Source: a candidate division WWE3 bacterium (lineage in GTDB: Bacteria > Patescibacteriota > WWE3 > UBA101185 > UBA10185). From it: DNA of 64,000 nt. Shown piece by piece: positions 1 through 64,000 of this stretch. Made by a program: the position numbers and the translations under genes. The notes beneath the pieces were generated by a model. The model was not told where the DNA came from and did not search any database. It saw only the letters and a program-made list of their open reading frames with translations. Positions within the stretch are counted from its first letter, which is position 1, and each line of letters opens with the position of its first letter. The stretch spans positions 730,919 to 794,918 of the forward strand of contig WJKK01000001.1 in NCBI GenBank assembly GCA_014729135.1, read 5' to 3'.

Positions 1-2
1 AA

Positions 3-869
3 GTCGAGATTGCTGGACAGAATCCCAAGGGTACCGTCAACTTCCTTCGCATGGTTCGGAAGGTTGAGATGGTTGAATGGTCTTGGAGTGACAAGTTGGG
101 TAGCCGAAGCCGTCGCCCTGCCTGCTTGGTAATTACTCGCAAGGGTGACATTTATCGTTTTACCGGCAGCGATATCGAGGGCGTTGTCAAAGTCGTAAAC
201 TCCAACTACGTCAAGCAAGGTAAGTGGAGCCACACGACCTTCCATTGCATCTCTCCAGAAGGAACCAAAATCTACTCCTGGAGCCAAAGCTGGGGCGAAG
301 GTTTGTTTTGGCCGCAGGCTTCCTGGGAGGAGGCCATAGCCGAAATTCAGAATGCAGCTCCGCAGGCTAAAGCCCAGGCTGTGGAGAACGTTATAAGGGA
401 AAACTGGCCCCATGCGGCCGGAAAGTTCGACGAGAATCGTGCAGCAATGCACGCATTCGCCGGTGTCGAAGGCCCTATGGAATGGACATGGAACGATGGG
501 CTCGCAAGTCGAAGTCGCCGTCCTGCCTGCCTGATAATCACACCCCAAGGGGATGTGTACCGATTCGAAGGGGGTGACATCGAGGGTGTGGTTAAGGTTA
601 CGAAAGAGGACTATGAGAAAAACGGGAAGTGGAGCAATTCTACCTACCACTGTGTTTCTCCCTCCGGGTCCATAATCTACTCCTGGCGACAGAGTTGGGA
701 AGAAGGTTTGTTCTGGCCACAAGCTTCTTGGGAGGAAGCTATCACCGAAGTTCAACAGGAAGCTCCCCAAGCGAAACCAGAGGCCATTGAGGCTATCATC
801 AGGGAACACTGGAGCAGGGCTGCTGAGAAATTCGATGAGAATCGTGCAGCAATGCAAGCTTTTTCTTAA
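3..869 (+). CDS. Hypothetical protein with two tandem ~136-aa internal repeats (5' partial, ORF open to window edge)
   Basis: ORF 51..869 is open upstream to nt 3 with no stop. The protein holds two highly similar repeats ('WSW.DKLGSRSRRPACL.IT..GD.YRF.G.DIEGVVKV...Y.K.GKWS..T.HC.SP.G..IYSW.QSW.EGLFWPQASWEEAI.E.Q..APQAK...'), each ending '(K/E)FDENRAAM.AF'. Confidence 0.55.
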   Translation, partial: VEIAGQNPKGTVNFLRMVRKVEMVEWSWSDKLGSRSRRPACLVITRKGDIYRFTGSDIEGVVKVVNSNYVKQGKWSHTTFHCISPEGTKIYSWSQSWGEGLFWPQASWEEAIAEIQNAAPQAKAQAVENVIRENWPHAAGKFDENRAAMHAFAGVEGPMEWTWNDGLASRSRRPACLIITPQGDVYRFEGGDIEGVVKVTKEDYEKNGKWSNSTYHCVSPSGSIIYSWRQSWEEGLFWPQASWEEAITEVQQEAPQAKPEAIEAIIREHWSRAAEKFDENRAAMQAFS

Positions 870-1007
870 GAAGACTGTTGTAAAAGTTTCGCTTGGCTAG
901 TTTAGCAAGCAGAAACGGCAGCGATGCTCTCCACAAGAGCATCTAAAAATAAACTAGTGGGGGAGAACTCCAACTCCCAAATCAAAAAGGAAAAAAAGTA
1001 GTCCGAA

Positions 1008-1070
1008 GGGACATCTCTTACCAAACCAAGTTGTTTTATTGGTTTGTGCGTATAGAGATGTCCCTTTTTT
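1008..1070 (+). terminator. Rho-independent terminator-like hairpin after the repeat-protein gene
   Basis: Inverted repeat gggacatctct (1008-1018) / agagatgtccc (1054-1064) with an inner stem ccaaacc/ggtttg, followed by TTTTTT (1065-1070). Confidence 0.5.
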
Positions 1071-1425
1071 GTTGCCTCTAAAATCCAAAAATAAAAATCC
1101 AAAGAAAAGGTAAACAACCAAAGCATCCAAAGAATGTAAAATAAAACCATGTCAAACAACTCCCTTTGGGACTACAACGAAAAAGAACTCAGTAAAACAG
1201 AATCAGGAAGGGCAAAAATACTGGAAAGAAAGCTTAATTACGGTAGAAAAGGTAACGAGAAAATAAGCATTGCAGAAGTTAAGAAGTACTGGGATAAAAT
1301 GGATCTTTTTCCTTTAACAAGGAAGTTCTGGAAGATGATGTTGGAGGAAACGTCAGCCGGAGTGCCAAATTAGGCCTAAATCAGGCTCTAAGGGCTTAAA
1401 ATCAAATCCAAAAAACATCCAAAAA

Positions 1426-1454
1426 TTGACAAAATCACCCCAAACACTTATATT
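1426..1454 (+). promoter_or_regulatory. Sigma70-like promoter (TTGACA-17-TATATT) upstream of rpmF
   Basis: TTGACA at 1426-1431, a 17-nt spacer, TATATT at 1449-1454. A second TATAAT with an upstream TG lies at 1471-1480. Location upstream of the L32 gene. Confidence 0.35.
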
Positions 1455-1606
1455 GCGTAAGCTTAGAACTTGTATATAATAAAAGCACCTTAAGCAATAA
1501 GCAGAGCAAAGAGATAAAGAAAATCTAAAAGAAAATCTAACCGAGCCTACTAAAAGCAAGCTCAAATTAAGCTTAAGCAAACAACAAACTAAAAGGAAAA
1601 ACTAAA

Positions 1607-1762
1607 ATGCCGGTACCAAAAAGAAAACACAGCAAAAGACGAAGCAAAATAAAGCGCTACAACCACTACATCCGTAAACTTAAAAAAAAGGTTAAGAATG
1701 TTGTAAAGGTAAAGGAGGGAGTGTACAAACGACCTCATGTGGAGGAGGAAGTCCAGATTTAA
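1607..1762 (+). CDS. rpmF: 50S ribosomal protein L32 (51 aa; missing from the ORF track, below its size cut-off)
   Basis: Translation is MPVPKRKHSKRRSKIKRYNHYIRKLKKKVKNVVKVKEGVYKRPHVEEEVQI*. The N-terminal 'PKRK.SK.R' is the L32 signature. A spaced RBS 'aaaggaaaaactaaa' precedes the ATG. Confidence 0.6.
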   Translation: MPVPKRKHSKRRSKIKRYNHYIRKLKKKVKNVVKVKEGVYKRPHVEEEVQI

Positions 1763-1848
1763 GAGTTACCGCAAGCACCAAAGAATCGAGTTAGGACCAA
1801 GATCAGCTCCACAACCAAAACCAAACAAAAGCAAATTAAAAACAAAAC

Positions 1849-2301
1849 ATGCCCGGAAAAACCGACAAAAGACACTTAGCACGCAAAATAGCACTAGGCA
1901 CACTCTACTGCTCCTCCGAAAGCAAAGAAATCCCCATAGAAACCTGCCAAACTCTAGCAGAAGAAACCCTCGAAATAACCCAAACCCAAGAGAAAAAAGA
2001 AGAATACGACCAAGAACTGGCCAAAGAGCTCATCCAAAAAACCCCCGAAAACAAAGAAAAAATTAATCCCATCATAAAAGAATGCGCCCCTCAATGGCCC
2101 CTAGAAAAAATCTTTAAAATCGACTTAATAATATTACAAATAGCAATCTACGAACTCTTGATAAAACAGAACACACCCGATAAAGTAGTTCTAGACGAAG
2201 CCGTAGAACTTGCCAAAGAATACGGCAACGACACATCAAGTAGTTTTGTAAACGGCGTCTTAGGCACCGTTTTTGAAAGAAAGGACAAATATGTATCTTA
2301 A
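1849..2301 (+). CDS. nusB: Transcription antitermination factor NusB
   Basis: 150 aa. 'LARKIALGTLY', 'DLIILQIAIYELL' and 'DEAVELAKEYG...SSFVNGVLG' fit the NusB family. Confidence 0.7.
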   Translation: MPGKTDKRHLARKIALGTLYCSSESKEIPIETCQTLAEETLEITQTQEKKEEYDQELAKELIQKTPENKEKINPIIKECAPQWPLEKIFKIDLIILQIAIYELLIKQNTPDKVVLDEAVELAKEYGNDTSSSFVNGVLGTVFERKDKYVS

Positions 2302-2518
2302 AAAAGTTCAAAAAGTTATATTGGAAAAGACAGGAATTGAGCCTGAAGAGGTAGAGCCGGCAGATTATTTTGCAGAGGATTTAAATCTGGGCGAACTGGA
2401 GTTGCAGGAAATTCTGGAGGCTCTGGAGGAGGAGTACGAATTGGAGCTAACGGAGCGTATAGAGGAAATTGAGACAATTGAGGATTTGGTGACGCTTTTA
2501 TCGGAGGAGCTGGACTAA
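2291..2518 (+). CDS. Acyl-carrier-protein-like small acidic protein lacking the phosphopantetheine serine
   Basis: Aligns to ACP helix II: 'FAEDLNLGELELQEILEALEEEY' versus E. coli '[23 protein letters not shown]'. The DSL serine is replaced by Glu. Sits directly upstream of rnc, as acpA does in Bacillus. Confidence 0.5.
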   Translation: MYLKKVQKVILEKTGIEPEEVEPADYFAEDLNLGELELQEILEALEEEYELELTERIEEIETIEDLVTLLSEELD

Positions 2519-2566
2519 AAAGAGAAACCGAACTAAAAACTAGTTAAAATCCTGTCCGAAAAGCCA

Positions 2567-3265
2567 ATGCAACATTATATAGACACAAAAAAACTAGGTG
2601 AGATCCTGGAAATAGAGATTAAAAAGGAGAATTTATTCACTAAGGCGTTTACGCATCGCTCTTATTTAAACGAGCATCCGACTTATGAGTTTCCTTCAAA
2701 TGAGCGGTTGGAGTTTTTGGGAGATGCGGTTTTGCAGCTAATTTCCTCTGAGTATCTTTTTGGAAAGTATGAAAATCCTGAAGGTGACTTAACTAATTTT
2801 AGGGCAGCTTTGGTTTGCACTAAGTCGCTGGCGCAGGAAGCACGCCGCCTAGGTTATGGTGACTTTTTGCTGCTTTCTAAAGGGGAGGAGGCCACAGGAG
2901 GACGTAACCGTCAGTACATTTTAGCTAATACTTTTGAGGCGGTTTTGGGCGCCATATACCTCCAGGAGGGCCTAGAAACATGTCAAGAATTTGTAACTAG
3001 AGAGCTTTTATATAAGGCAGATAAAATTATTGAGGAGGAAACCTATAAAGATGCTAAATCTCAGTTTCAAGAGGAGGCGCAGGAAAAACTGGGAGTAACT
3101 CCGCAGTATAAAGTGCTGGATTCTTGGGGACCCGATCATGAAAAGCAATTTAAAGTTGGCGTTTACTTGGCACGTGAAGAATATGGAGTGGGCCAAGGCT
3201 CCAGTAAACAGAAAGCAGAGCAGCAAGCAGCCGTTAAGGCATTGGACAAGCTAACCACTGTTTGA
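2567..3265 (+). CDS. rnc: Ribonuclease III
   Basis: 'ERLEFLGDAVLQL' RNase III signature, with a C-terminal dsRBD-like region. Confidence 0.85.
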   Translation: MQHYIDTKKLGEILEIEIKKENLFTKAFTHRSYLNEHPTYEFPSNERLEFLGDAVLQLISSEYLFGKYENPEGDLTNFRAALVCTKSLAQEARRLGYGDFLLLSKGEEATGGRNRQYILANTFEAVLGAIYLQEGLETCQEFVTRELLYKADKIIEEETYKDAKSQFQEEAQEKLGVTPQYKVLDSWGPDHEKQFKVGVYLAREEYGVGQGSSKQKAEQQAAVKALDKLTTV

Positions 3266-3279
3266 TAGAATCCTTCCGT

Positions 3280-3648
3280 ATGTCAGTAACAATAAGATTA
3301 GCGCGAATAGGAAAGAAAAACGCACCGGCCTATAAAATAGTTGCAGCTCAAACCCGCACAAAGAGGACCGGTAAATTTCTGGACGTCCTGGGCTATTTCA
3401 ATCCGTCAGAAGGAAACGACGTTTATGAGATAGACATGGACAAATATCAAGATTGGAAAAATAAAGGTGCTCTCTCTACGGAAGCTGTGGAGAAGTTGAT
3501 TGAAGGCACCTATGAATATAAAGTTTATAACCCTAATGCTGAGGAAGAGGTAGAGGAAGAACCCAAGGAGGAAGCGGAAGCGACTCCAGAGGAGGATTCC
3601 ACTGAAGCTGAAACTGAAGCGGGGGAAGAGAAGGAGAACAATAAATGA
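3280..3648 (+). CDS. rpsP: 30S ribosomal protein S16 with acidic C-terminal tail
   Basis: 'MSVTIRLARIGKKNAPAYKIVAAQTRTKRTGKFLDVLGYFNP' matches S16. The C-terminus is Glu-rich and low-complexity. Start chosen at the internal Met of ORF 3262. Confidence 0.85.
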   Translation: MSVTIRLARIGKKNAPAYKIVAAQTRTKRTGKFLDVLGYFNPSEGNDVYEIDMDKYQDWKNKGALSTEAVEKLIEGTYEYKVYNPNAEEEVEEEPKEEAEATPEEDSTEAETEAGEEKENNK

Positions 3649-4055
3649 AAGAATTTGTTCAGTACCTAGTACAAAGTATTGCAAAACATCCTGAGGATGT
3701 TGAAGTAGTTGAGAAGCAACTCGACGAGACCTATATTAAGGAGGAAATTTCAGTTCACCCTGATGACATGGGTCTTATTATTGGGCGAAACGGCCGCACT
3801 ATTCGTAGTGTGCGTGAGTTGGCTAAGGCAAAGGCTATTAAGGCTAATGTTAAGGTTGACGTTGAGCTTTTGGAGCCTGACCGAGAGGAGAAGGGCGTTA
3901 AGGAGGCTGTAGAGGAGGCTGCTGAAGAAGTGGCTGACACTGCAGAGGAGGTTGTTGATTCCGTTGAGAATGAGGTTAATGAGATGGCGGAGGAGCTTAT
4001 GGATATGGTTGAGGGTGATGATGAGGCTGATTCCGAGGAGGTTGAGGCTGCTTAA
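3645..4055 (+). CDS. KH-domain RNA-binding protein (YlqC/UPF0109-like) with acidic tail
   Basis: 'LIIGRNGRTIRSVRELAKA' GxxG KH motif. Lies between rpsP and trmD as in the conserved operon. ATGA overlap with rpsP. Confidence 0.7.
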   Translation: MKEFVQYLVQSIAKHPEDVEVVEKQLDETYIKEEISVHPDDMGLIIGRNGRTIRSVRELAKAKAIKANVKVDVELLEPDREEKGVKEAVEEAAEEVADTAEEVVDSVENEVNEMAEELMDMVEGDDEADSEEVEAA

Positions 4056-4162
4056 GCTTTAAGTTAGTTAACGAGAAGGCAATTATTTTCTTCTTTTTAA
4101 ATAAAGGAGGAACTTGAAACCCCCACTTTGTGGGGGTTTTTTGTTATTGCTATAATCTAAAC

Positions 4163-4843
4163 ATGCTAACCATAAACATAATCACATTATTCCCTGAGCT
4201 CATAGAACCTTACCTTGAAAGACTCCCCTTTAGTAGAGCCATTGAAAAGGGAGCATTAGAAGTAAATTTAATCCAACTTAAAAACTATGCAATTGATGAG
4301 CGGGGAACAGTTGACGGCAGGCCTTATGGAGGGGGAGTGGGGATGCTTTTACGAATTGAGCCGGTTTGGCAAGCTTTGGAAAGTGTTTATGGCGCCTTTG
4401 ATAATCCCGAAAAAATACAGGCAGATTTAGAAAACACAATTATTGGCTTAACCCCTTCAGGAAAAACTTTTACTCAAAAAAAGGCGCAAGAACTTAGCAA
4501 AAAATCAACTATAACTTTAATTTGCGGGCGTTACGAAGGGATGGATGCACGAATTAAGCAGCATTTAACTACAGAAAACATCTCCATTGGGAACTATGTG
4601 CTTTCAGGTGGAGAAATTCCGGCTTTAGCTATTATGGAGGCAGTTGTGCGACTCCTCCCGGAGGCTATAGAAAAGGAAGAGGCAACCCTGCTGGAGTCTT
4701 TTTCACAGGGGCTTGATCAAAAAAAGGAATACCCGCAATTTACACGCCCTGAAACCTACAAAGGATTGGCGGTACCGGAGGTGCTACTTTCAGGCCATCA
4801 CGAGAAGATAAAAAAATGGCAAAAAGATCAAATTAACTCTTAA
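4163..4843 (+). CDS. trmD: tRNA (guanine37-N1)-methyltransferase TrmD
   Basis: 'MLTINIITLFPEL...GRPYGGGVGMLLRIEPV', SPOUT TrmD family. Start taken at the internal Met. Confidence 0.85.
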   Translation: MLTINIITLFPELIEPYLERLPFSRAIEKGALEVNLIQLKNYAIDERGTVDGRPYGGGVGMLLRIEPVWQALESVYGAFDNPEKIQADLENTIIGLTPSGKTFTQKKAQELSKKSTITLICGRYEGMDARIKQHLTTENISIGNYVLSGGEIPALAIMEAVVRLLPEAIEKEEATLLESFSQGLDQKKEYPQFTRPETYKGLAVPEVLLSGHHEKIKKWQKDQINS

Positions 4844-4844
4844 A

Positions 4845-6881
4845 ATGTCTCAAACTTTAGAAATACTACTGCATGACGGAATAAACTATCTATTGCCGCT
4901 AAACCTCTTTAATTTCGTAATGTTGGTAACAGGATTACCCCTGGGATTAAAAATCGCAAAAAAAGAAGTAAGCCACATAAGCACAGTTAGTTTAATTTTA
5001 GTAGGATACACAACCTTTGCATTAAATCATTTAAACTCACAACTATTTCCATTTAATAAAAAAACCTTACTTATAATCCTGGCTCTATGGTCAATCACAA
5101 ATGCGATTATTTGTTTTAAAGACAAAAACCTACAGCTAATTAAAACCAAGGCACTCCTAAAATATTCTCTTGCTTTCCTTTTAATAAGCACTTTCCTATA
5201 TCTGCTTAAATCCTTTGAACCGGAAATAAATCACATAGAAAGAACCATGAGCTTGGGAATTTTAAACGCGTTGGAAAAAACAACCAAACTACCTCCTAAT
5301 GATTTTTGGCTGGCAGGAAAGCAGCTTAACTATTATTATTTTGGCCATTTTTTGATAAGTAGCCTGCTAAAGCTAACACAAATACAACCTGTACCCGGAT
5401 TTTATGTAGGAACTATCTGGATGTATACAACCTTTATGCTCCTAACTTACACCACTGCAAAAAACTTATATGAAAAATTCTCCTCCAATAAAAGTGGGCA
5501 AAAAAAAGAGGCGGCACTTATAAGCACTTACTTCGTAACTCTGGGGGGAACACTGTATCCTTTTAGGTGGTTTATAGAGAATGTTATTAGACTGCTGGAA
5601 AAGCAAAAAGCAGTATCTTTTTTGTTTACGGAAGCTATAAGACCCAATAACCATAGACTTCTAGATATTCCACTATATAGCTTTTTATTTCATGAGTTAC
5701 ATGCGCATACTTGGGGGTTTATATTGGGCCTTATGATAATTAATGCTTTAATTCAATTAAAGAGTAGCCACATAAAAAAGGAGTTCGCTAAAATCGCATG
5801 GACAGGGTTCCTATTGGGAATAACTTTTATGACTAATTCTTGGGACACATTAACATTAGGAGTGCTCGTGGGAAGCACAATACTCTTTTACCTGAAGCCT
5901 AGAAAATTCGACCTGCAAACAATAGCAAAAAAAATAACGGGAATACTAGCGGTAATCACAATCGTTCTTATAACAGCACTGCCCTGGAAAAGCACCTTTA
6001 CATCTCCTATAACAGGAATAGCCATTACAGGAAACTCAACACCAATAATGCTATTACTTAGCTACTGGGGAACTTTTTTAGGAACCCTGATCCTGTACTT
6101 AATAGCGCAAATAAAATCAAAAAGGAAAGTTTGGTCCGTAAAGAAACCGGAGATCACTTTTCCACTCGTCATCCTGCTTATAGGAATAGTGCTACTAATC
6201 GCTATAGAAATATTTAGTGTAAAAGACCTTTTGGTAACAGTACAAAACAATGGATTTAACACTTTCTGGAAAACAAGCTTGCAGGTATGGATATGGTTTA
6301 ACCTTTTTACAGGAATCTTCCTAGTAGAGGCCTACAAAAAAACCAAGAACAAAAGGCTCTATGCAATTCTTTTTATGGTACTTATATTTACAACGGCCAA
6401 TTTCAGCGGAAAGATGCTTTTTCAAGGTGTTTTTAAGGATAAAAAGTTCTCCGGAATAAAAAATGGATTAGCCTTTTGGCAGGAAAGTTACCCCCAAGAA
6501 TATGAAATTTACAACTACTTAAAATCCCAAGAAGCGGACTCAAGTTTGGTCATTGCAGAAGCCCCTGGGCAAAGTTACACACATTACAACCTAATGTCGG
6601 CATTCGTAGGAGCCGAATCAGTATTAGGATGGTACACCCACGAGATAACATGGAGAAATGAGCCAACGGAACTTAAAAGGAGGCAAAGGGACTTGTATAA
6701 ACTATATACAAAAGCTTCGGTGGAAGAGGCGAAAAAAATAGTGCAAGACTACAAAATTGACTACATCATTGTTTCCGATAAAGAGAGAGAGACCTACAAG
6801 GATTTAAATGAGAAAACTTTAAGCAGGATAGGGAAAGTAGAATATAAAACCAAGGACATACTGCTTATCAAGGTAATTTAA
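4845..6881 (+). CDS. Large polytopic membrane protein, possible GT-C-type glycosyltransferase (ArnT/YfhO-like)
   Basis: 678 aa with more than 12 predicted TM helices, then a soluble C-terminal domain. No firm catalytic motif recognised. Confidence 0.3.
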   Translation: MSQTLEILLHDGINYLLPLNLFNFVMLVTGLPLGLKIAKKEVSHISTVSLILVGYTTFALNHLNSQLFPFNKKTLLIILALWSITNAIICFKDKNLQLIKTKALLKYSLAFLLISTFLYLLKSFEPEINHIERTMSLGILNALEKTTKLPPNDFWLAGKQLNYYYFGHFLISSLLKLTQIQPVPGFYVGTIWMYTTFMLLTYTTAKNLYEKFSSNKSGQKKEAALISTYFVTLGGTLYPFRWFIENVIRLLEKQKAVSFLFTEAIRPNNHRLLDIPLYSFLFHELHAHTWGFILGLMIINALIQLKSSHIKKEFAKIAWTGFLLGITFMTNSWDTLTLGVLVGSTILFYLKPRKFDLQTIAKKITGILAVITIVLITALPWKSTFTSPITGIAITGNSTPIMLLLSYWGTFLGTLILYLIAQIKSKRKVWSVKKPEITFPLVILLIGIVLLIAIEIFSVKDLLVTVQNNGFNTFWKTSLQVWIWFNLFTGIFLVEAYKKTKNKRLYAILFMVLIFTTANFSGKMLFQGVFKDKKFSGIKNGLAFWQESYPQEYEIYNYLKSQEADSSLVIAEAPGQSYTHYNLMSAFVGAESVLGWYTHEITWRNEPTELKRRQRDLYKLYTKASVEEAKKIVQDYKIDYIIVSDKERETYKDLNEKTLSRIGKVEYKTKDILLIKVI

Positions 6882-7315
6882 GAGGAGGGAGATTCTGTAA
6901 GGGGAAGACAGGTGCCGGAACCATCGCATTTTTCAACCATACCCGCGGTGGAATCGTATTCATAAGTACCCCCATCTGATGCGGGACCAACCACAACAAA
7001 ACTGCTGCCTGAGGGGGAAGAATAAGTGTAAGTGTCGCCCTCTTGGGGAGAGTCATCGGGCCAGCTTGTAACATAGGGGGAGTCGGCTAAAGTTGATTGA
7101 TCGGGATAATAACCTTCTAACAAATAAAACGATTCGGCTGCCTCCGCAAGCTTTTTAACATTAGCAATTCGCACAGAATCGCGCGTTTGATTCCTGTAAA
7201 ACTCTGGCTTTAGGACCGAAAAAACCACTCCGGATAAGATCCCCAAGAGAACTACTACTATAAGAAGCTCTACCAACGTAAAACCTGCCTTTTCTTTTCC
7301 TAAAAAATTCAACAT
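6878..7315 (-). CDS. Type IV pilin-like protein (prepilin leader + GFTLVELL)
   Basis: N-terminus '[24 protein letters not shown]' is a class III signal peptide with Glu at +5. Paralogous to the N-terminal half of 7324..8352. Confidence 0.75.
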   Translation of the reverse strand: MLNFLGKEKAGFTLVELLIVVVLLGILSGVVFSVLKPEFYRNQTRDSVRIANVKKLAEAAESFYLLEGYYPDQSTLADSPYVTSWPDDSPQEGDTYTYSSPSGSSFVVVGPASDGGTYEYDSTAGMVEKCDGSGTCLPLTESPSS

Positions 7316-7323
7316 AATAATTG

Positions 7324-8352
7324 TTACTGAAACACGGGAGTTCCTGTAGCCCCGCCCGATTCAAGGCATTGTGCACCAGAACAGATATAGGGGGAACAGC
7401 AATCACTATCCCCGGAACAATAACCACCCAAGCTCTGGCAAGGCTCCATACATCTATCTGATATACAAACATAACCGGAACAACAGTCTGAATCGTCCGA
7501 ACAGGGATCGTAGTAGCCCTCACATTCCAAGCAAAGGTTCTCATAGCAACTGCTGCCAGTGGAGTCTCCGCAGCACTGAAAGTCATAATCGCAGGAGGCT
7601 CCGGTAGCACCACAGCAATCAGCATCCGCATAGTCGGTATTTCCATCACAGTCATTATCCACACTATCCGAGCAACTCGACTCTGAACCAGTCTGGCAGT
7701 CAGTATCGGCACAATCAACAAAACCGTTGCAATTATTATCAACACCGTCTGAGCAGGAAACCTCAGTATCTCCTTGACAATCCAGGTCGGCGCAGTCAAT
7801 AAGGCCATCGCAATCATTATCCGTACCATCAAAACAGGCAACTTCTATAGGATCGCAACTTGGCGGTGTAGTACCACTACCAGTGCCATCACCGAAATCA
7901 AATGAAGTATCTGTTGCTAAACCTCCAGAAAGACCCTCACAGATCCCTCCTAAACATTCGTATAACTGTCCGGTATCTGAATGATATTCATAAGTCCCTC
8001 CGGATGAATTTGCTACTGAAACCGTAAAAGCACCGGAAGTGTAAGAATAAACATAAGCATCGTCACCAGTGGGAGAGCCGTCTGGCCAGTTTGGTAAATA
8101 GTCAACTGCAGCAAGGGCGGCCTGACTTTCTGGATAGCCTCCTTCTAAATTTGCATACACTTCTGCGGCGTCCGCTAACTTTTTCACGTTGGCTATTCGT
8201 ACAGAATCCCGTGATTGGTTTCGAGCAGCTTCAGGACGTATAACTGTTAAACCAACAGCTGCTAAAATCCCCACTAAAACAACAACAATGAGAAGCTCCA
8301 CCAAAGTAAATCCATACTTTCTATCTTTAATATCTTTTAATAGTACTTGCAT
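7324..8352 (-). CDS. Type IV pilin with C-terminal Cys/Asp-rich calcium-binding-like repeats and knottin-like modules
   Basis: '[22 protein letters not shown]' prepilin N-terminus. C-terminal 3x 'C.DG.DNDCDG..DC.D.DC' and 3x 'C...D.DCC.G..C....C' motifs. Confidence 0.7.
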
Positions 8353-8354
8353 AC

Positions 8355-9218
8355 TTATTCAGCTTCCGGTGTGGCTGCGGGAGCTTCCGATTCTTCCGCA
8401 GAGCCCTCCTCAAGTTCCTCCGGGGGAGTTTCCTCTACAACTATGTAATCCTCGGGAGAAATATCATAATGCCTTAAACTCTTAACCTTCTCTATAAAAG
8501 CGGTGAATTGAGGACTTGCAATATCGAGCTCAATGACCTCGTCGGTTACTGCATCTGCACGCACATCCAAATAGGGGGAAATCAGCTTAAAATTAGCAGA
8601 AAAGCCTGTCGCATCTTCCTGTTCGCTTTTGTTATAGCGGAAATCTTCCACTACAACTAAGCGGGAGGCATTTTCAACCCTTTGCATTAAGGCCAAAAGA
8701 CCTTGACGGGGTCCTAAAGCCTCCAAAGATACGGTCACATTTTCGTAAGAAACATTTTGGGCGCCTCCGGAGGGATCTGAAGAACTTGAGGAACCTACAG
8801 CGGGTACAGCTGAGCTACTCCCTTTGCTGTATGCAAGTTGCTCTACACCTAAAACGGATTCCCTTGCCATCAAATCTACCTGAGCTAGAAGCTCAGGAAC
8901 TGTTGGTTCGGACACTAAAGTCTTGTTTATAAAATCAGAATACTCCCGAACAACTTCTTCTAAATCAACCAGTAAATTAAGCGTGGAAACTTTGGTTTGC
9001 AACTGGCGGGAAAGATGCTGCTTCTCATCTAGGTTCTCTTGGATAAGAGGCATCTCCTGATATTTAGGGAAAAGGACTAAAAAAAGTAACAAGCCGGTAG
9101 CAATAAGCGAGATCAAAGGTATTAAAAAGTTTAACAAAAAGCCAGTCACCTTAGAAAGATCAAAGCCTTTTACATTAAGGCTATCTAAATTAACTTCTTG
9201 ATTTAAATCCAAAGCCAT
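8355..9218 (-). CDS. pilO: Type IV pilus assembly protein PilO-like (with acidic C-terminal tail)
   Basis: Single N-terminal TM plus a coiled-coil, directly downstream of pilM and pilN. Overlaps the pilN stop. Confidence 0.55.
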
Positions 9219-9826
9219 TAAAACCCTTTCTTTAAAGCCTCCCCGTTATAAGTAATGGAAATCACGTAATCTACAGTGGAATCGTTAGAATTTAAGGTCA
9301 CTGAGTTTAGGTAGGCCGTTTTAAAAATTGGAGTTTTTGAAGCACTTGGAGTTGATTCGTTAATAGAAGGATCTAAAACCTCCTGTTTATTTAAGTTAGC
9401 TAAAAATTCAGAAACCAGTAAGTAATTGGAGGCTCTTCCCGACACCGAAAGCTCCGAAGGTCCTTCAAAAGAAAAGGACGTCACCTCCACACCCTCCGGA
9501 ATACGCGAATTAAAATCCGCTAACAAATCCGAATAATACAGTCGAGAATTTAAAATCCCCGACAAAGCCTGATACTTTTTATACAAATTACGTGCCACAA
9601 TTTCCGTTGAAGCCATTCCCTTAATTTCAGAACGCGCCTTCTCAATACGGGATTCCTCCACTTCTATCTGCTTTTTTAAATCAGCTACCTTGAAATAAAA
9701 GTAAGCGCTAACACCGGCAACCAAAACAAACAAAACAATAGAAATAATTGAACTAAACTTAATAGCCTTAGTTTTAAACTGCTCAACTTTTTCTTCTTTT
9801 GTTAGTAAGTTTATGTCTGAATTCAT
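9218..9826 (-). CDS. pilN: Type IV pilus assembly protein PilN-like
   Basis: Short cytoplasmic N-terminus, one TM ('IISIVLFVLVAGVSAYFYF'), a coiled-coil, and the characteristic position after pilM. Confidence 0.55.
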   Translation of the reverse strand: MNSDINLLTKEEKVEQFKTKAIKFSSIISIVLFVLVAGVSAYFYFKVADLKKQIEVEESRIEKARSEIKGMASTEIVARNLYKKYQALSGILNSRLYYSDLLADFNSRIPEGVEVTSFSFEGPSELSVSGRASNYLLVSEFLANLNKQEVLDPSINESTPSASKTPIFKTAYLNSVTLNSNDSTVDYVISITYNGEALKKGF

Positions 9827-9886
9827 TTTTTCCTTTTTAAAACTTCCCGTAACTTCCGCCTAAAAATCCTCCGGCTACCGCAAACC

Positions 9887-10954
9887 CTAAGAAACCTTCA
9901 TGGCCAATCCCACAGGAACAGCATAAATAGGGCCTTTCCTATGAAAATCATCCTTAGAAGTATCTACCGAATCCAAATTTAAATTTGTCCAGGGATTAGC
10001 CAGCTCCACCTCCACGTCAAAATTATTCACCATGTATAAAAGTAAACCGGGCATAAGGGCAGTTTCTCCTGAAACAACTATCTTATTTATTCTAACATTT
10101 GGATTGTGTGTCGTAAAAAACACTTTAGACTTTTTAATTTCTGATATAAGCCGATCAAATAAGGGATGCAGGGCCTCATAAACTTTGCCTTCTACTTTGG
10201 ATTTGTCCAGACCGTAGCTATTCTTGTATTCTTTAGCACGAGTCATATCCAAATCCATTTTTTGGGCTAGGCTCTTTGTAAGCGTCAGATCTCCAAGAGG
10301 AATAGTGCGTGTTAAGATCACAAAACCTTTATAGGCCAAAACTATTAGAGTCTCTTTGGGACCAATTTCTATAACTAGCTCTGCCCCGGTAGCATGCATG
10401 TCGCCTCCTAAAGCACGTGTCATGGAAAGGGATTCGGGCTCTAAGGCACGCGGAGTTAGCCCAGCCTCTTTAACGATTTGTATGTATTTTTGAGATACAG
10501 TTTTTTTAGCGGCTACTAGCAAAACGCTTGTTTTATCCTGATCCTCTAGATCCAAGTTCATAACGGCATAACCAAGTGTCACCTCCTCCAAGGGAAGGGG
10601 GATGTACTGTTCGGACTCGTATTTAATAAAGTTATCTAGGTCTTTTTTGCTCATATGAGGAACTTTTATGGTTCTAACAAAGACCTGATCTTGAGGAAGA
10701 CTTACAATTGCATCAGTTGATTCAAAGTTAAAGTCAAAGAGAAACTTTTTTAGCTCTCTAGAATAGTGAGTACGGTTTTCTTCATTTTCTATATCTAAAG
10801 TAAAATTGGGCATCTCATGGGATCCCCAATTTAAGAGTGAGTTTTTGGATTTTTTCTTTTCAACTTCAACAGCACTAAAACCGTTAGTTTTAAGGTGAAG
10901 ACCTAGGGCAGACATATTTATATGATAATGCTTAAGGCTCCTTTTATCAATCAA
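9887..10954 (-). CDS. pilM: Type IV pilus assembly ATPase-fold protein PilM
   Basis: 355 aa with an actin-like fold pattern ('LVIEIGPKETLIVL', 'IVVSGETALMPGL'). First gene of the pilMNO trio. True start may be an internal Met. Confidence 0.65.
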   Translation of the reverse strand: MIDKRSLKHYHINMSALGLHLKTNGFSAVEVEKKKSKNSLLNWGSHEMPNFTLDIENEENRTHYSRELKKFLFDFNFESTDAIVSLPQDQVFVRTIKVPHMSKKDLDNFIKYESEQYIPLPLEEVTLGYAVMNLDLEDQDKTSVLLVAAKKTVSQKYIQIVKEAGLTPRALEPESLSMTRALGGDMHATGAELVIEIGPKETLIVLAYKGFVILTRTIPLGDLTLTKSLAQKMDLDMTRAKEYKNSYGLDKSKVEGKVYEALHPLFDRLISEIKKSKVFFTTHNPNVRINKIVVSGETALMPGLLLYMVNNFDVEVELANPWTNLNLDSVDTSKDDFHRKGPIYAVPVGLAMKVS

Positions 10955-11035
10955 TTACTTGTTAAGAAGAAGACTAGAAAAGATTTTCAGTTTTACACTC
11001 TAAAACGAAGAGTAAAGAGTTTAGAAACAGTAAAC

Positions 11036-11587
11036 TTAGTAGGAACCCCTCACAGTAAAGGTATCGCTTATGTAGTCCTCTGCTGCAAAGATGCTTCCAA
11101 CAGGGGCATTAACTTGAAAGATGTGAAGATTAACATCAACTCTATCGGGAACTCCCGCTGCAGATGTGACCTGAAAACAAGAACCCGCACATTCTACAGC
11201 CACCCCTCTCTCGGCATCTACATCCAAAAGAGATACAGGGGATCCTGTTTGATCCTGCCAAGTAAAAGATGTGGGAGCAGTGGTATTATCCACTTGGTAG
11301 GTTATTCTATAACCATTACGCTTAGTTAAACGCAAAGTTCTATTGTTTCCTGTTGCTTGAGCCGAAACCGAATTTTTGATGTCGTTTTGCAGTTTTAAAA
11401 AGATAAAGTTGGTAATCTGCTCTACTTCGTTAGCTGCTTGAGTTCTAGTATTAGTGCGTACAAGTGTAATTATTATGTCAGTCGACAATCCTATTACAAC
11501 TGATAAAAGGGCCACAGACACTAACAATTCCACAAGTGTAAAACCTTTAGTATTTTTAGTTTGTTTTTTGTTTTTGCTTACAACCAT
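11036..11587 (-). CDS. Minor pilin / pseudopilin (PilW/GspJ-like)
   Basis: '[21 protein letters not shown]' prepilin N-terminus. Confidence 0.6.
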   Translation of the reverse strand: MVVSKNKKQTKNTKGFTLVELLVSVALLSVVIGLSTDIIITLVRTNTRTQAANEVEQITNFIFLKLQNDIKNSVSAQATGNNRTLRLTKRNGYRITYQVDNTTAPTSFTWQDQTGSPVSLLDVDAERGVAVECAGSCFQVTSAAGVPDRVDVNLHIFQVNAPVGSIFAAEDYISDTFTVRGSY

Positions 11588-11593
11588 GAAGTC

Positions 11594-12178
11594 CTAACGA
11601 ACACTCCAATTGGATAACTGCGAGTAATTATGTGTAAATTTTGTTTCTCCACCAATTTCCCAGGTAGAAACGGCTATAACATTAATTACCTCAGTATTTC
11701 CGGAAACTGTTTCAAAGTAAATACAGGAGGTTATACCGTCAGATGCAGCAGGCAAACCTTCAACAAGCGAAATTCCGTCATTAATGTAGCAAGATCCTGC
11801 ATCAGAACAGTCAGTAGTGCAATTTAATCCGGATGCATAAAGATAGAAGTCCTCCCAAGTTGCGGACGTAATGTAGTCATCCCGCAAAGCTCGTGCTCTT
11901 TCAAGCTGTTGATTAGTTAGGCGAGTTCCCTTTACAAGACGCTCATTAACTGTGGAGGTTCTCAGCGTAAAAACTGCTAAGGAAACCATGGCTGTTACAA
12001 TAATTATACCCACCCCTAAAGCTATGATGACTTCCACCAAACCTATCCCTTCCTCCCTTGACTTTTTTGCTAGGCAATTTCCAGGGATTATCCTTGGTTG
12101 AAATACGCCTTCTCTCTCTAAAGAGAGGCGAAAGTGCGTTTGGGACAAAGGATGATCCTTGCAAACCTTTAAGGACAT
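11594..12178 (-). CDS. Minor pilin / pseudopilin (PilV-like)
   Basis: 'EEGIGLVEVIIALGVGIIIVTAMVSL' prepilin-type helix with Glu at +5. Long leader; start uncertain. Confidence 0.5.
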   Translation of the reverse strand: MSLKVCKDHPLSQTHFRLSLEREGVFQPRIIPGNCLAKKSREEGIGLVEVIIALGVGIIIVTAMVSLAVFTLRTSTVNERLVKGTRLTNQQLERARALRDDYITSATWEDFYLYASGLNCTTDCSDAGSCYINDGISLVEGLPAASDGITSCIYFETVSGNTEVINVIAVSTWEIGGETKFTHNYSQLSNWSVR

Positions 12179-12702
12179 GTAACTCCCTCTTCAACTAAAA
12201 GCCCTCCCGGAGTATTTGCCAAAATAGAAACACATTCAGCACCGGTTGCATCGGATTCTCCAATAATTACAAAACAATTAGATCCGTTTGCATCACAGGG
12301 GGTTGCCGGACTCCCTCCTGTTGTGTAAGCGTTTCCTGTAAACATGTCAAAAAGAATAACGTTGGAATTTTTAACCTCAATATCTCCTATTAAGGGATCA
12401 AACGTATCCTCTTTGCTAAAGGAGTCCAAGGCTTCCGAAAACGTGTATAAATCATAGGCATTGGTTCCATCTGCAAATTGAACACCCCAATAACCCACGC
12501 CGGCATCGGCAGATTTTAGGCCACCCAAAGCATTGTTTTGGGCTGAACGAAGGCTATCTTTTAGTTGCGCTGTAGACTGTTTTAAGTTTTGGTTTCTTGT
12601 GTAATTGGTAAATCCGGGAATAGCAGCACCGGCTAGGATTGTTATGAGAGAAACTACAATTAAAAGTTCTACAAAGGTGTAACCATGGACAGATTGTTGC
12701 AT
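12169..12702 (-). CDS. Minor pilin / pseudopilin (FimT/GspH-like)
   Basis: 'VHGYTFVELLIVVSLITILAGAAIP' motif. Start moved to the internal Met so it does not overlap the upstream pilin gene. Confidence 0.55.
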   Translation of the reverse strand: MQQSVHGYTFVELLIVVSLITILAGAAIPGFTNYTRNQNLKQSTAQLKDSLRSAQNNALGGLKSADAGVGYWGVQFADGTNAYDLYTFSEALDSFSKEDTFDPLIGDIEVKNSNVILFDMFTGNAYTTGGSPATPCDANGSNCFVIIGESDATGAECVSILANTPGGLLVEEGVTCP

Positions 12703-12758
12703 GGATTTATGATAGCACAATCTAGGGATAGGGGAGGGGCTAACGGAGAAAAAGGGAT

Positions 12759-13202
12759 TTAGGGATTGGTGACGCCGTAACAGGGATCGTAGTTGTCGGT
12801 AGAGGAACAACCCACGCCATTACCGGAGGAGGTTATTTCTACTTGAGATACTATTGTATAAGTGGAGCCATCAGAGGAGTTGTAAAGGTAAGGAGAGCTT
12901 GCTCCGGAGGGGTCTTGAGGAACGGGATTCATGTAGCTTGATAAAGCAGCAACTCCCGAAATATCTGCCCAGGAATGCGGATTAGGATACACTCGATTGT
13001 CTGCAAAGTACAATTCCAAACCTGCTTGAATACGCTTTAAATCAGCAATTCTTTGCTTGTCACGCGTTTTAGCACGCAACGCCTGTGGATTTAGTACTTG
13101 CAAAACTATACCGGACAAAATTGCAATAATAGAAACCGTTATCATCAGCTCTATTAAAGTAAATCCTTTTTTATTTTTTAGATTTTTAAGTCTTTTTAAC
13201 AT
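12759..13202 (-). CDS. Type IV pilin / pseudopilin
   Basis: 'KKGFTLIELMITVSIIAILSGIV' prepilin N-terminus. Confidence 0.7.
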   Translation of the reverse strand: MLKRLKNLKNKKGFTLIELMITVSIIAILSGIVLQVLNPQALRAKTRDKQRIADLKRIQAGLELYFADNRVYPNPHSWADISGVAALSSYMNPVPQDPSGASSPYLYNSSDGSTYTIVSQVEITSSGNGVGCSSTDNYDPCYGVTNP

Positions 13203-13213
13203 AGGTCACACAA

Positions 13214-13238
13214 CCGCCCCCAAGAGGGGGCAGTTTTT
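13214..13238. terminator. GC-rich hairpin + T-run between major pilin gene and next pilin gene
   Basis: ccgccccc-aaga-gggggcag, then TTTTT on the + strand. An A-run precedes it on the - strand, so it could act in both directions. Confidence 0.4.
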
Positions 13239-13247
13239 ATGATTAAA

Positions 13248-13688
13248 TTAGTCGATCACACAAGTTCCAACAGGAGCTACCTGTGTAGCAGCACCAGTCG
13301 TAGTGTTATAAGTGCACTGGAACGAACAGGTCGGAGAAGCGGCTGCATCTGCCCCTGTAACTGTGATTGTGGGTGCGGAATAGCTGACCGAATAGCTTGA
13401 ACCGGTGGGTGTGCCACTAGGATCATTAACACCAACATCTGAGAGAGTCACACAATCGGTACCGGGAGCCTGCCTGGAAGCAGCACAAGCATGCATGGCT
13501 AAACAAATCTTATCTGTGTTAGCACGCAAAACGGTCTGATTAGCCTTAGTTCTGGTCTCCGCAGGATTAATAACTGAAATAACAACTCCAGCTAAAATAC
13601 CAATAATAACGATAACAATTAAAAGCTCGATAAGTGTGAAACCTTCCTCACGTGAACTCTTTGTCCAAAAATTAAATTTTTTATTCAC
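13248..13688 (-). CDS. Type IV major pilin candidate
   Basis: 'EEGFTLIELLIVIVIIGILAGVV' N-terminus. 146 aa, Cys pair near the C-terminus, followed by a hairpin. First pilin of the operon, after the PilX-like gene. Confidence 0.7.
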   Translation of the reverse strand: MNKKFNFWTKSSREEGFTLIELLIVIVIIGILAGVVISVINPAETRTKANQTVLRANTDKICLAMHACAASRQAPGTDCVTLSDVGVNDPSGTPTGSSYSVSYSAPTITVTGADAAASPTCSFQCTYNTTTGAATQVAPVGTCVID

Positions 13689-13918
13689 TCTTACTTCACC
13701 TCCTTTTAAAACAAACTAATAAACTAATAATAGTCTTTAAATCAAATAAAGTTTTTCACTGAAAATAAGAAAAAATCAAAATAAGTTGCAAGAGAATAAA
13801 AAACTCCCGGGAAGGAAAAACTAAAATGTATTGCACTAAAACAATTGGAGTAGGCAGGTTTCATATAAAACAAGTATCCTATCTTAAAAGCAACCTGTCA
13901 AATAAAAACTCCGAAAGC

Positions 13919-14812
13919 CTAATTAGTAGAAATTCCATCAGCTGCAAAAACTCCAAATAAGAACCCGGAAGGCAAGTGGGGAAGTGATCTGCGAGCTGTT
14001 ACAACCTTAGTAACAACTTCAGCTCCTTCTTGTAAAAGTTCTCCTTGGGACGTGATTCTATATCCTAAAGTATCAAAAGAACCATCTAAAGGCTCCAAAG
14101 CAAAGTCACCGCGTTCATTTAAAGCTACAAAAGCTAGTGACTTATCGTCTCCGGAAGGGACTGTAACTTCATAACCGGTGTATCCGGAATCAGTGCAGTT
14201 GGCGTCTGAGGAAGCTACTGTTCCTGCTGTAGAGCCGGTGTAACAAGTAGAACCATTACCGCAAATTAAACCTTTTTCCCAGCCGGATCCGTCAGCGCCT
14301 CCGGTTAGAACGTAAAACACATCGGTGTCCCCTCGCCAACAAATGCTGACACCTCCGGAATAACTACCCAAAGGAATTGAGTTTACTTCTCCGGCTCCGG
14401 TGGAAACATAGTGAAAACCTGTATCGCTGTCACCAATGTATTCCTCTACCTTTACAACAGCACGTGAATTTATGGCATCATTCTCGGAGGAGGGGAATGT
14501 AACGATACAGTCGGCAGGAGGACTCTCAAGGGAAGTACAAGTGCCGGAAGCCCCTTCTAACTCCGGCGTGGTGTAGGACAGAAAGTGCTCAACGCCTCCT
14601 TCTGCAGCTGCTAAAACTCTAGAGGCTGTATCAGTTGTAGAAGTTCGCGAAACCGAGGAAAGTGTACGCAAGGAAGTGCTAACACCTACAGAAAGCGCAA
14701 CCGTTAAAGCTACAATTACAAATAAAAGTGTTTGACCTTCTTGACCTTCCCGTGATTGAGCTACTTTATTTTTGTTTTCTAAATGTTTATTTTTTAACGC
14801 CATAAAATCCAT
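13919..14812 (-). CDS. PilX-like / pilus-associated membrane-anchored secreted protein
   Basis: Hydrophobic N-terminal helix 'TLLFVIVALTVALSVGV' with no +5 Glu. Ser/Thr/Gly-rich ectodomain. Lies between the giant protein and the major pilin. Confidence 0.3.
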   Translation of the reverse strand: MDFMALKNKHLENKNKVAQSREGQEGQTLLFVIVALTVALSVGVSTSLRTLSSVSRTSTTDTASRVLAAAEGGVEHFLSYTTPELEGASGTCTSLESPPADCIVTFPSSENDAINSRAVVKVEEYIGDSDTGFHYVSTGAGEVNSIPLGSYSGGVSICWRGDTDVFYVLTGGADGSGWEKGLICGNGSTCYTGSTAGTVASSDANCTDSGYTGYEVTVPSGDDKSLAFVALNERGDFALEPLDGSFDTLGYRITSQGELLQEGAEVVTKVVTARRSLPHLPSGFLFGVFAADGISTN

Positions 14813-14827
14813 ATCTAAACCCCCTTA

Positions 14828-17800
14828 CTACTCCTCAACTTCCCAAGAAATATCTACTAAACTTAAAAACAGACTTTCAAAGTCGGTTCCTGCTGCCACA
14901 CTATCCATAAGCTGTTTGTGCAAATAATAAGCATAAGCAGGATCATAATGAACGGCAACTCCGGGATACATGTTTCGCAACTCACCCAAGTCGTTGAATG
15001 TACGGTTGCGGTTAAAGTTCATAGTACCTCCTGAAATAAAAGCACCTTCTAAAACTAGCGAAGTGTCTCCCGGGTCGTCAATTTCTTCATTTTCAAATTC
15101 AACAGAGGGGAAGTTTATGTCACCTAGGGCAAAAACAGAGGCTCCTATTGTGACATCAGAGGCATCTCCGGCGGGAACGTCTACACCCAATTCTTCGGAG
15201 AAAGTCACACCTCCATTAACAACGAGCAAAATCTTTCTATTGTCATTACCGCTGTAAAAGGGCTCCTCAAAAGTGATGTCGCCATCAATATAGATCACAA
15301 CCACACCATCAGAAGCAATATCACCGGAATAATCTCCCTCGCCTCCGATGTCTGCTAAAACGTCTTCAAAAGTGGAAGCAGACATGGAATAGACCATTGT
15401 GGGGTCTAAACCGGAAAAGTCTTCTGTAGAACTAATGTCCGCAAACTCCCCACCGGATAAGTCACCGGAGGCAATTGCCAGAAAAAGGGGAGAAGAAGCA
15501 TAGCCGTACTCAGGGGCGGAAGAGATGGCACTATTACTGTCAGAGCTTTCAACGTCAGATAAGTCTCCCGCAGATAGGGCAAAATCATCTGTCATGTAGT
15601 TGTCATAAACTCCGGGGGTTTCGGGGGTAATCATTGTAATAGCACTTCCGGAGTAAACACCTCCATTAACTACGGTAAACCAACCATCTAAAGCGGAGGT
15701 AAGCTCGTAACCTAGATTAATGGTTACATTACCGGGTACTGTGTAAGGTCCTGTGGCTAAAAGCCCCGGCCCTACACTTAAGGTTCCCGGAGTAACACAG
15801 CCCAGCTGAAAGTTTGTGTCTGTTGGGGCATCCAGGTCGTCCAATTCCAGATACATACCTGTAACATCAGAACCAACAGGGAAGGCGTCACTCTGATTAT
15901 TACTACTATATGCTCCTGTACCGGAATCTATACTAAACTCAAAGTTTTGTTGCGGATCAACAGGATCCGGAACTTCTGCGGTCATTGTAAGATCCGGAGA
16001 TGAAGCAAAATAAGCTAAAGTTTCTCCTTCAGCAGGATTGCAGGTAGTAGTGTCAGAAACAGTGGCGTCGAAAATGGTCCCGGAAATTTGCGGATACCGT
16101 AAAGTTACATTTTTGCTACAAGTAACACTAGCCTCACAAGAAGAATCGCTTAGGTTATCTGAAACTTCCAAAGATATAGGGGCGGAAAATCCACAAGAAG
16201 ATTCGTAAAAATTAGGGGCTGTATAAGAAGTGGAAATTTGTCCTGTAGAAACTCCTGAGGCTTGCTCAGGATTAAAAGAACCCAAGCAAGTAAGAGGTGT
16301 GGAACTCCAAGAATAATCCATATTGTAAGTATCGGAAATAGTGGAAGTGTAAAGCTCAGTGTCTCCAAAAAGTACTGTGCCAGAACCACTTATTGCTGTA
16401 CAGGAGGGGGTATCATTTTTTTGGATAGTGGTTCCTGCACAAAAAACCTGGGAACTATCATCACAGTTATCTGCGTAGGCGTGTATATGAACAGTTCCAT
16501 ATCCTGGATGATTCGCCAAGTTTACAGTTGCTTTCCAAGTGTTCCCACCTACATTAGAAGCCGAATACCGTACAATATCATCTTGACCACCTGTAGCCGT
16601 CCAAGTAGGAAATTTCACTGTCTCAGCGTTGGACACATTGTTAATATAAATATCCACTGTTGAATCAGAACCCAAAACGCAATCAACGCCAGAGCCGTCT
16701 TGCGTAACGGTAATGGAACTAGAACCACAAGTTGGAGCGGAACTATAACCACAATCATCTCCGCCGCCGCCACAATCACCGTCTGCAGGAAGACACGCGG
16801 AAATACCCTGACCACCCCCACAAGGGTCTGTTGGAAGCCACCGAGGATCACAGGTAGAATGGCACGTATCGCGTATATCACCGCATGTCCAATCACAGGA
16901 ACAGTTTGGGGGATCTTCTGGATCTTCTGGAGGGTCTTCAGGGTCAGGATTTACCCAATGACAATTCCAAGAGTCGCAGGAATAGGCACGTAAATCGACG
17001 CAACCGCCATAACTGGGCTCATAATAACAAGGATTCTGGCCAGTAGCACAGGTATCACAATAGGGGTCACCCTCCTCGCATTCACAGACAGTAGTACAAG
17101 GGGTGCCCGAACAATAAGCATATCCCCTCTTCAGAACCCCTAAACCCTCCAGGAAACCAATTAAACCACCATTCTTAGAAATATCCACCAAACCAACATC
17201 AGCATTCAAAGCCGTAAAAAACTCCTCGGGAGGAGAGTAATTAGATGAAACGACCTCAAAATCAGACGTCAAATAATCAACGCCCTGATAAAGCAACCCG
17301 CTAAAAATCTTCTCAGCCACAACTTCATTGCTTTGCAAAACAGCAGGCGAAATGCTAACTTCTAAAACAACATCTTCATCCTGCGCCAGAAAATTCAAAC
17401 CCATCTCCACATCTGTCCCCGAAAAAATCTTGGCGGAACTCAAATCATCCGTTAAATAAATCGTCAAAGTTTCAGGTGTAACATATTTCGGTGGAACCTC
17501 AGAGTCATTTTGCAAATACGTCTTGACTTCATCAAGCGAATAGGTGTAACGTGCAGCATTTTCTGTAAAAAAACCTTTAGTGTATAAATAAGCGGAAAAC
17601 TTTTGCTTTCCTGCAGGAGTAAACTCAATTTCAAAATCCTCAATTTGAGACTCTACGCGCACACTATCCTCAAATAAAGAAATATTAGAGTTGTCTCCGG
17701 ATTCCTGTATTTTTGAAAATGGTGAAGGAGTTTCGTCCCGAGAGGGGGATTGATTTGTTTTGGCAGCTCGTGGGGTGTCCTTTAGAAATAGTTTGGAAAT

Positions 17801-17923
17801 TTGTTCTACAGAGAGGGGGAAACTATAAGTGGTTATGGAAAATGTCAAACCTCCAAGCACAAAAATCAATAAAAAGGTCAAAAGGGCTAGAATTTTCAAA
17901 CCTTTAGGCAGTTTCAGCTTCAT
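14828..17923 (-). CDS. Giant (1031 aa) secreted Cys-rich protein, candidate pilus tip adhesin (PilY1-analogous)
   Basis: N-terminal signal/TM 'ILALLTFLLIFVLGGL'. Central cluster of about 40 Cys ('CSGTPCTTVCECEEGDPYCDTCATGQNPCYY...'). 'PEDPPEDPEDPP' linker. First gene of the pilus locus. Confidence 0.35.
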   Translation of the reverse strand: MKLKLPKGLKILALLTFLLIFVLGGLTFSITTYSFPLSVEQISKLFLKDTPRAAKTNQSPSRDETPSPFSKIQESGDNSNISLFEDSVRVESQIEDFEIEFTPAGKQKFSAYLYTKGFFTENAARYTYSLDEVKTYLQNDSEVPPKYVTPETLTIYLTDDLSSAKIFSGTDVEMGLNFLAQDEDVVLEVSISPAVLQSNEVVAEKIFSGLLYQGVDYLTSDFEVVSSNYSPPEEFFTALNADVGLVDISKNGGLIGFLEGLGVLKRGYAYCSGTPCTTVCECEEGDPYCDTCATGQNPCYYEPSYGGCVDLRAYSCDSWNCHWVNPDPEDPPEDPEDPPNCSCDWTCGDIRDTCHSTCDPRWLPTDPCGGGQGISACLPADGDCGGGGDDCGYSSAPTCGSSSITVTQDGSGVDCVLGSDSTVDIYINNVSNAETVKFPTWTATGGQDDIVRYSASNVGGNTWKATVNLANHPGYGTVHIHAYADNCDDSSQVFCAGTTIQKNDTPSCTAISGSGTVLFGDTELYTSTISDTYNMDYSWSSTPLTCLGSFNPEQASGVSTGQISTSYTAPNFYESSCGFSAPISLEVSDNLSDSSCEASVTCSKNVTLRYPQISGTIFDATVSDTTTCNPAEGETLAYFASSPDLTMTAEVPDPVDPQQNFEFSIDSGTGAYSSNNQSDAFPVGSDVTGMYLELDDLDAPTDTNFQLGCVTPGTLSVGPGLLATGPYTVPGNVTINLGYELTSALDGWFTVVNGGVYSGSAITMITPETPGVYDNYMTDDFALSAGDLSDVESSDSNSAISSAPEYGYASSPLFLAIASGDLSGGEFADISSTEDFSGLDPTMVYSMSASTFEDVLADIGGEGDYSGDIASDGVVVIYIDGDITFEEPFYSGNDNRKILLVVNGGVTFSEELGVDVPAGDASDVTIGASVFALGDINFPSVEFENEEIDDPGDTSLVLEGAFISGGTMNFNRNRTFNDLGELRNMYPGVAVHYDPAYAYYLHKQLMDSVAAGTDFESLFLSLVDISWEVEE

Positions 17924-17999
17924 GTTTTTAGTTTAAGAGATTTTTTAGTTGTTGGCAAATTTTTTATGTGTTTTTAGGGGAAATGTTTGATAGAGGGAA

Positions 18000-18033
18000 G
18001 AGGCCGACCCAGACACGTGTCCGTGTCGGCCTC
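18000..18033. repeat. Compound palindrome at the low-GC / high-GC junction
   Basis: gaggccgac (18000-18008) ... gacacgtgtc (perfect 10-bp palindrome, 18012-18021) ... gtcggcctc (18025-18033). The outer arms are exact reverse complements. Confidence 0.6.
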
Positions 18034-18064
18034 AGAAGTCGAAGTTGAAGTTGGGGAGGGGGGT

Positions 18065-18649
18065 CTAGGGGAGGGGGTGCCACCGACCAGCGTCGGAGCT
18101 GGGGATGGAGTAGGCGGCGGGCAATCCGTCAACGTAACGGACGGCAACAGCCGTTCCATCCTCCAGGAGGACAACAGCAGCACCCGCGCCGCCAGGGTAC
18201 TCCGCCAAAGGTGCGCCCATCGGCGACGTGGTCCACCGACCCCACTGATATCCCCAGAGAAGAAAATTGGAGCCGTCGCTACGCCGGAGGGCGTAGGGTT
18301 CGTAAACGACCTCGGCGGGGCAGCTGGCGTCGTCACGCAGGGCCGCGACGAACAGCTGATCTGCCGCAACGGGAACCTTATACCAGGGCGTCTGGTATGC
18401 CGAAACAGCTTCGTCACTCAGGAGCGTGCGCGCCTGCGCCAACCGCTCCTCATAGGCCGCACGGGCGGACGAATCTGGTGCGACGCAGATGGACATGTAC
18501 GTGCCGTCTGCTCGGCGGGTGATCGCCGCGAGCACCGCGTCGGGGTCAACCGCCGGCGGAGCCGAGGAGACACCATTGGGAACGAATAGCACGATAATGA
18601 GAACGACGCATACAGTAATCAACGCCAAACGAACCAGGTTGGTCTTCAT
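18065..18649 (-). CDS. Secreted hypothetical protein encoded in a high-GC island
   Basis: 194 aa from the ATG at 18649, preceded by a perfect SD 'aggaggtg' with a 5-nt spacer. Signal-peptide-like 'LVRLALITVCVVLIIVLFVPNGVSSA'. Codon usage is strongly GC3-biased, unlike the rest of the window. Confidence 0.5.
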   Translation of the reverse strand: MKTNLVRLALITVCVVLIIVLFVPNGVSSAPPAVDPDAVLAAITRRADGTYMSICVAPDSSARAAYEERLAQARTLLSDEAVSAYQTPWYKVPVAADQLFVAALRDDASCPAEVVYEPYALRRSDGSNFLLWGYQWGRWTTSPMGAPLAEYPGGAGAAVVLLEDGTAVAVRYVDGLPAAYSIPSSDAGRWHPLP

Positions 18650-18746
18650 CTTGTCACCTCCTGTGACCATCAGTGCGAAAAGAGCCTGCAACTTCAACTA
18701 TTCAAATTTCAAACTGTCTCGGATTATAGGATAAAACCTCCCAAAT

Positions 18747-18820
18747 TGCAAATTCACGCATTAGACAGTAATTTTCATCACTCAAGCCCTCCTGTTAGAT
18801 AAAAATTCAAAGAAATTTAA
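18747..18820 (+). repeat. Left copy of ~75-bp imperfect direct repeat
   Basis: 'tgcaaattcacgcattagacagtaattttcatcactcaagccctcctgttagataaaaattcaa...aatttaa' is ~80% identical to 21097-21173. Confidence 0.6.
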
Positions 18821-18950
18821 CACCTCGTATCCTAAGCAACCAGTCTATTGTGTAGAACAATGTAACTACCAGCTTATGCAGGGGTGCAGAGGGGGAAGGG
18901 AATAATTCGATAAAAAAGATATTATGGAAAAATTCCTCGTAAGGATTGAT

Positions 18951-19796
18951 CTATAATTCTACGCTTGTCCTTAATAACCGGTCTCTTATTTTGCTCGTTT
19001 TAGTAGAATAAAGTTCATATCTTATTCCCCTTAATAAGCATTCGCTGTTACAAAAAACAACATCCGGACTAAAAAAGTATCTGGCTTTTCTTTCTTTACT
19101 CAATTGCAGAAAGGTGACTTTAATTCTACCGTCCTCCTCATGATAAAAAGTAGTAAAGTGTTTTAATCCCGTATGCTCTGAAGAAGTTAGTTTATCAAAT
19201 TTACGAGTATCTAAACGTTCGGAAAAATAATTATTAATAATATTGGGGGGACTTTTTTCTTTAGAATCTTCTACGTATTGTTTACCCTTTTCATGTTGCA
19301 GAAAATATTTTGTTATTGCTCCCACACTCATATAAATGTTTCCTCCATCTGTTAAACAAGGAGGCTGCTGCTCTAAAGTCTCATAAATTCTTCCTGTATG
19401 TAGGATCGATAAAAAACTACTATTCTCTAAACCCTCCTTCGAAAGCAAATCTTCTAAGCTCTCTAAAGGGGAAGTGCCCTGTTTATAACCAATTTTAACA
19501 AGAGCTAAATTTTTATCTCCAAGCTTCACACCTTCTATTAAAAAATTTGAACCTTCCTTTTTTCCAATAAAGGCCGGGGCTTCTGTTAAAAAACCTAAAA
19601 CACTTTCCCCGTTTCTAAAGATAATCGGCCGTTGTTCCAACTCCTCCAAAGAATAAAGCTTGTTAAGGTTTTCTAAATAAACTTCTAAAACCTTTAAAAT
19701 ATTTAGCCTGTTTTGCTCTTTTATAATAGATAGAGTTAAAGACACAGTAGAATTATACAGGATAAAAAAAGAACCACGATAGATCCCGAACAGCAA
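18951..19796 (-). CDS. Hypothetical protein (281 aa)
   Basis: Long ORF with window-typical composition. No recognisable motif. Lies between direct repeat A and the IS element. Confidence 0.4.
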   Translation of the reverse strand: MLFGIYRGSFFILYNSTVSLTLSIIKEQNRLNILKVLEVYLENLNKLYSLEELEQRPIIFRNGESVLGFLTEAPAFIGKKEGSNFLIEGVKLGDKNLALVKIGYKQGTSPLESLEDLLSKEGLENSSFLSILHTGRIYETLEQQPPCLTDGGNIYMSVGAITKYFLQHEKGKQYVEDSKEKSPPNIINNYFSERLDTRKFDKLTSSEHTGLKHFTTFYHEEDGRIKVTFLQLSKERKARYFFSPDVVFCNSECLLRGIRYELYSTKTSKIRDRLLRTSVEL

Positions 19797-19938
19797 AAGA
19801 TCTATCGTGGCTTCGCCACCTTACGCTTCTTCGGCTCGATCTCAATCAGAGGGGCAATCGCAGTTGGTCGGTACCCTGTATTTTGGACATAAATCTATCA
19901 AAAACCTAGTATAAAATTAAGGTAAGGAGGATTATATT

Positions 19939-20187
19939 ATGTCTGAAACAACCCCACTTGAGGTTAGGAATAAAATCATGGAGGAGGTAAAGCTGGGTGA
20001 ACGCACTATAGCTGCCATAGCCAAGGATTATCACATTCCCGCAGGTCGCGTATACAACTGGATAAGTAGAGGTGTGTCCCAGGATGCACATGTTGTAGAG
20101 ATTAGGAGGCTTCGACGCAAAAACAAGGAACTATATGAAATAATTGGCCGATTAACAGAGGCCGTAGAGCACTTTAAAAAAAAATGA
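19939..20187 (+). CDS. IS3-family transposase OrfA (HTH)
   Basis: 'ERTIAAIAKDYHIPAGRVYNWISR' helix-turn-helix. Ends in KKK* over the A9 tract. Confidence 0.7.
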   Translation: MSETTPLEVRNKIMEEVKLGERTIAAIAKDYHIPAGRVYNWISRGVSQDAHVVEIRRLRRKNKELYEIIGRLTEAVEHFKKK

Positions 20188-20203
20188 GGTAGCCAGGTGG
20201 ATA

Positions 20204-21061
20204 TTGAGTCAGGACAACCAATATATTACCGTACAAGAGCTTTGTAACTGTTTAGATATTTCAAAATCCTCCATTTATTATGAAAAGAAGCTTCCCAAAA
20301 AAGACTTGAAGCTAAGTAAGCAAATTATTGATGTAATTAACAAGAATAAGACATATGGTCACAGACGGGTTGCCTTAGAGCTTAACATTAACAAGAAAAG
20401 GGTACTTAGAGTAATGAGGCTATTTAATATCAAGCCCTTAATAACCAGGTCTAAAAAGCCCCGATATAAATATAAGAAGGGAGAGTCTAGATTTGAGAAT
20501 CTAATTAAGACTATATGTCCAATAAGGCCTTATGTAATATTAGCTACTGATTTTACCTATTTGAGGTTTAAAAATTCCTTTTTGTATTTAGCTACTGTAT
20601 TAGACATATATACTAAGGAAATATTGGGTTATGCGGTTTCTACCAGACATACTCAAAACTTAGTATTAGAGGCTGTTAAATATGGATTAAGTAAATGCAA
20701 AACCTTACCTCTTTTTATACATTCTGATGAAGGTAGCGAATACATGTCAGATGCGTACATAAATTATGTACACTCCCAAAATATTGAACTATCAACAAGT
20801 GATATTGCTTCCCCTTGGCAAAACGGATTTAAAGAATCCTTTTATTCCCAATTTAAACTTGATCTGGGTGCAAAGAATCTAAACAGATTTGATACCTTGG
20901 GAGAAGTTGTAGGACATATTTATAAAACAATCTATTATCACAATAACCAAAGAATTCACACGACTATAAAAACACAACCTGTTAAATTTAGAAATCAAGA
21001 ATTAGCTAAATGGTCTGATGTTTGTTGTGATAGATTGGTGTCCAAAAAAATGGGTACTTGA
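20204..21061 (+). CDS. IS3-family transposase OrfB (integrase core, DDE)
   Basis: 'HRRVALEL...VLRVMRLFNIKP', 'ATDFTYL', 'HSDEGSEYMSDAY', 'SPWQNGFKESF' rve-domain motifs. Frame is open back to 20168. TTG start in the track. Confidence 0.75.
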   Translation: MSQDNQYITVQELCNCLDISKSSIYYEKKLPKKDLKLSKQIIDVINKNKTYGHRRVALELNINKKRVLRVMRLFNIKPLITRSKKPRYKYKKGESRFENLIKTICPIRPYVILATDFTYLRFKNSFLYLATVLDIYTKEILGYAVSTRHTQNLVLEAVKYGLSKCKTLPLFIHSDEGSEYMSDAYINYVHSQNIELSTSDIASPWQNGFKESFYSQFKLDLGAKNLNRFDTLGEVVGHIYKTIYYHNNQRIHTTIKTQPVKFRNQELAKWSDVCCDRLVSKKMGT

Positions 21062-21096
21062 CATTTAGACAGAGCATAGCAATTAAGAAGATTGAG

Positions 21097-21173
21097 TGCA
21101 AATTCATTAGATAATTATTTCTGTCATCCAAGCCCTCTTGTTAGATAAAAAATTCAATGCCATCCAAATTTAA
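21097..21173 (+). repeat. Right copy of ~75-bp imperfect direct repeat
   Basis: 'tgcaaattcattagataattatttctgtcatccaagccctcttgttagataaaaaattcaa...aaatttaa', a copy of 18747-18820. Confidence 0.6.
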
Positions 21174-21243
21174 AAGCCTCCGCCCAACACGCGCAGACCA
21201 CCCCATCGAAAACAAAAACCTACCACCATTATGTCTAATCAAA

Positions 21244-21438
21244 TTACTGCTCAACCAAAGTTCCCTTTCTATGAATTTTAAGAAAAAGCTTTTCTGCATC
21301 TTCAAGATATTCTGCAAGAGGCTTAAGACCTACTTCAGCGCGTAATTCATCCACTCTGTCAGGATACTGAAGGGGCATGTGAGGCTCTTTCTCCCACCTT
21401 ATCCGACTAGGACCCATGGAACCTATTCGGGCATACAA
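21244..21438 (-). CDS. Small hypothetical protein (64 aa), divergent from the radical-SAM gene
   Basis: ORF only. No motif. Confidence 0.2.
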   Translation of the reverse strand: MYARIGSMGPSRIRWEKEPHMPLQYPDRVDELRAEVGLKPLAEYLEDAEKLFLKIHRKGTLVEQ

Positions 21439-21472
21439 ACCAAAAACAACTACGGCGAGCGAGATTATCTTG

Positions 21473-21478
21473 TATAAT
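21473..21478 (+). promoter_or_regulatory. TATAAT -10 element with upstream TG, ~40 nt upstream of radical-SAM gene
   Basis: 'cttgTATAATgt', followed by a strong RBS 'aaggaggg' (21505-21512) before the ATG at 21517. Confidence 0.3.
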
Positions 21479-21516
21479 GTCCATAAATTGAAAACCTAAT
21501 ACAAAAGGAGGGAAGG

Positions 21517-22833
21517 ATGTTATACATGTTAAAAACAGACGTGTATTTTGTGCGCGGCGCCTTGAATGGTGCCCTTTTAGATACCCGAAGGGGGAATGTG
21601 TACTCCATAAACGAAAAGGCTTGCCAAGTACTGATGGGCGAGAGGGAAGATAGCGAATATTGGAAACTATTAAGTGACCAGGGACTTTCGGATAGTCCAG
21701 GTTCTATAAAAAGAGCGAAATTTTCAAGAAGAACCCCATGCGAATTAGACTTCGTGTGGTTCGAAATCACCTCTAGCAAATGTAATCAAAGCTGCATTCA
21801 CTGCTACACCGATTCCTCACCACAGACATCTCGTGAGAAACAGAAACACGTAGACACCTTATTAACACATCAGCAATGGCTTCAAGCTATACGGGAAGCC
21901 TATAACCTTGGCTGTAAAAAATGCCAGTTTATTGGAGGGGAACCCTTTCTCTATAGAGGAAAGGGAGGAGAAACTCTGAGAAATCTCGTTTCATATTCTA
22001 GAGACTTGGGATACAACTTCATTGAAGTTTTCACCAACGGATTACTTCTAACTCCCGCGAGAATCGCCTGGCTGAAAGAGTTAGGCGTTCATGTGGCCAT
22101 CTCCTTGTACTCAATGGAGGCGAGCATTCACGACTGTATCACACAAACACCTGGGAGTCAGCGTCAGACAATGTCTGCAATAGAAGAAATGTTGGCTAGA
22201 GATATTCCCTTTCGTGTCGAGACGGTCTTGATGAAACCTAACGAAAAAAGCGTTCCCAGACTTCAAGAAGCAAAGAAAACTTGGGGCGTTGAAAGTACCG
22301 TGGATATCTTGCGTCCTACAGGTCGAGGAGACAAACAACGATTCCAACCGGAATTTGAATACCTAGCTAAACATGGTCTGCAATTGGAACCTGCATTTGT
22401 CATAGATGAACAAACACTGCGACGGAACTTAGGTGGCAATCCCTGTCTCCAAAAACAACTCGTACTTACGGCGTCAGGGGAGGTATTTCCTTGTGTTTTC
22501 GCCAGAGAAACACATCTGGGTAGTATCAAAAAGACTTCCCTGGCAGGTATTATAGAGGAAACTCGCACCCAAGAAATATGGAATGCAACCAAAGACGGCG
22601 TCCTGGTGTGTAAGGACTGTGAGTATAGGTATGTTTGTCAAGACTGCAGGCCCCTCGCAAAAGCAGAGGCACACCCGCGGGGAAATCTCATGTCAGCTCC
22701 TCCACCTCGCTGTACCTACAACCCCTACACAGGGGAGTGGGCCGCTGGACTATGGACACTGGGCAACGAAGCATCTCCCTTCTATGATAGGACCAAGGGA
22801 GAGGAAATACAGCGTCTCCTGCAAATAAAGTAG
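21517..22833 (+). CDS. Radical SAM / SPASM-domain peptide-modifying enzyme with N-terminal RRE-like extension
   Basis: 'CNQSCIHC' is a CX3CX2C motif. 'IGGEPFL' is the SAM-binding glycine motif. The C-terminus has 'CX13GX4C' and 'CKDCEYRYVCQDC' auxiliary-cluster (SPASM) patterns. An ~75-aa N-terminal domain precedes the rSAM core. Confidence 0.8.
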   Translation: MLYMLKTDVYFVRGALNGALLDTRRGNVYSINEKACQVLMGEREDSEYWKLLSDQGLSDSPGSIKRAKFSRRTPCELDFVWFEITSSKCNQSCIHCYTDSSPQTSREKQKHVDTLLTHQQWLQAIREAYNLGCKKCQFIGGEPFLYRGKGGETLRNLVSYSRDLGYNFIEVFTNGLLLTPARIAWLKELGVHVAISLYSMEASIHDCITQTPGSQRQTMSAIEEMLARDIPFRVETVLMKPNEKSVPRLQEAKKTWGVESTVDILRPTGRGDKQRFQPEFEYLAKHGLQLEPAFVIDEQTLRRNLGGNPCLQKQLVLTASGEVFPCVFARETHLGSIKKTSLAGIIEETRTQEIWNATKDGVLVCKDCEYRYVCQDCRPLAKAEAHPRGNLMSAPPPRCTYNPYTGEWAAGLWTLGNEASPFYDRTKGEEIQRLLQIK

Positions 22834-22889
22834 TGTATACTCAACACAATGTAAACAAACTCCATTACCTAACAAAGGAGGTGAGAAGA

Positions 22890-23009
22890 ATGAAAACAGC
22901 TAAAGGAGCTACTCTGAAGCTGGTATCACAGGGTACAGATGTGAAATGTAAACCCACAAGCTGTAAACCCCGGATTTGCAATCCTAACGGAGGGTGCAAA
23001 CCACGTTAG
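22890..23009 (+). CDS. Candidate RiPP precursor peptide (39 aa) with four C-[K/N]-P motifs
   Basis: RBS 'aaaggaggtga' lies 7 nt before the ATG. Translation MKTAKGATLKLVSQGTDVKCKPTSCKPRICNPNGGCKPR*. Missing from the ORF track (<60 aa). Sits directly 3' of the rSAM/SPASM gene. Confidence 0.6.
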   Translation: MKTAKGATLKLVSQGTDVKCKPTSCKPRICNPNGGCKPR

Positions 23010-23059
23010 ACAGAGGGAATCCCGCGCCGTTAAATGAGGTAATATCTTAACAGAGGATG

Positions 23060-23806
23060 TCACTCTGATAGGATATTACCTCCCCTTATTTCTCTTAAAT
23101 ACTCATAAATATTCTGATTCTGACTTTCCAAATATACATTCCAACTATCAAGCAGCTCCTTTTTAATCTCAAGCAAACTCGCATGCCCTTCTAAATCTCC
23201 CGCAACAGAGTGATATACGTCACCTCCGTTCAGACGAATACGTAACTCATTATCAGCAATTAACTCTATTAACGCGTGCTCTAATTCACTCTTCCCAAAC
23301 AAAGAGTGCAAGGCTTCATGCACCAAATAAACAAGGGAATAATTTTCCCAATCCTCTGTATGCCCCCAAAGTATTTTATCCCCAATATTAATACCATTAC
23401 CAAGTTCAGGAGCTAATACAGCAACCTTAAAAGTCTCCACAGGTAAATCCACCCTCAAAATATCCTCCAGCTCTTTTAAAACTATATCTTTTTTATCTTC
23501 CCATTCCTTTTCTAACCATGCTTTATATTTCTCTGTCTTTTCTAGAAGCTTTTCATACTCTTTGGATTTTCTTACTTTATCGAATAAAGCTTCAGTTTGG
23601 TTTGGAACTTTTCTTAACTGCTCTAAAGCGGAATCATTTGCAAAAAATAAAACCACCTCTCTATATAAGAAAAACTCGTAAGCTATTTTGTAATCTTTCC
23701 ATAAAGCGTTCTTTAGGCTCTCCCAGTCCTCCAACGCGTAGGCATTCTTCCCAAACAGGGCCTCTGCAATGAGTATGGTTTCCTCTACTTCAAACTGAAA
23801 GTTCAT
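23060..23806 (-). CDS. HExxH-motif protein, putative zinc metallopeptidase
   Basis: 'LVYLVHEALHSLFGKSELEHALIELI' has HEALH plus a downstream Glu. Convergent with the precursor gene. Confidence 0.35.
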   Translation of the reverse strand: MNFQFEVEETILIAEALFGKNAYALEDWESLKNALWKDYKIAYEFFLYREVVLFFANDSALEQLRKVPNQTEALFDKVRKSKEYEKLLEKTEKYKAWLEKEWEDKKDIVLKELEDILRVDLPVETFKVAVLAPELGNGINIGDKILWGHTEDWENYSLVYLVHEALHSLFGKSELEHALIELIADNELRIRLNGGDVYHSVAGDLEGHASLLEIKKELLDSWNVYLESQNQNIYEYLREIRGGNILSE

Positions 23807-23945
23807 GAGCGTATTTTAGCATTTTTCATGATACACTCTCTCGCGATACCCCAATACTTAGATAAAACGCTGACAGCTACAAAAGAAGTCTCTCATTTGT
23901 AATAAAATACAAGTTATCGACAGAAATAAATTACTCTAAATAAAC

Positions 23946-24254
23946 ATGGAAAGAATGAGCATAATGACACAGAAAGCCGTCTTCAAAGAAATTTCCAAGA
24001 TTGTAAAAAAACATCTTCCTAAAGGGGATTATTCCGTTTTTGTTTTTGGCTCACGCGCTACAAATACCTCCAGAGAATACAGCGATATAGACGTTGGAAT
24101 AGAGGGTGACGAGAAACTCCCGCTAAGCACAATCGGATTTATGAAAGAAGATCTCGAAAAATCATCCATTCCCTATACTGTAGATGTTGTGGATTTTTCT
24201 AGAGTTTCTGCGCATTTTAAAGACTTTGCCACTAAAAATACAATTAAGCTATGA
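23946..24254 (+). CDS. Minimal nucleotidyltransferase (MNT / Pol-beta superfamily), no HEPN partner seen
   Basis: 'VFVFGSRATNTSREYSDIDVGIE' is the GS...DxD motif. Confidence 0.65.
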   Translation: MERMSIMTQKAVFKEISKIVKKHLPKGDYSVFVFGSRATNTSREYSDIDVGIEGDEKLPLSTIGFMKEDLEKSSIPYTVDVVDFSRVSAHFKDFATKNTIKL

Positions 24255-24409
24255 TTTCAAAACAGGAAAAAATCAACTATCAAACGAAAAGCTCAAAGCT
24301 ACACATTTAAAAGCAAATCTCCAGCTACAAACACACACACCAGCATAATGCGTTTGGAAGTTTATAAGTTAGGGGAATAAAAACCTATCTACTAAGCTAT
24401 AATATCCTC

Positions 24410-25696
24410 ATGCAAACAAACAAATTAAAAACCCTAATAAAAGAAAGCAAATTGTCGGTCTGCCTAGACTCCCGACAAATAAAAAAAGGAGACTACTTCA
24501 TCCCCGTTGTAGGAGAAAACCACGACGGCCACAGATTCATTGAAGCAGCCCTAAAAAACGGAGCTGCAGGAGTCATTGAAGAAAACGAACTTTATGACTT
24601 AGCACGTTTTAAAATCTCTCTTATAAAACCAAAAATCATAGGAGTCACCGGATCCTCCGGAAAAACCACAACTACTCAGTTTATTTACCAATTGCTGGCA
24701 ACCAAACATTCCACTACTTTGGGACATTTAAACACTAAACTGGGTCTTGCTGTGGATACCATTAATGAAATGAACTTAGACTGTAAGTATTTTATTGCAG
24801 AAATGGGGATGGATCGCGCAGGAGAACTAGAGGAAACCACAGAACTTTTCTCCCCAAATGTTGCTGTAATTACAACAATAAATGAGACGCACATGGAAAA
24901 ATTAGGTTCCCTGGAGAAAATTGCAAAAGCCAAATTTGGTATAGCCAAAAACCTAAAAAAAGAGGGTACGTTGATTTTAAATGCAGATAATGAGGCCATT
25001 CAAAATTATGTTAAGAGGCACCGTCCCAAAGTAGATTTGCTGTGGTTTAGCTTAAAAGACTCCGATGATATTAATCCGAAAAAGCTAAACAAAGATATAT
25101 TTAAAAACTTCAAAATTCCCGGGGAACACAACAAATCCAATTTACTTGCTTCCTTAAGTGTTTTAAAGGCTTTAAATGAACCAATAGACAACTACATTGA
25201 GCAAATTACCCAACTTCAACTGCCAAAGGGACGTCTCACAAAGCTAGAAGGCATTAACAACAGTGTGATTTTAGATGACACTTACAATGCTAATCCGGAA
25301 TCTACAAAAGCAGCTTTAAAAGTCTTGGATGAAATTAAAGGTAAGCGTAAGATTGCGGTTTTAGGAAATATGCTGGAGCTTGGAGATTATGAAAAAGAGG
25401 GGCATGAAAAGGTGGGTGAGGCCGTAACACAAGCTAAGGTTGATTTCTTGGTAACCGTGGGGGATTTGGGGGAAATTATTAGTAAAACCGCACAAGTTAA
25501 CAGGAAAATACATCTGGATAAGTCGACGGATTTTAAGGAGGCTTTAGACAAGGGAGAGGTGAAAATAAAGGAGGGAGATGTGTTTTTAGTTAAAGGTTCT
25601 CAAGGTGCACGAATGGAAAAAATTACAGAAGTACTTTTAGCTAACCCGGGAAGGGATAGAGCTAAGCTAGTGCGTCAAGATGTTCGGTGGGAATGA
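24410..25696 (+). CDS. murF: UDP-N-acetylmuramoyl-tripeptide--D-alanyl-D-alanine ligase (MurF-type Mur ligase)
   Basis: 'IGVTGSSGKTTTTQ' P-loop and 'DDTYNANPES' fit the Mur ligase family. Confidence 0.7.
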   Translation: MQTNKLKTLIKESKLSVCLDSRQIKKGDYFIPVVGENHDGHRFIEAALKNGAAGVIEENELYDLARFKISLIKPKIIGVTGSSGKTTTTQFIYQLLATKHSTTLGHLNTKLGLAVDTINEMNLDCKYFIAEMGMDRAGELEETTELFSPNVAVITTINETHMEKLGSLEKIAKAKFGIAKNLKKEGTLILNADNEAIQNYVKRHRPKVDLLWFSLKDSDDINPKKLNKDIFKNFKIPGEHNKSNLLASLSVLKALNEPIDNYIEQITQLQLPKGRLTKLEGINNSVILDDTYNANPESTKAALKVLDEIKGKRKIAVLGNMLELGDYEKEGHEKVGEAVTQAKVDFLVTVGDLGEIISKTAQVNRKIHLDKSTDFKEALDKGEVKIKEGDVFLVKGSQGARMEKITEVLLANPGRDRAKLVRQDVRWE

Positions 25697-26538
25697 CCTT
25701 TAACCACTAAAAACCTGCTTCGAAACCTGTCCCCGGTTAAACCCTCTAAAAGGTGTGAAGGGCTTATACAACGTATAGCTTCCCTTGAATCTCTAACTAA
25801 AGGATCCACAACATAAATCTTGCCCTCTATCTGTTTTAAAGTTACCAAATGGGTGTCTTCAAGCTCGGGGGCTTCAGAACCATATATCTCAGCGGCTAAG
25901 CTGTTTAAATAAGGCACAGCACTTTTCCGAAGCGAAACTACAATTAACTCTCCTTCACTTAGAAATTTCTGCAAAGTTTTTACAAACCTTTTCACATCCC
26001 TCATAATTGTGTGATTTAAAGAATCTCCCTCAATACCCCCTTCAGTGTATTCGTACAAAGAAACATCTAAACCTTTAGAAGTAAGAAAGGATTTCATACC
26101 GCGAGAATCGGTGCCGTATTTTATAGAAAAGGTTGGTAGATAAGTAATGTCAGTTGGGAGGTCAACGGAAATGCTAACGCGGCCTTTTATGTTGTCCCGT
26201 TGGGAGTTTAGCTTAGACCAAGCTTTAACTTCCTCTAGCACCTCTCCTCTCTCCATAGTATTAAGCACAGGGGCATAAGGGATCTTTATACCGGGTAAAC
26301 TAGGGAAAATGACGTTCACGAGAGGTCTAGTGTATTTACCAAATTCCACAAAATCTAGAAAAAGATCTTCTGGGGACTTGTCTAATTTATTAAAGTAATT
26401 AAGCACTTGTACCATGGAAGCTATACCACAGGCATTTAATAGTAGGACTTTAGGAAGCATCATGTCTAACTGGCTTTGATGTATTTTTGCTAAAGTGGTT
26501 TTTTCACAAAACATAGTTTGATTAGTGCCTACCGCCAT
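25675..26538 (-). CDS. Hypothetical protein (possible papain-like/C39-like Cys motif 'NACGIAS')
   Basis: 287-aa ORF. Only a weak motif. Confidence 0.3.
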   Translation of the reverse strand: MAVGTNQTMFCEKTTLAKIHQSQLDMMLPKVLLLNACGIASMVQVLNYFNKLDKSPEDLFLDFVEFGKYTRPLVNVIFPSLPGIKIPYAPVLNTMERGEVLEEVKAWSKLNSQRDNIKGRVSISVDLPTDITYLPTFSIKYGTDSRGMKSFLTSKGLDVSLYEYTEGGIEGDSLNHTIMRDVKRFVKTLQKFLSEGELIVVSLRKSAVPYLNSLAAEIYGSEAPELEDTHLVTLKQIEGKIYVVDPLVRDSREAIRCISPSHLLEGLTGDRFRSRFLVVKGHSHRTS

Positions 26539-26576
26539 ATTACGTCAGGAAAAAACTTAGATCATAAATGGAAAAA

Positions 26577-27410
26577 TTATAAGTACCAATTTAAGAACAA
26601 GTCTCCTGCTACAAAAACCAGAAGACTGCCTAGAATCATGAAAGGGCCAAAGGCAATCTTATCCTTCATTCCTTTTTTGCCTAGGGCCATCAATCCCAAA
26701 CTTACAACAGATCCTAAAACAAAAGAAGAGAAAATTGCAATAATATTGTAGGGAAAGCGGTTAAAAAGTCCTATTAAAAAAGCAAGGCGAACATCGCCAA
26801 AACCCATCCCTTTACCCTTAGTAATAGCATGTAAAAACCAAAAGAAAAGACCTAAAGAGACTGCAGAAACAACGTCAGACGATTTAAAACCAAACACCAC
26901 GTAGAAAACTCCAACCACTGCCAAACCTGTAAAAATAGCTTCATTAGGAATAATTTGATATTTGGTGTCTGCTAAAAAGATAACGATATATACCGAAAAG
27001 ATTAGTAAAAAATAGGCAAATAGCAAAACCGGATAGATATTGAAGCCCAAACCAAAAGCAGAACCCAGGGATCGAACTAAACCCGCATTTAATCCGGAAT
27101 GCAAAGGGGCGCCACCAAAAACTCCTGATGAAACTGCAGCCAACAAGAATATAACTCCTGTTAAAACCTCCGATAGGGGATAGGCCACTGATAAACGCTC
27201 GCTGCAGTAGCGACATTTCCCCTTGTTAAACACAAAAGAAAAAACGGGAATTAAATCGGCAACTTTTAAAACGTTGTCGCAAAAATCGCAATGAGACCGA
27301 CCAAATAAAATGGATTCTCCTGAAACCAAGCGATCAGCAACTAGATTTAAAAAGGACCCCACAAAAAGCCCCATGACAAAAACAAAAAAGTAGTAAAAGT
27401 ATATCTCCAT
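26577..27410 (-). CDS. pilD: Prepilin peptidase PilD (A24 family)
   Basis: 'CDFCDNVLKVADLIPVFSF...CRYCSERLS' tetracysteine motif and 'GMGFGDVRLAFLIGLF' catalytic Asp region. Start taken at the internal Met. Confidence 0.8.
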   Translation of the reverse strand: MEIYFYYFFVFVMGLFVGSFLNLVADRLVSGESILFGRSHCDFCDNVLKVADLIPVFSFVFNKGKCRYCSERLSVAYPLSEVLTGVIFLLAAVSSGVFGGAPLHSGLNAGLVRSLGSAFGLGFNIYPVLLFAYFLLIFSVYIVIFLADTKYQIIPNEAIFTGLAVVGVFYVVFGFKSSDVVSAVSLGLFFWFLHAITKGKGMGFGDVRLAFLIGLFNRFPYNIIAIFSSFVLGSVVSLGLMALGKKGMKDKIAFGPFMILGSLLVFVAGDLFLNWYL

Positions 27411-27481
27411 TAAAGTGTTCTCAATTTTAAAGTAGTCTCGGATAGCGTTTAAAACTTGGCATCCCCATATCAAAGAACCGG

Positions 27482-27991
27482 CTACAAACTCAAGTCAGTC
27501 CCAATCTCATATAAACCGGGAGAAACTCCACCATCAAGACGCATTTTGTTAGCATTATCCGCCGACTCCAAAGGCACGCTCAACTTAAACTTTTGAGTTT
27601 GACCATTTGCCACAAATTCATAAACATAAGGCTTCTCGTTAAGGGAATCTATGGGCAATTGATTCAAATATTTACGCAATCCGGGAGTTTCCTCCATAAC
27701 ATTAAACTTTACCCAGCCTTTTCCATCCACTTTAAAAGAACCGGTTAAAGTGGTGCAACTATCACAATCTGAAGTATCCTCCAAGGTAATAAGCTCTTCT
27801 GCCAAGGAAAGCTGCAAGGCCTTGTTAAGTTCATCCAAATCCTGGATTCTTTCGGCATCTCGACTTTTTGCAAGAATTGCCTGCGGATCTATGGCTACAA
27901 AGAGTATTCCGGTTATTGCCACCGCAACTCCTAAAACAATTATTAATTCGGGAAGTGTGAAGCCGGTCTTTTGGCAGGTTTTTTTATTCAT
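27482..27991 (-). CDS. Type IV pilin / pseudopilin
   Basis: 'KTGFTLPELIIVLGVAVAITGILFVAI'. Start taken at the internal Met (MNKKTCQ). Confidence 0.65.
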   Translation of the reverse strand: MNKKTCQKTGFTLPELIIVLGVAVAITGILFVAIDPQAILAKSRDAERIQDLDELNKALQLSLAEELITLEDTSDCDSCTTLTGSFKVDGKGWVKFNVMEETPGLRKYLNQLPIDSLNEKPYVYEFVANGQTQKFKLSVPLESADNANKMRLDGGVSPGLYEIGTDLSL

Positions 27992-28034
27992 ACACCTAGT
28001 ATAACAAAGTAGAAAAGTAGGACGGAAAAGAGTT

Positions 28035-28101
28035 AGGCTGTGTTTCTTTCGAACGAATTTTGGCGTACTCGCCAACCTGAGAGAGAAAGAACATACAGCC
28101 T
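28035..28101. repeat. Long imperfect hairpin between pilC and pilin gene
   Basis: aggctgtgtttctttc (28035-28050) / gaaagaacatacagcct (28085-28101), with a 34-nt loop. Confidence 0.4.
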
Positions 28102-28136
28102 AACTCGCCCCCTTGCACTACTCCCAGCTTAAAAAA

Positions 28137-29339
28137 CTAAATTGAAGTAGTAATATTATAAATCGGCGTAATAATCGAAACAATCAAAAGCCCCACCATA
28201 CTTCCCAATAAAACCAAAATAATCGGCTCCAAAGCAGCCGACAAATTCTCGATAGCCGAATTCGTCTCACCCTCATAATAATCAGCCACCCTACCCAAAA
28301 CCTCATCCATCTTACCCGTCTCCTCACCAACTCCCGCCATCTGCCCCAACAAAGCCGGAAAATTCTTATTCCCTCTAAAAAAGTCTGACAAAGAATTGCC
28401 CCGCTCCACATACTCCGCTGCATCCAGGGAAGCCTGCTTTAAATCGTGACTGTTAACAACCGAAGAAACGATGTTAAGCGACTCCACAATTGGAATAGCC
28501 GAGTTAATAAGCAAACTCAGTGTACGAGCAAAAGAAGTAATTTCTTTATTCCTATTAATCTTCCCAAAGACCGGAAGCTTGAAGCCAATTTCAGATAAAA
28601 GCTTCTTTCCATAATCGGTATTCTTAAAATAGCGAAGTGAAACCATAACAGCTCCAATAATTAACAGCAACAAAGCCGTATGCCCCGTCATAAAGTCAGA
28701 AATTGCAATCATAACCTTAGTGGGCAAGGGGAGGGGAACATCTAGATCTTTGTACATGTCCGTTAACTGCGGCACAACCACAATCATCATTAAAATGAAA
28801 ACACCAACCATTGCCAACATAACAATCGCCGGATAAATCATGGCTCCCTTAAACTTAGACTTTAATTCGCGCTCAGCCTCCATTGTTGAGGCCAGGCGCT
28901 TTAAAACAGTGTGCAAATTTCCTGAAGCCTCACCTGCACGTACCAATGCCTGATAAGTGTTAGAAAAAATGTTGGGATACTTTGCAAAGGAATCTGAAAG
29001 GGACAAACCTCCCTCAACATCCCGCAAAATGTTAGAAAGCACCTTGCGAAACTTGTAATTGTCAGTCTGACCGATTAGAACCTCTAAAGATCGCGACAGA
29101 GGCAATCCGGCTGAAATCATTGTAGAAAACTGACGCGTAAAAGTAACAACTTGATCCGTTGGGACCCCTCTAAAAGATAAAATAGACTTTAAAACATCGC
29201 CTTGAGACTTTTCCAAATTAACAATAAAAAGATCCTCCTCCTTTAAAAGTCCAACAGCACCTTCCTTTGTTTTTGCATCAACGGTTCCTGATTTTTTCTT
29301 GCCCTCATGATCTAGGGCAGTGTATTTATATACGGGCAT
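28137..29339 (-). CDS. pilC: Type IV pilus inner-membrane platform protein PilC (GspF family)
   Basis: 400 aa with two GspF repeats and three TM segments. Confidence 0.8.
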   Translation of the reverse strand: MPVYKYTALDHEGKKKSGTVDAKTKEGAVGLLKEEDLFIVNLEKSQGDVLKSILSFRGVPTDQVVTFTRQFSTMISAGLPLSRSLEVLIGQTDNYKFRKVLSNILRDVEGGLSLSDSFAKYPNIFSNTYQALVRAGEASGNLHTVLKRLASTMEAERELKSKFKGAMIYPAIVMLAMVGVFILMMIVVVPQLTDMYKDLDVPLPLPTKVMIAISDFMTGHTALLLLIIGAVMVSLRYFKNTDYGKKLLSEIGFKLPVFGKINRNKEITSFARTLSLLINSAIPIVESLNIVSSVVNSHDLKQASLDAAEYVERGNSLSDFFRGNKNFPALLGQMAGVGEETGKMDEVLGRVADYYEGETNSAIENLSAALEPIILVLLGSMVGLLIVSIITPIYNITTSI

Positions 29340-29351
29340 AAACTTCTTTTT

Positions 29352-30410
29352 TTACTTTAGCAAGCGCCTAACCTGATCCGGCTTATTTGTAAAGCGCAGC
29401 GCTTTATCGGGATCAACTAATCCTTGCTCTATTAAGGTAGCCAAGCTTCTTTCGAGGGAGGTCATGCCTACATTGGAGCTTGTATGGATTACGTTGTCAA
29501 TTTGCTCAAATTTACCTTCACGAATTAGGTTACGAACTGCAGAAGAACCCAGCAAAATTTCAGTAGCCGGGTAAATTTCACCGGATTTAGTAGGCACTAA
29601 GCGCAACGAAACCACAGCTTCTATAATGGCTGCAAACTGAGACTGGATCCCTCCATGTTTATCCTGAGGGAACACGTTAATTATTCGCTCAACTGTTTGA
29701 GAGGCCGAATTCGTATGCAGCGTGGCAAAAACCAGGTGACCTGTTTCCGCAATCCGCAAAGCTGCCGAAACCGTTTCGCGGTCACGCATCTCTCCAATAA
29801 AAACGACGTTAGGATCCTGACGCAAAACTGACTTTAAAGCATTATCCCAAGAAGCTGTATCCACAAAAAGCTCCCGCTGCTCCACTAAAGACTGCTTGTT
29901 ATTAAAAATGTACTCAATGGGATCCTCCAAAGTAATAATATGCTCGGCACGATTTTCGTTAATTTTGTCAATAATTGCAGCTATTGTAGTAGACTTTCCA
30001 TGACCTGCGGGACCTACCACTAAAATCATCCCTTGCTTTAATTCTGCAAGCTGGGAAATGCTTGGCGGAAGATTTAACTCCTCTAAGGAAGGAACTACAT
30101 TAGGAATGTAACGCATTGCAACGGAGGGGTAGCCCTTTTGATAAAAGGCGTTAACTCTAAAACGGGCTTTCTTCCCTAAAGCCACCGAAAAATCAAGCTC
30201 TTTGCTAACCTCCAAAATATCCAACTGATCTTGATCCAAAACTTGCGCCAAAAAGGCGTTAACGTCCTCTATGGTTAGCTGCGAATAACCCGGAAGCTTT
30301 TGCAATTGGCGATTCACACGCACCGTGGGCTCTGACCCAACAACAATATGAAGGTCCGAAGCCTCCACGTTTACAACTTCATCTAAAATCTTTGATGCAT
30401 TAAAACTCAT
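29352..30410 (-). CDS. pilT: Twitching-motility retraction ATPase PilT
   Basis: 352 aa. 'GPAGHGKSTT' Walker A and 'FIGEMRD' follow the PilT/GspE family pattern at PilT length. Confidence 0.8.
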   Translation of the reverse strand: MSFNASKILDEVVNVEASDLHIVVGSEPTVRVNRQLQKLPGYSQLTIEDVNAFLAQVLDQDQLDILEVSKELDFSVALGKKARFRVNAFYQKGYPSVAMRYIPNVVPSLEELNLPPSISQLAELKQGMILVVGPAGHGKSTTIAAIIDKINENRAEHIITLEDPIEYIFNNKQSLVEQRELFVDTASWDNALKSVLRQDPNVVFIGEMRDRETVSAALRIAETGHLVFATLHTNSASQTVERIINVFPQDKHGGIQSQFAAIIEAVVSLRLVPTKSGEIYPATEILLGSSAVRNLIREGKFEQIDNVIHTSSNVGMTSLERSLATLIEQGLVDPDKALRFTNKPDQVRRLLK

Positions 30411-30419
30411 ATTATTTTG

Positions 30420-32192
30420 CTATTTTGCTACTCGCATTACCTCCTCGAGAGTGGTGGTACCCTCTAAAACTCTTAAAACACCGTCTTGCTGCAAACTAAG
30501 CATTCCCTCTGCCTGCGCCTGCTGATGCAACTTTCCGGCGGAGGCGTGGTCTAAAACAAGCTCCGACAAGGCCTCACTCATCGACAAAACCTCAAAAATT
30601 CCAACTCGCCCGGAATAGCCCGTGCCATTACACTCGTCGCAACCCTTACCTCGATATAACTTAATATCATTATTACGCAACTTTTTTAATGATTCAATTA
30701 ATTGCTTATCTTTTGACTGCGAAAGGAGTTTTGACTCTTCCATACCATGCATAATACCTTTAATCTGCTGCTTTACTTCCTCGGGAGGATCTATTTCAGT
30801 TTTACAAACGGGGCAAATTCTACGAACAAGGCGCTGAGCAACAATGGCGTTTACTGTGGACACCAGTAGGTAGTCCTCAATGTCCATGTCAAGCAACCGT
30901 GGAAGCGCACCTGCGGAGGAGTTGGTGTGCAGCGTTGCCAGTACCATGTGACCTGTTAGTGCAGCATGAATTGCCAGTTCCGCAGTTTCACCGTCGCGAA
31001 TCTCACCGACCATGATGACGTTAGGGTCCTGACGAAGGAAGGCGCGAAGGCCGTTTGCAAATGTAAGCCCGGCTTGCGGATTCACCTGCACCTGATTAAC
31101 TCCCGGTATTCTAATTTCTACCGGATCCTCCAGCGTCATGATGTTAACACGCACTGTGTTTAGCTTGTTAAGCGCGGCTGCCAGCGTTACGGTTTTACCG
31201 GAGCTTGTGGGGCCTGTTACCAGAAGCATTCCTGTGGGTTTCAAGATAGCTTCTTCTACACGCTTTAATGAAAGCCCGCGCAATCCCAAATCCTTAAAGG
31301 AGTGAACAGAGCCCTCATCCTGCAAAAGTCGAATAACAACTTTTTCCCCGTTTACTGTAGGCAAAGTGGAAACACGCAAGTCCGTGGCCGTATCACCTAC
31401 TTGAACTTTAAAACGGCCGTCTAAAGGTTTGCGCTTTTCATCCAGCTTCATGTTGGCTAAAATCTTTATGCGAGCAACTACCGGATCATGCATCTGCTTA
31501 GGAAGCGTGCGCTTTTCCTCAAGAACACCATCAATTCGGTAACGCAATCTGGTGCTATCCTCATGCGGTTCAATGTGAATGTCGGAGGCTCCTGTTTTTA
31601 CAGCGGTCTCTAAAATCATGCCCACAATCCTTGCAATAGGAGCATCCCGAAGTGTTGCTGTAGATATCTCCTCGCTGGTTTCATCCAGTTTTAAAGTAGT
31701 TTGATTGATTTCCTCAAGGGCAGCGCTTATTTCCTCGCCAATGGCCCTCCCTTGTAAGTCGCCTAAAACATGAGAAATCTCCCCAGGAGTTGTTATGAAA
31801 GGCTTAACATGAACGTTCTCCTTTTTTTCTATGAACTCTATTGTGGGAAGATCCAGGGGATCCACCATTGCCAGTGAGAGCTTATTTTTTTCTTTGTCAT
31901 ACTCAAAGGGAATGACTTGCTGATTTTTTGCAAGGTCAATGGTTACGTAGTCCATTAGGGAAGGGTCTATTTCCTTGTCACGAAGCGATACAAAAGGAAT
32001 GCCGTAGGATTCACCGTAAGCTTTAATGAAGTCTAGTTCTGAAACGTAGTTGTGCTCTTTAATTATTTGGGTAACGGGTTTTCCGGTGTTAATGTTTTCA
32101 AATTTTATAGCCGAAAGTTGATCGTCGGTGATGAGTTCTTTATCGTGAAGGATGTCTTCAATTGATTTTGTGTCGGTTAGTTGAGTAGGCAT
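30420..32192 (-). CDS. pilB: Type IV pilus assembly ATPase PilB (GspE family)
   Basis: 590 aa. 'VTGPTSSGKT' Walker A, 'MVGEIRD', tetracysteine 'CPVCK...CDECNGTG'. Confidence 0.8.
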   Translation of the reverse strand: MPTQLTDTKSIEDILHDKELITDDQLSAIKFENINTGKPVTQIIKEHNYVSELDFIKAYGESYGIPFVSLRDKEIDPSLMDYVTIDLAKNQQVIPFEYDKEKNKLSLAMVDPLDLPTIEFIEKKENVHVKPFITTPGEISHVLGDLQGRAIGEEISAALEEINQTTLKLDETSEEISTATLRDAPIARIVGMILETAVKTGASDIHIEPHEDSTRLRYRIDGVLEEKRTLPKQMHDPVVARIKILANMKLDEKRKPLDGRFKVQVGDTATDLRVSTLPTVNGEKVVIRLLQDEGSVHSFKDLGLRGLSLKRVEEAILKPTGMLLVTGPTSSGKTVTLAAALNKLNTVRVNIMTLEDPVEIRIPGVNQVQVNPQAGLTFANGLRAFLRQDPNVIMVGEIRDGETAELAIHAALTGHMVLATLHTNSSAGALPRLLDMDIEDYLLVSTVNAIVAQRLVRRICPVCKTEIDPPEEVKQQIKGIMHGMEESKLLSQSKDKQLIESLKKLRNNDIKLYRGKGCDECNGTGYSGRVGIFEVLSMSEALSELVLDHASAGKLHQQAQAEGMLSLQQDGVLRVLEGTTTLEEVMRVAK

Positions 32193-32310
32193 AGGCAGTT
32201 TGTGTTTTAGACTGAGTTAATGATAGCACACCCGAAAAGGAATAGGCTTCTTAGGTAAATGAGAGCGAAGCGATCATTTAGCTATGCTGGCCCTTAAATT
32301 GAGAGATAAC

Positions 32311-32340
32311 AAAAAAGCCCTCGTATAAACGAGAGCTTTT
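32311..32340 (-). terminator. Rho-independent terminator on minus strand
   Basis: Minus strand reads agctctcg-tttata-cgagggct, then TTTTTT. Confidence 0.5.
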
Positions 32341-32396
32341 GTGCCTCTGCCCGAGCTTCTAAGAAGTTCGAGATTGGCGGACATTGAGATGTGTTT

Positions 32397-32425
32397 ATTG
32401 TACAACCGGCATGCTAAGGTGTCAA
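32397..32425 (-). promoter_or_regulatory. Near-consensus sigma70 promoter on minus strand (TTGACA-17-TACAAT)
   Basis: Minus strand TTGACA (32425-32420), a 17-nt spacer, TACAAT (32402-32397). It would start an ~80-nt transcript ending at the 32311-32340 terminator. Confidence 0.45.
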
Positions 32426-32446
32426 GGAAAAAAGGAATTTAAAATG

Positions 32447-32518
32447 TGGTGGAGATGACGGGGATCGAACCCGCCCGGCAGAGTCTCAATGTCCACCTAT
32501 CCACCATGGATCATCCCC
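32447..32518 (-). ncRNA. tRNA-like element (72 nt) without a canonical anticodon arm
   Basis: Minus strand GGGGATG...GCGGG-TTCGATC-CCCGT-CATCTCC-A-CCA. It has a 7-bp acceptor stem with G3-U70, a consensus T-arm, discriminator A and encoded CCA. No 5-bp anticodon stem can be drawn. Confidence 0.45.
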
Positions 32519-32682
32519 ACACACATACTATTTATAACAAAATGCATTAGGCAATAAAAGAGGGAATATTCTAGTTAGAATAGCCAAAAACCGACAGAAA
32601 CCACTGGCAAGCAATGCAGATCTCCAGTTAAATAGAACATACCTCAAAACAGCTTCCTCAATAGATCTGCTAATATCTAAAT

Positions 32683-33390
32683 GTGACACAAAAAAGCAAC
32701 TCAAAAAGTCCAACTCAAATCCTAAAAGGTACAATTTTAATTCATGGAGGAAGCGCCGCCTCCAGAGAAAAAGGGATCACTAAAATCTTAAAAAACGCTC
32801 AAGTAGACACCTCCCAAATAAAAAACAATCCCGATATTAAAATTCTTAAAAATAAAAAGGGTAAAAAAAGCATTGGAATAGGGCAGGTAAGGCAGGCTAT
32901 AAAATTTTTAAGTCAAAAGCCTTACATGTCACGGCGCAAGTTTGTAATTGTTAAAAATGCACATTTTCTAACACGGCAGGCACAAAACTCCTTTTTAAAA
33001 ACGCTGGAAGAACCTCCACAATATGCCACGCTCATTTTGGAGACTGCTAATAAAAAGGAGCTTTTGGATACCATTCTTTCGCGCTGTCAACAAATTAAGA
33101 TTGCTCCGGCAGCAAGAGAAGTAGAGCAGGCGCAAGCTTTGCCAAAAATTAAGCGTCTCTCTTTGGGTAAAAAAATGGAGTTAGCGGAGAAATTGGCAAA
33201 AAAATCTCATACGGAGGTGGCTTCGCTTTTGGAAAGGTGGATTGAGAGTGAACGTGCTTTGTTGAGGGAGTCATCGCAAGAGGATGTTATAAAAAATCTT
33301 AAGGTTTTAGAGCAGGTCCGCCAGGATTTAACAAGTACTAATGTGAACTTGCAGTTAGCCCTGGAATTTTTGCTTTTGAAGTTAAAATAG
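32683..33390 (+). CDS. holB: DNA polymerase III delta-prime subunit (clamp-loader AAA+)
   Basis: 'AQNSFLKTLEEPPQYATLILET' and 'LLDTILSRCQ' are delta-prime motifs. Confidence 0.7.
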   Translation: MTQKSNSKSPTQILKGTILIHGGSAASREKGITKILKNAQVDTSQIKNNPDIKILKNKKGKKSIGIGQVRQAIKFLSQKPYMSRRKFVIVKNAHFLTRQAQNSFLKTLEEPPQYATLILETANKKELLDTILSRCQQIKIAPAAREVEQAQALPKIKRLSLGKKMELAEKLAKKSHTEVASLLERWIESERALLRESSQEDVIKNLKVLEQVRQDLTSTNVNLQLALEFLLLKLK

Positions 33391-33539
33391 CCTTCATTTA
33401 CCTTTATCCTCCTAATAAATTATATAGCTACTTAAACCACGTATCGCATTTTTTATCAAAGTTAACTGGATTTTTCTCCTTAATTTGCTAATATGCTCTT
33501 TAAGGAGAAAACCTTTCGCAATCAACCAAGGAGGAAAGG

Positions 33540-33719
33540 ATGGCGATAGCGACCATAGTCAAAGTAGGCGAGGAATACGTAACAGTTTCCTTCGGCCTAT
33601 CTGAAATTAAGGACATGGAGATAAGAAAAAGTGACCTCACAGGAAAACCCCCTAAAAAAGGGAAACGCGTCGACATTCAGTTTGGAGGTATAACTATTAA
33701 AGAAGCAAAAGTTTTATAA
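33540..33719 (+). CDS. Small hypothetical protein (59 aa)
   Basis: RBS 'caaggaggaaagg' directly before the ATG. Translation MAIATIVKVGEEYVTVSFGLSEIKDMEIRKSDLTGKPPKKGKRVDIQFGGITIKEAKVL. Missing from the ORF track. Confidence 0.35.
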   Translation: MAIATIVKVGEEYVTVSFGLSEIKDMEIRKSDLTGKPPKKGKRVDIQFGGITIKEAKVL

Positions 33720-34011
33720 AAAACCGCCAAAAGGAAAGTACCGGTAGCAGGTTTGTGAGCGATTTAATCGCAAATCTGCTGCCGGTACCAAAAACTCCTC
33801 TAAATTACTCCATTTTTATTGAAAAACTCGAAACAACTGCCAACACACCACTCCGTAAAACAACCAAACTCGCTAAAAACACACAACTAAACCACTTTAA
33901 AACAACCCCTCCCAAATTTTTCAAGGAAAAACAACCAAAAAGTTGAAATGGTATGTTTTATCCCTTAGAATACAAAAGTCGTAGGAGGAGTGCTTTAAAA
34001 AACAAATAAAC

Positions 34012-35997
34012 ATGCCAAAAAACAACAAACCCAAAAACCTAGGAGACTACAGCGCAGATCAAATCCAAGTACTGGAAGGCTTAGACCCCGTACGCAAACG
34101 CCCCGGAATGTACATCGGCTCAACAGGCCAATCCGGACTCCACCACCTGGTAACCGAAATCGTCAACAACTCCATGGATGAGGCCATTGCCGGATATGCC
34201 GACCACATCAAAGTCGAATTCTTTAAAAACGGATCCGTTGCAGTTTACGACAACGGAAGGGGAGTGCCCTACGAAATAAAAGAAGCCTATGGAGTTTCAG
34301 CTTTAGAACTAGCTTTCACCAAACTTCACGCGGGAGGTAAATTCGGGGGAGGGGGCTACAAAGTCTCCAGTGGATTGCACGGCGTAGGATCCTCCGTAGT
34401 AAACGCCCTATCCGACTGGATGCGCGTTGTAGTTAAGCGCAACGAAGAAACCGTATTGCAAGAATACAAAGACGGGGGAGAACCAACAAATCCTTTACAT
34501 GAATGGGACCCTAAAAATCCTACAGAACTTGACAAAAAAACGTGGGATATAGCCCCGGAAAAATGGGACTACGAATCAGGAACCATTGTCCACTTTAAGC
34601 CCAGCGATAAAACCTTTGAAACCACAGACTTTAAGTACGACTTTTTTATAGACCAAATTAGAGAATACGCCTACCTAACAGCCGGAATAAAATTTGAACT
34701 TATAGATCATCGCGATGATAAACAGTATGCCTTTTACTTTGAAGATGGTATTAAAGCCTTTTTAAAATCACTAAATCGAAATAAAAAAATTATAAACGAT
34801 GACATTTTTTATGTTCACGACGAAGAAGACGATGTAGAAGTGGAAATAGCTTTGCAATACAACAACTCCTATGCTGAAAACGTTTTAACTTTTGCAAACC
34901 ACATAAAAACAAACGAAGGAGGGACCCACCTAACCGGCTTTAGATCTGCCTTAACTAGGACAATTAACGGCTATGCTCGTGAGAAAGAGCTTCTAAAAGA
35001 AAAAGACCCCAATTTATCCTCAAACGACCTGCGAGAAGGTTTAACGGCAATTGTTTCCGTTAAGTTGAATTCTGATGAATTGCAATTTGAAGGCCAAACT
35101 AAGGGGAAGCTAGGCAACTCCAATGTTAGAGGAGTTGTGGAAAGTATTATGCGCAAGGGGTTGGAAACGTATTTGGAAGAGCATCCTTCTGAAGCTGAAA
35201 AGATTATTAAGAAGAATGTTTTAGCTTTGCGTGCAAGAATAGCTGCAAAAGCTGCTCGCCAGACGGTTTTGCGAAAGAGCGTTTTGGAGGGTGGGGGAGT
35301 GCTACCCGGAAAATTAACCGACTGCCGAACTAAGAAACCTGAAAAAGCAGAGCTGTTCATTGTCGAGGGTGATTCCGCGGGAGGTCCGGCTAAACAAGGA
35401 CGCGATCGAGAGTATCAAGCAGTTTTGGCATTGTTTGGTAAGGTTTTAAACACGGAGCGTGCACGTTTAAGCCGAATTGTTTCCTCGGTTAAGTTTAAAG
35501 ACCTGATTATTGCTATTGGCGCAGGGATTGGGGAGCATTACGACCCTGAAAGCCTTAGGTACCACAAGCTAATCATCATGGCAGACGCCGACTCCGATGG
35601 AATGCACATTATGACGCTCTACCTGACCTTTTTCTATCGCCATATGAAAGAGTTGGTGGATAACGGCCATGTTTATGTAGCTGTGCCCCCTCTATTTAAA
35701 GCCACGTGGGGAAAGAATAAGAAATATCTTTTTGACAAGGAGGAGCGGGATGCTTTTGTGAAGACTCCGGAAGGAAAGAAGGCTATTATTCAGCGGTTTA
35801 AAGGTTTGGGAGAGATGAATGCGCAGGAGTTGTGGGAGACTACAATGAATCCTGAAACTCGACGGCTAAAGCAAATGACCGTGGAGGATGCTGCTAAAGC
35901 GGATGAGGTGTTTACAACGTTGATGGGTAGGCGAGTCCCTCCAAGGAAGCGCTTTATTCAGACGCATGCTAAGCAGGCTAATATTGATATTACTTAA
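34012..35997 (+). CDS. gyrB: DNA gyrase subunit B
   Basis: GHKL ATPase motifs ('LHHLVTEIVNNSMDEA', 'GLHGVGSSVVNALS'). Toprim 'EGDSAGG' and 'PLFK...GLGEM'. Confidence 0.9.
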   Translation: MPKNNKPKNLGDYSADQIQVLEGLDPVRKRPGMYIGSTGQSGLHHLVTEIVNNSMDEAIAGYADHIKVEFFKNGSVAVYDNGRGVPYEIKEAYGVSALELAFTKLHAGGKFGGGGYKVSSGLHGVGSSVVNALSDWMRVVVKRNEETVLQEYKDGGEPTNPLHEWDPKNPTELDKKTWDIAPEKWDYESGTIVHFKPSDKTFETTDFKYDFFIDQIREYAYLTAGIKFELIDHRDDKQYAFYFEDGIKAFLKSLNRNKKIINDDIFYVHDEEDDVEVEIALQYNNSYAENVLTFANHIKTNEGGTHLTGFRSALTRTINGYAREKELLKEKDPNLSSNDLREGLTAIVSVKLNSDELQFEGQTKGKLGNSNVRGVVESIMRKGLETYLEEHPSEAEKIIKKNVLALRARIAAKAARQTVLRKSVLEGGGVLPGKLTDCRTKKPEKAELFIVEGDSAGGPAKQGRDREYQAVLALFGKVLNTERARLSRIVSSVKFKDLIIAIGAGIGEHYDPESLRYHKLIIMADADSDGMHIMTLYLTFFYRHMKELVDNGHVYVAVPPLFKATWGKNKKYLFDKEERDAFVKTPEGKKAIIQRFKGLGEMNAQELWETTMNPETRRLKQMTVEDAAKADEVFTTLMGRRVPPRKRFIQTHAKQANIDIT

Positions 35998-36024
35998 GGT
36001 AGAATAGGAAATCGAAAGGACTTT

Positions 36025-36969
36025 ATGATGAAAATTTACATAACAGGACACAAATCACCGGATTTAGATAGTGTAGTTGCAGCAATTGCTTATACGGAAC
36101 TTTTGAAAAAAACGGACAAATATTCCAAGGCAGATCTAATTCCAACAATTCCCGGGGAAATTAATAAGGAAACAGAATTTGTTCTAGATAAATTTGAAGT
36201 AAAAATGCCTGACTCTCTGGATAAGTTAGATATAGAACCTGAAGCAGCGTTTATCCTGGTCGATCATAACGAAGAATCCCAAAGACATGAAGAAACAGAA
36301 GGGCACACAGTGCTGGAAATCATAGACCACCATAAAGTAAATCTAAATTTTGCTTCACCCCTGCAAATAAATATAAAGCCTTTAGGATCAACCTCCTCAA
36401 TAATTTATCAACTCTTTAAACGAGAGGGAATCAACCCCTCTAAAAAAGTAAAAGAACTACTTTTGAGTGCTATTTTATCTGACACACAGGGACTTAAATC
36501 AAGCACTACAACCGGAATAGACTCGGAAATTGCACATGAATTGGCTGACGATCTGAAAATGGAGCTTGATAAGCTTACATTTGAAATCTTTAGGGCTAAA
36601 TCGGATATTACAGGGCTCTCGGCACAGGAAATTACTAAAAAAGACTATAAAACTTTCCAGTTTGGCGAGCATGAAGTATTCATTAATCAAATTGAAACGG
36701 TAGAACCCGAGAAGGTTCTTGATATGAAAGAAAACCTTATCAAGGAACTAGAAGAAGTGAAAACGGAGCTGGGCTTGAGTACGGGATATATTGTTATAAC
36801 GGACATTCTGGAAGTTAACTCTCACGTTATTTACAGTAATGAAACTGAAAAAGAAATTTTGGAAGAGGCCTTTACAGCAGAAGGAAAAGATGGAATAGCT
36901 GATATAGGACCTCGTATGAGTCGTAAAAAGGACATTGCACCTGCAATAGAAAAAGTTCTTACACAATAA
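36025..36969 (+). CDS. ppaC: DHH/DHHA2 family II manganese-dependent inorganic pyrophosphatase
   Basis: '[18 protein letters not shown]', 'LVDHNE', 'IIDHH', 'LSAILSDT' match the family II PPase layout at about 310 aa. Confidence 0.65.
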
Positions 36970-36971
36970 AC

Positions 36972-39560
36972 ATGACAGATAATAAAGAAACAGAAAAAAA
37001 CATAGAGTCAAAAGAAGCCGGGGCCGGAAGCGGGAACGAGAATGAAACAGAAAACCCACGCATCATAAAAGCCAGCATCTCAGAAGAAATGAAAAAAGGC
37101 TTCCTAGACTACGCCATGAGCGTCATCGTCTCCCGCGCATTACCCGACGTTCGCGACGGTCTAAAACCCGTACATCGACGAATCATCTACGCCATGCAAG
37201 ACCAAAACATCACCGCTGACGGCAAATTCCAAAAGAGTGCCGCCGTAGTTGGAGAAGTCATGAAAAAGTACCATCCACATGGAGACACCGCCATTTACGA
37301 CTCCCTTGTAAGAATGGCCCAAGACTTCTCACTAAGATACCCTCTTGTAATCCCTCAAGGTAACTTTGGAAGCATTGACGGGGATCCTCCTGCTGCTATG
37401 CGATACACCGAATGTAAAATGGACAAAATTGCAGAAGACCTCTATGCCGACATCGACAAGGACACAGTTCCCTTTGTCATAAACGACTTGCAAAACGAAG
37501 AGCCCGAATTTTTACCTTCAAGACTTCCAAACATGTTACTAAACGGAGCCTCCGGAATCGCCGTTGGAATGGCCACAAACATCCCTCCCCATAACCTGGG
37601 AGAAGTTATTGACGGCTTACTCCACTTAATAGAAAACGCCGACGAAATAGGAGAAGCTCCCGCAAAAGACGCTGAAAAACAAATTTCAAAAACAGACTTT
37701 TCATCAACAGCTACAGTAGAAGACTTGATGGAATTTATAAAAGGACCCGACTTCCCAACGGGAGGAATAATTTATGACCGAAAAGAGATTATTAAGATGT
37801 ACGCCACAGGTAAAGGGCGCGTTGTAACCAGATCTAAAGTAAATATAGAACCTTTAGACCATGGAAAGGCTCAGATTGTAATCACAGAAATTCCTTATCA
37901 GGTTAACAAGGCCCGCCTTCTAGAAAAAATTGCAGAAAACGCCAAAAAAGACAAGATTCAAGGAATTACGGACTTGCGCGATGAATCCGATTTATCAGGA
38001 ATTCGCGTTGTAGTAGAAACCAAGCGCGGAGCCATTCCCAAAAAAGTTGAAAATCAGCTCTACAAGTACACTCCTTTACAAGACACGTTTAATACTAATA
38101 TGGTGGCGCTTCTTAACGGGGAGCCTAAACTTTTAACCTTGAAGACGGTTTTAGAGGAGTTTATTAAGCACCGTCAGATTATTGTTGTTAACCGCACTAT
38201 TTACCTTTTGAAGAGGGCAAAAGCACGAGAGCACATTTTGCGAGGTTTAAAAATTGCACTTGATAATCTGGACGCTGTTATTAAGCTGATTAGAGAAAGT
38301 CCTGATGTAGCTGCTGCTAAAGAAGGTCTTATGAAAAACTTTGATTTGTCTGATATCCAAGCGCAAGCAATTTTGGACATGCAGTTACGACGTTTGGCTG
38401 CTTTAGAACGGCAAAAAATTGAGGACGAGCTAGAGGAGATTTTGGCTACAATTGACGATTACGAAGATCTTTTGGCATCACCTCCACGAATTATCGACAC
38501 CGTTAAAAAAGAACTGATAGAGGTTAAGGAAAACTATGGCGATGAGCGTAGAACTAAGGTTATGAAAGGTAAGGCAGGTGAAATTTCTACGGAGGATATG
38601 GTGGCAAATGAGGATTGCATTATTACAATTTCGGAAGAAGGCTATGTGAAGCGCATGAAAAAGACGGCGTATCGTCGACAGGGGAGGGGAGGTAAGGGCG
38701 TTAAGGGCTCTGAGCTGAAAGATACGGATTCTATGGAAACTATTAGAGCTTGCCAAACACATGATTGGGCTTTGTTCTTTACTAATAAAGGCAAGGTTTA
38801 TAAGATGCGAATTTGGGAAATTCCTGAAACTAGTCGAACTTCTAAGGGTACAGCTTTGGTTAACTTTTTGGGGATTTCACAAGGTGAAGAAGTGCAGTCA
38901 TTTTTGACTATTGAACCGGAGGTAATGGACGGGGGAGAGGGTTACATTTTGTTTGCTACCGAAGAAGGCAAGGTTAAAAAAACAGAGTTAAAGGAGTATG
39001 AGAATATCCGTAGTTCAGGGATTATTGCGGTGGGCTTAACAGAAGGGGATTCGTTAGTGCGAGCTCAAATGACTTCAGGGACAGATCATGTTTTGTTGGC
39101 TACGGCTAAAGGGCAATCTATTCGCTTTGCTGAGGAGGAAGCCCGTCCTATGGGCAGAACTGCTAAGGGTGTAAATGGAATTAAGTTGAAGAAGAAGGAT
39201 GATAGTGTTGTGAGCATGATGGTGGTTCCGGAAGGCTCTGATGATTATGATTTGGTGGTGGTTTCTGAGAAGGGTTATGGTAAGAAGACTCCTTTGAGTG
39301 AGTATAGGGCGCAAAGTAGGGGAGGGTCAGGGTTGATTACGTATAATGTGGCGAGTAAAACGGGGGATTTGGTGGCTGCTCGTTTGGAGCCGGTGGAAAA
39401 GGAGGATAAACCAAGGGATGTTTTGTTGGCAACGGAGATGGGGAAGGTTATTAGAATCCCGGAGAAGCAGATTCCGGTGCTGTCGCGCAGTACTTTAGGG
39501 GTGCGCCTGATTAAGCTTGGTTCTAAAGATAGTGTGAGTTCTGTAGCGTTTTTAGACTAA
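36972..39560 (+). CDS. gyrA: DNA gyrase subunit A
   Basis: 'AAMRYTE' active-site tyrosine motif, 'GKYHPHGD', and C-terminal beta-pinwheel repeats. Confidence 0.9.
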
Positions 39561-39626
39561 TCAAATTGAAGCTTTTTAAAAGAATTTCTCCCGACAAAAT
39601 TTCTTCAGTAGTATAGTTAATTATAT

Positions 39627-40406
39627 ATGTCGAATCTTTTATCGTACGAAAAGGAATTGTGGAGTAGGGGGGTTGATTTAGTTGCGGGAGTTGATGAAGC
39701 GGGAAGGGGTCCGCTGGCAGGCCCTATGGTAGTGGCCGCGGTTGCTTTAAATAAAGCACACCTTGAAGGATTATCCTTGTGGTTAGAGAGGTTAGAAACT
39801 GTAACAAAAGCAAATTCAGACGAAAAGTCAAGGATTATCCTTAATCCCAGAAATTACGACGTCTTATCGGAAGAAAAACTAAAAAACTACTCCTTAATTA
39901 ACGACTCAAAAAAATTAACCGAAAAAAGACGAGAACTCCTTTATGACTTCATTAAAAAAGAGGCAATTTCCTATTCCATAATTGAAATTTCACATACCCA
40001 TATAGACACAAAGGGGATTTCAAGCGGAGTGCGGCTTGGTTTTAATAGTGCGGTAAAAGCTCTGGAAAAGCCGCTTAAAAAACTTAACAAAAAGTTAGGT
40101 CATGTTTTAACGGATCACGTAAAGATAGGGAAGATGGCCGACAATTTTCAGACAAATATTACAAAAGGGGATAGTAAAAGCATTAACATAGCAGCAGCTT
40201 CTATTTTGGCAAAGGTTTATCGGGACCGCTTGATGAAGGATTTGAGCTTAAAATTTCCGGAGTATGGTTTTGAAAGACATAAAGGTTATGGCACTAAAGC
40301 TCATAGAGAAGCTATTTTCAAGTTTGGACCTTGTGAAATTCACCGAAAATCCTTTGAACCGGTGAAATCCTTTTTCAAAGCCAGCCAATTCGAAAAAACG
40401 GGCTAA
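39627..40406 (+). CDS. rnhB: Ribonuclease HII
   Basis: 'VAGVDEAGRGPLAGPMVVAAV' RNase HII motif. Confidence 0.8.
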   Translation: MSNLLSYEKELWSRGVDLVAGVDEAGRGPLAGPMVVAAVALNKAHLEGLSLWLERLETVTKANSDEKSRIILNPRNYDVLSEEKLKNYSLINDSKKLTEKRRELLYDFIKKEAISYSIIEISHTHIDTKGISSGVRLGFNSAVKALEKPLKKLNKKLGHVLTDHVKIGKMADNFQTNITKGDSKSINIAAASILAKVYRDRLMKDLSLKFPEYGFERHKGYGTKAHREAIFKFGPCEIHRKSFEPVKSFFKASQFEKTG

Positions 40407-40462
40407 ATGCAAGGGACAGCAAATCTCACCAAAACAAAACCACATGATAGAATTCATAGGTC

Positions 40463-41635
40463 ATGCCAAAAATCAAGAAACCAAAAAAAACAAATCAAAA
40501 CGCAAGCCACAGAAACAACAAGCACCGAGAAGGAAGTTCTAACCAAAGCAAACAACAAAACCATTATCCACCACGAACGGCACAATTCCCTCTAGCACTC
40601 TCTTTTGACGACGTTCTTCTAAAACCACAGTACTCAAAAATTAAGTCAAGATCAGAAATTAATTTGGAAACACAACTCTCCCCATACTTAAAACTCGAAA
40701 TCCCTCTAATGACAACCAATATGGACACAGTCACCGGGGTGGAAATGGCTGTAAAAATCTCTGAATTGGGTGGTTTGGGCCTTTTGCCGCGGTTCTGCGC
40801 CCCTGAAAAACAGGCAGATCAGGTAGCGGAGGTGATAAAAAAGAAACAAATAGCAGCAGCGTCCGTGGGAATTAAAAAAGGGTTTTTGGAACGAGCAGAG
40901 ATGCTTGTAAATGCTGGAGCCACAATCATTAATGTAGATGTAGCCCATGGCCATTTAGAGGGAGCTATAGAGGCCACAAGAAAAATCCGAAATAAATTCG
41001 GTAAAAGAATTACGATAATATCGGGCATCACGGCTACCGCAGAAGCAGCCGAAGCTCACTACGAGGCAGGCGCTGATTGTATCAGTGTGGGTGTAGGATC
41101 AGGCAGCATCTGCACAACACGTATTATGACAGGCTGCGGAATTCCTGAATTTTCCTCTCTTATGGATGTTGCGCGTGCTGCAAAAAAACACAACAAAACT
41201 TTTATTTCCATAGCAGGGGTAAACAACTCAGGAGACGTAGTTAAAACCCTAGCAACAGGAGCTGCAGCGGTTTGTGCAGGATATATGTTTGCGGGAACAG
41301 ATGAAGCCCCTCCAGAAATCGTTGAAATTAAAGGCAAGAAGTATAAAGAATATAGCGGCTCTACAGCTAAAAAAGAGAAGGTTAAACAGGTGGGAAAGTA
41401 TGGCGCAAATAAAGGAGCAAATTACACTAAACATGTGGAAGGTGTGGAGGGCTTGGTAGAGTATCGGGGGGCCGTTGCCGACGTTGTGGAAGAAGTCTTA
41501 GCAGGAGTTAAATCGGGCATCAGCTATTGTGGAGCTGAGAATATCACAGAGTTGCAAGAAAGAGCGGAGTTTATTCGTGTTACCGCAGGAGGTTTTCGGG
41601 AAAGTGGCGCCCATGATGTTTTCGTAATGGGGTAG
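40463..41635 (+). CDS. IMP dehydrogenase / GMP reductase family protein (no CBS pair)
   Basis: 'ALSFDDVLLKP' and 'GVGSGSICTTR' catalytic Cys loop; TIM barrel. About 40-aa basic N-terminal extension. Confidence 0.65.
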   Translation: MPKIKKPKKTNQNASHRNNKHREGSSNQSKQQNHYPPRTAQFPLALSFDDVLLKPQYSKIKSRSEINLETQLSPYLKLEIPLMTTNMDTVTGVEMAVKISELGGLGLLPRFCAPEKQADQVAEVIKKKQIAAASVGIKKGFLERAEMLVNAGATIINVDVAHGHLEGAIEATRKIRNKFGKRITIISGITATAEAAEAHYEAGADCISVGVGSGSICTTRIMTGCGIPEFSSLMDVARAAKKHNKTFISIAGVNNSGDVVKTLATGAAAVCAGYMFAGTDEAPPEIVEIKGKKYKEYSGSTAKKEKVKQVGKYGANKGANYTKHVEGVEGLVEYRGAVADVVEEVLAGVKSGISYCGAENITELQERAEFIRVTAGGFRESGAHDVFVMG

Positions 41636-41664
41636 TGCAAATTTGTATGAATAAATAAAAAAGC

Positions 41665-42645
41665 CTACTCGACATCAGGCAGTACATCCTTATGGAAACG
41701 CTTATGCGTCTCCTTAAGGCGCTGATTTGTAACATGCGTATAAATCTGGGTCGTCGAAACATCCGAATGACCCAAAAGCTCCTGCACAGAACGCAAATCA
41801 GCTCCCTCCTGTAAAAGCCCCGTAGCAAAAGTGTGACGCAACGTGTGGGGAGTAACATCAACCGCCAAACCAGCCCTACGCCCATACTTCTTAATCATCC
41901 GCTGAACACTGCGAGCACTCAAGCGCAAAGACTCTCCATCGGGATCCTCATCCTCCATACTCTTACCGGAATAACGCAAAAACAAAGGCACAAACTCATC
42001 CCGACGGGTTGACAAATAACGACGTATCCACTGGCGGGCGGAAGGACTCAAATAAACAGTACGAGCCTTGCGTCCTTTACCTATAACCGTAAATTCACCT
42101 GTCTCCAAATTAATGTCATCCACATTTAAACCAACAAGCTCACTAACACGCAAACCCGTACTAAAAAGCGTTTCCAAAATTGCACGGTCACGAATACCTG
42201 AACGCTTGTTTAAATCCTGGGCAGAAAAGAGGCGTTCGAGCTGATCCTCATTTAAAACCTTAGGAACTCTGTCGCCACTTTTACCTAGATTGATTTGATC
42301 AGGAGAAATCACACTTAAATCACGTTCCACAATTAGATATTTCAAAAAAGCGCGAATTGCAACCATAAAAGTTTTTTGCGTCGACTGCTTATAACCGTCA
42401 TCTGAACGGGAATTTTTTCGACGATTTAAAAAGACACGATATTTACGAAGATTTTCCATTTGCAGATCCGCCGGATAAATCTTTTCTTTTTTTAGGTAAT
42501 CTTTAAGCCAGCCAAAAAAATCATTTAGGTAAAAATCATACATGCGAACAGTGCTTTGGGCCAGATTTTTTTCAATCTCGCAATATTCAAGATAATCAAT
42601 TAAAAGTGCGTCTAGTGAGTTTTTTCCTAAGGATGTGATACTCAT
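41665..42645 (-). CDS. Tyrosine site-specific recombinase XerC/XerD-type
   Basis: 'HTLRHTFATGLLQEGADLRSVQELLGHSDVSTTQIYTHV' is the R...HxxR...Y catalytic signature. Confidence 0.8.
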   Translation of the reverse strand: MSITSLGKNSLDALLIDYLEYCEIEKNLAQSTVRMYDFYLNDFFGWLKDYLKKEKIYPADLQMENLRKYRVFLNRRKNSRSDDGYKQSTQKTFMVAIRAFLKYLIVERDLSVISPDQINLGKSGDRVPKVLNEDQLERLFSAQDLNKRSGIRDRAILETLFSTGLRVSELVGLNVDDINLETGEFTVIGKGRKARTVYLSPSARQWIRRYLSTRRDEFVPLFLRYSGKSMEDEDPDGESLRLSARSVQRMIKKYGRRAGLAVDVTPHTLRHTFATGLLQEGADLRSVQELLGHSDVSTTQIYTHVTNQRLKETHKRFHKDVLPDVE

Positions 42646-43451
42646 GGTGTGTTTAAAAAGTTGCTTAGAATCGATTCTAGAGCCTCCATTTTTGGCAGGT
42701 TTTTGGAAAGTTTAGTTGTATTAAGTTGGAGACCTAAAACCGTCAAGGATGTACTTTGCATACTAAATTTATAACGTAAAATGCGACATTAATCAAAGTT
42801 TCAGTACAAGGTAACTAAATCCAAAAGGAGCATCTCCAGGGAAAAACCGCAGGAAACAAGGAGGAATCAACTAGAAAAGAAAACTAATTAAAGGCAAAAG
42901 GGAAGGGATAAAAATCAAATAAATTATTTTTAAATTTTTTAGAAGTAATTACATGGAAATTTATGGGAGATAAAGCCACACCATACACAAAGATAGGGAA
43001 GTGGCAAATTGGTAAATCTTGACAGAAATAGGACGTCGTATAATGTATGTTTAACGACATTGAGTATGTTAAAGATATGACAGAGGCAGATAAAGAGGAA
43101 AAAGGATACATTTACGGTAATGGAGAAGGATACTAATTAAAACCGCACTTAATTAAAATAATTTATCACTTTTTAGATTTAATAATTGTTAATTAAATGC
43201 TTTTTTCCTTTAATTACACCGCAAATAAATGCCTTAAATTATTCGGAAATTTAGAAGTTATCCACAGAAGGAGTGATTTGCAGTAATTACCAAAGTATGA
43301 CAACCCTACGTTCGCCAAAGTATGACAAACCCCCTACCCTACTCTAACCCGAAACCTAGCAACTCAAACTATAGGGTGATAATAAACTATAGGACTATAG
43401 GCCAACCTCACCACTACCACTTCCCTACTTTGCCCTGTTAATAAAGGAGTA

Positions 43452-44270
43452 CTAAGGCCTGAAAGCTAAAAGAATCAATAATAAAATAAGAAAAATTAAT
43501 CCATAATGATACATCAGATTGCTATTTATCTTGTTTTTCATATGCCCATCCAAATAGTTAACGCCAAAGAGCACTACCGATGCGCTAAATAATCCACGCA
43601 AAAAGGCCTCCGTAGGAAAAAAGGAGACCGTCAAGTGAGTACTTACTACTATAAAGGCCAAAAAAGCACAATTGACTAAAACATCTATCCAATTTACTCT
43701 TCTTGCCCTATCATCAAAGCTAATACTCCAAAAAAAGTAAACTCCAAACATAAAAGCAAATACTCCCGCCAGACCACTTTGCAACAAAGGACTAACATCC
43801 AGTTTATACACACCAGCAAACAACGGAATGGCTATAACAACAATTAAAATCTGACTCCATGTTACTGCAGCTCTATATAAAGGAATAGTGTCCTCCTTCT
43901 CACGTACCACTAAGAAAATGTTATTTACGAGATTAACCAGGTATAAAAGGACCCCTACTACTCCTAAACCGGAGAGCTTAAAAGCTAAACTAAAATTGGG
44001 AAAGTGAAAAAGTGTAAAAAATGCCCCTAAAACAAGCAAAACAGGGAGCAACACAACTAAAAAGCCTCTATAGTCAGTAATAGAGGTATATTGAGTAACA
44101 ATTGCCCCTACTACCGTAAATCCCGTAAGAAAGAGAAAAGGTTGCATAGCCACCTGCCGATAGCCAATGGATGTTTCTACCCAGAACAAAAGTAAAACAA
44201 CACCTAATGAGTATAAAATGTACCTGAATTTCTTAGAACTAAGATTTTGTAAGATTGTCATAAACGTCAA
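43452..44270 (-). CDS. Polytopic membrane protein, hypothetical
   Basis: 272 aa, about 8 TM helices. Confidence 0.5.
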
Positions 44271-44775
44271 CTACATCATCATGATCATCTAATTCATTAA
44301 TAAGCCCCTCTACCCCATTATACTCTCCTTTTTCTAAAGGCACCTCAAAACCGGGCTCCATATTATCGCCAAAAATATAACTTGCAGATCCTTTTGTACC
44401 CAAAGATCCACCTGCCTTTTCTAAAATATTTCTAATTTCAGCCACTGTCCTGTTCCTATTGTCTGTAACCGTATGGATCACCAAAGCAACCCCATAGGGC
44501 GCATAACCCTCATATACCACGCGCTCCAAAGCAGCAGCACCTTTCAACTCACCGGTTCCCTTCTTAATAGCCTTCTCAATATTATCCTTAGGCATATTAG
44601 CTTCCTTGGCCTTATCAATAAGCATAGTAAGCGAAGGATTCATTTCAGGATCTCCCCCGCCTTCACGAGCAGCAACCGTAATCTTTTTAGAAAGCTTGGA
44701 GAAAACCTTACCTTTTCTGGCGTCAACAACAGCCTTTTGATGCCTTATTTTAGACCACTTATTATGTCCACTCAT
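44239..44775 (-). CDS. YebC/PmpR-family probable transcriptional regulator (short form)
   Basis: '[49 protein letters not shown]' is the conserved YebC N-terminus. Confidence 0.65.
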
Positions 44776-44892
44776 GGGATGATTTTAGCATACAAACAGG
44801 CCGTTTCCTTTAGCGCCTCCACTATGGAAAGCAACGTTTTTTCAACGTTTTTTAGTTGACAAGACTCCCCTATTTGGTAAGGTTGTTTTTGT

Positions 44893-45156
44893 ATGAGTTT
44901 AGGTTTAGAAGAAACCGCAATAAAACTTGCACTTCAAAAGGAATGGGACAAGGCAATTGCCCTAAATAAAAAGGTTCTCCAAAATAATTCAAAAAATAAA
45001 AAGGCTCTTTTAAGGTTGGGTAAGGCGTATATGCAAAAAGAGGAGTATCTTGAGGCCAAAAGGGCTTTTAAGAAGGTGCTTGAGATTGACTCTATAAATA
45101 AGATTGCGCTTAAAAACCTTAAGAAAATAGACCAAAGGTCCCCCGCAAGAGTCTAA
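44893..45156 (+). CDS. Small TPR-repeat protein
   Basis: 'ALLRLGKAYMQKEEYLEAKRAFKKVLEID' is a TPR-like helix pair. Confidence 0.45.
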   Translation: MSLGLEETAIKLALQKEWDKAIALNKKVLQNNSKNKKALLRLGKAYMQKEEYLEAKRAFKKVLEIDSINKIALKNLKKIDQRSPARV

Positions 45157-45170
45157 TTACTCGCAAGCTA

Positions 45171-45272
45171 GAGTAAGTACCCCCTTTTTCTCTCACGTTT
45201 CGCGTGACTTTCCTTTTTTAATAGAAAAGTAAGTCCCGCTGCAAAAGTTCTTTCAAAAGGGGGTACTTACTC
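45171..45272. repeat. 18-bp perfect inverted repeat pair between convergent genes
   Basis: gagtaagtaccccctttt (45171-45188) / aaaagggggtacttactc (45255-45272). A second IR, aagatatctctctttt (45289-45304) / aaaagagagatatctt (45341-45356), follows. The spacer has a small hairpin plus a T-run. Confidence 0.6.
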
Positions 45273-45358
45273 TGAGGATACGGCAAGAAAGATATCTCTC
45301 TTTTGAGTGACATTTCGGAGCAAAGCGACGTCGTGGAACGAAAAAGAGAGATATCTTC

Positions 45359-48187
45359 CTAAGAGGCCTCAGAGTCATCCCCAATTCGCGCATCCACCTC
45401 CGGGTTCAACCCCTTCATAGAAAGCTTAATCTTCCCCGTATCCTCAGAAACCTCCAAAACCTTAACCTTAACCTTCTCACCTGCTTCAGCCAGCCCATCA
45501 ATATCCTTAACATACTTCTCAGAAATCTCGCTAATGTGAACCAAACCGGTAACTCCCTTCTTGATCTCCACAAAAAGGCCAAAACCTGCCACATCAGCAA
45601 TAGTTCCCTCATAAACAGCATCTGCCTCAATGTTGGAAATATCCTGCTCTAAAACCTCCTCCTCTTCCGGAGAAAGATCCACAACATCGCCTGCCTTACG
45701 ACGCTCAGAAATAGCCCTACCCAAATCAAACTCAGTTTCCGTCCAATTGTTAATCTCCCGCGTTACCTCCTCCACGGAAACGCCAAACTTCTCCCGACTT
45801 CGCTGCAAGATACTCTCCTTATTTCCCGACTTAGGCACTAAATTATCCTTCCAAGGAAGCAAAATCTTTGCAGAAAAAGGCATAGATGTCATACCATTAA
45901 TCATCAGCTTTATATAAATGTGGAAGCGCTCCATGGAAATAAGGTCATTCTCATCAAAAAACGGCGCAAACTCCTTGGACATTGCAAAGGCGTCAGGAGC
46001 TCCCAGAGCAAACGAAGCAATAGTCCCAACGTTACCTAAAACCGCCTGTAGAAGCTCCTCAGGAAGCTGAGCGGTATACTGGTGCGTCAGATGCAAAGCC
46101 AGTTTATACTTTCGCGACTCTGACAAAATCGACTCAAAACTTCCTGTAGCAAAGTTTTGAAACTCGTCAACATACAAATAAAAAGGTCGACGCTCATCCG
46201 GAGGGAGCTTAGCCCTCTGCAAAGCCATAAACTGAATCCTGGAAACCAGCAAAGCACCCAACAAATTAGCATTATCCGCTCCAATCTTACCCTTAGAAAG
46301 ATTCATGAGCAAAATCTTGCCCTCATTCATAATGTTCCAAAAATTAATTGTAGACTTTTGCTGCCCCAAAATATTTCTAATAGTTGAGGACGCCAAGAAC
46401 CTATTAACCTTGTTCTGAATTGGCGCTATTGCCTCTGTTACAAGCTTGTTATTCCCCTTCATGTTTTTATACTCGGTGTTCCAAAACTTCATAACAACGG
46501 GATCGTCCACATAATGGAGAATGTATTTCAGGTAATTTGGATCTTCCAACAAACGAGTAATTCCCAGCATTGTTGTATCCGGAGCCGAAAGCAAAGTCAA
46601 AATAGAGTAATTGAGTAAATATTCTAATCGGGGTCCCCAAGAGTAATCAAAATGCTGTTTAATAGCTGCTACTAAAGCAGAAGCCATCAGGTTTTTTTGC
46701 GAAGGATCATCAAGTTCCATTAGGTTTATGCCCACAGGATTTTCCAAATCCGACGGATCCACGTAAATAACGTCCTCAATACGGTCATCCGGAATTCTTT
46801 CCAAAACTGTATCAATTGTTTCCCCATGTGGATCCAAAACGCCTACGCCATAGCCCTTAGCAATATCCTGTGTCACCATATTTACAAACATAGTCGATTT
46901 ACCTGTACCGGACTTCCCTATTAGGTACATATGGCGTAACCGATCGTTACCGTCTTTAATTCCAAAGCGCATTTTTTTGTCGCGGTAAATTGTTTCGGCA
47001 ATATAGGTACAATCTTTTGTGGGCAATTCCGCAGGGGGCTCACCTTTTTTAGAGTAAACCCAGGAGGACATGTTAGGAGTGGCTATAACGGAGGAGGGTA
47101 AATGGAAAACTGCAGCAAGCTCTTCTATGTTTAGAATAAAAGCCTCGTTGGGATTAAAGCAGCGATCCCGAAAGCCTTGCAGAATTGAGGCTTTGTCGGC
47201 AGTTTTAGCAGCAGTAAAGCTGTTAGTTGTAGTTGTATAGAATTGCTTTAGGGAGGCTATTAGGGAGCGCATGTTACTTTGAGCAAGTCCCGGATCCGCT
47301 GCTGCAGAGGCCAAACGAACCTGAACAAAATAACCGAGTTTTGAGAGCTTGTTTTCTACAGCCTGGATCTCTAGTTCTTGTGTGGGTGATAAACGAACAG
47401 GCTCATCCCCTCCTCCGGTGGAACGCGCCCTAGCTTGAGATTCTTCGGCACTTCGAAAAAAGCCCGTTAAAAGCTCTACAATAATTTCGCCAACTTCAGA
47501 GACAATAGCAAAAAAGATAGATTTAATTTCATCACCAAACTGCTTTTTCTCGTAAGCTACTCCATCACGAATGGCCTCTACATAAGCAATTCCCTCATCC
47601 TGCCAAACATCCGGAGCAGGACGCACAAGTATTTGCATTCCCAGAAAGTCTTCAGGACCCACGTTTGACATAACAGAGGTAATTCCTGAAAGGGGGTCTA
47701 CTTCTAAGTCGCGAAAAGACTTTAAGGGGAAGAAAAATTCGCGGGAGAGTTTTAGCTGCGTGGTTTCATAATGCGTGTGAGTTAAAAGGCGGTCGGTGTA
47801 ATCGTCTACTATTTTGATTTGGGCGGAGGCATATTGGGCGTAAACCTGACTTTCAACAAATTTGGATATGCGCTTGGGAACAACCAAGTAAAAGCGAATG
47901 CCGTCCTCTCCTTGGGAGATTATTTCCAGTGAAAAGTATTCCTGGTCGTCGGATTCTTCTTTTAGTAGTCCGTGAAGGGCAGCAAACATGCTTTCGGCTG
48001 CTAACGAGGATGCCTGTATGTCTTGACGGGATTCGTCTATGCGAGGAACGCGAACCTCTAAGACGTTAACTTCGCCGGAAAGTAGACACTCCTCTCCCCC
48101 GCCGGATTTTCGCAGTTTTCGCGCTATAAAAATAGATATCACTCCAAGGCCAAATGCTAAAGGGCCTAGAATGCCATATGTTGACAT
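45359..48187 (-). CDS. Membrane-anchored P-loop NTPase (TraD/VirD4/HerA-like, AAA_10/DUF87-type) with C-terminal S1 RNA-binding domain
   Basis: N-terminal TM. 'LIGKSGTGKST' Walker A. 'LYVDEFQNFAT' Walker B. C-terminal 'GTIADVAGFGLFVEIKKGVTGLVHISEISEKYVKDI...KVKVKVLEV...GKIKLSMK' is an S1 fold. Confidence 0.45.
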   Translation of the reverse strand: MSTYGILGPLAFGLGVISIFIARKLRKSGGGEECLLSGEVNVLEVRVPRIDESRQDIQASSLAAESMFAALHGLLKEESDDQEYFSLEIISQGEDGIRFYLVVPKRISKFVESQVYAQYASAQIKIVDDYTDRLLTHTHYETTQLKLSREFFFPLKSFRDLEVDPLSGITSVMSNVGPEDFLGMQILVRPAPDVWQDEGIAYVEAIRDGVAYEKKQFGDEIKSIFFAIVSEVGEIIVELLTGFFRSAEESQARARSTGGGDEPVRLSPTQELEIQAVENKLSKLGYFVQVRLASAAADPGLAQSNMRSLIASLKQFYTTTTNSFTAAKTADKASILQGFRDRCFNPNEAFILNIEELAAVFHLPSSVIATPNMSSWVYSKKGEPPAELPTKDCTYIAETIYRDKKMRFGIKDGNDRLRHMYLIGKSGTGKSTMFVNMVTQDIAKGYGVGVLDPHGETIDTVLERIPDDRIEDVIYVDPSDLENPVGINLMELDDPSQKNLMASALVAAIKQHFDYSWGPRLEYLLNYSILTLLSAPDTTMLGITRLLEDPNYLKYILHYVDDPVVMKFWNTEYKNMKGNNKLVTEAIAPIQNKVNRFLASSTIRNILGQQKSTINFWNIMNEGKILLMNLSKGKIGADNANLLGALLVSRIQFMALQRAKLPPDERRPFYLYVDEFQNFATGSFESILSESRKYKLALHLTHQYTAQLPEELLQAVLGNVGTIASFALGAPDAFAMSKEFAPFFDENDLISMERFHIYIKLMINGMTSMPFSAKILLPWKDNLVPKSGNKESILQRSREKFGVSVEEVTREINNWTETEFDLGRAISERRKAGDVVDLSPEEEEVLEQDISNIEADAVYEGTIADVAGFGLFVEIKKGVTGLVHISEISEKYVKDIDGLAEAGEKVKVKVLEVSEDTGKIKLSMKGLNPEVDARIGDDSEAS

Positions 48188-48367
48188 AGGTTTAGTTTGG
48201 ATGGAGATGGGGTCTTTGTTTTTTGTTGCCGTAACAGCAGGTTCTCAGTATATCTGCCTTAACGCTTTTAACTTGGCACAAAAGTAGCGCTTAGTACTAG
48301 CAGATGTTCCTATTGTCGGTTAGTTTTGAAAGTCTGTCAAGTGCAATAATGGACTTAAGGGATTGGC

Positions 48368-49495
48368 TTATTCCCCTCCCAAAATCAGCGTCACGTCAGC
48401 ACGATCAATAACCGACTCATTACTCCCCAAGGAATAAGAGGCCTTTTCATAAATTCGATCAGGCGAAACATCAAAAAACCTTGCCAAATAGGCCACTGTA
48501 ACACTTCCAACGTCATCCGCAACAATATAAGTATCCGAATAAGAACCGATAGCATTGTCCACCGCCACAACATGGCCTCCCCTATTTTTAACCACGCGTG
48601 CCCCGAAACTTGCCAGGCCGGGCATAGAGGTACCATTTAAAACTGCTATACTTTTTTTCTCCTCTGCAAAAGTGGAGTCGTAGGTTTGCTGCCTGGTGTA
48701 GGCGTCTAAAGCCTCCGTTGTAGTGAACGCCACATGCTGAATATCCTTTGAGGAAAAAGATCGACTAATGGAATAGAGGTGCAAAAAATCACTAAATGTC
48801 ATATCGGTTTTTAGGGAGTTGCGAATGCACTTTACATCAGACTTATCAAAAAGCTCTGTGAAGCTGCCTTCTATAATGAGATTTTTGGAAAAGTCTGAAA
48901 GTGAAGGCTCCACCATTACAAAGCGGTCTATGTCAAGGCCTGTCAAATCTTTTAGGGCCTTTCGTGTGTAGGAAATTCCTGCGTTGAAGTTTGCTTCAGA
49001 GGTGGTTTGGGAGGTGTTGGTGTCGCTGTCTTCAGTGGAAGAAGCGCTGCTATCTAAAGTGCCTAAAGCAAAAGACCTGGAAATTGCCTCCTCCCCAAAC
49101 TTACCCGGCATATCCACCTGCTGATCCGGAGAAATGTCATAAACAGCAAAACTCTCATGTGAGGGGCTAATTAAAAGCACTTTTATATCCGCCAAAATTA
49201 AGGGACTTTCATTAAAGTCTTTTGCAAAGGTTTCCTTGGAAGTTAAAAGCGCTAGTGCATAGAAATCTTGATTTTGAAAGTCTTGGGAAGTGTTGGAGGA
49301 AGCGGACGTGTAACTTTGATGAAACTGTTTGTAAAATGCGTAAAAGCTGAGAAAAAGTAGGAAAGAAACAAACAAACCGCCTATTCCCAGATATTTTTGA
49401 AGTTGCTTTTTTCGAGTTTTGCGGGATTTTGAGGTACGTTTTTTCCTATTAAAAAGGGATTTTTTGGCAGCTTTTCTGGCAGTTTTAGCGGGCAT
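48368..49495 (-). CDS. LytR-CpsA-Psr (LCP) family protein candidate
   Basis: Basic N-terminus plus a TM. C-terminal 'IAVLNGTSMPGLASFGARVVKNRGGHVVAVDNA' resembles the LytR_C domain. Confidence 0.4.
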   Translation of the reverse strand: MPAKTARKAAKKSLFNRKKRTSKSRKTRKKQLQKYLGIGGLFVSFLLFLSFYAFYKQFHQSYTSASSNTSQDFQNQDFYALALLTSKETFAKDFNESPLILADIKVLLISPSHESFAVYDISPDQQVDMPGKFGEEAISRSFALGTLDSSASSTEDSDTNTSQTTSEANFNAGISYTRKALKDLTGLDIDRFVMVEPSLSDFSKNLIIEGSFTELFDKSDVKCIRNSLKTDMTFSDFLHLYSISRSFSSKDIQHVAFTTTEALDAYTRQQTYDSTFAEEKKSIAVLNGTSMPGLASFGARVVKNRGGHVVAVDNAIGSYSDTYIVADDVGSVTVAYLARFFDVSPDRIYEKASYSLGSNESVIDRADVTLILGGE

Positions 49496-49527
49496 TAAAA
49501 ATATTGTAACAGAAGATCAGGCGAATT

Positions 49528-50274
49528 TTAATAGTATTTTTGGAATTCTGTCGGGACTTGCGTAGCGTATGTCACTTTTTTACGTGACAGGGGATGATAA
49601 ATCTCAATTTGCTTTGCATGAAGCATTAAACGTCCAAACTGTGCTTTGTCCTCTTGGTAAGAGGATTTAGGGGCGTAGGTTTTATCACCAACCACCGGAT
49701 GATTTAGTGCGGAAAGATGCACGCGAATTTGATGAGTTCTTCCGGTTTTGGGCTGTGCCTGAACTAGGGAGTATTTTTCCTTAAAATTTAGAAGCCTAAA
49801 TGTAGTTTTTGCGGACTTACCCCCTTCTACAACAGCGAATTTAAAGCGATTTTTCGGGTTTCTGGCTATGGGGGCATTTACCTCTATTAAGGGATCCTTG
49901 AGTTTCCCGTGAGTTAGGGCAATGTACTCCTTTTTTACCTTACGCGTTTTAAATTGACTCATAAGATACCGGAGTGTTTCAGGATCCTTGGCCACTAGGA
50001 TTATGCCCGATGTCCCTTTGTCGAGGCGGTGCGCTAATCCGGAGCGACGTGTGAAAATTTGCTGCGGGGTGGGTTCTTCACTGGAGTTGTTGGAGGCTTC
50101 GGAATTATCGGAGGCTTCATCCGGAGAAAACAACTCAAGATAATCCTCTAAAAAGTCCTGAAGGGTCTTATCTTTTGTGGTATTCGAGCGATTTACTATT
50201 AAACCGGAGGGCTTGTCCAAAACCAGCAACGCCTCATCTTCGTGAATTATTTTAATGTCATCATTTATTTTCAT
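49528..50274 (-). CDS. RluA-family pseudouridine synthase
   Basis: 'HRLDKGTSGIILVAKD' catalytic Asp motif. Confidence 0.75.
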   Translation of the reverse strand: MKINDDIKIIHEDEALLVLDKPSGLIVNRSNTTKDKTLQDFLEDYLELFSPDEASDNSEASNNSSEEPTPQQIFTRRSGLAHRLDKGTSGIILVAKDPETLRYLMSQFKTRKVKKEYIALTHGKLKDPLIEVNAPIARNPKNRFKFAVVEGGKSAKTTFRLLNFKEKYSLVQAQPKTGRTHQIRVHLSALNHPVVGDKTYAPKSSYQEDKAQFGRLMLHAKQIEIYHPLSRKKVTYATQVPTEFQKYY

Positions 50275-50351
50275 ATACTGTCATCTTCAAGTATGATACT
50301 CCAATATTTGCATACTTCGTGCCTCTATTATGCGAAAAAAGACACTTTTAT

Positions 50352-50693
50352 TCAAGTATCATACTCAATGGGGCTTATTAGGGATTTTATGTAGACAAGA
50401 AGCAACAGCAAAAATCCAAGGTTTACAGAAATGTCGGCGTAGTTAAACGAGAAAATTCCAAAAAAGGAAAGCGGATCAGCCACACAACCCTCCACCAAAC
50501 GATGATACAAATTATAAGAACCTCCCAAAACCAGAAAAACCACTCCCAAAACCCCCAAGACTTTCCCCCTCTCTAACAATCCGGAAACATAAAATGAGTA
50601 AACAAACAACCCAAAAACAAGGACAATAAAAAAAACATAAACTTCTATAGAAATAAAGTTTGAAAATGGAAAACTGCAGTTATAAGTCATCAA
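50352..50693 (-). CDS. Small membrane protein, hypothetical
   Basis: 113 aa, three hydrophobic helices. ATGA overlap with the upstream gene. Confidence 0.3.
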   Translation of the reverse strand: MMTYNCSFPFSNFISIEVYVFFIVLVFGLFVYSFYVSGLLERGKVLGVLGVVFLVLGGSYNLYHRLVEGCVADPLSFFGIFSFNYADISVNLGFLLLLLVYIKSLISPIEYDT

Positions 50694-51832
50694 CTAGAAG
50701 AAGCTTCAGAACGACGTGCACACTCACTACACAAATGCGCCTCCGGATAAGCCTTCAACCTCGCCGGATCAATATCCTCACCACACTTCTCGCAAACCCC
50801 ATACTCCCCTCGAGACAACTTACCCAAAGCCTTCTGCACATTCGACTTCACCGACCCCAAAACACGCTTCTGCGCATCAATAACAGTCTTAAACGTATCC
50901 TCCAAATAAGCATCGTCCACCATCTCCGAATTATCCTCCGCCCGACCCTCCTGCATATAAGGATCCTCAGAATCCAACAACTTCTCCTGCTTCTCCAAAG
51001 AATCATTCTTCTTCTGCAAGGTCTTCTTTAAAGAGTCTATTAACGATTTGGGTAAATTTTTTCCTGACATAAACGATTTTGATTTCAAATTAGAATCAGA
51101 TTTTGACCTAACTAAGGACTTACTTAAAATAAGCTTTTTCACCCTCAAAATGAGAACTAACATACTAATTGTAAACAAGACACCATGGAATAGCAAATCC
51201 TCCATGGAGGTGTGCCCCAACAAAATCCCTGCTATAACAACCAGCAGCAGAAAAGCTACGAAAGCAAACCCTGAAAAAATCCTCTTAAGACGCAAAGCAG
51301 AAAAAACTCCGTAAAAAATGAGGAGGATTCCAATTAGAACCAGATAGCTAAAGTCTTTTTGCAGCCCAACAACAGACAGAAAAGCAATAGAGCCTCCAAA
51401 GGCCAGTGCCAAAGCAAAGATATCTAAGATGCGATATAAGGACCACTTGGAAGCGCGTACTAACAAGGTTGCGGTAGCTATAAATCCCAGTAAAAAGCCA
51501 GGAAAGCTTACGCCGGGCTTCCAAATAAGGATAGTGTGTTTTAAAAGGGGCATTGGCAAATAGCGGGAATTGTAGGCATAAAAGGCGCGAGAAACTAGTA
51601 ACCCTGCTACTAAGGAAAGCAAGTATTTGTCAAAAAGTTTCTCTTCGTCAAAGCCGTCCTTGCGCCCTTCCCTCCAAACGGGATAAAGTGAAAATAAAAA
51701 GCCGGCTATTAAAAAGAGTCCTTGAGTATAAACGGTTATATTCCCTATGCCTGCAAGGGATTCTATAGAAGCTCCAAAAATGTCGGCTAAGATGTCAGCT
51801 AAAGGGATTGTAATTTCTGCGGGTAAGTTCAT
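50690..51832 (-). CDS. Fusion: Lgt-like polytopic membrane domain + C-terminal DksA/TraR C4 zinc finger
   Basis: N-terminal ~250 aa with 6-7 TM segments and Lgt-like segments ('QGLFLIAGFLFSLYPVWREGRKDG'). The C-terminus 'CEKCGEDIDPARLKAYPEAHLCSECA' is a DksA/TraR-type CxxC-17-CxxC. Confidence 0.4.
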   Translation of the reverse strand: MNLPAEITIPLADILADIFGASIESLAGIGNITVYTQGLFLIAGFLFSLYPVWREGRKDGFDEEKLFDKYLLSLVAGLLVSRAFYAYNSRYLPMPLLKHTILIWKPGVSFPGFLLGFIATATLLVRASKWSLYRILDIFALALAFGGSIAFLSVVGLQKDFSYLVLIGILLIFYGVFSALRLKRIFSGFAFVAFLLLVVIAGILLGHTSMEDLLFHGVLFTISMLVLILRVKKLILSKSLVRSKSDSNLKSKSFMSGKNLPKSLIDSLKKTLQKKNDSLEKQEKLLDSEDPYMQEGRAEDNSEMVDDAYLEDTFKTVIDAQKRVLGSVKSNVQKALGKLSRGEYGVCEKCGEDIDPARLKAYPEAHLCSECARRSEASSS

Positions 51833-51873
51833 GTGTTAATAATAGCAAAAAAGGGAATTATCGTGGCAGCAGG

Positions 51874-52467
51874 CTAAGCTTTTGAAACATACCCCCCCGT
51901 TCGCGTATCCACCTTAATTTGCGTCCCCCTCTCAATAAAACTCGGGACCTTCACCGTAAAACCCCCATCAACCTCAGCATCCTTATAAACATTACTTACC
52001 GTATTACCCTTAAAACCGGGCTCCGTATAAGTCACCTCAAACACCATAGTATTAGGAAATTCCACCACCATAGGCTTCTCCTCGTAATAGAGCACCAAAA
52101 CCTCCGCCCCCTCCTTCAGGTATTTTGCCTGCTCCCCCAAAACTTTTTCAGGAATCTTAAATTGCTCGTAAGTTTGCGGATCCATAAAAACGTAGCCGGC
52201 CGATTCATAAAGATATTGAGCATTTTTCCTTTGTACAAAGGCGTCCTCCACACGAGTATCTCCCCGATAAGTCATTTGGCGGGTTTCACCGGTAATTAAG
52301 TTGCGCGCCTGAACTTTTACCGTAACACCGGAGCGCGCGGTTCTAATATGAGAGTATTTTTCCACTTGCCAAGGCTGATTTTTTTCTTGAAAGATTGTTC
52401 CTGTTTTTAGGCCTGTTGCTATCATGGGGGTTATTGTAGCATATGTTTTTGGGGGGGACTTACTCAA
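51874..52467 (-). CDS. efp: Translation elongation factor P
   Basis: 'KTGTIFQEKNQPWQV...GVTVKVQARNLITGE' and 'YEQFKIP...GAEVLVLYYEEKPMVVEFP' match EF-P domains I-III. Confidence 0.8.
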   Translation of the reverse strand: MSKSPPKTYATITPMIATGLKTGTIFQEKNQPWQVEKYSHIRTARSGVTVKVQARNLITGETRQMTYRGDTRVEDAFVQRKNAQYLYESAGYVFMDPQTYEQFKIPEKVLGEQAKYLKEGAEVLVLYYEEKPMVVEFPNTMVFEVTYTEPGFKGNTVSNVYKDAEVDGGFTVKVPSFIERGTQIKVDTRTGGYVSKA

Positions 52468-52522
52468 TAGAGGTTTTTCGAAATACTAGAGATTCCTATA
52501 ACGGAGGCGATCAGACGCGCCC

Positions 52523-53257
52523 TCACTTAAAATCCTGGCGAACCTTCTCATACATCACAAGAGCAGCACTTGTACTCACGTTTAAAGAGTCAATCCCCTC
52601 TCGCATAGGAATAGCCAGCTTACCATCGCAACGATCAACTACGTTATCCGAAAGGCCTTCCCCCTCGTTACCTAAAACCAGCGCCACTGCCCCCTGCAAA
52701 TTAGCGTCAAAGTATGTAGAACCTTCCATAGAAAGGGCAAAGGTTTTAATGGCTTTTTCAGAGCACTTTTTAATAGCCGTAAAAATATTCATCTTTACTA
52801 AAGGGATTCTAAGCATTGCTCCCATGGAAAGGTGAACGGTTTCGTCATTTAAAATGTCCTCCTGCCGACCCTGAAAAATAATGCCATTTACACCTGCTGC
52901 AAAAGCGGTTCTAGCTATAAAGCTTAAATTTGCTGTGTAATCAACCCGATTGGTTAATAAAAAGAAGGGCTCCTCCCCTTTTTGCTTTGTTTGAGCTAAA
53001 AGTTCTTCAAACGATGACAATTCGGGAGCTTTTAAAATGGCCACTATAGATTCGTGAGCTTCTCCGCTGCGTCCTTTAGGCATGTGGTTTCGAGCTATTT
53101 TTTTGATGTCAACGCCTCTGTTGTAGGCTTGTGAGATGATTCTTTTGACGCGAGGCTTTTCAGCGGAGTTTTTAGCAACCTGAATTTTTCCTATAGTTAG
53201 GGGTGTTTTTAGAATTTCAGTTATGATGTTTTCGTTGCGGATGGTTATGTAGCTCAT
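52523..53257 (-). CDS. SpoU/TrmH-family RNA 2'-O-methyltransferase
   Basis: 'LVLGNEGEGLSD', SPOUT knot motifs. Confidence 0.7.
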   Translation of the reverse strand: MSYITIRNENIITEILKTPLTIGKIQVAKNSAEKPRVKRIISQAYNRGVDIKKIARNHMPKGRSGEAHESIVAILKAPELSSFEELLAQTKQKGEEPFFLLTNRVDYTANLSFIARTAFAAGVNGIIFQGRQEDILNDETVHLSMGAMLRIPLVKMNIFTAIKKCSEKAIKTFALSMEGSTYFDANLQGAVALVLGNEGEGLSDNVVDRCDGKLAIPMREGIDSLNVSTSAALVMYEKVRQDFK

Positions 53258-53260
53258 AAG

Positions 53261-53704
53261 TTAATTGCCTCCTTCAGCGGCTTTCCTGTCGACAGAAGAA
53301 ACCAAACCGGCTTGCTCCAAAAAATCCAAGCGTACCTTCTCCAAATGAGGAGCTAAAACTTCAGAACTCGCGGAAACAGTCGCAACTTCTCCCTTTGAAA
53401 AAGAAAAATCCGCACAAGAATATAACGTTTTCAACTCCCTATAAACAAAAGGTGATACATAAGGATGCAGCAAGTCCTTCTTAACTAAATCAACCTCTCG
53501 ACCAAAAAGAGACTTAAAATCTTCCTCAACGTCAAAAAGATCAAAAAGACTTTTAACAGGGGTTTCCGGGGCGTACTCCACAAGAAGATCAACATCACTC
53601 CCCTCTTTTGCTTCTTGGCGTGCGTGGGAGCCAAAGAGACCAAGGTAAGTTATTTTGTATTTTTCACAGATATCTGCAATTTTTTGGGAATCTATTTGTA
53701 GCAT
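53261..53704 (-). CDS. Nucleotidyltransferase-domain protein (Pol-beta superfamily)
   Basis: 'LGLFGSHARQEAKEGSDVDLLVE' is the GS...DxD motif. Confidence 0.65.
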   Translation of the reverse strand: MLQIDSQKIADICEKYKITYLGLFGSHARQEAKEGSDVDLLVEYAPETPVKSLFDLFDVEEDFKSLFGREVDLVKKDLLHPYVSPFVYRELKTLYSCADFSFSKGEVATVSASSEVLAPHLEKVRLDFLEQAGLVSSVDRKAAEGGN

Positions 53705-53875
53705 GTGGTTATTATAGTATATGTTGTAGGATTTTTCAGGAAAAAGATCGCGGTGTTGTTCGTATCCTGATATTTATAAAAAGATTCGCGGAAGGAATCC
53801 CTTTTGGCAATAGAGTATGGGCGGTGTTACCAATTTTTGCATAATAAAAAGATTGAAATTTGAGATAATAGAATC

Positions 53876-54448
53876 GTGATAAAAAATGTCGCTTTTGATT
53901 CCGGTGGAGTTTTAATATTTACTAACAACTTTATTGATTATTTCATCAAGAACCTTCTTGAAAATAATATAGCAATTTCAAAGACTGATTTCTTAGACAG
54001 TTTGTCCCTTGCTGAATCTGGTACAAAAAAATTATCAGAAGTTTACAAAAATATTGATGGGTTTGAAAATTTATGGATTGAAGCTCTTGAAAACAATGCC
54101 AAATACAACTTTGAACTTCTCAACTACTATAAAAATGTTTTAGCAAAGAGGGTCGATGCAGGTATTTTAAGTAATGTTGATAGTATTCTTGCAAAATCTG
54201 GAATAAACAAAAACCTTTATAAGATTTTTGATAGCGTAATTCTCAGCTGTAATATTGGATATGCTAAACCCTGCCAGGAAATCTATTATGAATATTTAAA
54301 AAAGGTTAATTTACCTCCGGAGAAAGTCTTATTTATTGAGGACAAACAAGAGTATATAGATGTGGCTAATGACATAGGATTCGAAACTATTCACTTTATC
54401 AACACTCAAAAGACAATAGAGGAAATAAAAAAGATCATACTAAATTAA
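53876..54448 (+). CDS. HAD-superfamily hydrolase
   Basis: 'VAFDSGGVL' motif I and 'LFIEDKQEYIDVANDIGF' motif III/IV. Confidence 0.55.
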   Translation: MIKNVAFDSGGVLIFTNNFIDYFIKNLLENNIAISKTDFLDSLSLAESGTKKLSEVYKNIDGFENLWIEALENNAKYNFELLNYYKNVLAKRVDAGILSNVDSILAKSGINKNLYKIFDSVILSCNIGYAKPCQEIYYEYLKKVNLPPEKVLFIEDKQEYIDVANDIGFETIHFINTQKTIEEIKKIILN

Positions 54449-54675
54449 AAAGATCAGCTTTGTCACGTATTACGTACAAAATCGTAGCTCTTTGGGTGCT
54501 ATTACAGGAAATAAGACTCAGAACCAAGCCGTTTTTGCGGATTTTGGGCATGTCAAGAGGCTCACATTATGTTAAAAGAGCTCGCCTTTCACTTCGTGAA
54601 AGCCTCGGGTAGTTCAAAATGCTCCCGTTCGGTCGCATTTTGATCAACCATCGCCCTCGCCTACGGTGAGGCCTC

Positions 54676-54762
54676 TGGTGGGCGAGGAGGGAATCGAACC
54701 CTCACAGGATTGCTCCCATCGGTTTTTGAGACCGACGCGTATACCAGTTCCGCCACTCGCCC
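54676..54762 (-). tRNA. tRNA-Leu (anticodon CAA), type II with long variable arm
   Basis: Minus strand GGGCGAG-TG-GCG..CGC-G-TCGGT-CTCAAAA-ACCGA-(17-nt variable arm)-GAGGG-TTCGATT-CCCTC-CTCGCCC-A-CCA. All stems pair. Anticodon loop is CT-CAA-AA. Confidence 0.85.
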
Positions 54763-54835
54763 TTAAAAAGTTTTCGCAGAAAACTTTTTATGGTGATCAA
54801 AATACGAGCGTACTAACGCGAGTATTTTGAACTCC

Positions 54836-54863
54836 CGTCAAGTGTAGCGAAGCTACCTTGACG
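54836..54863. repeat. Hairpin repeat copy 1 (cgtcaag-t-gtagc-gaa-gctac-c-ttgacg) followed by gaacaaagcttga
   Basis: Perfect nested stems. Part of an ~105-nt tandem unit. Confidence 0.6.
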
Positions 54864-54989
54864 AACAAAGCTTGAGTTTCAATTCGTTTCGTTTCACAAA
54901 ACTTTTCAAGCTGATCGAAATGCGTAGCATTTCGAACTGCCGCAAAATGTCCGACTTTGGAGGACTTTTGCGAACTTCCCTTAAACTCC

Positions 54990-55017
54990 CGTCAGGTGTC
55001 GCAAAGCGACCCTGACG
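54990..55017. repeat. Hairpin repeat copy 2 (cgtcagg-t-gtcgc-aaa-gcgac-c-ctgacg) followed by gaacaaagcttga
   Basis: Same architecture as copy 1, with two compensatory base-pair changes (A-T to G-C outer, A-T to C-G inner). Confidence 0.6.
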
Positions 55018-55215
55018 AACAAAGCTTGATTTACAAAACACAGCATTTAGCTATGCTTAAAAGGTTTGTACTCAAACCTTTTAGAACCAAACTTACTCCC
55101 AAAGCAAAAGGAATTCTAACATAATCCTTTGAAATCGACATGAGAAATTATTCAAGTAATCTCTTTCTCTCTCACGTTTCACGGCGACTTTCTTTTTTTA
55201 TCCAAAAAGACAGCC

Positions 55216-55242
55216 CTAACAAGTTGCCTTGCAACTTGTTAG
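55216..55242. repeat. Perfect 12-bp stem / 3-nt loop hairpin
   Basis: ctaacaagttgc-ctt-gcaacttgttag. Confidence 0.6.
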
Positions 55243-55344
55243 CCACATCGAAATCCGTGGTTGACGGATTGTCGATGAGTCGTGAAAGTTCGTTCAAAAG
55301 GGATTACTTTGATTTAACCCTACAAAAAAGAGACTTCTCAAACG

Positions 55345-55569
55345 TTAATTTTGCATCTCCTCCAAAACAGCCTCTGTACCCTCGGAAGAAACCCCCTCAG
55401 AAACTCCCTCCAACAGATTCTTAATTTCTTGATCCATTTCGGAGAATTCACCACGCTCCCGCTCTAATACCTCTTCCGTAGTTCTCTCGAGACCCCCTCC
55501 AAGAGCTTCCACTGCCTTAAGCAACTGCTCCCTCCTGCTAGTTTGACCTTCAACATTACCTAAACTCAT
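55345..55569 (-). CDS. Small acidic hypothetical protein (74 aa)
   Basis: ORF overlapping the upstream small ORF by 4 nt (ATGA). Confidence 0.3.
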   Translation of the reverse strand: MSLGNVEGQTSRREQLLKAVEALGGGLERTTEEVLERERGEFSEMDQEIKNLLEGVSEGVSSEGTEAVLEEMQN

Positions 55570-55907
55570 CCTTCCAAACCTTCCATTAACGAACTAATAG
55601 ACTGATCAGCAACAAACTCCTTAAACCGTTGACCATAATCAGGAATCTGCGACACATACTTCCTCACAAACTCCGCCATGCTATCATCCGTTGTCTTTGC
55701 AGGAACAGGGCGATCATCCGTTAAAGCCTTTAAATCATTAAAAAATTGGGTAAACAAATAAGGAGGAATATTGAGTTGCAAAAACTTAAGCGCCATAACC
55801 GTAAAAAGAGTGTCCAGTTTTTGCTGAAGGGTGTCACGCTTTTGATCCGAAATCTCCAGCGAGTTTATGCGGTTTGTAAGAATTTTGTAGTATTCGCTTA
55901 CTTCCAC
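55566..55907 (-). CDS. Small hypothetical protein (113 aa)
   Basis: ORF only. Downstream of abiEii on the same strand. Confidence 0.3.
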   Translation of the reverse strand: MEVSEYYKILTNRINSLEISDQKRDTLQQKLDTLFTVMALKFLQLNIPPYLFTQFFNDLKALTDDRPVPAKTTDDSMAEFVRKYVSQIPDYGQRFKEFVADQSISSLMEGLEG

Positions 55908-55997
55908 GGATTTATCTTAGCACATTTTTCAATTACGAAGCGTAACACTTAATTTCGCCAAGGTTAACTAAATCCGCTCCGTAAAACAGAGCCACTA

Positions 55998-56780
55998 CTA
56001 CTCTAACTCCTCCACAAAACGATCAAACAGCAAAACACGAGAAATCTTTTTAGGATCTATAAGAAAAGGCTCAACATCCCGCGCCAAATCCTTAAGATTT
56101 ACCCGCTCAACAAAGCCTTTCAAAGCCCCCTTCAAATCTTGCAGGGACTTAACTTCATAGGAAGACTCCATTACCGAAAAATCCAAATCCTCCGCCGAAA
56201 TACGAGAAAAAAGATAAACAATATCATAAATATCCCTACCTTTAGGCCTTTTCCTACCCAACAGAGCCTCAAACTTTTTAATAGCCAAAACTTCTTGCGG
56301 ATAGGTCCTTATCTCCTTAAACACATCAAATTCATTTAGCAAGTGCATTCTAACGGGAGGCAGCTTACGCTTCTCAGCCACATCCAGCTGAATCAGGATC
56401 TTTTCGGTTATCTGATCTGAAAGCTTGTAATCATAAAGTAAATTCGGAAAACGAAGGTAGCAGCGATAAACTCCTTTATGAACATTGCGATACTCACTAA
56501 CTAAACCCCTCTTTTTAAGCTCTCTTTTAAGATATTGAGTAAAACGTTCAAACATTTGCTCATTTAATCCTGTAACGTCAAAGTCCAAATCTTCAGAAAA
56601 ACGATCACTCCCATAGACAATTCTAATTGCCGTACCTCCGGTAAAAACCAACTTATCTCCTAAAAACGAGGAAAAAATAAGATCAAGAATTTGATACTGG
56701 AGGTATTCCCTTAACAGAGCCCTCCCCAGCTTCTGCTCCTTTTCATTATAGTGCTGTTTTATTTGCTTTAAAGTAAGCAT
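55998..56780 (-). CDS. abiEii: AbiEii/AbiGii-family nucleotidyltransferase toxin (DUF1814)
   Basis: 'LVFTGGTAIRIVYGSDRFSEDLDFDV' is the characteristic DUF1814 NTase motif. Confidence 0.7.
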   Translation of the reverse strand: MLTLKQIKQHYNEKEQKLGRALLREYLQYQILDLIFSSFLGDKLVFTGGTAIRIVYGSDRFSEDLDFDVTGLNEQMFERFTQYLKRELKKRGLVSEYRNVHKGVYRCYLRFPNLLYDYKLSDQITEKILIQLDVAEKRKLPPVRMHLLNEFDVFKEIRTYPQEVLAIKKFEALLGRKRPKGRDIYDIVYLFSRISAEDLDFSVMESSYEVKSLQDLKGALKGFVERVNLKDLARDVEPFLIDPKKISRVLLFDRFVEELE

Positions 56781-56831
56781 TTTAGATGTTTTGTACAGTT
56801 TAGTCGGTTAGGCGAAAAACCGGCTAAACCT

Positions 56832-57479
56832 TTACTTACCTGCTTCCTTAAACAACTGTGTAAAAAATTTATACATTCTATTCTTGCGTATCTCTGAATC
56901 AACAAAATTAAAAAAGCCGGCAAGTAACTCAGGGTCAAAATTTTCAGGCAAAGTAAAGCGCATAGACTCAAAGTCAAGAGGAGTACTTAAGTCCTTCCTT
57001 AAATAAACAAGATCAAACAAGGCTTTTTCAGGAGTTGCTATTTTAAATTCTGCTGTTGTATTAGGCGCTGCAATGCTCTTCACCTTATCTGCAGTGTAAG
57101 TAGAGGGTTTTAAAACGTAACCTCTAAAAAGTTCGGGCTTGATTTTTTTATAAATAAAAGTGCCCACAGGGGTTTCAATAGTCGTTGAGGTCATAGTGGA
57201 AACACAAGTAACAGTTTGGGCTATATCGGGAATTATGCCATAGTAGGAAAGGGCGTATTCCAAGGAGATATACGAGGGGCGAATTTCATTTGACAAAAGG
57301 TGAATATCTATGTCAGTTTTGGGAAACGTGTAAATACCTTCTGTTAGGCGTTGAAGCCATCCCTTGTTTTCCCAGCGGGACATCTGAGCCCGATCGGCTT
57401 TTCCAAAGGCGTTTTCCACATCCTGTAGGGTGAATGTATGCTGAGTGCCCAGTTTCTCCTGAAGCTCTTTGAATTGCAT
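56832..57479 (-). CDS. abiEi: AbiEi-family antitoxin/transcriptional regulator (wHTH)
   Basis: N-terminal 'FTLQDVENAFGKADRAQMSRWENKGWLQRLTEGIYTF' is AbiEi-like. Directly upstream of abiEii. Confidence 0.6.
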   Translation of the reverse strand: MQFKELQEKLGTQHTFTLQDVENAFGKADRAQMSRWENKGWLQRLTEGIYTFPKTDIDIHLLSNEIRPSYISLEYALSYYGIIPDIAQTVTCVSTMTSTTIETPVGTFIYKKIKPELFRGYVLKPSTYTADKVKSIAAPNTTAEFKIATPEKALFDLVYLRKDLSTPLDFESMRFTLPENFDPELLAGFFNFVDSEIRKNRMYKFFTQLFKEAGK

Positions 57480-57554
57480 GGGTCTATGATAGCACAGTGT
57501 TGTAATTTTTTACAACATTGCGGAATGCTAGAAGGAAAAGCTCCGGATAAACCT

Positions 57555-58904
57555 TTACTCCTCCGGAGTCACAGATTTCTCCGCCTCGTAAAAGCGTGTC
57601 CTATTAGACTTAAAGAACAACGGAATCTCCCCCGTAGGCCCATTACGATGCTTAGCAATCACAAGCCCCATATTTTCCCGATCCTCCTCATCCGGTCTAT
57701 ACAAAAACAAAACCACGTCAGCATCCTGCTCAATAGAACCCGAGTCCCGCAAATCCGAAAGCTGCGGACGCTTCACTCCCCCACGCTGCTCAACCGCTCG
57801 TGACAACTGCGACAAAGCCAAAACGGGCACACGTAACTCCCTGGCCAAATTCTTCAAAGACTGAGAAATATACGTAACCTCTTGCACACGCGACTCAAAG
57901 TTCTTCCCATGAACAAGCTGCATATAGTCAATCATAATCAAATCCAAACCATGCTCCATTTGCAAACGCCTAGCCTTGGTTCGCATCTCAATAACAGAAA
58001 TTCCCGGCGTGTCATCAATAAAAATAGGAGCCTCCGCCAGCTGACCTGCAGCAATTCCATACTTTTCAAAATCCTCAGCCGCCAAATTCCCCGTACTAAT
58101 CCTCCAGTTATCAATGTCACCCTGCGCCGAAATCATACGATCCACAATCGACTCGCGTCCCATCTCCAAAGAGAAAAAACCAATCTTTTTGCCATGCTCT
58201 ATAGAGGCATGCTGAGCTATATTTATTGCCAGAGACGATTTACCCATGGAGGGGCGGGCCGCCAAAATAATGAGCTCTTCCTTTTGGAGTCCTGAAAGCA
58301 TTTTGTCCAGCTTTTTTAAGCCTGTAGGAACACCTCGCAAAGCTCCTCTAGTTTTGGAAAGCTCGTCTAGACGCTCAAACGTAACTTCTAAGGTTTTTTT
58401 AACGGGGACAAATTCTTCGTGAACACGATCCTGGGAAACATCATATAAAAGCTGCTCCGATTTATCCAGCAAATCCGTAACATCTGATTCTTCACGAACC
58501 ATGCGAGCAATTCTCCCGGCCGTTCTAAGAAGGTTTCTACGTGTGGCATGATCTTTAATAATGTTGCCGTAATGTTCTATATTGGCAGCAGTTGGCACAA
58601 AGTTCACCAGTTCCGTTAAATACGCCACTCCCCCACTGGATTTGAGCTCGCCCATTTTCCTTAGTTGATCCGGAACGGTTACAAGGTCGGCGGGCTCTCT
58701 ATTTTCGTAAAGTTCCAGGATTGCTTCGTAAATGTTGGCATGTGAAGTTTTGTAGAAGTGTTCCGCCCGAAGAAATTCAACAATTTTTACAAGGCTGTCG
58801 GGATCAAGCAAGATTGCCCCTAATACAGATTTTTCAGCATCAACATCATGTGGAGGGACATCTGGATTCATGTCGGGTCTGTATTTTGCAGGATTGTGCA
58901 CCAT
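57555..58904 (-). CDS. dnaB: Replicative DNA helicase DnaB
   Basis: 'SVLGAILLDPD' N-terminal domain. 'AARPSMGKSSLAINIA' Walker A. 'LIMIDYMQLV' Walker B. Confidence 0.9.
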   Translation of the reverse strand: MVHNPAKYRPDMNPDVPPHDVDAEKSVLGAILLDPDSLVKIVEFLRAEHFYKTSHANIYEAILELYENREPADLVTVPDQLRKMGELKSSGGVAYLTELVNFVPTAANIEHYGNIIKDHATRRNLLRTAGRIARMVREESDVTDLLDKSEQLLYDVSQDRVHEEFVPVKKTLEVTFERLDELSKTRGALRGVPTGLKKLDKMLSGLQKEELIILAARPSMGKSSLAINIAQHASIEHGKKIGFFSLEMGRESIVDRMISAQGDIDNWRISTGNLAAEDFEKYGIAAGQLAEAPIFIDDTPGISVIEMRTKARRLQMEHGLDLIMIDYMQLVHGKNFESRVQEVTYISQSLKNLARELRVPVLALSQLSRAVEQRGGVKRPQLSDLRDSGSIEQDADVVLFLYRPDEEDRENMGLVIAKHRNGPTGEIPLFFKSNRTRFYEAEKSVTPEE

Positions 58905-59026
58905 GTACTTAGTTTAACAGATGTTTGATTTGTCTAAGGGACAAACTAAACTCCAAAAATAGTGAAAACGACTGAGATGGCCAAGCAAAGCAACTATCGC
59001 GAAGTTTAAGTCTAATGATCTGGCGC

Positions 59027-59680
59027 TTAGTGCTGCGGCTTTAAAACCAAGACTTCCGTCTCATCAGGCACGCGCGAAGTACTCGACAAATTCAACTCCG
59101 ACTTTTGCTTCACGTCATCCTCTGCTCCCATCTCCTTTAAAAACGCCTCCAACTTAGCCAACTTCTTATCATACTTGGAATCCTTCGTATCATAATGCAT
59201 AGGCACCACAAATCCGGGCTCAATAGAGGAAATCACCTTAGTAGCAAGCTCTGCATCAATAACGTAGTTTCCCCCTACCGGAATCATCAAAACGTCGACA
59301 TCGCCTACTTTCTCCAAAGTCTTCTGCGGAAGTTCGTGCCCTAAACTCCCAAGATGCAAAATGCTAAAGTCGCCGTTGTCTATTAAATAGGCTGTGTTTT
59401 TTCCTAGATCGGAGCCTTCTTTGGCATCGTGATAAGTAGGAAGGCCGTAAATAAAAATTCCTCCCATTTCGTACTCCCCCGGAGAATCTATTGTAAATTC
59501 GTTCCCCACCACTCCTTTTGTGTAAGTGGTTTCCTTGTCGTTGTGGGAAAGCAAGAGGATGTCTGCTTTTGTCTCAGGAAAGTCGTATCCAAAGGATTTG
59601 GGATCGTAAGGGTCTATAACGATGGCGGTTTTGTCGATTTCTACTTTGAAGCTTGAGTGGCCTATGTATGTTATTTTCAT
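59027..59680 (-). CDS. UPF0173-type metal-dependent hydrolase (MBL fold)
   Basis: 'MKITYIGHSSFKVEIDKTAIVIDPY', then 'LLSHNDKE'. Confidence 0.65.
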   Translation of the reverse strand: MKITYIGHSSFKVEIDKTAIVIDPYDPKSFGYDFPETKADILLLSHNDKETTYTKGVVGNEFTIDSPGEYEMGGIFIYGLPTYHDAKEGSDLGKNTAYLIDNGDFSILHLGSLGHELPQKTLEKVGDVDVLMIPVGGNYVIDAELATKVISSIEPGFVVPMHYDTKDSKYDKKLAKLEAFLKEMGAEDDVKQKSELNLSSTSRVPDETEVLVLKPQH

Positions 59681-59711
59681 GGGAGTATCTTAACACAAGT
59701 GGAGAAAGTGA

Positions 59712-59921
59712 CTAGTCCCAATCTTCCCATTTATATCTATCACCATATCCATAAGGATCATTCTCTAGCTCCTTTATTGCTGCCATCAATTCCTCTGTTG
59801 TTACACCCACTTTCAAATCAAAAACACCCGTTACTCTTTTTACACGGGGAGGTGTGCCTTCTTCTCCTTTCTCGGGAGCATTCTTATTAATATTAGCTTT
59901 TCTTGAACTTTTCTGCACCAT
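59712..59921 (-). CDS. Small hypothetical protein (69 aa)
   Basis: ORF only. Confidence 0.25.
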   Translation of the reverse strand: MVQKSSRKANINKNAPEKGEEGTPPRVKRVTGVFDLKVGVTTEELMAAIKELENDPYGYGDRYKWEDWD

Positions 59922-60092
59922 GGTAAGTACATTCTAAAAGGGGTCTGCACAATTGTCTACTAGAAGTGGAACAGTGTACCGCACTACACTATTTTCGCCC
60001 TTTTTGGTGTAATGCAGCACACTCTCTAAAGAGAGCGTGTGGTGAAGGAATTTTAGACAAAAGGAACTCCGGAGATTACAATACAAAGGACT

Positions 60093-61436
60093 ATGAAAAA
60101 CATGAAAGATCAAAAATTAACAACAGAACCATACAAAGGAGCACGTGACTTCTATCCTGAGGAGAAGCGTATCCAGGAATATTTATTTAACATTTGGAGA
60201 GAAACTGCTAAAAGCTTTGGATATGAAGAATACGACTTCCCTCTTTTGGAAAAGTATGAATTGTATGAAGCTAAATCGGGGGAAGATTTGGTTCAAAATC
60301 AACTTTATTCCTTTGAGGACAGAGGCGGAAGAAAAGTAGCAGTACGTCCTGAAAAGACCCCTTCCCTAGCAAGAATGGTAGCTGCTCGAGTACAATCCTT
60401 ACCCAAACCCATCCGCTGGTTTAACATTGGAAATTGCTGGCGATATGAAAAGCCTCAAAGAGGTCGCGGAAGGGAATTCTACCAATTTGACTGCGATATT
60501 TTTGGAGTTGATGACATTTTCGCTGATGTAGAGGTCTTCTCTATTCCCATAGAGGTGATGAAAAAGCTTGGAGCAACTTCTGAAATGTTTGAAATTCGTG
60601 TTAACAATAGAAAATTCGCGGAGAGTTATTTGCGCAATATCGTTGAACTAAAGGGAGGGATGGCAGAAAAAGACTCACAGCTTTATGCGGTTACAAAAGC
60701 TATAGATTCCAAACCAAAGATTTCTGAAAATGAATTTTTGAAACTGCTAGAAGAGGCTTGGGTTAGCACAAAACAAATTGAAAAGCTAAACGAATACCTA
60801 AGTGCAGATCTGGAATTTGTGTCAAAGTATGCCAAGGACAATGAGGGAGCTAAGGAATTGCTAGATTTCTTTGCATTAATGAAAGAAACAGGATACGGCG
60901 AATTTATCGCCTTCAAACCGGAAATTATGCGCGGATTAGACTATTACACAGGCATGGTAATTGAGCAGTTTGACTTGAATCCCAAAAACAACCGCTCCAT
61001 GTACGGCGGGGGGCGCTATGAAAATTTAATTGGCCTTTTTTCTGATGAACAAATGGGGGGAGTTGGTTTTGCCATGGGCGATATGACCCTCCTAGAATTT
61101 CTCAAAGGATGGAATTTGCTACCGGAAATAGAACAGGAAGTTGACTATTATGTGACGGTCTGGCCTGTAAGTAAAGGAGCTAGCGAAGGCAAACAGGAAG
61201 CAACGGGAAACCTAGCAGACGCTTTTAAAACAGCTCGAAAACTAAGGGAAAAAGGTAAAAATGTCATAAATTGTCTAGACCCCACTACAAGCATTTCAGA
61301 CCAGCTAGCTGATGCAAACAAAAGAGGAGCCAAAAACGTTGTAATTCAAGGCCCTCAGGAAGAGGAAGAAGGCGTTGTTAGCGTTAAAAACATGAAATCA
61401 GGTGAGCAACAACAAATCCCCATAGAAAAACTGTAA
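60093..61436 (+). CDS. hisS: Histidine--tRNA ligase
   Basis: 'GARDFYPEE', 'RWFNIGNCWRYEKPQRGRGREFYQFDCDIFG' are class II motifs. C-terminal anticodon-binding domain. Confidence 0.85.
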   Translation: MKNMKDQKLTTEPYKGARDFYPEEKRIQEYLFNIWRETAKSFGYEEYDFPLLEKYELYEAKSGEDLVQNQLYSFEDRGGRKVAVRPEKTPSLARMVAARVQSLPKPIRWFNIGNCWRYEKPQRGRGREFYQFDCDIFGVDDIFADVEVFSIPIEVMKKLGATSEMFEIRVNNRKFAESYLRNIVELKGGMAEKDSQLYAVTKAIDSKPKISENEFLKLLEEAWVSTKQIEKLNEYLSADLEFVSKYAKDNEGAKELLDFFALMKETGYGEFIAFKPEIMRGLDYYTGMVIEQFDLNPKNNRSMYGGGRYENLIGLFSDEQMGGVGFAMGDMTLLEFLKGWNLLPEIEQEVDYYVTVWPVSKGASEGKQEATGNLADAFKTARKLREKGKNVINCLDPTTSISDQLADANKRGAKNVVIQGPQEEEEGVVSVKNMKSGEQQQIPIEKL

Positions 61437-61472
61437 CCAAATCGTTCCCGTTACTGTGCTAAGATAAACCAA

Positions 61473-62486
61473 GTGTTTAAAACTGCCCAACACAACAAAA
61501 AACACAAGCATAGCGAGCACTTTCTAGCCTATGCCGCCTTAACAACTGTAACGCTTCTGTGGGCGTTGGCGGGACCTGTTATTAAGCTCACACTCCATGG
61601 AATACCTCCTATGCACTTTCTGTTTCTGCGCCTCTTGATAGTGTGTATTGTCATTTTACCGGCACTGATTATGCGGCTTCAAAAGAATCCGGTGAGCTCA
61701 AAAGAAATCCCTACGCTAATAGCACTAGGACTGTTTAGCCAAAGCAGCCTGGCGCTAAGCTTTATTGGCTATCAATACGCCACAGCACTAGATGCCGCTA
61801 TTATTACGCTCATCTCTCCCCTACTTTCTGTGGCTGCCGGTCATCTCTACTTTAATGAAAAAGTCAGCAAAAAAACTAAAATTGGATTGACTTTGGCTAC
61901 AGTAGGCACCGCTTTAATCATTTTTGAGCCTTTGCTTTTAAACAATCACACGCCTTTGATTACTAAGGAGCTTCGCGTGCTTGGAAACATTCTTATATTA
62001 AGCTCAACGGTTGCTTTTTTGATTTATACGATTTGGTCTAAGTATGCGGAAGGTGCCCGTAGTAAAAAGCTTAAAAGTACGTTTAAGCTTTTGCACTTGC
62101 ATCGCCTGAAAAGGAATAGGTCGGCTTTGGAGATTACGTTTATTACTTTTTATGTAGGGCTTGCAACAACTATTCCTTTGGTGTTTTTGGAGGCTAAGGG
62201 GTTTTTAAATGGAGGGGTTCCGGTGGATTTTAATCCTGCTAACCTTGCAACGATAACTATTTTAGGGATTTTGTATATGGCGATTTTTTCTTCTATTGTG
62301 GCCTACACGCTTTTTGAATGGGCTTTGCAAATTTCGAGTGTTACGGATACTGCGTTTTTCAACTACCTCTCCCCTATTTTTGTTTTACCCTTTGCCTATG
62401 TGCTTTTAGGGGAAATTCCCACGACAATGAGTTTAATTGGTGGTGGAATCATTGCTGCCGGAGTGATTATTGCTGAGCATAAATAA
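61473..62486 (+). CDS. EamA/DMT-family transporter
   Basis: 10 TM helices in a 5+5 layout. 'ALIIFEPL' follows the duplicated EamA pattern. Confidence 0.6.
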   Translation: MFKTAQHNKKHKHSEHFLAYAALTTVTLLWALAGPVIKLTLHGIPPMHFLFLRLLIVCIVILPALIMRLQKNPVSSKEIPTLIALGLFSQSSLALSFIGYQYATALDAAIITLISPLLSVAAGHLYFNEKVSKKTKIGLTLATVGTALIIFEPLLLNNHTPLITKELRVLGNILILSSTVAFLIYTIWSKYAEGARSKKLKSTFKLLHLHRLKRNRSALEITFITFYVGLATTIPLVFLEAKGFLNGGVPVDFNPANLATITILGILYMAIFSSIVAYTLFEWALQISSVTDTAFFNYLSPIFVLPFAYVLLGEIPTTMSLIGGGIIAAGVIIAEHK

Positions 62487-62520
62487 GGGACAGTCCTTTA
62501 AGAGGCCTGTCCTTTTCTCT
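62487..62520 (+). terminator. Rho-independent terminator after EamA gene
   Basis: gggacag-tcctttaagagg-cctgtcc, then TTTTCTCTC. Confidence 0.5.
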
Positions 62521-62570
62521 CCGAGACGGCGCAAGTTATGACATTTGAGGCTAATTGCTGCCATAGTTTT

Positions 62571-62601
62571 AGGGGACAGTCCTTTAAGAGGACTGTCCCC
62601 T
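62571..62601 (+). promoter_or_regulatory. Second, stronger copy of the same hairpin in the rpmE leader
   Basis: aggggacagtcc-tttaaga-ggactgtcccct, a 12-bp stem, about 60 nt upstream of the L31 start. Confidence 0.4.
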
Positions 62602-62663
62602 ATTTCTAACTGCTGGAATAGGCATTGCCCACCGCAAAAAAAGCTGATATACTACACAACGCT

Positions 62664-63125
62664 ATGAAGAAGAACTTGCAGCCAAAAGTAAATACGGACT
62701 GTGTTGTAACCTGCGCCTGTGGAAACACCTTCACAACCACCTCCACTAAGCAAAAGATTACGGTAGACATTTGCAGTCAGTGCCATCCCTTTTATACAGG
62801 GAAGCAGCGCTATGTTGACACTGAAGGTCGTATTGAAAAGTTTGAGAAAAAGGTTAAGTTGGCTCAGGAAAAGCAAAAGGCTCGTAAGGCTAAGGCCTCT
62901 AAGAAAACGGAAAGCACTAAAAAGAAGCAGACCAAGAAAAAGACCTTAAAGGAGATGTTAGCAGAGGCGCAAACCACCGGAGGGTCTAAAGCCCCTTCCA
63001 AAGCTGCTGACGAAAAGGATCCCGGATCGGCGTCCGGAATGACGGAAACTCCTTCCAACTCAACATCCAATTCAGGCCCCAAAGACTCCAAGAAATCCGA
63101 TAAAGACGATGGCAAAAAACAATAG
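62664..63125 (+). CDS. rpmE: 50S ribosomal protein L31 (zinc-ribbon type) with ~85-aa Lys-rich C-terminal extension
   Basis: '[27 protein letters not shown]...[13 protein letters not shown]' fits L31. The tail is K/S/T-rich and low-complexity. Confidence 0.75.
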
Positions 63126-63197
63126 CTGACGTCAACCTCCAAAAATTCAACAGAAAAAGCAGTTGTCAGGGCAACTAAAGCAAGGAGCAAAAACAAA

Positions 63198-64000
63198 ATG
63201 GATGAAGTTAAACAAAACCTCTTAGAACAAATCCAAACTATAGAAAAGCAAATAGCCGAAAACGAAGAGCTTTTGAAAGAAACCCAGGATAGCGAAATGC
63301 AAGAGCTAATTAAAGCAGAAATAAAAGCACTTCAAACTCAAAAAGAAGGTCTTAAAGAAGCTATAGAAAACCTGGAACAGCAACAGCAAGCTCGCCAAGA
63401 AGAGGCGGAAGAAGCCCAAGGACCGCAAATTTTACCCAATGAGGCCATTTTGGAGATCAGATCAGGCACAGGAGGAGATGAGGCAGGACTTTTTGCACAT
63501 GATTTATACCGAATGTATGTTCGTTATGCTCAAAACAAAAACTGGAAAGTTGGTAGGGTTTTTTATTCCGAAAACACAGCGGGCGGTATAAAAACTGCAA
63601 TCCTTTCTATTAAAGGAAAGAACGTCTACAGATTGCTAAAAAACGAGTCAGGCGTACATCGAGTACAAAGAGTACCCACAACAGAGTCCTCCGGCCGCAT
63701 ACACACCTCTACAGCTACTGTTGCTGTACTTCCCAAGTTTAAAAAGATAGAACTGGAAATTAAAGATGACGATTTAGAAATGGACTTTTTTAGAGCGGGA
63801 GGTTCCGGAGGGCAAAATGTTAATAAGGTTTCTACGGCAGTTAGAATCAAGCATGTCCCCACCGGAGTAGTTGTGGAGTGCCAGGAGGAAAGAACTCAGC
63901 TTAAAAACCGGCATAAGGCTATGGAGATGCTGAAATCCAAAATTTTTGAGATGATGCGAAAGCAGAAAGTGCAGGAAATTACGGAGCTTCGGGCTTCTAA
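63198..64000 (+). CDS. prfA: Peptide chain release factor 1 (3' partial, runs off window; missing from ORF track)
   Basis: 'SGTGGDEAGLFA', 'RVPTTESSGRIHTSTATVAVLP' (PxT-type), 'GGSGGQNVNKVSTAVRIKH' GGQ motif. Confidence 0.8.
   Translation, partial: MDEVKQNLLEQIQTIEKQIAENEELLKETQDSEMQELIKAEIKALQTQKEGLKEAIENLEQQQQARQEEAEEAQGPQILPNEAILEIRSGTGGDEAGLFAHDLYRMYVRYAQNKNWKVGRVFYSENTAGGIKTAILSIKGKNVYRLLKNESGVHRVQRVPTTESSGRIHTSTATVAVLPKFKKIELEIKDDDLEMDFFRAGGSGGQNVNKVSTAVRIKHVPTGVVVECQEERTQLKNRHKAMEMLKSKIFEMMRKQKVQEITELRAS

Follow-up and report, generated by a model that had tools for sequence, protein, structure and literature searches.

An alanine-type tRNA-like element and a candidate antisense small RNA in the holB–pilB spacer of a WWE3 bacterium

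The core of a 72-nt tRNA-like element and a neighbouring predicted small RNA of about 80 nt are complementary to each other beyond chance, and the module that would encode both is an insertion between the divergent genes holB (DNA polymerase III delta′) and pilB (PilB is encoded at 30420–32192). Both features lie in the window, by which we mean the whole 64,000-nt stretch of DNA that was analysed. The sequence supports a reading of the element as an alanine-type acceptor/T-arm top half with a non-canonical core. Within the collections searched it is a single-genome orphan and not a conserved system. Our tentative interpretation, held with rather less than even confidence, is that the element may be an alanine-accepting tRNA-like decoy RNA, the weak core of which would dock with, and be controlled by, the antisense small RNA next to it.

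The two RNA genes and their genomic setting

The element is on the minus strand and reads GGGGAUGAUCCAUGGUGGAUAGGUGGACAUUGAGACUCUGCCGGGCGGGUUCGAUCCCCGUCAUCUCCACCA. An earlier note on this DNA had described here a 72-nt element with a 7-bp acceptor stem, a G3–U70 pair, a discriminator A, an encoded CCA and a T arm, and all of these are present. The acceptor stem is paired at seven of seven positions (G1–C68 to G7–C62), its G3·U66 pair corresponds to the tRNA 3:70 position (G3·U70, alanine-type) and the 3′ end consists of the discriminator (A73) followed by CCA. Between the acceptor and T-arm parts there is a non-canonical core of 37 nt, and position 8 is an A, compared with U8 in tRNA. The features of the locus are given below, where RF00023 is the Rfam tmRNA model, R1 is a covariance model made from 67 viral RNAs of the kind that consists of the tmRNA tRNA-like domain (TLD) only, and I1 and I5 are two inverted repeats.

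32447–32518, minus strand (read 32518 to 32447): tRNA-like RNA gene, 72 nt (sequence, Rfam tmRNA model, R1)
32458–32474, minus strand: T arm GCGGG-UUCGAUC-CCCGU (sequence together with the RF00023 and R1 alignments, posterior '*' throughout)
32499–32511, minus strand: D-arm-like hairpin AUCCA-UGG-UGGAU, 5 bp, 3-nt loop with GG (RNAfold minimum free energy structure)
32477–32501, minus strand: antisense-target core, element nt 18–42 (inverted repeats I1 and I5, fold)
32531–32539, minus strand: putative extended −10 promoter TGtTATAAA of the tRNA-like gene (found by reading; missed by the promoter scan)
32397–32425, minus strand: sigma-70-type promoter TTGACA-17-TACAAT, 11/12 (promoter scan)
32311–32391, minus strand: predicted small RNA, about 80 nt (promoter and terminator, fold, inverted repeats; start placed from the promoter position)
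32311–32340, minus strand: intrinsic terminator with a 12-bp stem, 4-nt loop and U6 (terminator scan, 32340..32313)
32274–32384, minus strand: 36-codon ORF, with its AUG within the small RNA seed, reading through the terminator to UGA at 32276–32274
32220–32228, minus strand: native pilB promoter, extended −10 TGcTATCAT, downstream of the terminator (TGnTATnAT upstream of pilB in 6/6 relatives)
32240–32655, no strand: insertion with both RNA genes, approximate bounds (alignment to the 86-nt spacer of relative L121)

In the RNAfold prediction the element forms the acceptor stem, the T arm and, at nt 8–20, the 5-bp hairpin with its 3-nt loop, which stands where tmRNA has the D-loop motif GGnUUCGAC. 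The program also pairs GGUGGA with UCUGCC in a weak stem of 6 bp, two of them G·U, closing a 9-nt loop. This core stem, taken together with the hairpin at nt 8–20, makes a degenerate cloverleaf possible for the element. The statement in the earlier note that there is no anticodon arm therefore holds in part, as a normal one is missing but the 18 nt in question do pair in the predicted 6-bp stem. The minimum free energy of the element is −25.5 kcal/mol, with no excess of stability over shuffled sequences (z = +0.30). It cannot decode codons, nor can it add a tag. The mature G1 is 13 nt downstream of the putative TGtTATAAA and is preceded by a U at position −1; the putative promoter is of the TGnTAnnAT style that relatives conserve in their promoters of pilB and holB.

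We compared the locus with that of six WWE3 relatives, the PilB proteins of which are 84, 80, 78, 76, 72 and 67% identical. In each of them holB adjoins pilB, with spacers of approximately 86, 158, 174, 344, 408 and 112 nt. The module is absent from all six holB–pilB spacers and R1 matches nothing there; a lack of conservation, one half of what the earlier note had said would speak against its proposal, is what these six relatives present. The spacer is conserved at one end in the holB promoter TGCTAATAT and at the other in that of pilB, TGnTATnAT, from which it follows that both RNA genes lie within a lineage-specific insertion of about 0.35–0.4 kb. This non-syntenic position speaks for a module that has been added, and against an ancestral ssrA. 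A conserved promoter belonging to pilB itself follows the terminator. Expression of pilB hence does not need the small RNA unit, which represents a separate gene, and for the same reason we rejected a leader or attenuator function of the small RNA for pilB. A further inverted repeat, I8, was considered as a boundary of the module and discarded, since there is an overlap with the conserved promoter of holB and the repeat has probably arisen by chance.

This setting bears on the possibility that the module is a non-functional relic, a decayed copy of tRNA-Ala or ssrA within a fragment of recent insertion or rearrangement that is under no selection, with the complementarity as the trace of a short inverted duplication. 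We consider such a relic doubtful, but nearly as likely as an antisense-controlled decoy. The module is found in one genome and is missing from six syntenic relatives, and the insertion is flanked by imperfect 16-nt direct repeats (32239–32254 and 32563–32578; repeat family D3). The longer spacers of the relatives contain other, unrelated, small repeat-bounded insertions, which marks the holB–pilB spacer as an insertion hot spot. A core without tRNA or tmRNA consensus, and thermodynamically unremarkable, is also in keeping with decay. On the other hand, the processing and charging elements, the promoter and the perfect 12-bp terminator are all intact. In favour of genes that work, or are very young, are the top half and the neighbouring unit, both intact, together with the U at −1 and the putative TGtTATAAA.

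Affinities of the tRNA-like element

ARAGORN makes no call at the element, its sole report for the 64-kb window being a tRNA-Leu at 54676–54762, and Rfam at gathering thresholds returns this same tRNA-Leu alone from the window, with no RF00005 match at the element (threshold 29 bits). Together with A8, these results led us to reject an ordinary tRNA, in agreement with the earlier note. Neither ARAGORN nor Rfam finds a standard tmRNA in the window. In an Rfam search at a permissive threshold the element scores 33.9 bits against RF00023, compared with a gathering threshold of 47; both ends of the 374-position model fit the element, and 308 model positions are reduced to 15 nt. Model R1 aligns to the element from end to end with 39.9 bits (E = 1.6e-6). 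This match is carried by the acceptor stem and T arm alone, with the D-loop block deleted and GGAC missing. The D-loop positions are deleted in the RF00023 alignment as well, and by both alignments the element has neither the TLD D-loop consensus (GGaUUCGAC) nor the GGAC that precedes the T arm. Helix P2, pseudoknots and a tag frame with resume codon and stop were looked for in the element and none was found.

As a control, tRNAs that have a GGGGAUG stem, ordinary tRNA-Ala among them, were scored on R1 and gave 36.3–41.0 bits. Because tRNA-Ala scores as high as the element, the control supports the top-half reading and does not specifically support a tmRNA TLD. The presence of A8 instead of U8 is the sole feature that leans towards tmRNA, and binding of SmpB by the element is doubtful because the tmRNA D-loop and GGAC motifs are missing. 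The resemblance to the tRNA-like domain of tmRNA proposed in the earlier note is thus upheld for the ends and the alanine identity, and the size agrees as well (72 nt in a TLD-only class of about 60–85 nt with tmRNA-type ends and no message part); it fails on the score below the RF00023 threshold, on the loss of the D-loop and GGAC motifs and on the equal showing of tRNA-Ala on R1.

The tRNA-Ala genes L269 and L280 share with the element an unchanged acceptor stem (GGGGAUG/CAUCUCC), A73, CCA and the T arm, and reach 36–40 bits on R1. The element differs from them in having A8 and not U8, and a D arm, anticodon arm and variable loop of the normal kind are all missing from it. With all of its AlaRS identity elements in place and no anticodon that could be used, the element might also serve as a dedicated non-ribosomal alanine donor, which would feed alanine to cell-wall or lipid aminoacyl transferases outside translation. 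Gram-positive bacteria are known to have such non-proteinogenic tRNAs, with a T stem that is weakened for EF-Tu. We regard a donor as the least probable of the explanations considered here, as the T stem of the element is G–C rich and not weakened in this way, no Fem/MprF-type gene was noticed in an unsystematic look through the window, and the element is not conserved.

A loose pattern scan of IMG/VR yielded at least 120 stretches, and among the matches listed there are 74 unique genes of 62–85 nt with a perfect 7-bp acceptor stem. We put the number of unannotated TLD-only genes in viral contigs at hundreds. The alignment of the viral TLD-only RNAs displays GGGGnnGA, the D-loop GGnUUnGAC, a self-paired P2 hairpin, GGAC, the T arm and ACCA, and both the T stem and P2 covary. 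A TLD-only tmRNA is on record for mycobacteriophage DS6A (PMC4131195). A TLD-only molecule is reported to inhibit tmRNA strongly, perhaps by titration of SmpB (PMC4131195 citing Mao 2009; PMC11915505). The DS6A and viral TLD-only RNAs are like the element in their length of about 70 nt, GGGGnnGA start, G3·U70 pair, 7-bp acceptor stem, T arm and encoded ACCA, and in having neither pseudoknots nor a tag frame. There are three differences. The D-loop GGnUUnGAC, the P2 hairpin and GGAC are kept in 67 of the 67 aligned viral RNAs, whereas the element has none of the three. A complement of at least 10 nt to the core occurs within 250 nt on either side in none of the 74 viral TLD-only RNAs listed (148 flank comparisons), whereas the element has a complementary neighbour. 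Finally, the viral genes contrast with the element in that the latter is chromosomal, in a bacterium of the candidate phyla radiation (CPR).

The 2025 tmRNA database paper describes CDS-less forms in mitochondria, in two plastids and in DS6A. Supplementary Table 2 of this database lists 5252 standard tmRNAs and three 'Standard NoCDS' cases for 6765 Patescibacteria genomes, and the WWE3 genus 9FT-COMBO-53-11 is named there as possibly without a tag frame; the taxonomy contains the WWE3 bacterium RBG_19FT_COMBO_53_11. In view of the 'Standard NoCDS' Patescibacteria, a message-less tmRNA-like gene in WWE3 has precedent, with most relatives having a normal tmRNA. The CDS-less tmRNAs (those of jakobid mitochondria, Mallomonadaceae plastids and the three Patescibacteria) have in common with the element the missing tag frame and a reduced genome, and one group shares its candidate division, WWE3. 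They are taken as the own, vertically inherited ssrA of their genomes, whereas the element sits in a lineage-specific insertion, the comparison being by description alone.

These database cases, the small genome (an 864-kb contig) and the absence of a standard tmRNA from the window would be consistent with the element being the only ssrA of its genome, a message-less tmRNA that frees stalled ribosomes with SmpB and without tagging, the small RNA being accessory or unrelated. We judge this improbable. The relatives have no RNA gene at the locus, which is hence not the ancestral ssrA site, and a standard tmRNA is present in about 78% of Patescibacteria genomes. The element also lacks the D-loop and GGAC motifs specific to the TLD, and the window represents approximately 7% of the genome. 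A motif search for SmpB within the 64-kb window was negative. An internal deletion of the genome's own ssrA is also unlikely, as the 5′-adjacent D-loop motif would have survived it.

A check for permuted or two-piece tmRNA, which the earlier note had proposed, gave nothing in ARAGORN and 16.1 bits with the permuted-tmRNA model RF04321, compared with a threshold of 47. What this model takes as the 5′ acceptor strand is GGGUGUG at about 32231, a part of the pilB promoter that is conserved in relatives, and a permuted tmRNA was rejected for these reasons. The two-piece or permuted tmRNAs of alpha- and beta-proteobacteria and cyanobacteria (RF01849–51, RF04321) share with the module the idea of a rescue RNA composed of two paired RNAs. 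A permuted gene begins with the 3′ acceptor piece and has the 5′ acceptor strand on its coding piece; in the element, by contrast, a single RNA provides both acceptor strands, and the partner would pair with its core.

The earlier note had also offered an integration-site remnant as an explanation. This was rejected, since attachment-site duplications, seen in 26 viral contigs, hold the 3′ part alone and the element has both halves. Viral contigs with an identical 3′ end contain attachment-site fragments, tRNAs and ordinary tmRNAs. The viral scans gave nothing alike in the core, and no standard-length tmRNA with the same T loop was present among their results. Pattern scans and blastn found no homologue in JGI metagenomes, IMG/VR, or phage or plasmid collections. 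The metagenome scan, which required a UUCGAUC T loop and thus covered homologues of that loop only, gave five matches, all of them unrelated. With a loose mini-TLD pattern in the genome collection, the matches listed included 85-nt actinobacterial tRNAs, and the few short ones were unrelated. A blastn search with the 391-nt module against phages and plasmids returned generic T arms alone.

The small RNA and its complementarity to the core

The near-consensus promoter and the terminator that the earlier note had seen as bracketing an RNA of about 80 nt were both recovered, with an 11/12 match and a 12-bp stem followed by T6. Promoter-consensus matches of at least 11/12 number two in the whole window, compared with 2.3 in shuffled sequences, and the match alone is therefore not special; what is notable is its placement directly upstream of a terminator. 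From 5′ to 3′ the small RNA would comprise the seed, a 9-bp hairpin, a second antisense stretch (32339–32351) and the terminator. The seed (32372–32389) is predicted to be unpaired and is antisense to element nt 18–35. The small RNA folds much more strongly than shuffles (z = −5.05), and its 5′ 14 nt are essentially unpaired in the RNAfold prediction. Rfam matches to Leu and Phe leaders (27 bits, compared with thresholds of 50–55) are attributable to the terminator hairpin alone, and T-box-like sensing was rejected as no UGGN that could pair with the NCCA end is present in the small RNA.

The exact complementarity of 11 and 7 nt between the two RNAs reported in the earlier note is present, and each match is contained in a longer one than had been stated, of 18 and 13 nt, respectively. 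Inverted repeat I1 (32372–32389 and 32484–32501) is 18 nt long, 89% complementary and contains the perfect 11-mer; its pairing comprises 16 Watson–Crick pairs and one G·U, as one of the two mismatches is G·U-compatible. The 7-mer is part of inverted repeat I5 (32339–32351 and 32477–32489), which is 13 nt long and 85% complementary. When the downstream 136 nt were dinucleotide-shuffled 200,000 times, 23 of the shuffles produced an 11-mer complementary to the 18-nt linker and 0 of 200,000 covered the whole linker with two pieces. Comparable two-piece coverage was seen at one other locus in the window. The duplex of the element core with the small RNA has a calculated energy of −28.2 kcal/mol, compared with −17.8 ± 2.9 kcal/mol for shuffled sequences, five of 2000 of which were as good.

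In the predicted fold no part of the element is less stable than the antisense target. Folding programs fail to draw the acceptor stem and the intermolecular helix jointly because in the joined sequence they constitute a pseudoknot. The 5′ end of the small RNA is free, and the helix and the acceptor stem should therefore be physically compatible. The arrangement of the complementary pieces is not collinear, the order being a–b…a′…b′. A single inverted duplication, as supposed for a relic, does not produce such an order, and the exact coverage of the entire linker by the two pieces is equally hard to reconcile with it.

The arms of I1 (18 nt, 89%, 94 nt apart) directly flank the TTGACA/TACAAT promoter, and the transcript would begin 1–2 nt before the right arm. 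It is conceivable that these arms are recombination sites around a 94-bp promoter segment, forming an invertible promoter switch with which the overlap of the tRNA-like gene is incidental. A pilus operon is located downstream, and phase-variable pili are classical. However, the strong terminator and pilB's own conserved promoter intervene before pilB, the nearest recombinase-like ORF (41665–42645) is about 9 kb away, 94 bp is short for an invertible segment and the second complement of 7–13 nt is left unexplained. We consider a switch very unlikely.

None of the three frames of the small RNA contains a tag frame running from an Ala resume codon to a stop. The 36-codon ORF is probably not a gene; a stop-free frame of about 25 codons has an estimated chance expectation of about 30%. 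A type I toxin was rejected, as the 36-residue peptide is charged and is neither hydrophobic nor membrane-like. The frame GCC AAU CUC GAA... that follows the docking helix meets no stop before the terminator, and the only stop-terminated frame of the small RNA (...RQSRTS, with its UAG in the hairpin loop) is short and has no GCN resume codon. The split trans-translation RNA suggested in the earlier note is accordingly not sustained, with neither an Ala-type resume codon nor a usable tag frame in the small RNA.

A split tmRNA might still be envisaged in which the 72-mer is the tRNA-like piece and the core-docked small RNA is the template for a very short tag. Docking would put the small RNA where helix P2 leaves the TLD, the UAG in the hairpin loop lies just past the docking helix, recalling tmRNA helix 5, and tags of two residues exist (2025 tmRNA database paper). 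These points are outweighed by the UAG-ended frame without a GCN codon, the unstopped GCC AAU CUC... frame, the missing pseudoknots, the failure of ARAGORN and the permuted model, a third-strand architecture that has no precedent and the lack of conservation, and we hold a split tmRNA to be extremely unlikely. There is a slim chance of a bipartite device linked to ribosome rescue, in which an alanine-charged tRNA-like RNA would use its 25-nt core to dock a separately transcribed partner, this being either a minimal template, in a three-strand split tmRNA, or a deliberately stop-less mini-mRNA or antidote that senses or gates it. In such a device the 36-codon frame through the terminator might be likened to the arfA and brfA frames.

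Adjacent small RNAs that pair through partial complementarity of about 18–21 nt include the type I antitoxin RNAs of zor-orz and tisB-istR, and 3′ETS-leuZ is an example of a tRNA-linked small RNA sponge. Like these systems, the module would consist of adjacent, separately promoted small RNAs with an unpaired 5′ seed of about 18 nt that is complementary to the partner. It differs from type I toxin–antitoxin pairs in that the target is a tRNA-like RNA and not a toxin mRNA, and in that the 36-codon frame is not hydrophobic.

Proposed mode of action and implications

In the decoy interpretation that we tentatively favour, the module inserted between the holB and pilB promoters would carry two small RNA genes in tandem. 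The first would give a 72-nt RNA with the alanine-accepting top half common to tRNA-Ala and the tmRNA TLD. This RNA would probably be trimmed by RNase P and charged by alanyl-tRNA synthetase, and may serve as a decoy for Ala-tRNA- or tmRNA-binding proteins, or as a competitor for them. The second gene, under a strong promoter of its own, would give the RNA of about 80 nt, and the free 18-nt 5′ end of this RNA, together with its internal stretch of 7–13 nt, may pair in the cell with nt 18–42 of the first. Pairing would open the weak core to form a near-continuous duplex of approximately 25 bp, which could block the binding of partners or become a target for RNase III. A gene that we take to be that of RNase III, recognised by an ERLEFLGDA signature, is present in the window at 2567–3265. 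The second gene would in this way control the tRNA-like RNA or, conversely, be sponged by it. The wholly intact top half and the end-to-end alignment of both tmRNA-type models speak for a decoy; its occurrence in a single genome and a fold of the 72-mer that is no better than those of shuffles speak against it.

Message-less tmRNA-like RNAs are already known; their role may lie in the titration of SmpB or in a ribosome rescue that adds no tag. The new part of the locus described here is the putative antisense partner, which is not conserved. Sub-threshold tmRNA matches of this kind are indistinguishable from tRNA-Ala by their ends alone. If the interpretation as an antisense-controlled decoy is true, the module would be a compact example of a tRNA mimic controlled by another RNA, in bacteria whose translation machinery is minimal.

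Type IV pilus genes and other features of the window

The window has two large blocks of type IV pilus genes, which include several pilin-like genes, a gene for a 1031-aa protein, pilM/N/O-like genes, pilB, pilT, pilC and a prepilin peptidase gene. Only one tRNA gene is present in the 64 kb. A G+C-rich island stands out from the genome (about 41% G+C). Both of its strands carry long reading frames, one of them of 210 aa. Foreign DNA or a chimeric assembly may account for the island. Nearby is an IS3-type transposase-like frame.

6878–17923 and 26577–32192: type IV pilus blocks
18000–18650: island of 64–66% G+C, about 650 nt
18065–18697: 210-aa frame of the island
20204–21061: IS3-type transposase-like frame
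54676–54762: tRNA-Leu (CAA)

Long-range complementarity of the kind shared by the element (the 72-nt alanine-type tRNA-like RNA gene between holB and pilB) and its neighbouring small RNA occurs at only one other locus in the window, the intergenic region 45170–45357 upstream of a 942-aa gene, which contains two perfect inverted repeats.

Repeat 1: AGAGTAAGTACCCCCTTTT / AAAAGGGGGTACTTACTCT, 19 nt, arms about 65 nt apart
Repeat 2: AGATATCTCTCTTTT / AAAAAGAGAGATATCT

Genes resembling the tRNA-like domain in viral contigs

Genes of 62–85 nt that resemble the tRNA-like domain of tmRNA without its message part (TLD-only genes) are numerous in IMG/VR viral contigs (loci L127–L264), several of them within phage tRNA arrays. 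Three examples are listed here.

L207, 4468–4534
L244, 12435–12515
L247, 6815–6881

The IMG/VR scan gave at least 120 stretches, and from the overlap of two scans (6 of 16) we estimate a total of about 300 such viral genes. They have in common GGGGnnGA, a D-loop GGnUUnGAC, a P2 hairpin, GGAC, a T arm and ACCA, with covariation in the T stem and P2. ARAGORN missed nearly all of them or extended them into false tmRNAs. The 2025 tmRNA database holds only 79 phage sequences and names a single TLD-only form (DS6A).

Reading frame and pairing of the small RNA

The small RNA, the transcript of about 80 nt that is antisense to the element core, overlaps a 36-codon frame.

32274–32384, minus strand: AUG inside the antisense seed; no stop codon through the intrinsic terminator

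Transcripts ending at the terminator would accordingly be mRNAs that lack a stop codon, a formal likeness to arfA and brfA, but the frame is short, its predicted product weakly basic and its occurrence statistically unremarkable. The 11-nt seed could also pair with GGACAUUGAGG in the pilB mRNA (30875–30885) through ten Watson–Crick pairs and one G·U, a near-match of which chance predicts about one in the window.

Promoters and insertions at the holB–pilB spacer

We compared promoter sites in the window (32220–32228 and ~32660–32683) with those of WWE3 relatives carrying holB–pilB (L121, L123–L125, L253 and L254). In this lineage, promoters seem to consist of an extended −10 element (TGnTAnnAT) with no −35 box, and the holB transcript seems to have little or no leader. 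A conserved CTGCCTATG precedes the pilB starts, and a Shine–Dalgarno sequence is absent from those compared.

In relatives, the holB–pilB spacer also carries differing small insertions with inverted or direct repeats at their ends (for example AGGACACTTCT...GAGAAGTGTCCT, or CCGGAAAGGTCGGACCCTC present twice).

L123, 3690–3990
L124, 3770–3950
L254, 2340–2480

The spacer seems to be a hot spot at which small mobile elements insert. The small RNA promoter, with its consensus −35 and −10 boxes, is atypical for this lineage, which would fit a foreign origin.

What the first reader, a model, noticed from the sequence alone, without database searches (positions are those of the whole stretch)
45359..48187. 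Membrane-anchored TraD/VirD4/HerA-like P-loop ATPase fused to a C-terminal S1 domain
The 942-aa protein has an N-terminal TM helix, Walker A 'GKSGTGKST' and Walker B 'LYVDEFQNF' in an AAA_10/DUF87-type context typical of conjugative coupling and DNA-translocase ATPases. It ends with an unambiguous S1 OB-fold ('GFGLFVEIKKGVTGLVHISEISEKYVKD...VKVKVLEV'). I do not recognise a nucleic-acid-binding S1 domain on a translocase-like ATPase as a standard architecture. In a lineage that depends on pili/DNA uptake it could couple ssDNA or RNA handling to a membrane ATPase.
Basis: partly seen in the sequence, partly recalled or inferred. Interest (0 to 1): 0.55.

Follow-up and report, generated by a model that had tools for sequence, protein, structure and literature searches.

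The report
Orphan coupling-protein ATPase with fused S1
This is a membrane-anchored motor protein of the kind that feeds DNA into conjugation channels, kept as a stand-alone chromosomal gene across ultra-small Patescibacteria, and in one small lineage it has swapped its usual separate partner protein for a built-in S1 RNA/ssDNA-binding domain, which suggests the whole family handles single-stranded nucleic acid.

Summary
ORF 45359-48187 (-) encodes 942 aa with an N-terminal TM helix, DUF8128, a Walker A/B ATPase core (TrwB_AAD_bind and DUF87 above Pfam cutoffs) and a true S1 domain (aa 854-925, E 3e-17).

The core is not a housekeeping family with routine S1 fusions. It belongs to a VirD4/TrwB-class coupling-protein (T4CP) lineage. 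Distant full-length homologs on Bacillus and Embleya plasmids sit beside a relaxase and a separate VirB4. In Patescibacteria the gene is phylum-wide, chromosomal and far from T4SS genes, as already reported (PMC12102498).

The S1 fusion is rare: one monophyletic WWE3 subclade, plus one independent case in a Peribacteria-labelled MAG, among about 170 loci. In all 7 fused loci an otherwise conserved downstream gene ("X") is missing. X is an orphan family predicted as a helix plus tandem OB-like barrels. Elsewhere X is fused to the ATPase or lies between tandem paralogs. Other lineages carry zinc-ribbon or Arg/Lys-rich tails.

I infer that the C-terminal module is a nucleic-acid receptor for the motor. 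Substrate (RNA or ssDNA), direction and channel are unknown. I rate this a new variant of a known kind, of moderate interest.

The parts
45359..48187 (-). Whole ORF, 942 aa plus stop; DUF8128-T4CP-like ATPase-S1 fusion (GenBank MBD3366458.1)
48122..48178 (-). N-terminal transmembrane helix (aa 4-22) followed by RKLRK. The positive-inside rule puts the rest of the protein in the cytoplasm.
   Evidence: Hydropathy; helix 2-27 in the model; a hydrophobic N-terminus is conserved in relatives
46988..48070 (-). DUF8128 (PF26449) alpha/beta N-domain, aa ~40-400. It is shared with plasmid and phage homologs. Function is unknown.
   Evidence: Precomputed Pfam; hhalign to the plasmid homolog covers aa 78-776; phrog_5156 covers aa 79-813
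45788..46960 (-). VirD4/TrwB-class P-loop ATPase core, aa ~410-800
   Evidence: Pfam PF10412 and PF01935; Foldseek matches to TrwB, DotL and Cagbeta at E ~1e-6
46895..46918 (-). Walker A GKSGTGKS (aa 424-431); G424, K425, G427, G429 and K430 are invariant in 57 sequences
46343..46735 (-). All-helical insertion in the nucleotide-binding domain (aa ~485-615), in the position of the T4CP all-alpha domain
   Evidence: Secondary structure of the model; span of the TrwB_AAD_bind match
46151..46177 (-). Walker B LYVDEFQNF (aa 671-679); D674 and E675 are invariant
45629..45712 (-). Acidic, poorly conserved linker (aa 826-853, net charge -6, pLDDT below 50 at aa 835-846)
45413..45628 (-). S1 OB-fold domain (aa 854-925). 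Conserved G-F-G-x-F-V and G-L-V-H-x-S-E motifs are retained.
   Evidence: Pfam E 3.3e-17; rmsd 1.0 A to the M. tuberculosis RpsA S1 domain and 49% identity to YabR; alignment A4
45362..45412 (-). Short acidic C-terminal tail (aa 926-942, net charge -4)
45157..45360 (-). Structured intergenic stretch with two 19-bp inverted repeats, at the place where non-fused relatives carry gene X
44893..45156 (+). Shortened TPR gene (87 aa; 226-245 aa in non-fused relatives)
48312..48340 (-). Promoter-like site TTGACA-17-GACAAT upstream of the ATPase start. This is a consensus match only, and the region shows no more such matches than chance.
48368..49495 (-). Syntenic upstream neighbour, a membrane protein with a LytR_C domain

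Best explanation
The gene encodes a chromosomal, 'orphan' type-IV-coupling-protein-like ATPase (VirD4/TrwB class within the FtsK/HerA superfamily). It is anchored in the membrane by one N-terminal helix, with its DUF8128 domain, ATPase core and C-terminal module in the cytoplasm. By analogy with solved T4CPs it probably forms a hexameric ring that uses ATP to engage and thread a polymer. In T4CPs the C-terminal tail is the substrate or adaptor docking site. In this Patescibacteria family that position, or the gene immediately downstream, carries a nucleic-acid-binding-type module. Depending on lineage this is a separate helix + tandem-OB-like protein (gene X), the same X domain fused, a treble-clef zinc ribbon, Arg/Lys-rich tails, or, in this WWE3 subclade, a canonical S1 domain that replaced gene X. 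The most likely mechanism is that the S1 domain captures single-stranded nucleic acid (RNA or ssDNA) directly, without a relaxase, and presents it to the ATPase ring. Shown here: the domain architecture, the family placement, the restriction of the fusion to one clade, its independent recurrence, and the perfect anticorrelation with gene X. Inferred: hexamer formation, nucleic-acid binding by S1 and X, a hand-off to the motor, and any transport. Unknown: RNA versus ssDNA, import versus export, and which channel, if any, is used.
For: Architecture: Pfam S1, TrwB_AAD_bind and DUF87 all score above their cutoffs, and DUF8128 is present. Walker A, Walker B and the SESRKY motif are invariant in 57 sequences.

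Class: the best Foldseek PDB hits are VirB4/TrwK (E 1e-10), DotL (7.5e-7), TrwB (2e-6, TM 0.43-0.46), Cagbeta (2.5e-6) and HerA (1e-5). The best NCBIfam hits are the VirD4-like CD1115 family (9e-7) and CedD (4e-6). Full-length homologs on B. subtilis and Embleya plasmids are homologous over aa 78-776 (hhalign 99.9%, E 6e-35). They lie directly upstream of a Replic_Relax relaxase and in the same cluster as a separate AAA_10 VirB4 and TcpE/PrgI.

Orphan status: the gene sits in syntenic housekeeping context in WWE3. In 41 Saccharibacteria-type loci it sits in dprA-topA / ftsQ-murG-ftsW-mraY context. The literature reports 5,713 T4CP homologs in 2,918 of 3,035 genomes, with only 148 near virB4 (PMC12102498).

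Fusion: the 9 fused proteins are monophyletic in 50 of 50 bootstraps. S1 identity is 43-65% against 11-50% for the linker. A second, independent S1 fusion occurs in L076 (PF00575 E 1.7e-9).

Replacement: gene X lies 6-12 bp downstream in the non-fused loci L001-003 and L006-007. It also follows the ATPase directly in L008 and L088. It is absent in any reading frame from all 7 fused loci and from the whole window. X is fused to the ATPase in L009 and lies between tandem paralogs in 9 loci. The X model is confident (pLDDT above 90 over aa 1-170) and matches the RNase II/R cold-shock domains, IF1/eIF1A, the Rho OB domain and the PAN/Mpa coiled-coil + OB domains.

Other tails: zf_Tbcl_2 zinc ribbons and K/R-rich patches in 29 of 82 tails. 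T4CP C-terminal tails recruit substrates or adaptors (PMC12857230).
Against: There is no experimental or direct computational evidence that S1 or X binds nucleic acid here, or that either contacts the ATPase ring. The linker is disordered in the model, and the ATPase segment aa 676-770 is modelled with pLDDT below 50. X's fold matches have weak E-values (2.5e-3 or worse). S1 and X show no sequence homology (hhalign 0.7%), so 'functional replacement' rests on position and fold class only. No T4SS, relaxase or ComEC gene lies next to the gene, and the pilus operon is 13-17 kb away. The t4cp homolog of Southlakia epibionticum was reported as not essential for epibiotic growth. All curated T4CP family scores are far below their cutoffs (28 bits against 250). 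28 of 82 family members have short tails and no detected adjacent X, so a nucleic-acid module is not universal.
Confidence: 0.5

Rival explanations
1. FtsK-like chromosome handling. The ATPase is a division-site DNA translocase used for chromosome segregation or dimer resolution, and the S1/OB modules help it hold DNA.
For: It is near-universal, chromosomal and vertically syntenic. A Xer-type tyrosine recombinase lies 3-4 genes away in WWE3 loci and directly next to the gene in L076. YebC lies nearby in WWE3 loci, and RuvC too in L001-L003. In 41 Saccharibacteria-type loci the gene abuts ftsQ-murG-ftsW-mraY and dprA-topA. T4CPs are ancestrally related to FtsK/SpoIIIE.
Against: There is no FtsK_SpoIIIE Pfam match and no gamma domain. 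The closest homologs are conjugative T4CPs beside relaxases. S1 and OB modules favour single-stranded substrates, not dsDNA. I could not establish whether these genomes lack a canonical FtsK.
Confidence: 0.15
2. Conventional coupling protein. It still serves the Patescibacteria T4SS encoded elsewhere in the genome, recruiting a protein or nucleoprotein substrate. The S1 is an accessory adaptor.
For: The domain class and plasmid homologs point this way. t4cp genes are often encoded far from virB4, and the Patescibacteria T4SS is essential for epibiotic growth.
Against: Most Patescibacteria T4SS clusters lack a relaxase, and only 148 of 5,713 T4CP homologs are near virB4. The Southlakia t4cp was not essential although other T4SS genes were. 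No T4SS gene lies in this 64-kb window.
Confidence: 0.15
3. RNA-metabolism role unrelated to transport. The membrane-tethered ATPase remodels or degrades RNA, or organises mRNA or ribosomes at the membrane, and the S1 acts as it does in GSP13/YabR, PNPase or RNase R.
For: The S1 tail is most similar to the stand-alone GSP13/CvfD/YabR proteins and to PNPase C-termini. X resembles the cold-shock domains of RNase II/R and IF1. The neighbours include EF-P, RluD and an rRNA/tRNA methyltransferase-like gene.
Against: No nuclease or helicase domain was found. The ATPase fold class is the ring translocase, not an RNA helicase. The neighbouring translation genes are generic housekeeping synteny.
Confidence: 0.1
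4. Anti-phage defence or mobile-element remnant (HerA/mad8-like ATPase).
For: There are weak PADLOC hits to mad8 (E 8e-11) and HerA. Homologs occur in large Bacillus phages and on plasmids.
Against: Synteny is stable and vertical across a whole phylum, with no defence-island neighbours. There is no partner nuclease or methyltransferase. The HerA NCBIfam score is 13 bits against a cutoff of 800.
Confidence: 0.03

Closest known systems
VirD4/TrwB/TraD-type type IV coupling proteins (T4CPs), especially monoderm plasmid T4CPs encoded beside Replic_Relax (RelLS20-type) relaxases
   Same: Shared features are an N-terminal membrane anchor, a Walker A/B nucleotide-binding domain with an inserted all-helical domain, and a variable C-terminal extension at the position where T4CPs dock substrates or adaptors. 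The fold matches TrwB, DotL and Cagbeta. The protein shows full-length homology (including DUF8128) to plasmid proteins in conjugation clusters.
   Different: It has one TM helix rather than the usual two. A 360-aa DUF8128 domain lies between the anchor and the ATPase. It is chromosomal, vertically inherited and not linked to a relaxase, VirB4 or other T4SS genes. Its tail is an S1 nucleic-acid-binding domain rather than a relaxosome or adaptor-binding peptide. It scores far below curated T4CP cutoffs.
Orphan T4CP homologs of Patescibacteria (Quinonero-Coronel et al. 2025, PMC12102498)
   Same: This is very probably the same gene family: about two copies per genome in 96% of genomes, rarely near virB4, with a possibly exapted function. 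The phylum-wide spread was confirmed here, with at least 597 loci in GTDB species genomes.
   Different: In the passages retrieved from that paper (term search) there is no mention of DUF8128, the S1 fusion, gene X or the variable nucleic-acid-type tails. Whether its HMM hits include this exact family was not checked against its tables.
CedD / archaeal Ced DNA-import ATPase, and HerA
   Same: Both belong to the same superfamily. There are weak profile hits to CedD (E 4e-6) and a fold hit to HerA (E 1e-5). Ced is a precedent for an import-directed translocase of this superfamily.
   Different: The scores are far below family cutoffs. There is no HAS-barrel, no NurA partner and no Ced partners.
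Stand-alone S1 proteins GSP13/YabR/CvfD and the S1 domains of PNPase and bS1
   Same: The S1 tail is 45-59% identical to these proteins. Its conserved aromatic and His motifs are retained, and the rmsd to solved S1 domains is 1.0-1.6 A.
   Different: Here the S1 is a C-terminal appendage of a membrane translocase-class ATPase, not a ribosome- or RNase-associated module.
Phage proteins G gp156, SPO1 gp27.4 and 0305phi8-36 ORF201 (phrog_5156)
   Same: They share the same DUF8128 + ATPase architecture. The phrog profile E-value is 5e-93, and the Foldseek match to gp156 has E 6e-40 and TM 0.55-0.62.
   Different: None has an S1 domain. Their function is unknown and identity is 20-24%.

Membership tests
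Type IV coupling protein (VirD4/TrwB/TraD/TraG) | N-terminal transmembrane anchor | tested here: met
   There is one strongly hydrophobic helix at aa 4-22 followed by RKLRK, and it is conserved in relatives. T4CPs usually have two TM helices, so this is a variant.
Type IV coupling protein (VirD4/TrwB/TraD/TraG) | Walker A/B nucleotide-binding domain of the FtsK/HerA superfamily with TrwB-like fold | tested here: met
   The motifs are invariant. Foldseek matches TrwB at E 2e-6 with TM 0.43-0.46, DotL at 7.5e-7 and Cagbeta at 2.5e-6.
Type IV coupling protein (VirD4/TrwB/TraD/TraG) | All-alpha domain inserted in the nucleotide-binding domain | tested here: met
   PF10412 TrwB_AAD_bind scores 32.9 bits against a cutoff of 20.5. 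The model shows seven helices at aa 495-607 between core strands. This rests on prediction only.
Type IV coupling protein (VirD4/TrwB/TraD/TraG) | Homologs encoded with a relaxase and VirB4 in conjugative clusters | tested here: met
   This holds for distant homologs only. The B. subtilis NZ_CP032854 and Embleya NZ_CP108778 genes are followed by Replic_Relax, with a separate AAA_10 VirB4 in the cluster. Homology to the family is 99.9% by hhalign.
Type IV coupling protein (VirD4/TrwB/TraD/TraG) | Genetic linkage to a T4SS or relaxase in its own genome | tested here: not met
   None was found in the 64-kb window or in the flanks (3-10 kb each side) of related loci. The rest of the 864-kb genome was not available.
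Type IV coupling protein (VirD4/TrwB/TraD/TraG) | Reaches curated family score (NCBIfam CD1115 / TraD models) | tested here: not met
   The protein scores 28.1 bits against a cutoff of 250 for CD1115, and 19.4 against 366 for TraD.
Type IV coupling protein (VirD4/TrwB/TraD/TraG) | Hexamer formation and substrate recruitment to a secretion channel | not testable with these tools
   This needs biochemistry or a multimer model. No multimer prediction was available.
HerA helicase | HAS-barrel N-domain, HerA ATPase core and a NurA (or defence) partner | tested here: not met
   Only the generic DUF87 domain matches. The HerA NCBIfam score is 13 bits against 800. The N-domain is DUF8128, and there is no NurA-like neighbour.
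FtsK/SpoIIIE | FtsK_SpoIIIE motor domain and a gamma (KOPS-reading) domain | tested here: not met
   No PF01580 or gamma-domain hit appears at E <= 1.
VirB4 | AAA_10 / CagE_TrbE_VirB sequence families; two-domain NTD + CTD architecture | tested here: inconclusive
   There are no AAA_10 or CagE hits. In plasmid clusters VirB4 is a separate AAA_10 gene next to the homolog. However, the best full-length Foldseek hit is TrwK/VirB4 (E 1e-10, TM only 0.22-0.25), so DUF8128 may resemble the VirB4 N-domain.
S1 RNA-binding domain (OB fold) | PF00575 profile match, five-stranded barrel and conserved aromatic/His surface | tested here: met
   The protein scores 63 bits against a cutoff of 22. The rmsd is 1.0 A to the RpsA S1 domain, and pLDDT is above 90. 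F, F and H in GFGxFV and GLVHxSE are invariant or nearly so among the fused proteins. Binding itself was not tested.

The most novel reading that the evidence does not exclude
The DUF8128 coupling-protein-like ATPase may be the relaxase-independent cytoplasmic receptor and motor for single-stranded nucleic acid traffic in Patescibacteria. In particular it could drive uptake of host RNA or ssDNA, which these nucleotide-auxotrophic epibionts need and for which the mechanism 'remains unresolved' (preprint 10.64898/2026.06.21.733656). On this reading the S1 domain, the OB-like protein X, the zinc ribbons and the basic tails are interchangeable substrate-capturing heads.
Probability: 0.15. Interest if true: 0.85.

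Novelty: new variant of a known kind. Interest (0 to 1): 0.55.

Why it matters
Patescibacteria make up a large share of bacterial diversity. They cannot make nucleotides, and they carry an essential T4SS without relaxases plus nearly two orphan coupling-protein genes per genome, whose role is unknown.

A domain fusion is one of the few sequence-only clues to function. Here a canonical single-stranded nucleic-acid-binding domain has twice been welded onto this ATPase. In one clade it displaced a conserved OB-like partner gene.

That gives a concrete, testable hypothesis: these orphan T4CPs engage RNA or ssDNA directly. It also names two reagents for testing it, the S1 tail and protein X. In addition it defines a new uncharacterised protein family (X) that is genetically coupled to the ATPase.

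Tried and rejected
- **S1 derived from X:** rejected at the sequence level; hhalign probability is 0.7%.
- **X as a degenerate relaxase:** X occupies the slot the relaxase has on plasmids, but this was rejected; hhalign probability is 3.6%.
- **More S1-fused relatives:** the metagenome scan returned 80 loci and none was fused.
- **Direct comparison with TrwK/TrwB or TraC/TraD:** I tried to fetch R388 and F plasmid records, but the accessions were not in the collections. I used tblastn on the plasmid collection instead.
- **Profile search against PDB sequences:** it gave only a P-loop-level TrwB hit (E 0.0016), so classification rests on fold, Pfam and the context of homologs.
- **Literature:** searches for DUF8128, and for Patescibacteria with DUF87, found nothing.
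- **SPO1 gp27.4 neighbourhood:** uninformative, as every neighbour is unannotated.
- **Rfam on the structured intergenic region:** only chance-level miRNA matches.
- **Exact look-up of the window protein's contig:** no record was found.
- **Not used:** the representative-library HMMER job, because it carries no annotation or context that would change the verdict.
- **Defence-system reading:** considered and set aside on context.
Full report
**Observation.** The ORF at 45359-48187 on the minus strand is real and encodes 942 aa. It has one strongly hydrophobic N-terminal helix (aa 4-22) followed by RKLRK. Walker A GKSGTGKS is at aa 424, Walker B LYVDEFQNF at aa 671, and the quoted S1 string at aa 868. 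Pfam places S1 (PF00575) at aa 854-925 with E 3.3e-17, TrwB_AAD_bind (PF10412) at aa 418-710, and DUF87 (PF01935) at aa 418-637. All three are above their curated cutoffs. TraG-D_C is below its cutoff and AAA_10 is absent. The 360 residues between the anchor and the ATPase are DUF8128 (PF26449). The identical protein is GenBank MBD3366458.1, 'S1 RNA-binding domain-containing protein [candidate division WWE3 bacterium]', on an 864-kb contig.

**What the ATPase is.** Sequence relationships to solved structures are very remote: a profile of 57 family members finds only TrwB, at E 0.0016 around the P-loop.

An AlphaFold2 model has mean pLDDT 76, with aa 676-770 poorly modelled. Against the PDB it matches TrwK/VirB4 over the full length (E 1e-10, but TM only 0.22-0.25). 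It then matches the coupling proteins DotL (7.5e-7), TrwB (2e-6, TM 0.43-0.46) and Cagbeta (2.5e-6), and then HerA (1e-5). With the S1 removed, the best NCBIfam hits are the Gram-positive 'VirD4-like CD1115 family' (E 9e-7) and the archaeal DNA-import ATPase CedD (E 4e-6). Both are far below family cutoffs.

The most informative evidence comes from distant full-length homologs on plasmids. tblastn finds 316 plasmid records. On a 24.7-kb B. subtilis plasmid and on an Embleya plasmid the homolog is followed directly by a Replic_Relax relaxase. It also shares its cluster with a separate AAA_10 VirB4, TcpE/PrgI and an NlpC/P60 hydrolase. The B. subtilis protein aligns to the family profile over aa 78-776, covering both DUF8128 and the ATPase, at hhalign probability 99.9% and E 6e-35.

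The family is therefore a coupling-protein (T4CP) lineage of monoderm conjugation systems. It is not HerA, FtsK or VirB4. The same architecture also occurs in large Bacillus phages: phrog_5156 at E 5e-93, phage G gp156 by Foldseek at E 6e-40, and SPO1 gp27.4. All of these are of unknown function.

**Distribution and context.** These come from MAGs labelled Saccharibacteria, Dojkabacteria, Nomura-, Uhr-, Doudna-, Peri- and Moranbacteria or generically 'Patescibacteria group'. The WWE3 assignments come from source names in the protein database. The metagenome scan behaved likewise.

In WWE3 the gene sits in stable housekeeping synteny: EF-P, an Lgt-DksA-zinc-finger protein, RluD, a LytR_C protein, the ATPase, a TPR gene, YebC, Xer recombinase, IMPDH, RNase HII and GyrA. 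In 41 Saccharibacteria-type loci it lies between dprA-topA-(sigma70_r4/HARE-HTH protein) and the converging ftsQ-murG-ftsW-mraY cluster. The window holds a type IV pilus operon (PilB/T/C at 28.1-32.2 kb), GyrB/A and DnaB, but no VirB4 or relaxase.

This fits the published finding of 5,713 VirD4-type homologs in 2,918 of 3,035 Patescibacteria genomes. Only 148 of them lie near virB4, and the Southlakia copy is non-essential, so exaptation 'cannot be ruled out' (PMC12102498). The base family is therefore already known as an orphan T4CP.

**The S1 fusion.** Among the 120 best homologs, only the nine or ten closest (62-77% identity, 941-964 aa) carry S1. All others are about 830-860 aa and end near query residue 830. 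On a tree of the core region the nine fused proteins are monophyletic in 50 of 50 bootstraps. Identity to the window protein is 43-65% in S1, comparable to DUF8128 at 55-73%, while the linker is only 11-50% identical. This indicates purifying selection on S1.

An HMM screen of about 170 loci found S1 tails only in this clade and in one distant locus, L076. L076 is labelled Peribacteria and its core is 37% identical. Its tail is a Pfam S1 (E 1.7e-9) but only 18% identical to the window's S1, so this is an independent fusion.

The S1 tail is closest to the small GSP13/CvfD/YabR proteins and to PNPase C-termini, at 45-59% identity. It superposes on solved S1 domains at 1.0-1.6 A. S1 fusions are clearly not routine in this family.

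**What the S1 replaced.**
- **Non-fused WWE3-type loci.** The ATPase stop is followed by a co-directional 228-300-aa gene, 'X', 6-12 bp downstream in L001-003, L006 and L007, and directly downstream also in L008 and L088.
- **Fused loci.** In all seven with context (window, L004, L005, L171-L174), X is absent in every reading frame. The adjacent TPR gene is shortened from 226-245 aa to 85-89 aa or lost.
- **The X family.** X is an orphan family of 106 hits with no Pfam domain, and many hits share contig lengths with ATPase hits. It has a conserved N-terminal helix, a beta-rich core, a Pro/Lys-rich disordered region and an invariant C-terminal DDLR.
- **The X model.** The model is confident over aa 1-170. 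Its Foldseek hits have weak E-values (2.5e-3 or worse) but point to a single fold class: the tandem cold-shock domains of RNase II/R, IF1/eIF1A (TM 0.62-0.64), the Rho OB domain, aIF5A/EF-P and the coiled-coil + OB N-domains of PAN/Mpa.
- **Other arrangements of X.** X is fused to the ATPase C-terminus in L009. It lies between two tandem ATPase paralogs in L015, L016, L022, L086, L093, L095, L098, L101 and L102.
- **Relationships.** S1 and X are not detectably homologous (hhalign 0.7%), and X is unrelated to the plasmid relaxase (3.6%).

The best description is a non-homologous displacement: an OB-like partner gene was replaced by a fused canonical OB-fold domain.

**Other tails.** The C-terminus is a hotspot for variation. 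Treble-clef zinc ribbons (PF23477) occur in the Uhr- and Moranbacteria-labelled loci L070 and L085 and in the Saccharibacteria-labelled L083. Arg/Lys-rich patches occur in 29 of 82 tails, mostly in Saccharibacteria. 28 of 82 tails are short.

**Mechanism.** In characterised T4CPs the C-terminal tail is where substrates or adaptors dock: TrwB binds TrwA, and the DotL tail binds its adaptors (PMC12857230). I infer that in this family the tail or partner position has been filled with modules typical of nucleic-acid binding. In the window protein, the S1 would capture single-stranded RNA or DNA directly and present it to a membrane-bound ATPase ring, without a relaxase.

Shown here are the architecture, the family placement, the restriction of the fusion to one clade, its recurrence, and the anticorrelation with X. 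Inferred are oligomerisation, nucleic-acid binding and the hand-off to the motor. Unknown are the substrate type, the direction and the channel. I put confidence in this reading at about 0.5.

**Rivals.**
- **FtsK-like chromosome role.** This is supported by the Xer, dcw and dprA-topA context, but not by the domain content.
- **Conventional T4CP for the distant T4SS.**
- **Membrane-tethered RNA-metabolism role.**
- **Defence or mobile-element remnant.** This is disfavoured by the vertical synteny.

**Novelty and interest.** The base family is known, although only as 'T4CP homologs'. What appears to be undescribed, in the literature I could search, is the S1-bearing variant, its recurrence, the orphan partner family X and the pattern of interchangeable nucleic-acid-type tails. 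I classify it as a new variant of a known kind.

Interest is moderate (0.55). A specialist would not be astonished by a nucleic-acid-binding domain on a coupling protein. But it gives a testable handle on two open questions: what the roughly two orphan T4CPs per Patescibacteria genome do, and how these nucleotide auxotrophs move nucleic acids. A 2026 preprint reports host-RNA uptake with an unresolved mechanism. The most novel reading not excluded is that this family is the relaxase-independent RNA/ssDNA uptake motor. I give that a probability of about 0.15.

Noticed in passing
window 45157-45360: The 200 nt after (and overlapping) the ATPase stop codon hold two 19-bp inverted repeats: 45170-88/45255-73 at 100%, and 45286-304/45342-60 at 95%. 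As RNA they fold into two long hairpins (-82.4 kcal/mol, z -7.8). There is no Rfam family. The fused relative L005 has only 17 bp here. The stretch could be a terminator pair, a small inserted element or a scar of the gene-X deletion.
   Followed up: partly
L001 12507-13409; L006 8515-9201; L007 8526-9323; L009 4983-8276 (aa 880-1089): Gene X is an orphan Patescibacteria protein family with no Pfam domain. It has an N-terminal helix, predicted tandem OB-like barrels, a Pro/Lys-rich disordered region and an invariant C-terminal DDLR. It is genetically coupled to the ATPase in three ways: adjacent, fused, or between tandem paralogs. Source annotations ('50S ribosomal protein L7/L12', 'flap endonuclease-1-like') look spurious.
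   Followed up: yes
L076 6996 and 7044: The independent S1-fused ortholog, in a MAG labelled Peribacteria, has two in-frame TAA codons 16 codons apart, the first replacing the invariant Glu of the SESRKY motif. The downstream S1-encoding part remains open. This could be a pseudogene, an assembly error or recoding.
   Followed up: no
window 44893-45156 (+); L005 8886-9149; L172 6871-7140; L174 6815-7072: The convergent TPR gene next to the ATPase is 226-245 aa in non-fused WWE3 loci. In all S1-fused loci it is only 85-89 aa or absent, so the event that removed gene X also truncated or removed its neighbour.
   Followed up: partly
L015, L016, L022, L086, L093, L095, L098, L101, L102: These loci show tandem duplication of the ATPase with gene X between the copies. 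The second paralog carries a 130-280-aa tail; in L015, L016, L022 and L086, where the tails were read, it contains a conserved 'YKEQTARGGVKWFIGED' block with no Pfam match.
   Followed up: no
Saccharibacteria-type loci, e.g. L028, L045, L060, L116, L125: The long disordered tails of the ATPase contain a KRKRTRSRKRK-like patch. They often end in a conserved [LIV]-x-[LIVF]-[RHK]-COOH motif (ELRLR, LKLR, SIKH), reminiscent of the DDLR end of gene X. This may be a docking peptide.
   Followed up: no
window 50690-51832 (-): This 380-aa protein combines an Lgt-like polytopic membrane domain with a C-terminal DksA/TraR C4 zinc finger. It is conserved at the same position in the other WWE3 loci examined. 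The architecture is unusual.
   Followed up: no
window 28137-32192 (-): A type IV pilus motor operon is present: PilB (T2SSE + MshEN), PilT-like T2SSE and PilC (T2SSF). It lies 13-17 kb from the ATPase gene and is not linked to it in related loci.
   Followed up: partly
L019 3671-4774; L076 3804-4889: A protein with sigma-70 region 4 plus a HARE-HTH domain lies immediately upstream of the ATPase in L019; the L076 upstream ORF looks similar by eye (not scanned). It may be a conserved partner or regulator outside WWE3.
   Followed up: no
window aa 223-245 of the ORF (nt ~47453-47521): A second moderately hydrophobic helix (IFFAIVSEVGEIIVELLTGFF, KD 1.73, with three Glu) lies inside DUF8128, in a segment absent from the plasmid homolog. 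It is probably amphipathic or membrane-associated rather than transmembrane.
   Followed up: no
window 14828-17923 (-): This 1031-aa ORF has a GBS_Bsp-like repeat and is probably a large surface protein.
   Followed up: no

Follow-up and report, generated by a model that had tools for sequence, protein, structure and literature searches.

We lean toward reading the 0.9-kb non-coding tract around the tRNA-Leu(CAA) gene of a WWE3 bacterium as a REP/BIME-like mosaic of self-maintaining palindromes that have built up on both sides of the tRNA gene and are presumably co-transcribed with it. The tract lies within a 64-kb stretch of DNA that was analyzed as a whole, referred to below as the window. 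An initial annotation had offered three candidates, a structured ncRNA, MITE-like repeats or a protein-binding array. Repeats of the MITE/REP kind fit best, because the number of hairpin modules varies from 0 to ~9 per tRNA leader, the modules occur in both orientations and at a second locus, and a dimer of two module types (A-B) sits inside another repeat. A single discrete ncRNA is unsupported, since the tract matches no Rfam family, its overall architecture is not conserved and no counterpart exists in the nearest relatives. Nor is a double-stranded protein-binding array likely, given that only the complementarity of the arms, and not their sequence, is conserved.

Hairpin modules on both sides of the tRNA gene

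The tRNA-Leu(CAA) gene is the conserved anchor of the locus. The order dnaB-tRNA-Leu(CAA)-efp is kept in all relatives (L044, L046, L047, L052, L053, L054, L058 and L060). ARAGORN and Rfam both placed the gene where the initial annotation had it, and in the Rfam search that the annotation had proposed the tRNA was the sole match, with everything else far below threshold. A non-coding tract of 0.9 kb is atypical for a streamlined genome of 864 kb.

About a dozen small perfect palindromes occupy the gap on both flanks of the tRNA. The hairpins are 21-44 nt in size, with stems of 7-13 bp and loops of 3-16 nt, and sort into three module types. Type A has an AT-rich 10-13-bp stem and a 3-4-nt loop. 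Type B has the form ..RAAAT[G/A]...[C/T]ATTTY.. with a GG/CC clamp, and type C/h3 consists of CCCG followed by a hairpin. The features of the locus are as follows, with the strand where one was assigned.

54586-54611, minus strand: trailer module h3, TACCCGAGG plus hairpin CTTTCAC GAA GTGAAAG (homology in position and flank)
54608-54650 (compared as 54612-54646), minus strand: hairpin B0, in tRNA sense, inverted partner of B1 (covariance model R1, 56.3 bits)
54655-54673: short hairpin right after the tRNA 3' end, CCTCGCC TACG GTGAGG on the plus strand (sequence; repeat search)
54676-54762, minus strand: tRNA-Leu(CAA) gene, CCA encoded (ARAGORN; Rfam RF00005, 61.4 bits)
54764-54790: hairpin A1, a perfect 12-bp AT-rich palindrome, TAAAAAGTTTTC GCA GAAAACTTTTTA, adjoining the tRNA 5' end (repeat search)
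54790-54836 (compared as 54794-54832), plus strand, antisense to the tRNA: hairpin B1, TGATCAAAATAC...GTATTTTGAAC, with GG/CC clamp (covariance model R1, 45.4 bits)
54836-54876: hairpin C1 plus tail GAACAAAGCTTGA, 12 bp with a 1-nt bulge and GAA loop (sequence; repeat search)
54877-54911: degenerate A2, 3' arm and junction CACAAAACTTTTCAAGC kept and 5' arm lost, at the second tandem unit boundary
54908-54941 (compared as 54912-54937), plus strand: hairpin B2, TGATCGAAATGC GTA GCATTTCGAAC (covariance model R1, 29.1 bits)
54941-54972: hairpin D, CGCAAAA-T-GTCC ... GGAC-TTTTGCG (sequence; minimum-free-energy folds)
54990-55030: hairpin C2 plus tail, second copy of C1 (sequence; repeat search)
55042-55057: hairpin E, AGCAT TTAGCT ATGCT, homologous to GCGTAGCTAAATGC / GCATGTCTAAATGC in the L054 leader
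55058-55083: hairpin A3, a perfect 11-bp palindrome, TAAAAGGTTTG TACT CAAACCTTTTA (repeat search)
55113-55121, minus strand: extended -10 promoter-like motif TGTTAGAAT, at -359 relative to the tRNA

In tRNA sense, the 5' side runs from the extended -10 motif through A3-E-C2-D-B2, the degenerate A2-C1-B1 and A1 to the tRNA. The 3' side runs from the tRNA through the short hairpin and B0 to h3. This layout places two tandem A-C-B units and one A upstream of the tRNA and a B-C copy in inverted orientation on its downstream side; the repeat search found inverted repeats flanking the tRNA. The A-B junction is present three times, and a CAAGCTT junction is common to the window and L054. A2 was recognized from positions 54777-54806 and 54895-54924, which are 80% identical at a spacing of 118 nt in the repeat search. 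Hairpin D is an extra element found in the second unit only. The tandem unit of ~105 nt given in the initial annotation was not recovered: the period is 118 nt for the A/B junction and 154 nt for the C hairpin, and Tandem Repeats Finder did not call the units. The ORFs at 54853-55041 and 55140-55424, dismissed there as spurious, are treated likewise here: they overlap hairpins or an opposite-strand 74-aa ORF, and blastn found nothing similar to this DNA in relatives.

The region has much more structure than expected by chance. Folding gave z = -11.6 on the plus strand and -10.9 on the minus strand. Of the 11 perfect hairpins with ≥9 bp across the 64-kb window, 5 fall in this region, and shuffled sequences had 0-7 such hairpins per whole window.

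Stems stay paired while their sequences diverge

The two nested hairpins with a conserved tail, C1 and C2, were found at 54836-54876 and 54990-55030 as originally reported. They belong to a 56-nt direct repeat that is 86% identical with a spacing of 154 nt (repeat search), and the window contains just two occurrences of the 16-mer GACGAACAAAGCTTGA, each in the C1/C2 region. The outer stem of C1 is CGTCAAG/CTTGACG (54836-54842 / 54857-54863), the inner stem is GTAGC-GAA-GCTAC, and the tail ends at 54876. Reading the sequence confirmed both compensatory substitutions that had been noted between the copies. In the outer stem A54841-T54858 of C1 corresponds to G54995-C55012 of C2, and in the inner stem A54846-T54854 corresponds to C55000-G55008. 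The loop has one change, GAA to AAA.

Covariation extends beyond this pair. The A hairpins (54764-54790 versus 55058-55083) carry two compensated pairs, as do each of the B hairpins (54794-54832, 54912-54937 and 54612-54646); B2 differs from B1 at two compensated pairs. In 23 hairpins from three genomes, 235/235 stem pairs were Watson-Crick. Complementarity of a hairpin with its own arm was 100% (23 hairpins) compared with ~71% between arms of different A/B family members. The 183 core pairs of 20 hairpins included no G·U or A·C pair and 2 mismatches of other kinds. Pairs were counted by script, and MAFFT alignments were not used because the arms fall out of register (1-nt loop differences and some bulged stems).

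The initial annotation took the compensated changes as evidence for selection on structure rather than sequence. Pairing is indeed kept while sequence varies, in three families and three genomes. Compensated changes alone are no proof of selection at the RNA level, because DNA-level palindrome maintenance would also give core stems with 0/183 G·U pairs. Template switching in replication creates and keeps perfect hairpin stems, compensatory substitutions included (PMC8794818).

The putative leader and its counterparts in relatives

The sequence TGnTAnAAT is kept upstream of the tRNA in all nine WWE3 lineages (the window and 8 relatives), and the bases flanking TGTTAGAAT are common to L046 (TGTTAAAATTCC). 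In 8/9 distinct WWE3 regions the 450 nt upstream of the tRNA contain a single such motif, while L053 has two adjacent copies. The chance expectation is ~0.03 sites per sequence. Distances from the tRNA are -20, -20, -23, -41, -59, -131, -163, -296 and -359, the last being the window. A scan of the minus strand found no terminator-like site between the -10 motif and the tRNA. From these sequence features we infer that the motif starts a leader of roughly 343 nt, and the modules would then fill the leader and trailer of the pre-tRNA. The modules of the array sit either between the promoter-like motif and the predicted mature 5' end or right after the 3' end. The placement of the array between a conserved promoter-like motif and the tRNA had escaped the initial annotation.

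Homologous modules lie beside the same tRNA in L053/L058 and L054, and weakly in L044. The range of 0 to ~9 modules per leader is found among genomes whose DnaB is 84-91% identical to that of the window. L048 (DnaB 91% identical), L051, L046, L047, L052 and L060 have leaders of ~4-45 nt without modules, and blastn searches for the hairpins in these six genomes found no similarity.

Several modules could be matched between genomes. In the leader, blastn aligned 55087-55022 of the window with the L054 leader over 66 nt at 73% identity, with the A stem altered at four compensated pairs. A3 resembles the L054 A hairpin at -30 (86% similarity) and is also a homolog of the one at -89, from which it differs at four compensated pairs. 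A1 aligns with the tRNA-abutting hairpin of L053/L058. A hairpin directly at the tRNA 5' end, in the equivalent position with another stem sequence, is present in both L053 and L054. The L054 leader also carries a C-like hairpin, GTCAAGGTTGT-TAT-ACAACCTTGAC. The 16-nt core of B1, GAGCGTACTAACGCGA, is identical to that of L054 hairpin h2, which lies downstream of the tRNA in the opposite orientation. In the trailer, B0 matches hairpin h2 of L053 and L054 in position and orientation, and the order B, then h3, is the same in three genomes. The h3 counterparts, with flank ACCCGARG, are GGAAGTG-TAAA-CACTTCC in L053 and AGAAGTG-TAAT-CACTTCT in L054; the stems differ and all pair.

The dnaB-tRNA-efp interval holds other cargo genes in every relative, and these are not individually flanked by hairpins. 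In L053 the tRNA 3' end is repeated directly over 15 nt, ~190 nt downstream (relative position +280-294), and the two copies bracket hairpin modules. The window has no such duplicate of the tRNA 3' end, and an integration site in the window was rejected on this ground. A HAD neighbor protein used as synteny probe had as its sole match a 99%-identical WWE3 protein that apparently belongs to the source genome itself. The assemblies of L048, L051, L058 and L059 break at or within tRNA-Leu, as a repeat-rich, strain-variable spot would cause.

Copies outside the tRNA flanks

The motif that the initial annotation found to be shared with the intergenic region at 45.2 kb was verified: TCTCACGTTTC-N-GACTTTC occurs only at 45191-45212 and 55170-55192, with 0 expected. 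It marks a second repeat, the m-element. This element and the remaining copies are as follows.

32247-32288, plus strand: dispersed B-type hairpin GGTAAATGAGAGCGAAGCGATCATTTAGCTATGCT (covariance model R1, 27.2 bits, E = 1e-4 to 4e-4)
45168-45276, minus strand: m45k, m-element copy 1, with a 15-bp perfect terminal inverted repeat/closing stem and no A-B insertion
55154-55309, minus strand (tentative): m55k, m-element copy 2, a rod-like repeat closed by a 10-bp stem and carrying an inserted A-B dimer
55216-55242, minus strand: hp2, a perfect 12-bp A-type palindrome within m55k, followed by a T-run on the minus strand
55246-55277: hp1, a B-type hairpin within m55k, CATCGAAATCCGT GGTTG ACGGATT-TG-TCGATG (repeat search; folds)

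m45k lies between convergent genes and folds with z = -6.6 on both strands. It is absent from the orthologous junction in L044 (18-nt gap) and L047. m55k lies 35 nt past the stop of the 74-aa ORF and has its conserved cores, TCTCTCACGTTTC..GACTTTC.TTTTTTA and GTTCNTTCAAAAGGG, on the plus strand. Its assignment to the minus strand is tentative because the grounds for it are an all-purine 6x6 internal loop and G·U pairs found on that strand only. The m-element has traits of a MITE, namely terminal repeats (15 bp in m45k, 10 bp in m55k), lengths of 109 and 156 nt, 2 copies, and presence/absence polymorphism. Reading the sequence beside m45k and m55k revealed no direct repeat that would represent a target-site duplication.

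The A-B dimer is present in m55k and not in m45k. The perfect 12-bp hairpin hp2, already noted at 55216-55242, belongs to it: the 3' arm of hp2, the junction and the next B-type arm repeat the A-B junction (repeat search). In a scan for intrinsic terminators hp2 (55242-55216, minus strand) was the sole site that passed in the region, where one is expected by chance; A hairpins have A and T runs inside the stem. hp2 probably terminates the upstream operon. The B copy at 32247-32288 is ~160 nt from a tmRNA-like mini-gene of 72 nt at 32447-32518, and the 14-nt sequence CATTTAGCTATGCT of hairpin E is common to 32275-32288. Within the 64 kb, 4 B copies are distributed over 2 loci, and A and C are restricted to the tRNA locus.

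Database searches found no further members. An 18-base pattern of the m-element core had 43 matches in GTDB genomes, which were in unrelated phyla with 0 carrying the 3' core and so represent chance, and the exact core is in no GTDB representative genome. The C hairpin pattern (29 specified bases) had 0 matches in JGI metagenomes, and the C, m and B cores had 0 in IMG/VR. Pfam scans of 28 ORFs at 28-64 kb found no Nop/Tas protein, RAYT/IS200-type transposase or integron integrase. The sole tyrosine recombinase (41665-42645) is syntenic in relatives. The DNA mini-hairpin motif GCGAAGC was rejected as a candidate, with 5 occurrences in the window versus 5.2 expected.

Origin of the palindromes

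Under the mosaic reading that we favor, the modules would spread and diversify as DNA through local duplication and through inversion, together with intra-strand template switching at hairpins. Such switching would copy a change in one arm onto the other, so that 'compensatory' pairs arise in a single step. The modules might persist in the leader and trailer because RNase P and 3' processing remove both, which would make length nearly neutral. Co-transcription of the modules would be a by-product, and they may stabilize or insulate the transcript. Template-switch (quasi-palindrome) mutation likewise produces perfect stems and apparent compensatory changes in one event, and it predicts inverted copies and no G·U intermediates (PMC8794818). 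It is a mutational mechanism and not an element family, and for the WWE3 locus it is only proposed.

Some observations count against the mosaic reading. No mobilizing enzyme was found among the ORFs tested at 28-64 kb, and only two loci are present within 64 kb. A 0.9-kb non-coding tract in a streamlined 864-kb genome hints at function. The A hairpin at the tRNA 5' end, found in three lineages with three stem sequences, looks like conservation of both position and structure. When the three leaders were folded to minimum free energy, the peripheral G·U pairs numbered 22 in tRNA sense versus 3 in antisense (33.5 versus 19.7 in composition-matched shuffles). This skew suggests some RNA-level constraint on the tRNA-sense transcript.

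The strongest rival, possible and clearly less probable than the mosaic, is that the hairpins are functional elements of pre-tRNA-Leu selected as RNA. They might serve in stability or processing (exonuclease protection, RNase III- or RNase P-related signals), pair the leader with the trailer around the tRNA through the inverted B-C modules, or yield a leader-derived regulatory or sponge RNA. Such roles would suit an array placed between a promoter-like motif and the tRNA, with inverted B-C modules on both sides, an A hairpin that the window, L053 and L054 all keep next to the tRNA 5' end with covarying stems, and the conserved B-then-h3 trailer. The 22 versus 3 split of G·U pairs points the same way, as does the window leader, which folds ~10 kcal/mol better in tRNA sense than its complement, and 0.9 kb of junk is unexpected in a streamlined genome. 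However, the nearest relatives lack any modules and have leaders of 4-45 nt, and the number, order and orientation of modules differ per genome. The 0/183 G·U in core stems is unusual for RNA-selected helices, no Rfam family matches, and the same modules occur in both orientations and also outside the tRNA unit, in m55k and at 32.25 kb.

Bacterial tRNA/rRNA external transcribed spacers, such as leader-trailer processing stems and the leuZ 3'ETS, are structured and are removed by RNase P/3' processing. Those known are short, single-copy and conserved. The WWE3 segments resemble them in that the inverted parts of leader and trailer might base-pair and enclose the mature RNA, but here the leader would be a 343-nt array made of repeated palindromes, which the nearest relatives lack.

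It is doubtful that WWE3/CPR bacteria harbor an undescribed class of self-propagating, tRNA-gene-associated modules that tRNA processing releases as stable functional hairpin RNAs. Such modules would colonize pre-tRNA leaders and trailers and the neighborhood of the tmRNA-like gene, and tRNA processing would be the maturation pathway for a repeat-derived RNA array. The released RNAs might be RNase decoys, regulators, or a substrate of adjacent tRNA-directed toxin-antitoxin enzymes.

We consider it unlikely that the locus belongs to a classical REP/BIME or MITE family with many dispersed copies, mobilized in trans by a RAYT or IS200/IS605-type transposase whose gene lies elsewhere in the genome. 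The likeness to the REP/BIME/REPIN elements of Proteobacteria is considerable. These too are short (20-45 nt) extragenic palindromes whose stems vary by subfamily with pairing kept, form mosaic clusters of alternating orientation with short conserved linkers, and prefer 3' or convergent intergenic sites where they are transcribed with their neighbors, as is predicted here (PMC3733652, PMC2817692). The palindromes of 20-45 nt, their BIME-like clustering, the location between convergent genes and in 3' regions, the insertion of one element into another repeat and the second locus would all suit such a family. REP palindromes have a GTAG or CGTC tag, unpaired, at one end (PMC3733652), and these two motifs open the C stem (CGTC) and its inner stem (GTAG). 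Here, however, both are paired within stems, and A and B have neither. The WWE3 modules thus lack an unpaired end tag, and their stems are perfect and AT-rich where those of REP are imperfect and GC-rich. They are also few (4 B copies in 64 kb, A and C at the tRNA locus only), concentrated on one tRNA gene and confined to a WWE3 sub-clade. No RAYT/TnpA was found among the ORFs tested (28-64 kb), and exact-pattern scans of GTDB genomes, JGI metagenomes and IMG/VR yielded no real copies.

Other palindromic families offer partial parallels. The BOX element of Streptococcus pneumoniae, boxA-boxB(n)-boxC, is built of hairpin-forming sub-units with a variable number of the middle module, and Rickettsia palindromic elements insert into genes or RNAs without a transposase of their own. 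Both families have >100 dispersed copies per genome with conserved sequence. The WWE3 modules, in contrast, have low sequence conservation, few copies and a niche in the tRNA leader and trailer.

A function at the DNA level is quite improbable, whether as a protein-binding/cruciform array linked to replication in the vicinity of an origin or as recombination/attachment sites of the variable cargo. The palindromes are perfectly Watson-Crick and lie ~5 kb from the cumulative GC-skew minimum and a gene-orientation switch at ~59.7-60.1 kb. Yet the unconserved arm sequences make a sequence-specific double-stranded binder unlikely, and an origin of replication was rejected because there is no DnaA-box cluster and the GC skew here tracks gene strand. 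Cargo genes that vary with each relative, and the 15-nt direct repeat of the tRNA 3' end bracketing hairpin modules in L053, would fit attachment sites. Against this, the tRNA 3' end is not repeated in the window, no integrase lies beside the locus, the sole tyrosine recombinase is syntenic in relatives and individual cargo genes have no flanking hairpins.

A TIGR-type array of stem-loop guide RNAs can be dismissed. TIGR arrays are also tandem, sequence-variable palindromes missed by standard repeat finders, 'variable but consistently palindromic', with one clade in CPR bacteria, and each stem unit encloses a large loop made up of box C, spacer A, box D, linker, box C', spacer B and box D' with two 8-12-nt spacers and an adjacent Nop-domain Tas gene (PMC12045711). 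The WWE3 loops of 3-16 nt are too small for dual spacers, there is no box C/D layout, the period is irregular, and neither an adjacent Tas gene nor, among the ORFs tested at 28-64 kb, a Nop-domain protein was found.

Implications

CPR genomes are small and usually repeat-poor, so a 0.9-kb tract made up almost entirely of perfect palindromes is unexpected. Among close relatives the tRNA leader appears to have grown from ~4 to ~343 nt purely through added hairpin modules. 23 stems that diverged by ~30% with zero mispairs provide a natural test of RNA-level selection versus DNA-level templated mutation, and they warn that covarying hairpins alone do not mark an ncRNA gene. The locus also breaks metagenomic assemblies at tRNA-Leu. 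Should the hairpins turn out to be functional RNAs produced by processing, this would be a novel way of using tRNA processing.

The hairpin array at tRNA-Leu(CAA)

The window belongs to candidate division WWE3 (Patescibacteria/CPR), and its HAD hydrolase and DnaB each match a WWE3 protein at 99-100% identity. The hairpin region lies between convergent genes, a HAD hydrolase gene (+ strand, end 54448) and a 74-aa ORF (- strand, end 55345). Its fold z is about -11 on either strand, and of the 11 perfect hairpins with 9 bp or more in all 64 kb of the window, 5 fall within it. The initial annotation described tRNA-Leu(CAA) together with two nested hairpins, each followed by the tail GAACAAAGCTTGA. 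The tRNA is present, and the nested hairpins stand where they were placed, as a 56-nt repeat that is 86% identical with copies 154 nt apart. The repeat period, given as ~105 nt, is actually 118-154 nt. Tandem Repeats Finder misses the hairpin repeat of this region.

The repeated hairpins outnumber those originally listed. Type A hairpins are perfect, AT-rich palindromes. Type B follows the pattern TGATCRAAAT...ATTTYGAAC, and a search found three occurrences of the exact form here and none elsewhere in the window. Type C is the nested hairpin.

Features of the tRNA-Leu locus
53876-54448, + strand, HAD hydrolase gene, neighbour of the hairpin region on one side
54612-54646, - strand, type B hairpin B0
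54676-54762, - strand, tRNA-Leu(CAA)
54764-54790, type A hairpin A1
54794-54832, + strand, type B hairpin B1
around 54895-54911, degenerate type A hairpin A2
54912-54937, + strand, type B hairpin B2
55058-55083, type A hairpin A3
55113-55121, extended -10 motif TGTTAGAATTCC, resembling the copy TGTTAAAATTCC in the related contig L046
ending at 55345, - strand, 74-aa ORF, neighbour on the other side
55998-57479, AbiEi/AbiEii
57555-58904, DnaB gene

In tRNA sense (- strand) the order is A3, E, C2, D, B2, degenerate A2, C1, B1, A1, tRNA, a short hairpin, B0 and h3, where D, E and h3 are further hairpins. Upstream of the tRNA there are two tandem A-C-B units plus one extra A, and downstream B0-h3 repeats B1-C1 in inverted form. 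The finding holds up and is wider than first described, but it does not represent a discrete ncRNA gene, a structured ncRNA having been one of the candidates offered; an Rfam scan of the region matched no family besides the tRNA.

Compensated pairs in the stems

Reading the sequence of the two nested hairpins confirmed exactly the two compensatory pair changes annotated, plus one loop base. Types A, B and C each have two compensated pairs between copies. A neutral hairpin finder, which treats G·T and A·C alike, identified 20 hairpins in three genomes with 183 Watson-Crick pairs, 0 G·U, 0 A·C and 2 other mismatches. A hand-curated set comprised 23 hairpins and 235 pairs after removal of six single-base bulges. 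Own-arm complementarity was 100% in each, while the 5' arm of one member matched the 3' arm of another at ~71% (families A and B). Thus, all sequence divergence is compensated.

The covariation had been taken as selection on structure. Pairing is indeed preserved, but the pattern (no wobble in core stems, both orientations, presence/absence variation) also fits palindrome maintenance at the DNA level. Hairpin-templated switching in replication has been shown to create perfect stems and one-step 'compensatory' pairs (PMC8794818), and is one candidate mechanism for such maintenance here.

The main rival explanation, selection of the hairpins as RNA elements of the pre-tRNA, draws on the strand asymmetry of the leader. 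Peripheral G·U pairs in whole-leader folds number 22 in tRNA sense vs 3 in antisense (33.5 and 19.7 in composition-matched shuffles), and the window leader is ~10 kcal/mol more stable in tRNA sense than its complement. The tRNA-sense transcript may therefore be under some constraint at the RNA level. We regard selected pre-tRNA elements as a less likely account of the array than a family of self-maintaining palindromes.

The tRNA-Leu locus in related genomes

Syntenic contigs of related WWE3 genomes (L-numbers) were reached via DnaB homologues 81-91% identical to the window DnaB; L052 and L053 were added through a tRNA-pattern scan of metagenomes. tRNA-Leu(CAA) lies between dnaB and efp in all relatives found, and the genes around it differ. 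The window carries an AbiE toxin-antitoxin, two small ORFs, HAD, an MntA-like nucleotidyltransferase and SpoU, L060 carries Ham1, AAA_17 and NUDIX, and elsewhere there are other small ORFs. Four contigs (L048, L051, L058, L059) end at or inside the tRNA. The differing neighbours and contig breaks argue that the locus is a variable hot spot. Compared with L044, L046, L047, L054 and L060, where window genes are absent or replaced, the interval (window 52523-57479) is a hot spot for cargo.

The two small ORFs (113 and 74 aa; 55345-55907), which are acidic and have no Pfam match, lie between the AbiE genes and the hairpin region. The pair is kept in L051 (5224-5780; 111 and 74 aa), there directly after dnaB, and different small ORFs occupy its position in L053/L058.

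The same kinds of hairpin occur in L053/L058 (leader ~115 nt) and L054 (~280 nt), and weakly in L044. In three genomes, the window, L053 and L054, an A hairpin directly adjoins the 5' end of the tRNA; its inner stems are GTTTTC/GAAAAC, GTCTGC/GCAGAC and GGTTGC/GCAACC, respectively. Two L054 leader sites align with window A3-E, the A stem having four compensated pairs, and the same leader has a C-like hairpin, GTCAAGGTTGT-TAT-ACAACCTTGAC. The window, L053 and L054 share a trailer in which h2 (B type) precedes h3 (ACCCGARG plus hairpin), although the stems differ. L054 h2 is identical to B1 over the 16-nt core of the latter, but in opposite orientation, and an inverted copy of this hairpin lies in the L053 leader. 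L048, L049, L044 and L051, the nearest by DnaB identity, have no blastn similarity to the window hairpins. This indicates that module number and order change fast within the clade.

TGnTAnAAT, an extended -10, is the sole such motif within 450 nt of the tRNA in 8/9 distinct upstream regions, at -20, -20, -23, -41, -59, -163, -296 and -359; chance expectation is about 0.03 per sequence. L053 has two adjacent motifs, the proximal one at -131. From these sequences we infer that the array lies between a predicted tRNA promoter and the tRNA, where it would form a ~343-nt leader, vs ~4-45 nt in L046, L047, L052, L048 and L051. No terminator-like sites were found on the - strand between the promoter-like motif and the tRNA.

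Copies beyond the tRNA locus

Six B hairpins were used to build a covariance model. Its search of the window gave four copies, of which three belong to the tRNA locus and the remaining one lies at 32247-32288 (27.2 bits, E about 1e-4 to 4e-4). The latter has 14 nt in common with hairpin E, a ACCCGAAAAGG motif beside it, and lies ~160 nt from a tmRNA-like gene. A and C modules were not found beyond the tRNA locus in the 64-kb window.

32447-32518, - strand, 72-nt tRNA-like gene (RF00023, 33.9 bits, below the gathering score of 47)
32346-32311, - strand, terminator-like hairpin after the 72-nt gene

The match of the 72-nt gene to tmRNA is confined to the tRNA-like domain, with 15 nt in place of the ~308-nt mRNA-like core. 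Its features include a G3·U70 pair, a T-arm and a CCA encoded in the gene; ARAGORN makes no call for it. By sequence, the candidates are a mini-tmRNA, a tmRNA remnant and a new tRNA-like RNA.

The motif said to be shared with 45.2 kb is real and belongs to a second repeat, the m-element, with copies at 45.2 kb (m45k) and 55.2 kb (m55k), each just 3' of a - strand gene. The closing stems differ in sequence (15 bp and 10 bp) and adjoin conserved cores. In both copies a 6x6 internal loop is symmetric and consists of purines alone on the - strand (GAAMGA opposite GAGAGA). Fold strength is equal on both strands, and the tentative assignment to the - strand comes from this loop together with a few G·U pairs. 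m45k is an insertion, since the orthologous gene junction in L044 and L047 lacks it. A hairpin of ~80 nt (45277-45357; stem GAAAGATATCTCTCTTTTG / CGAAAAAGAGAGATATCTTCC) directly follows the stop of a DUF87/S1-domain ATPase beside m45k; together they fill a 203-nt gap, vs 18 nt between the same convergent genes in L044.

m55k has an extra A-type hairpin, hp2, which is the perfect 12-bp hairpin correctly annotated at 55216-55242, then hp1 (55246-55277), of B type. Where the two meet, they repeat the A-B junction that occurs twice near the tRNA, implying that an A-B dimer was inserted into, or lost from, the m-element. hp2 is followed by a T-run on the - strand, the sole terminator-like site of the region, and may terminate the upstream operon.

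Comparison with known systems

A replication origin is without support in the window. The cumulative GC skew minimum lies at ~59680-60093, a 413-nt gap between a Lactamase_B-like gene and hisS where orientation turns from - to +; it could be an origin, or simply gene-strand bias. There are two further perfect palindromes, one of 11 bp (62065-62092) inside an EamA-like ORF (61473-62486) and one of 14 bp (62570-62602) between that ORF and the L31 gene, probably a terminator.

An integration site is likewise without support in the window, where no repeat of the tRNA 3' end was found. L053 does have a 15-nt direct repeat of this end, CCTCCTTGCCCACCA, at 70-84 (-) (rel +280-294, ~190 nt downstream of the tRNA 3' end); after it comes the CCA-pairing hairpin that in L054 stands directly behind the tRNA itself. 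Together with the tRNA 3' end it brackets ~190 nt of hairpin modules and looks like an attL/attR-type scar or a duplication.

TIGR stem-loop arrays are likewise variable palindromes in CPR genomes, but need large two-spacer loops and an adjacent Nop-domain protein (PMC12045711). The array has no such loops, and no Nop-domain protein was found among the ORFs tested at 28-64 kb, which excludes them.

REP elements and BIME clusters come closest; they consist of short palindromes in alternating-orientation mosaics in 3' and convergent intergenic regions, with stems varying between subfamilies (PMC3733652, PMC2817692). The array shares the short palindromes, the both-orientation mosaics and the 3'/convergent intergenic setting, but its hairpins lack the unpaired GTAG/CGTC tag that defines REPs. 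Within the 64 kb of the genome that was covered there are four B copies, and no transposase, RAYT included, was found among the ORFs tested at 28-64 kb.

On balance we lean towards a small, self-maintaining family of perfect palindromes with REP/BIME-like behaviour. Duplication and inversion would have expanded the family around tRNA-Leu(CAA), in its leader and trailer, with an occasional spill-over to further sites. We propose that extra length is tolerated in the leader and trailer because it would be processed away.
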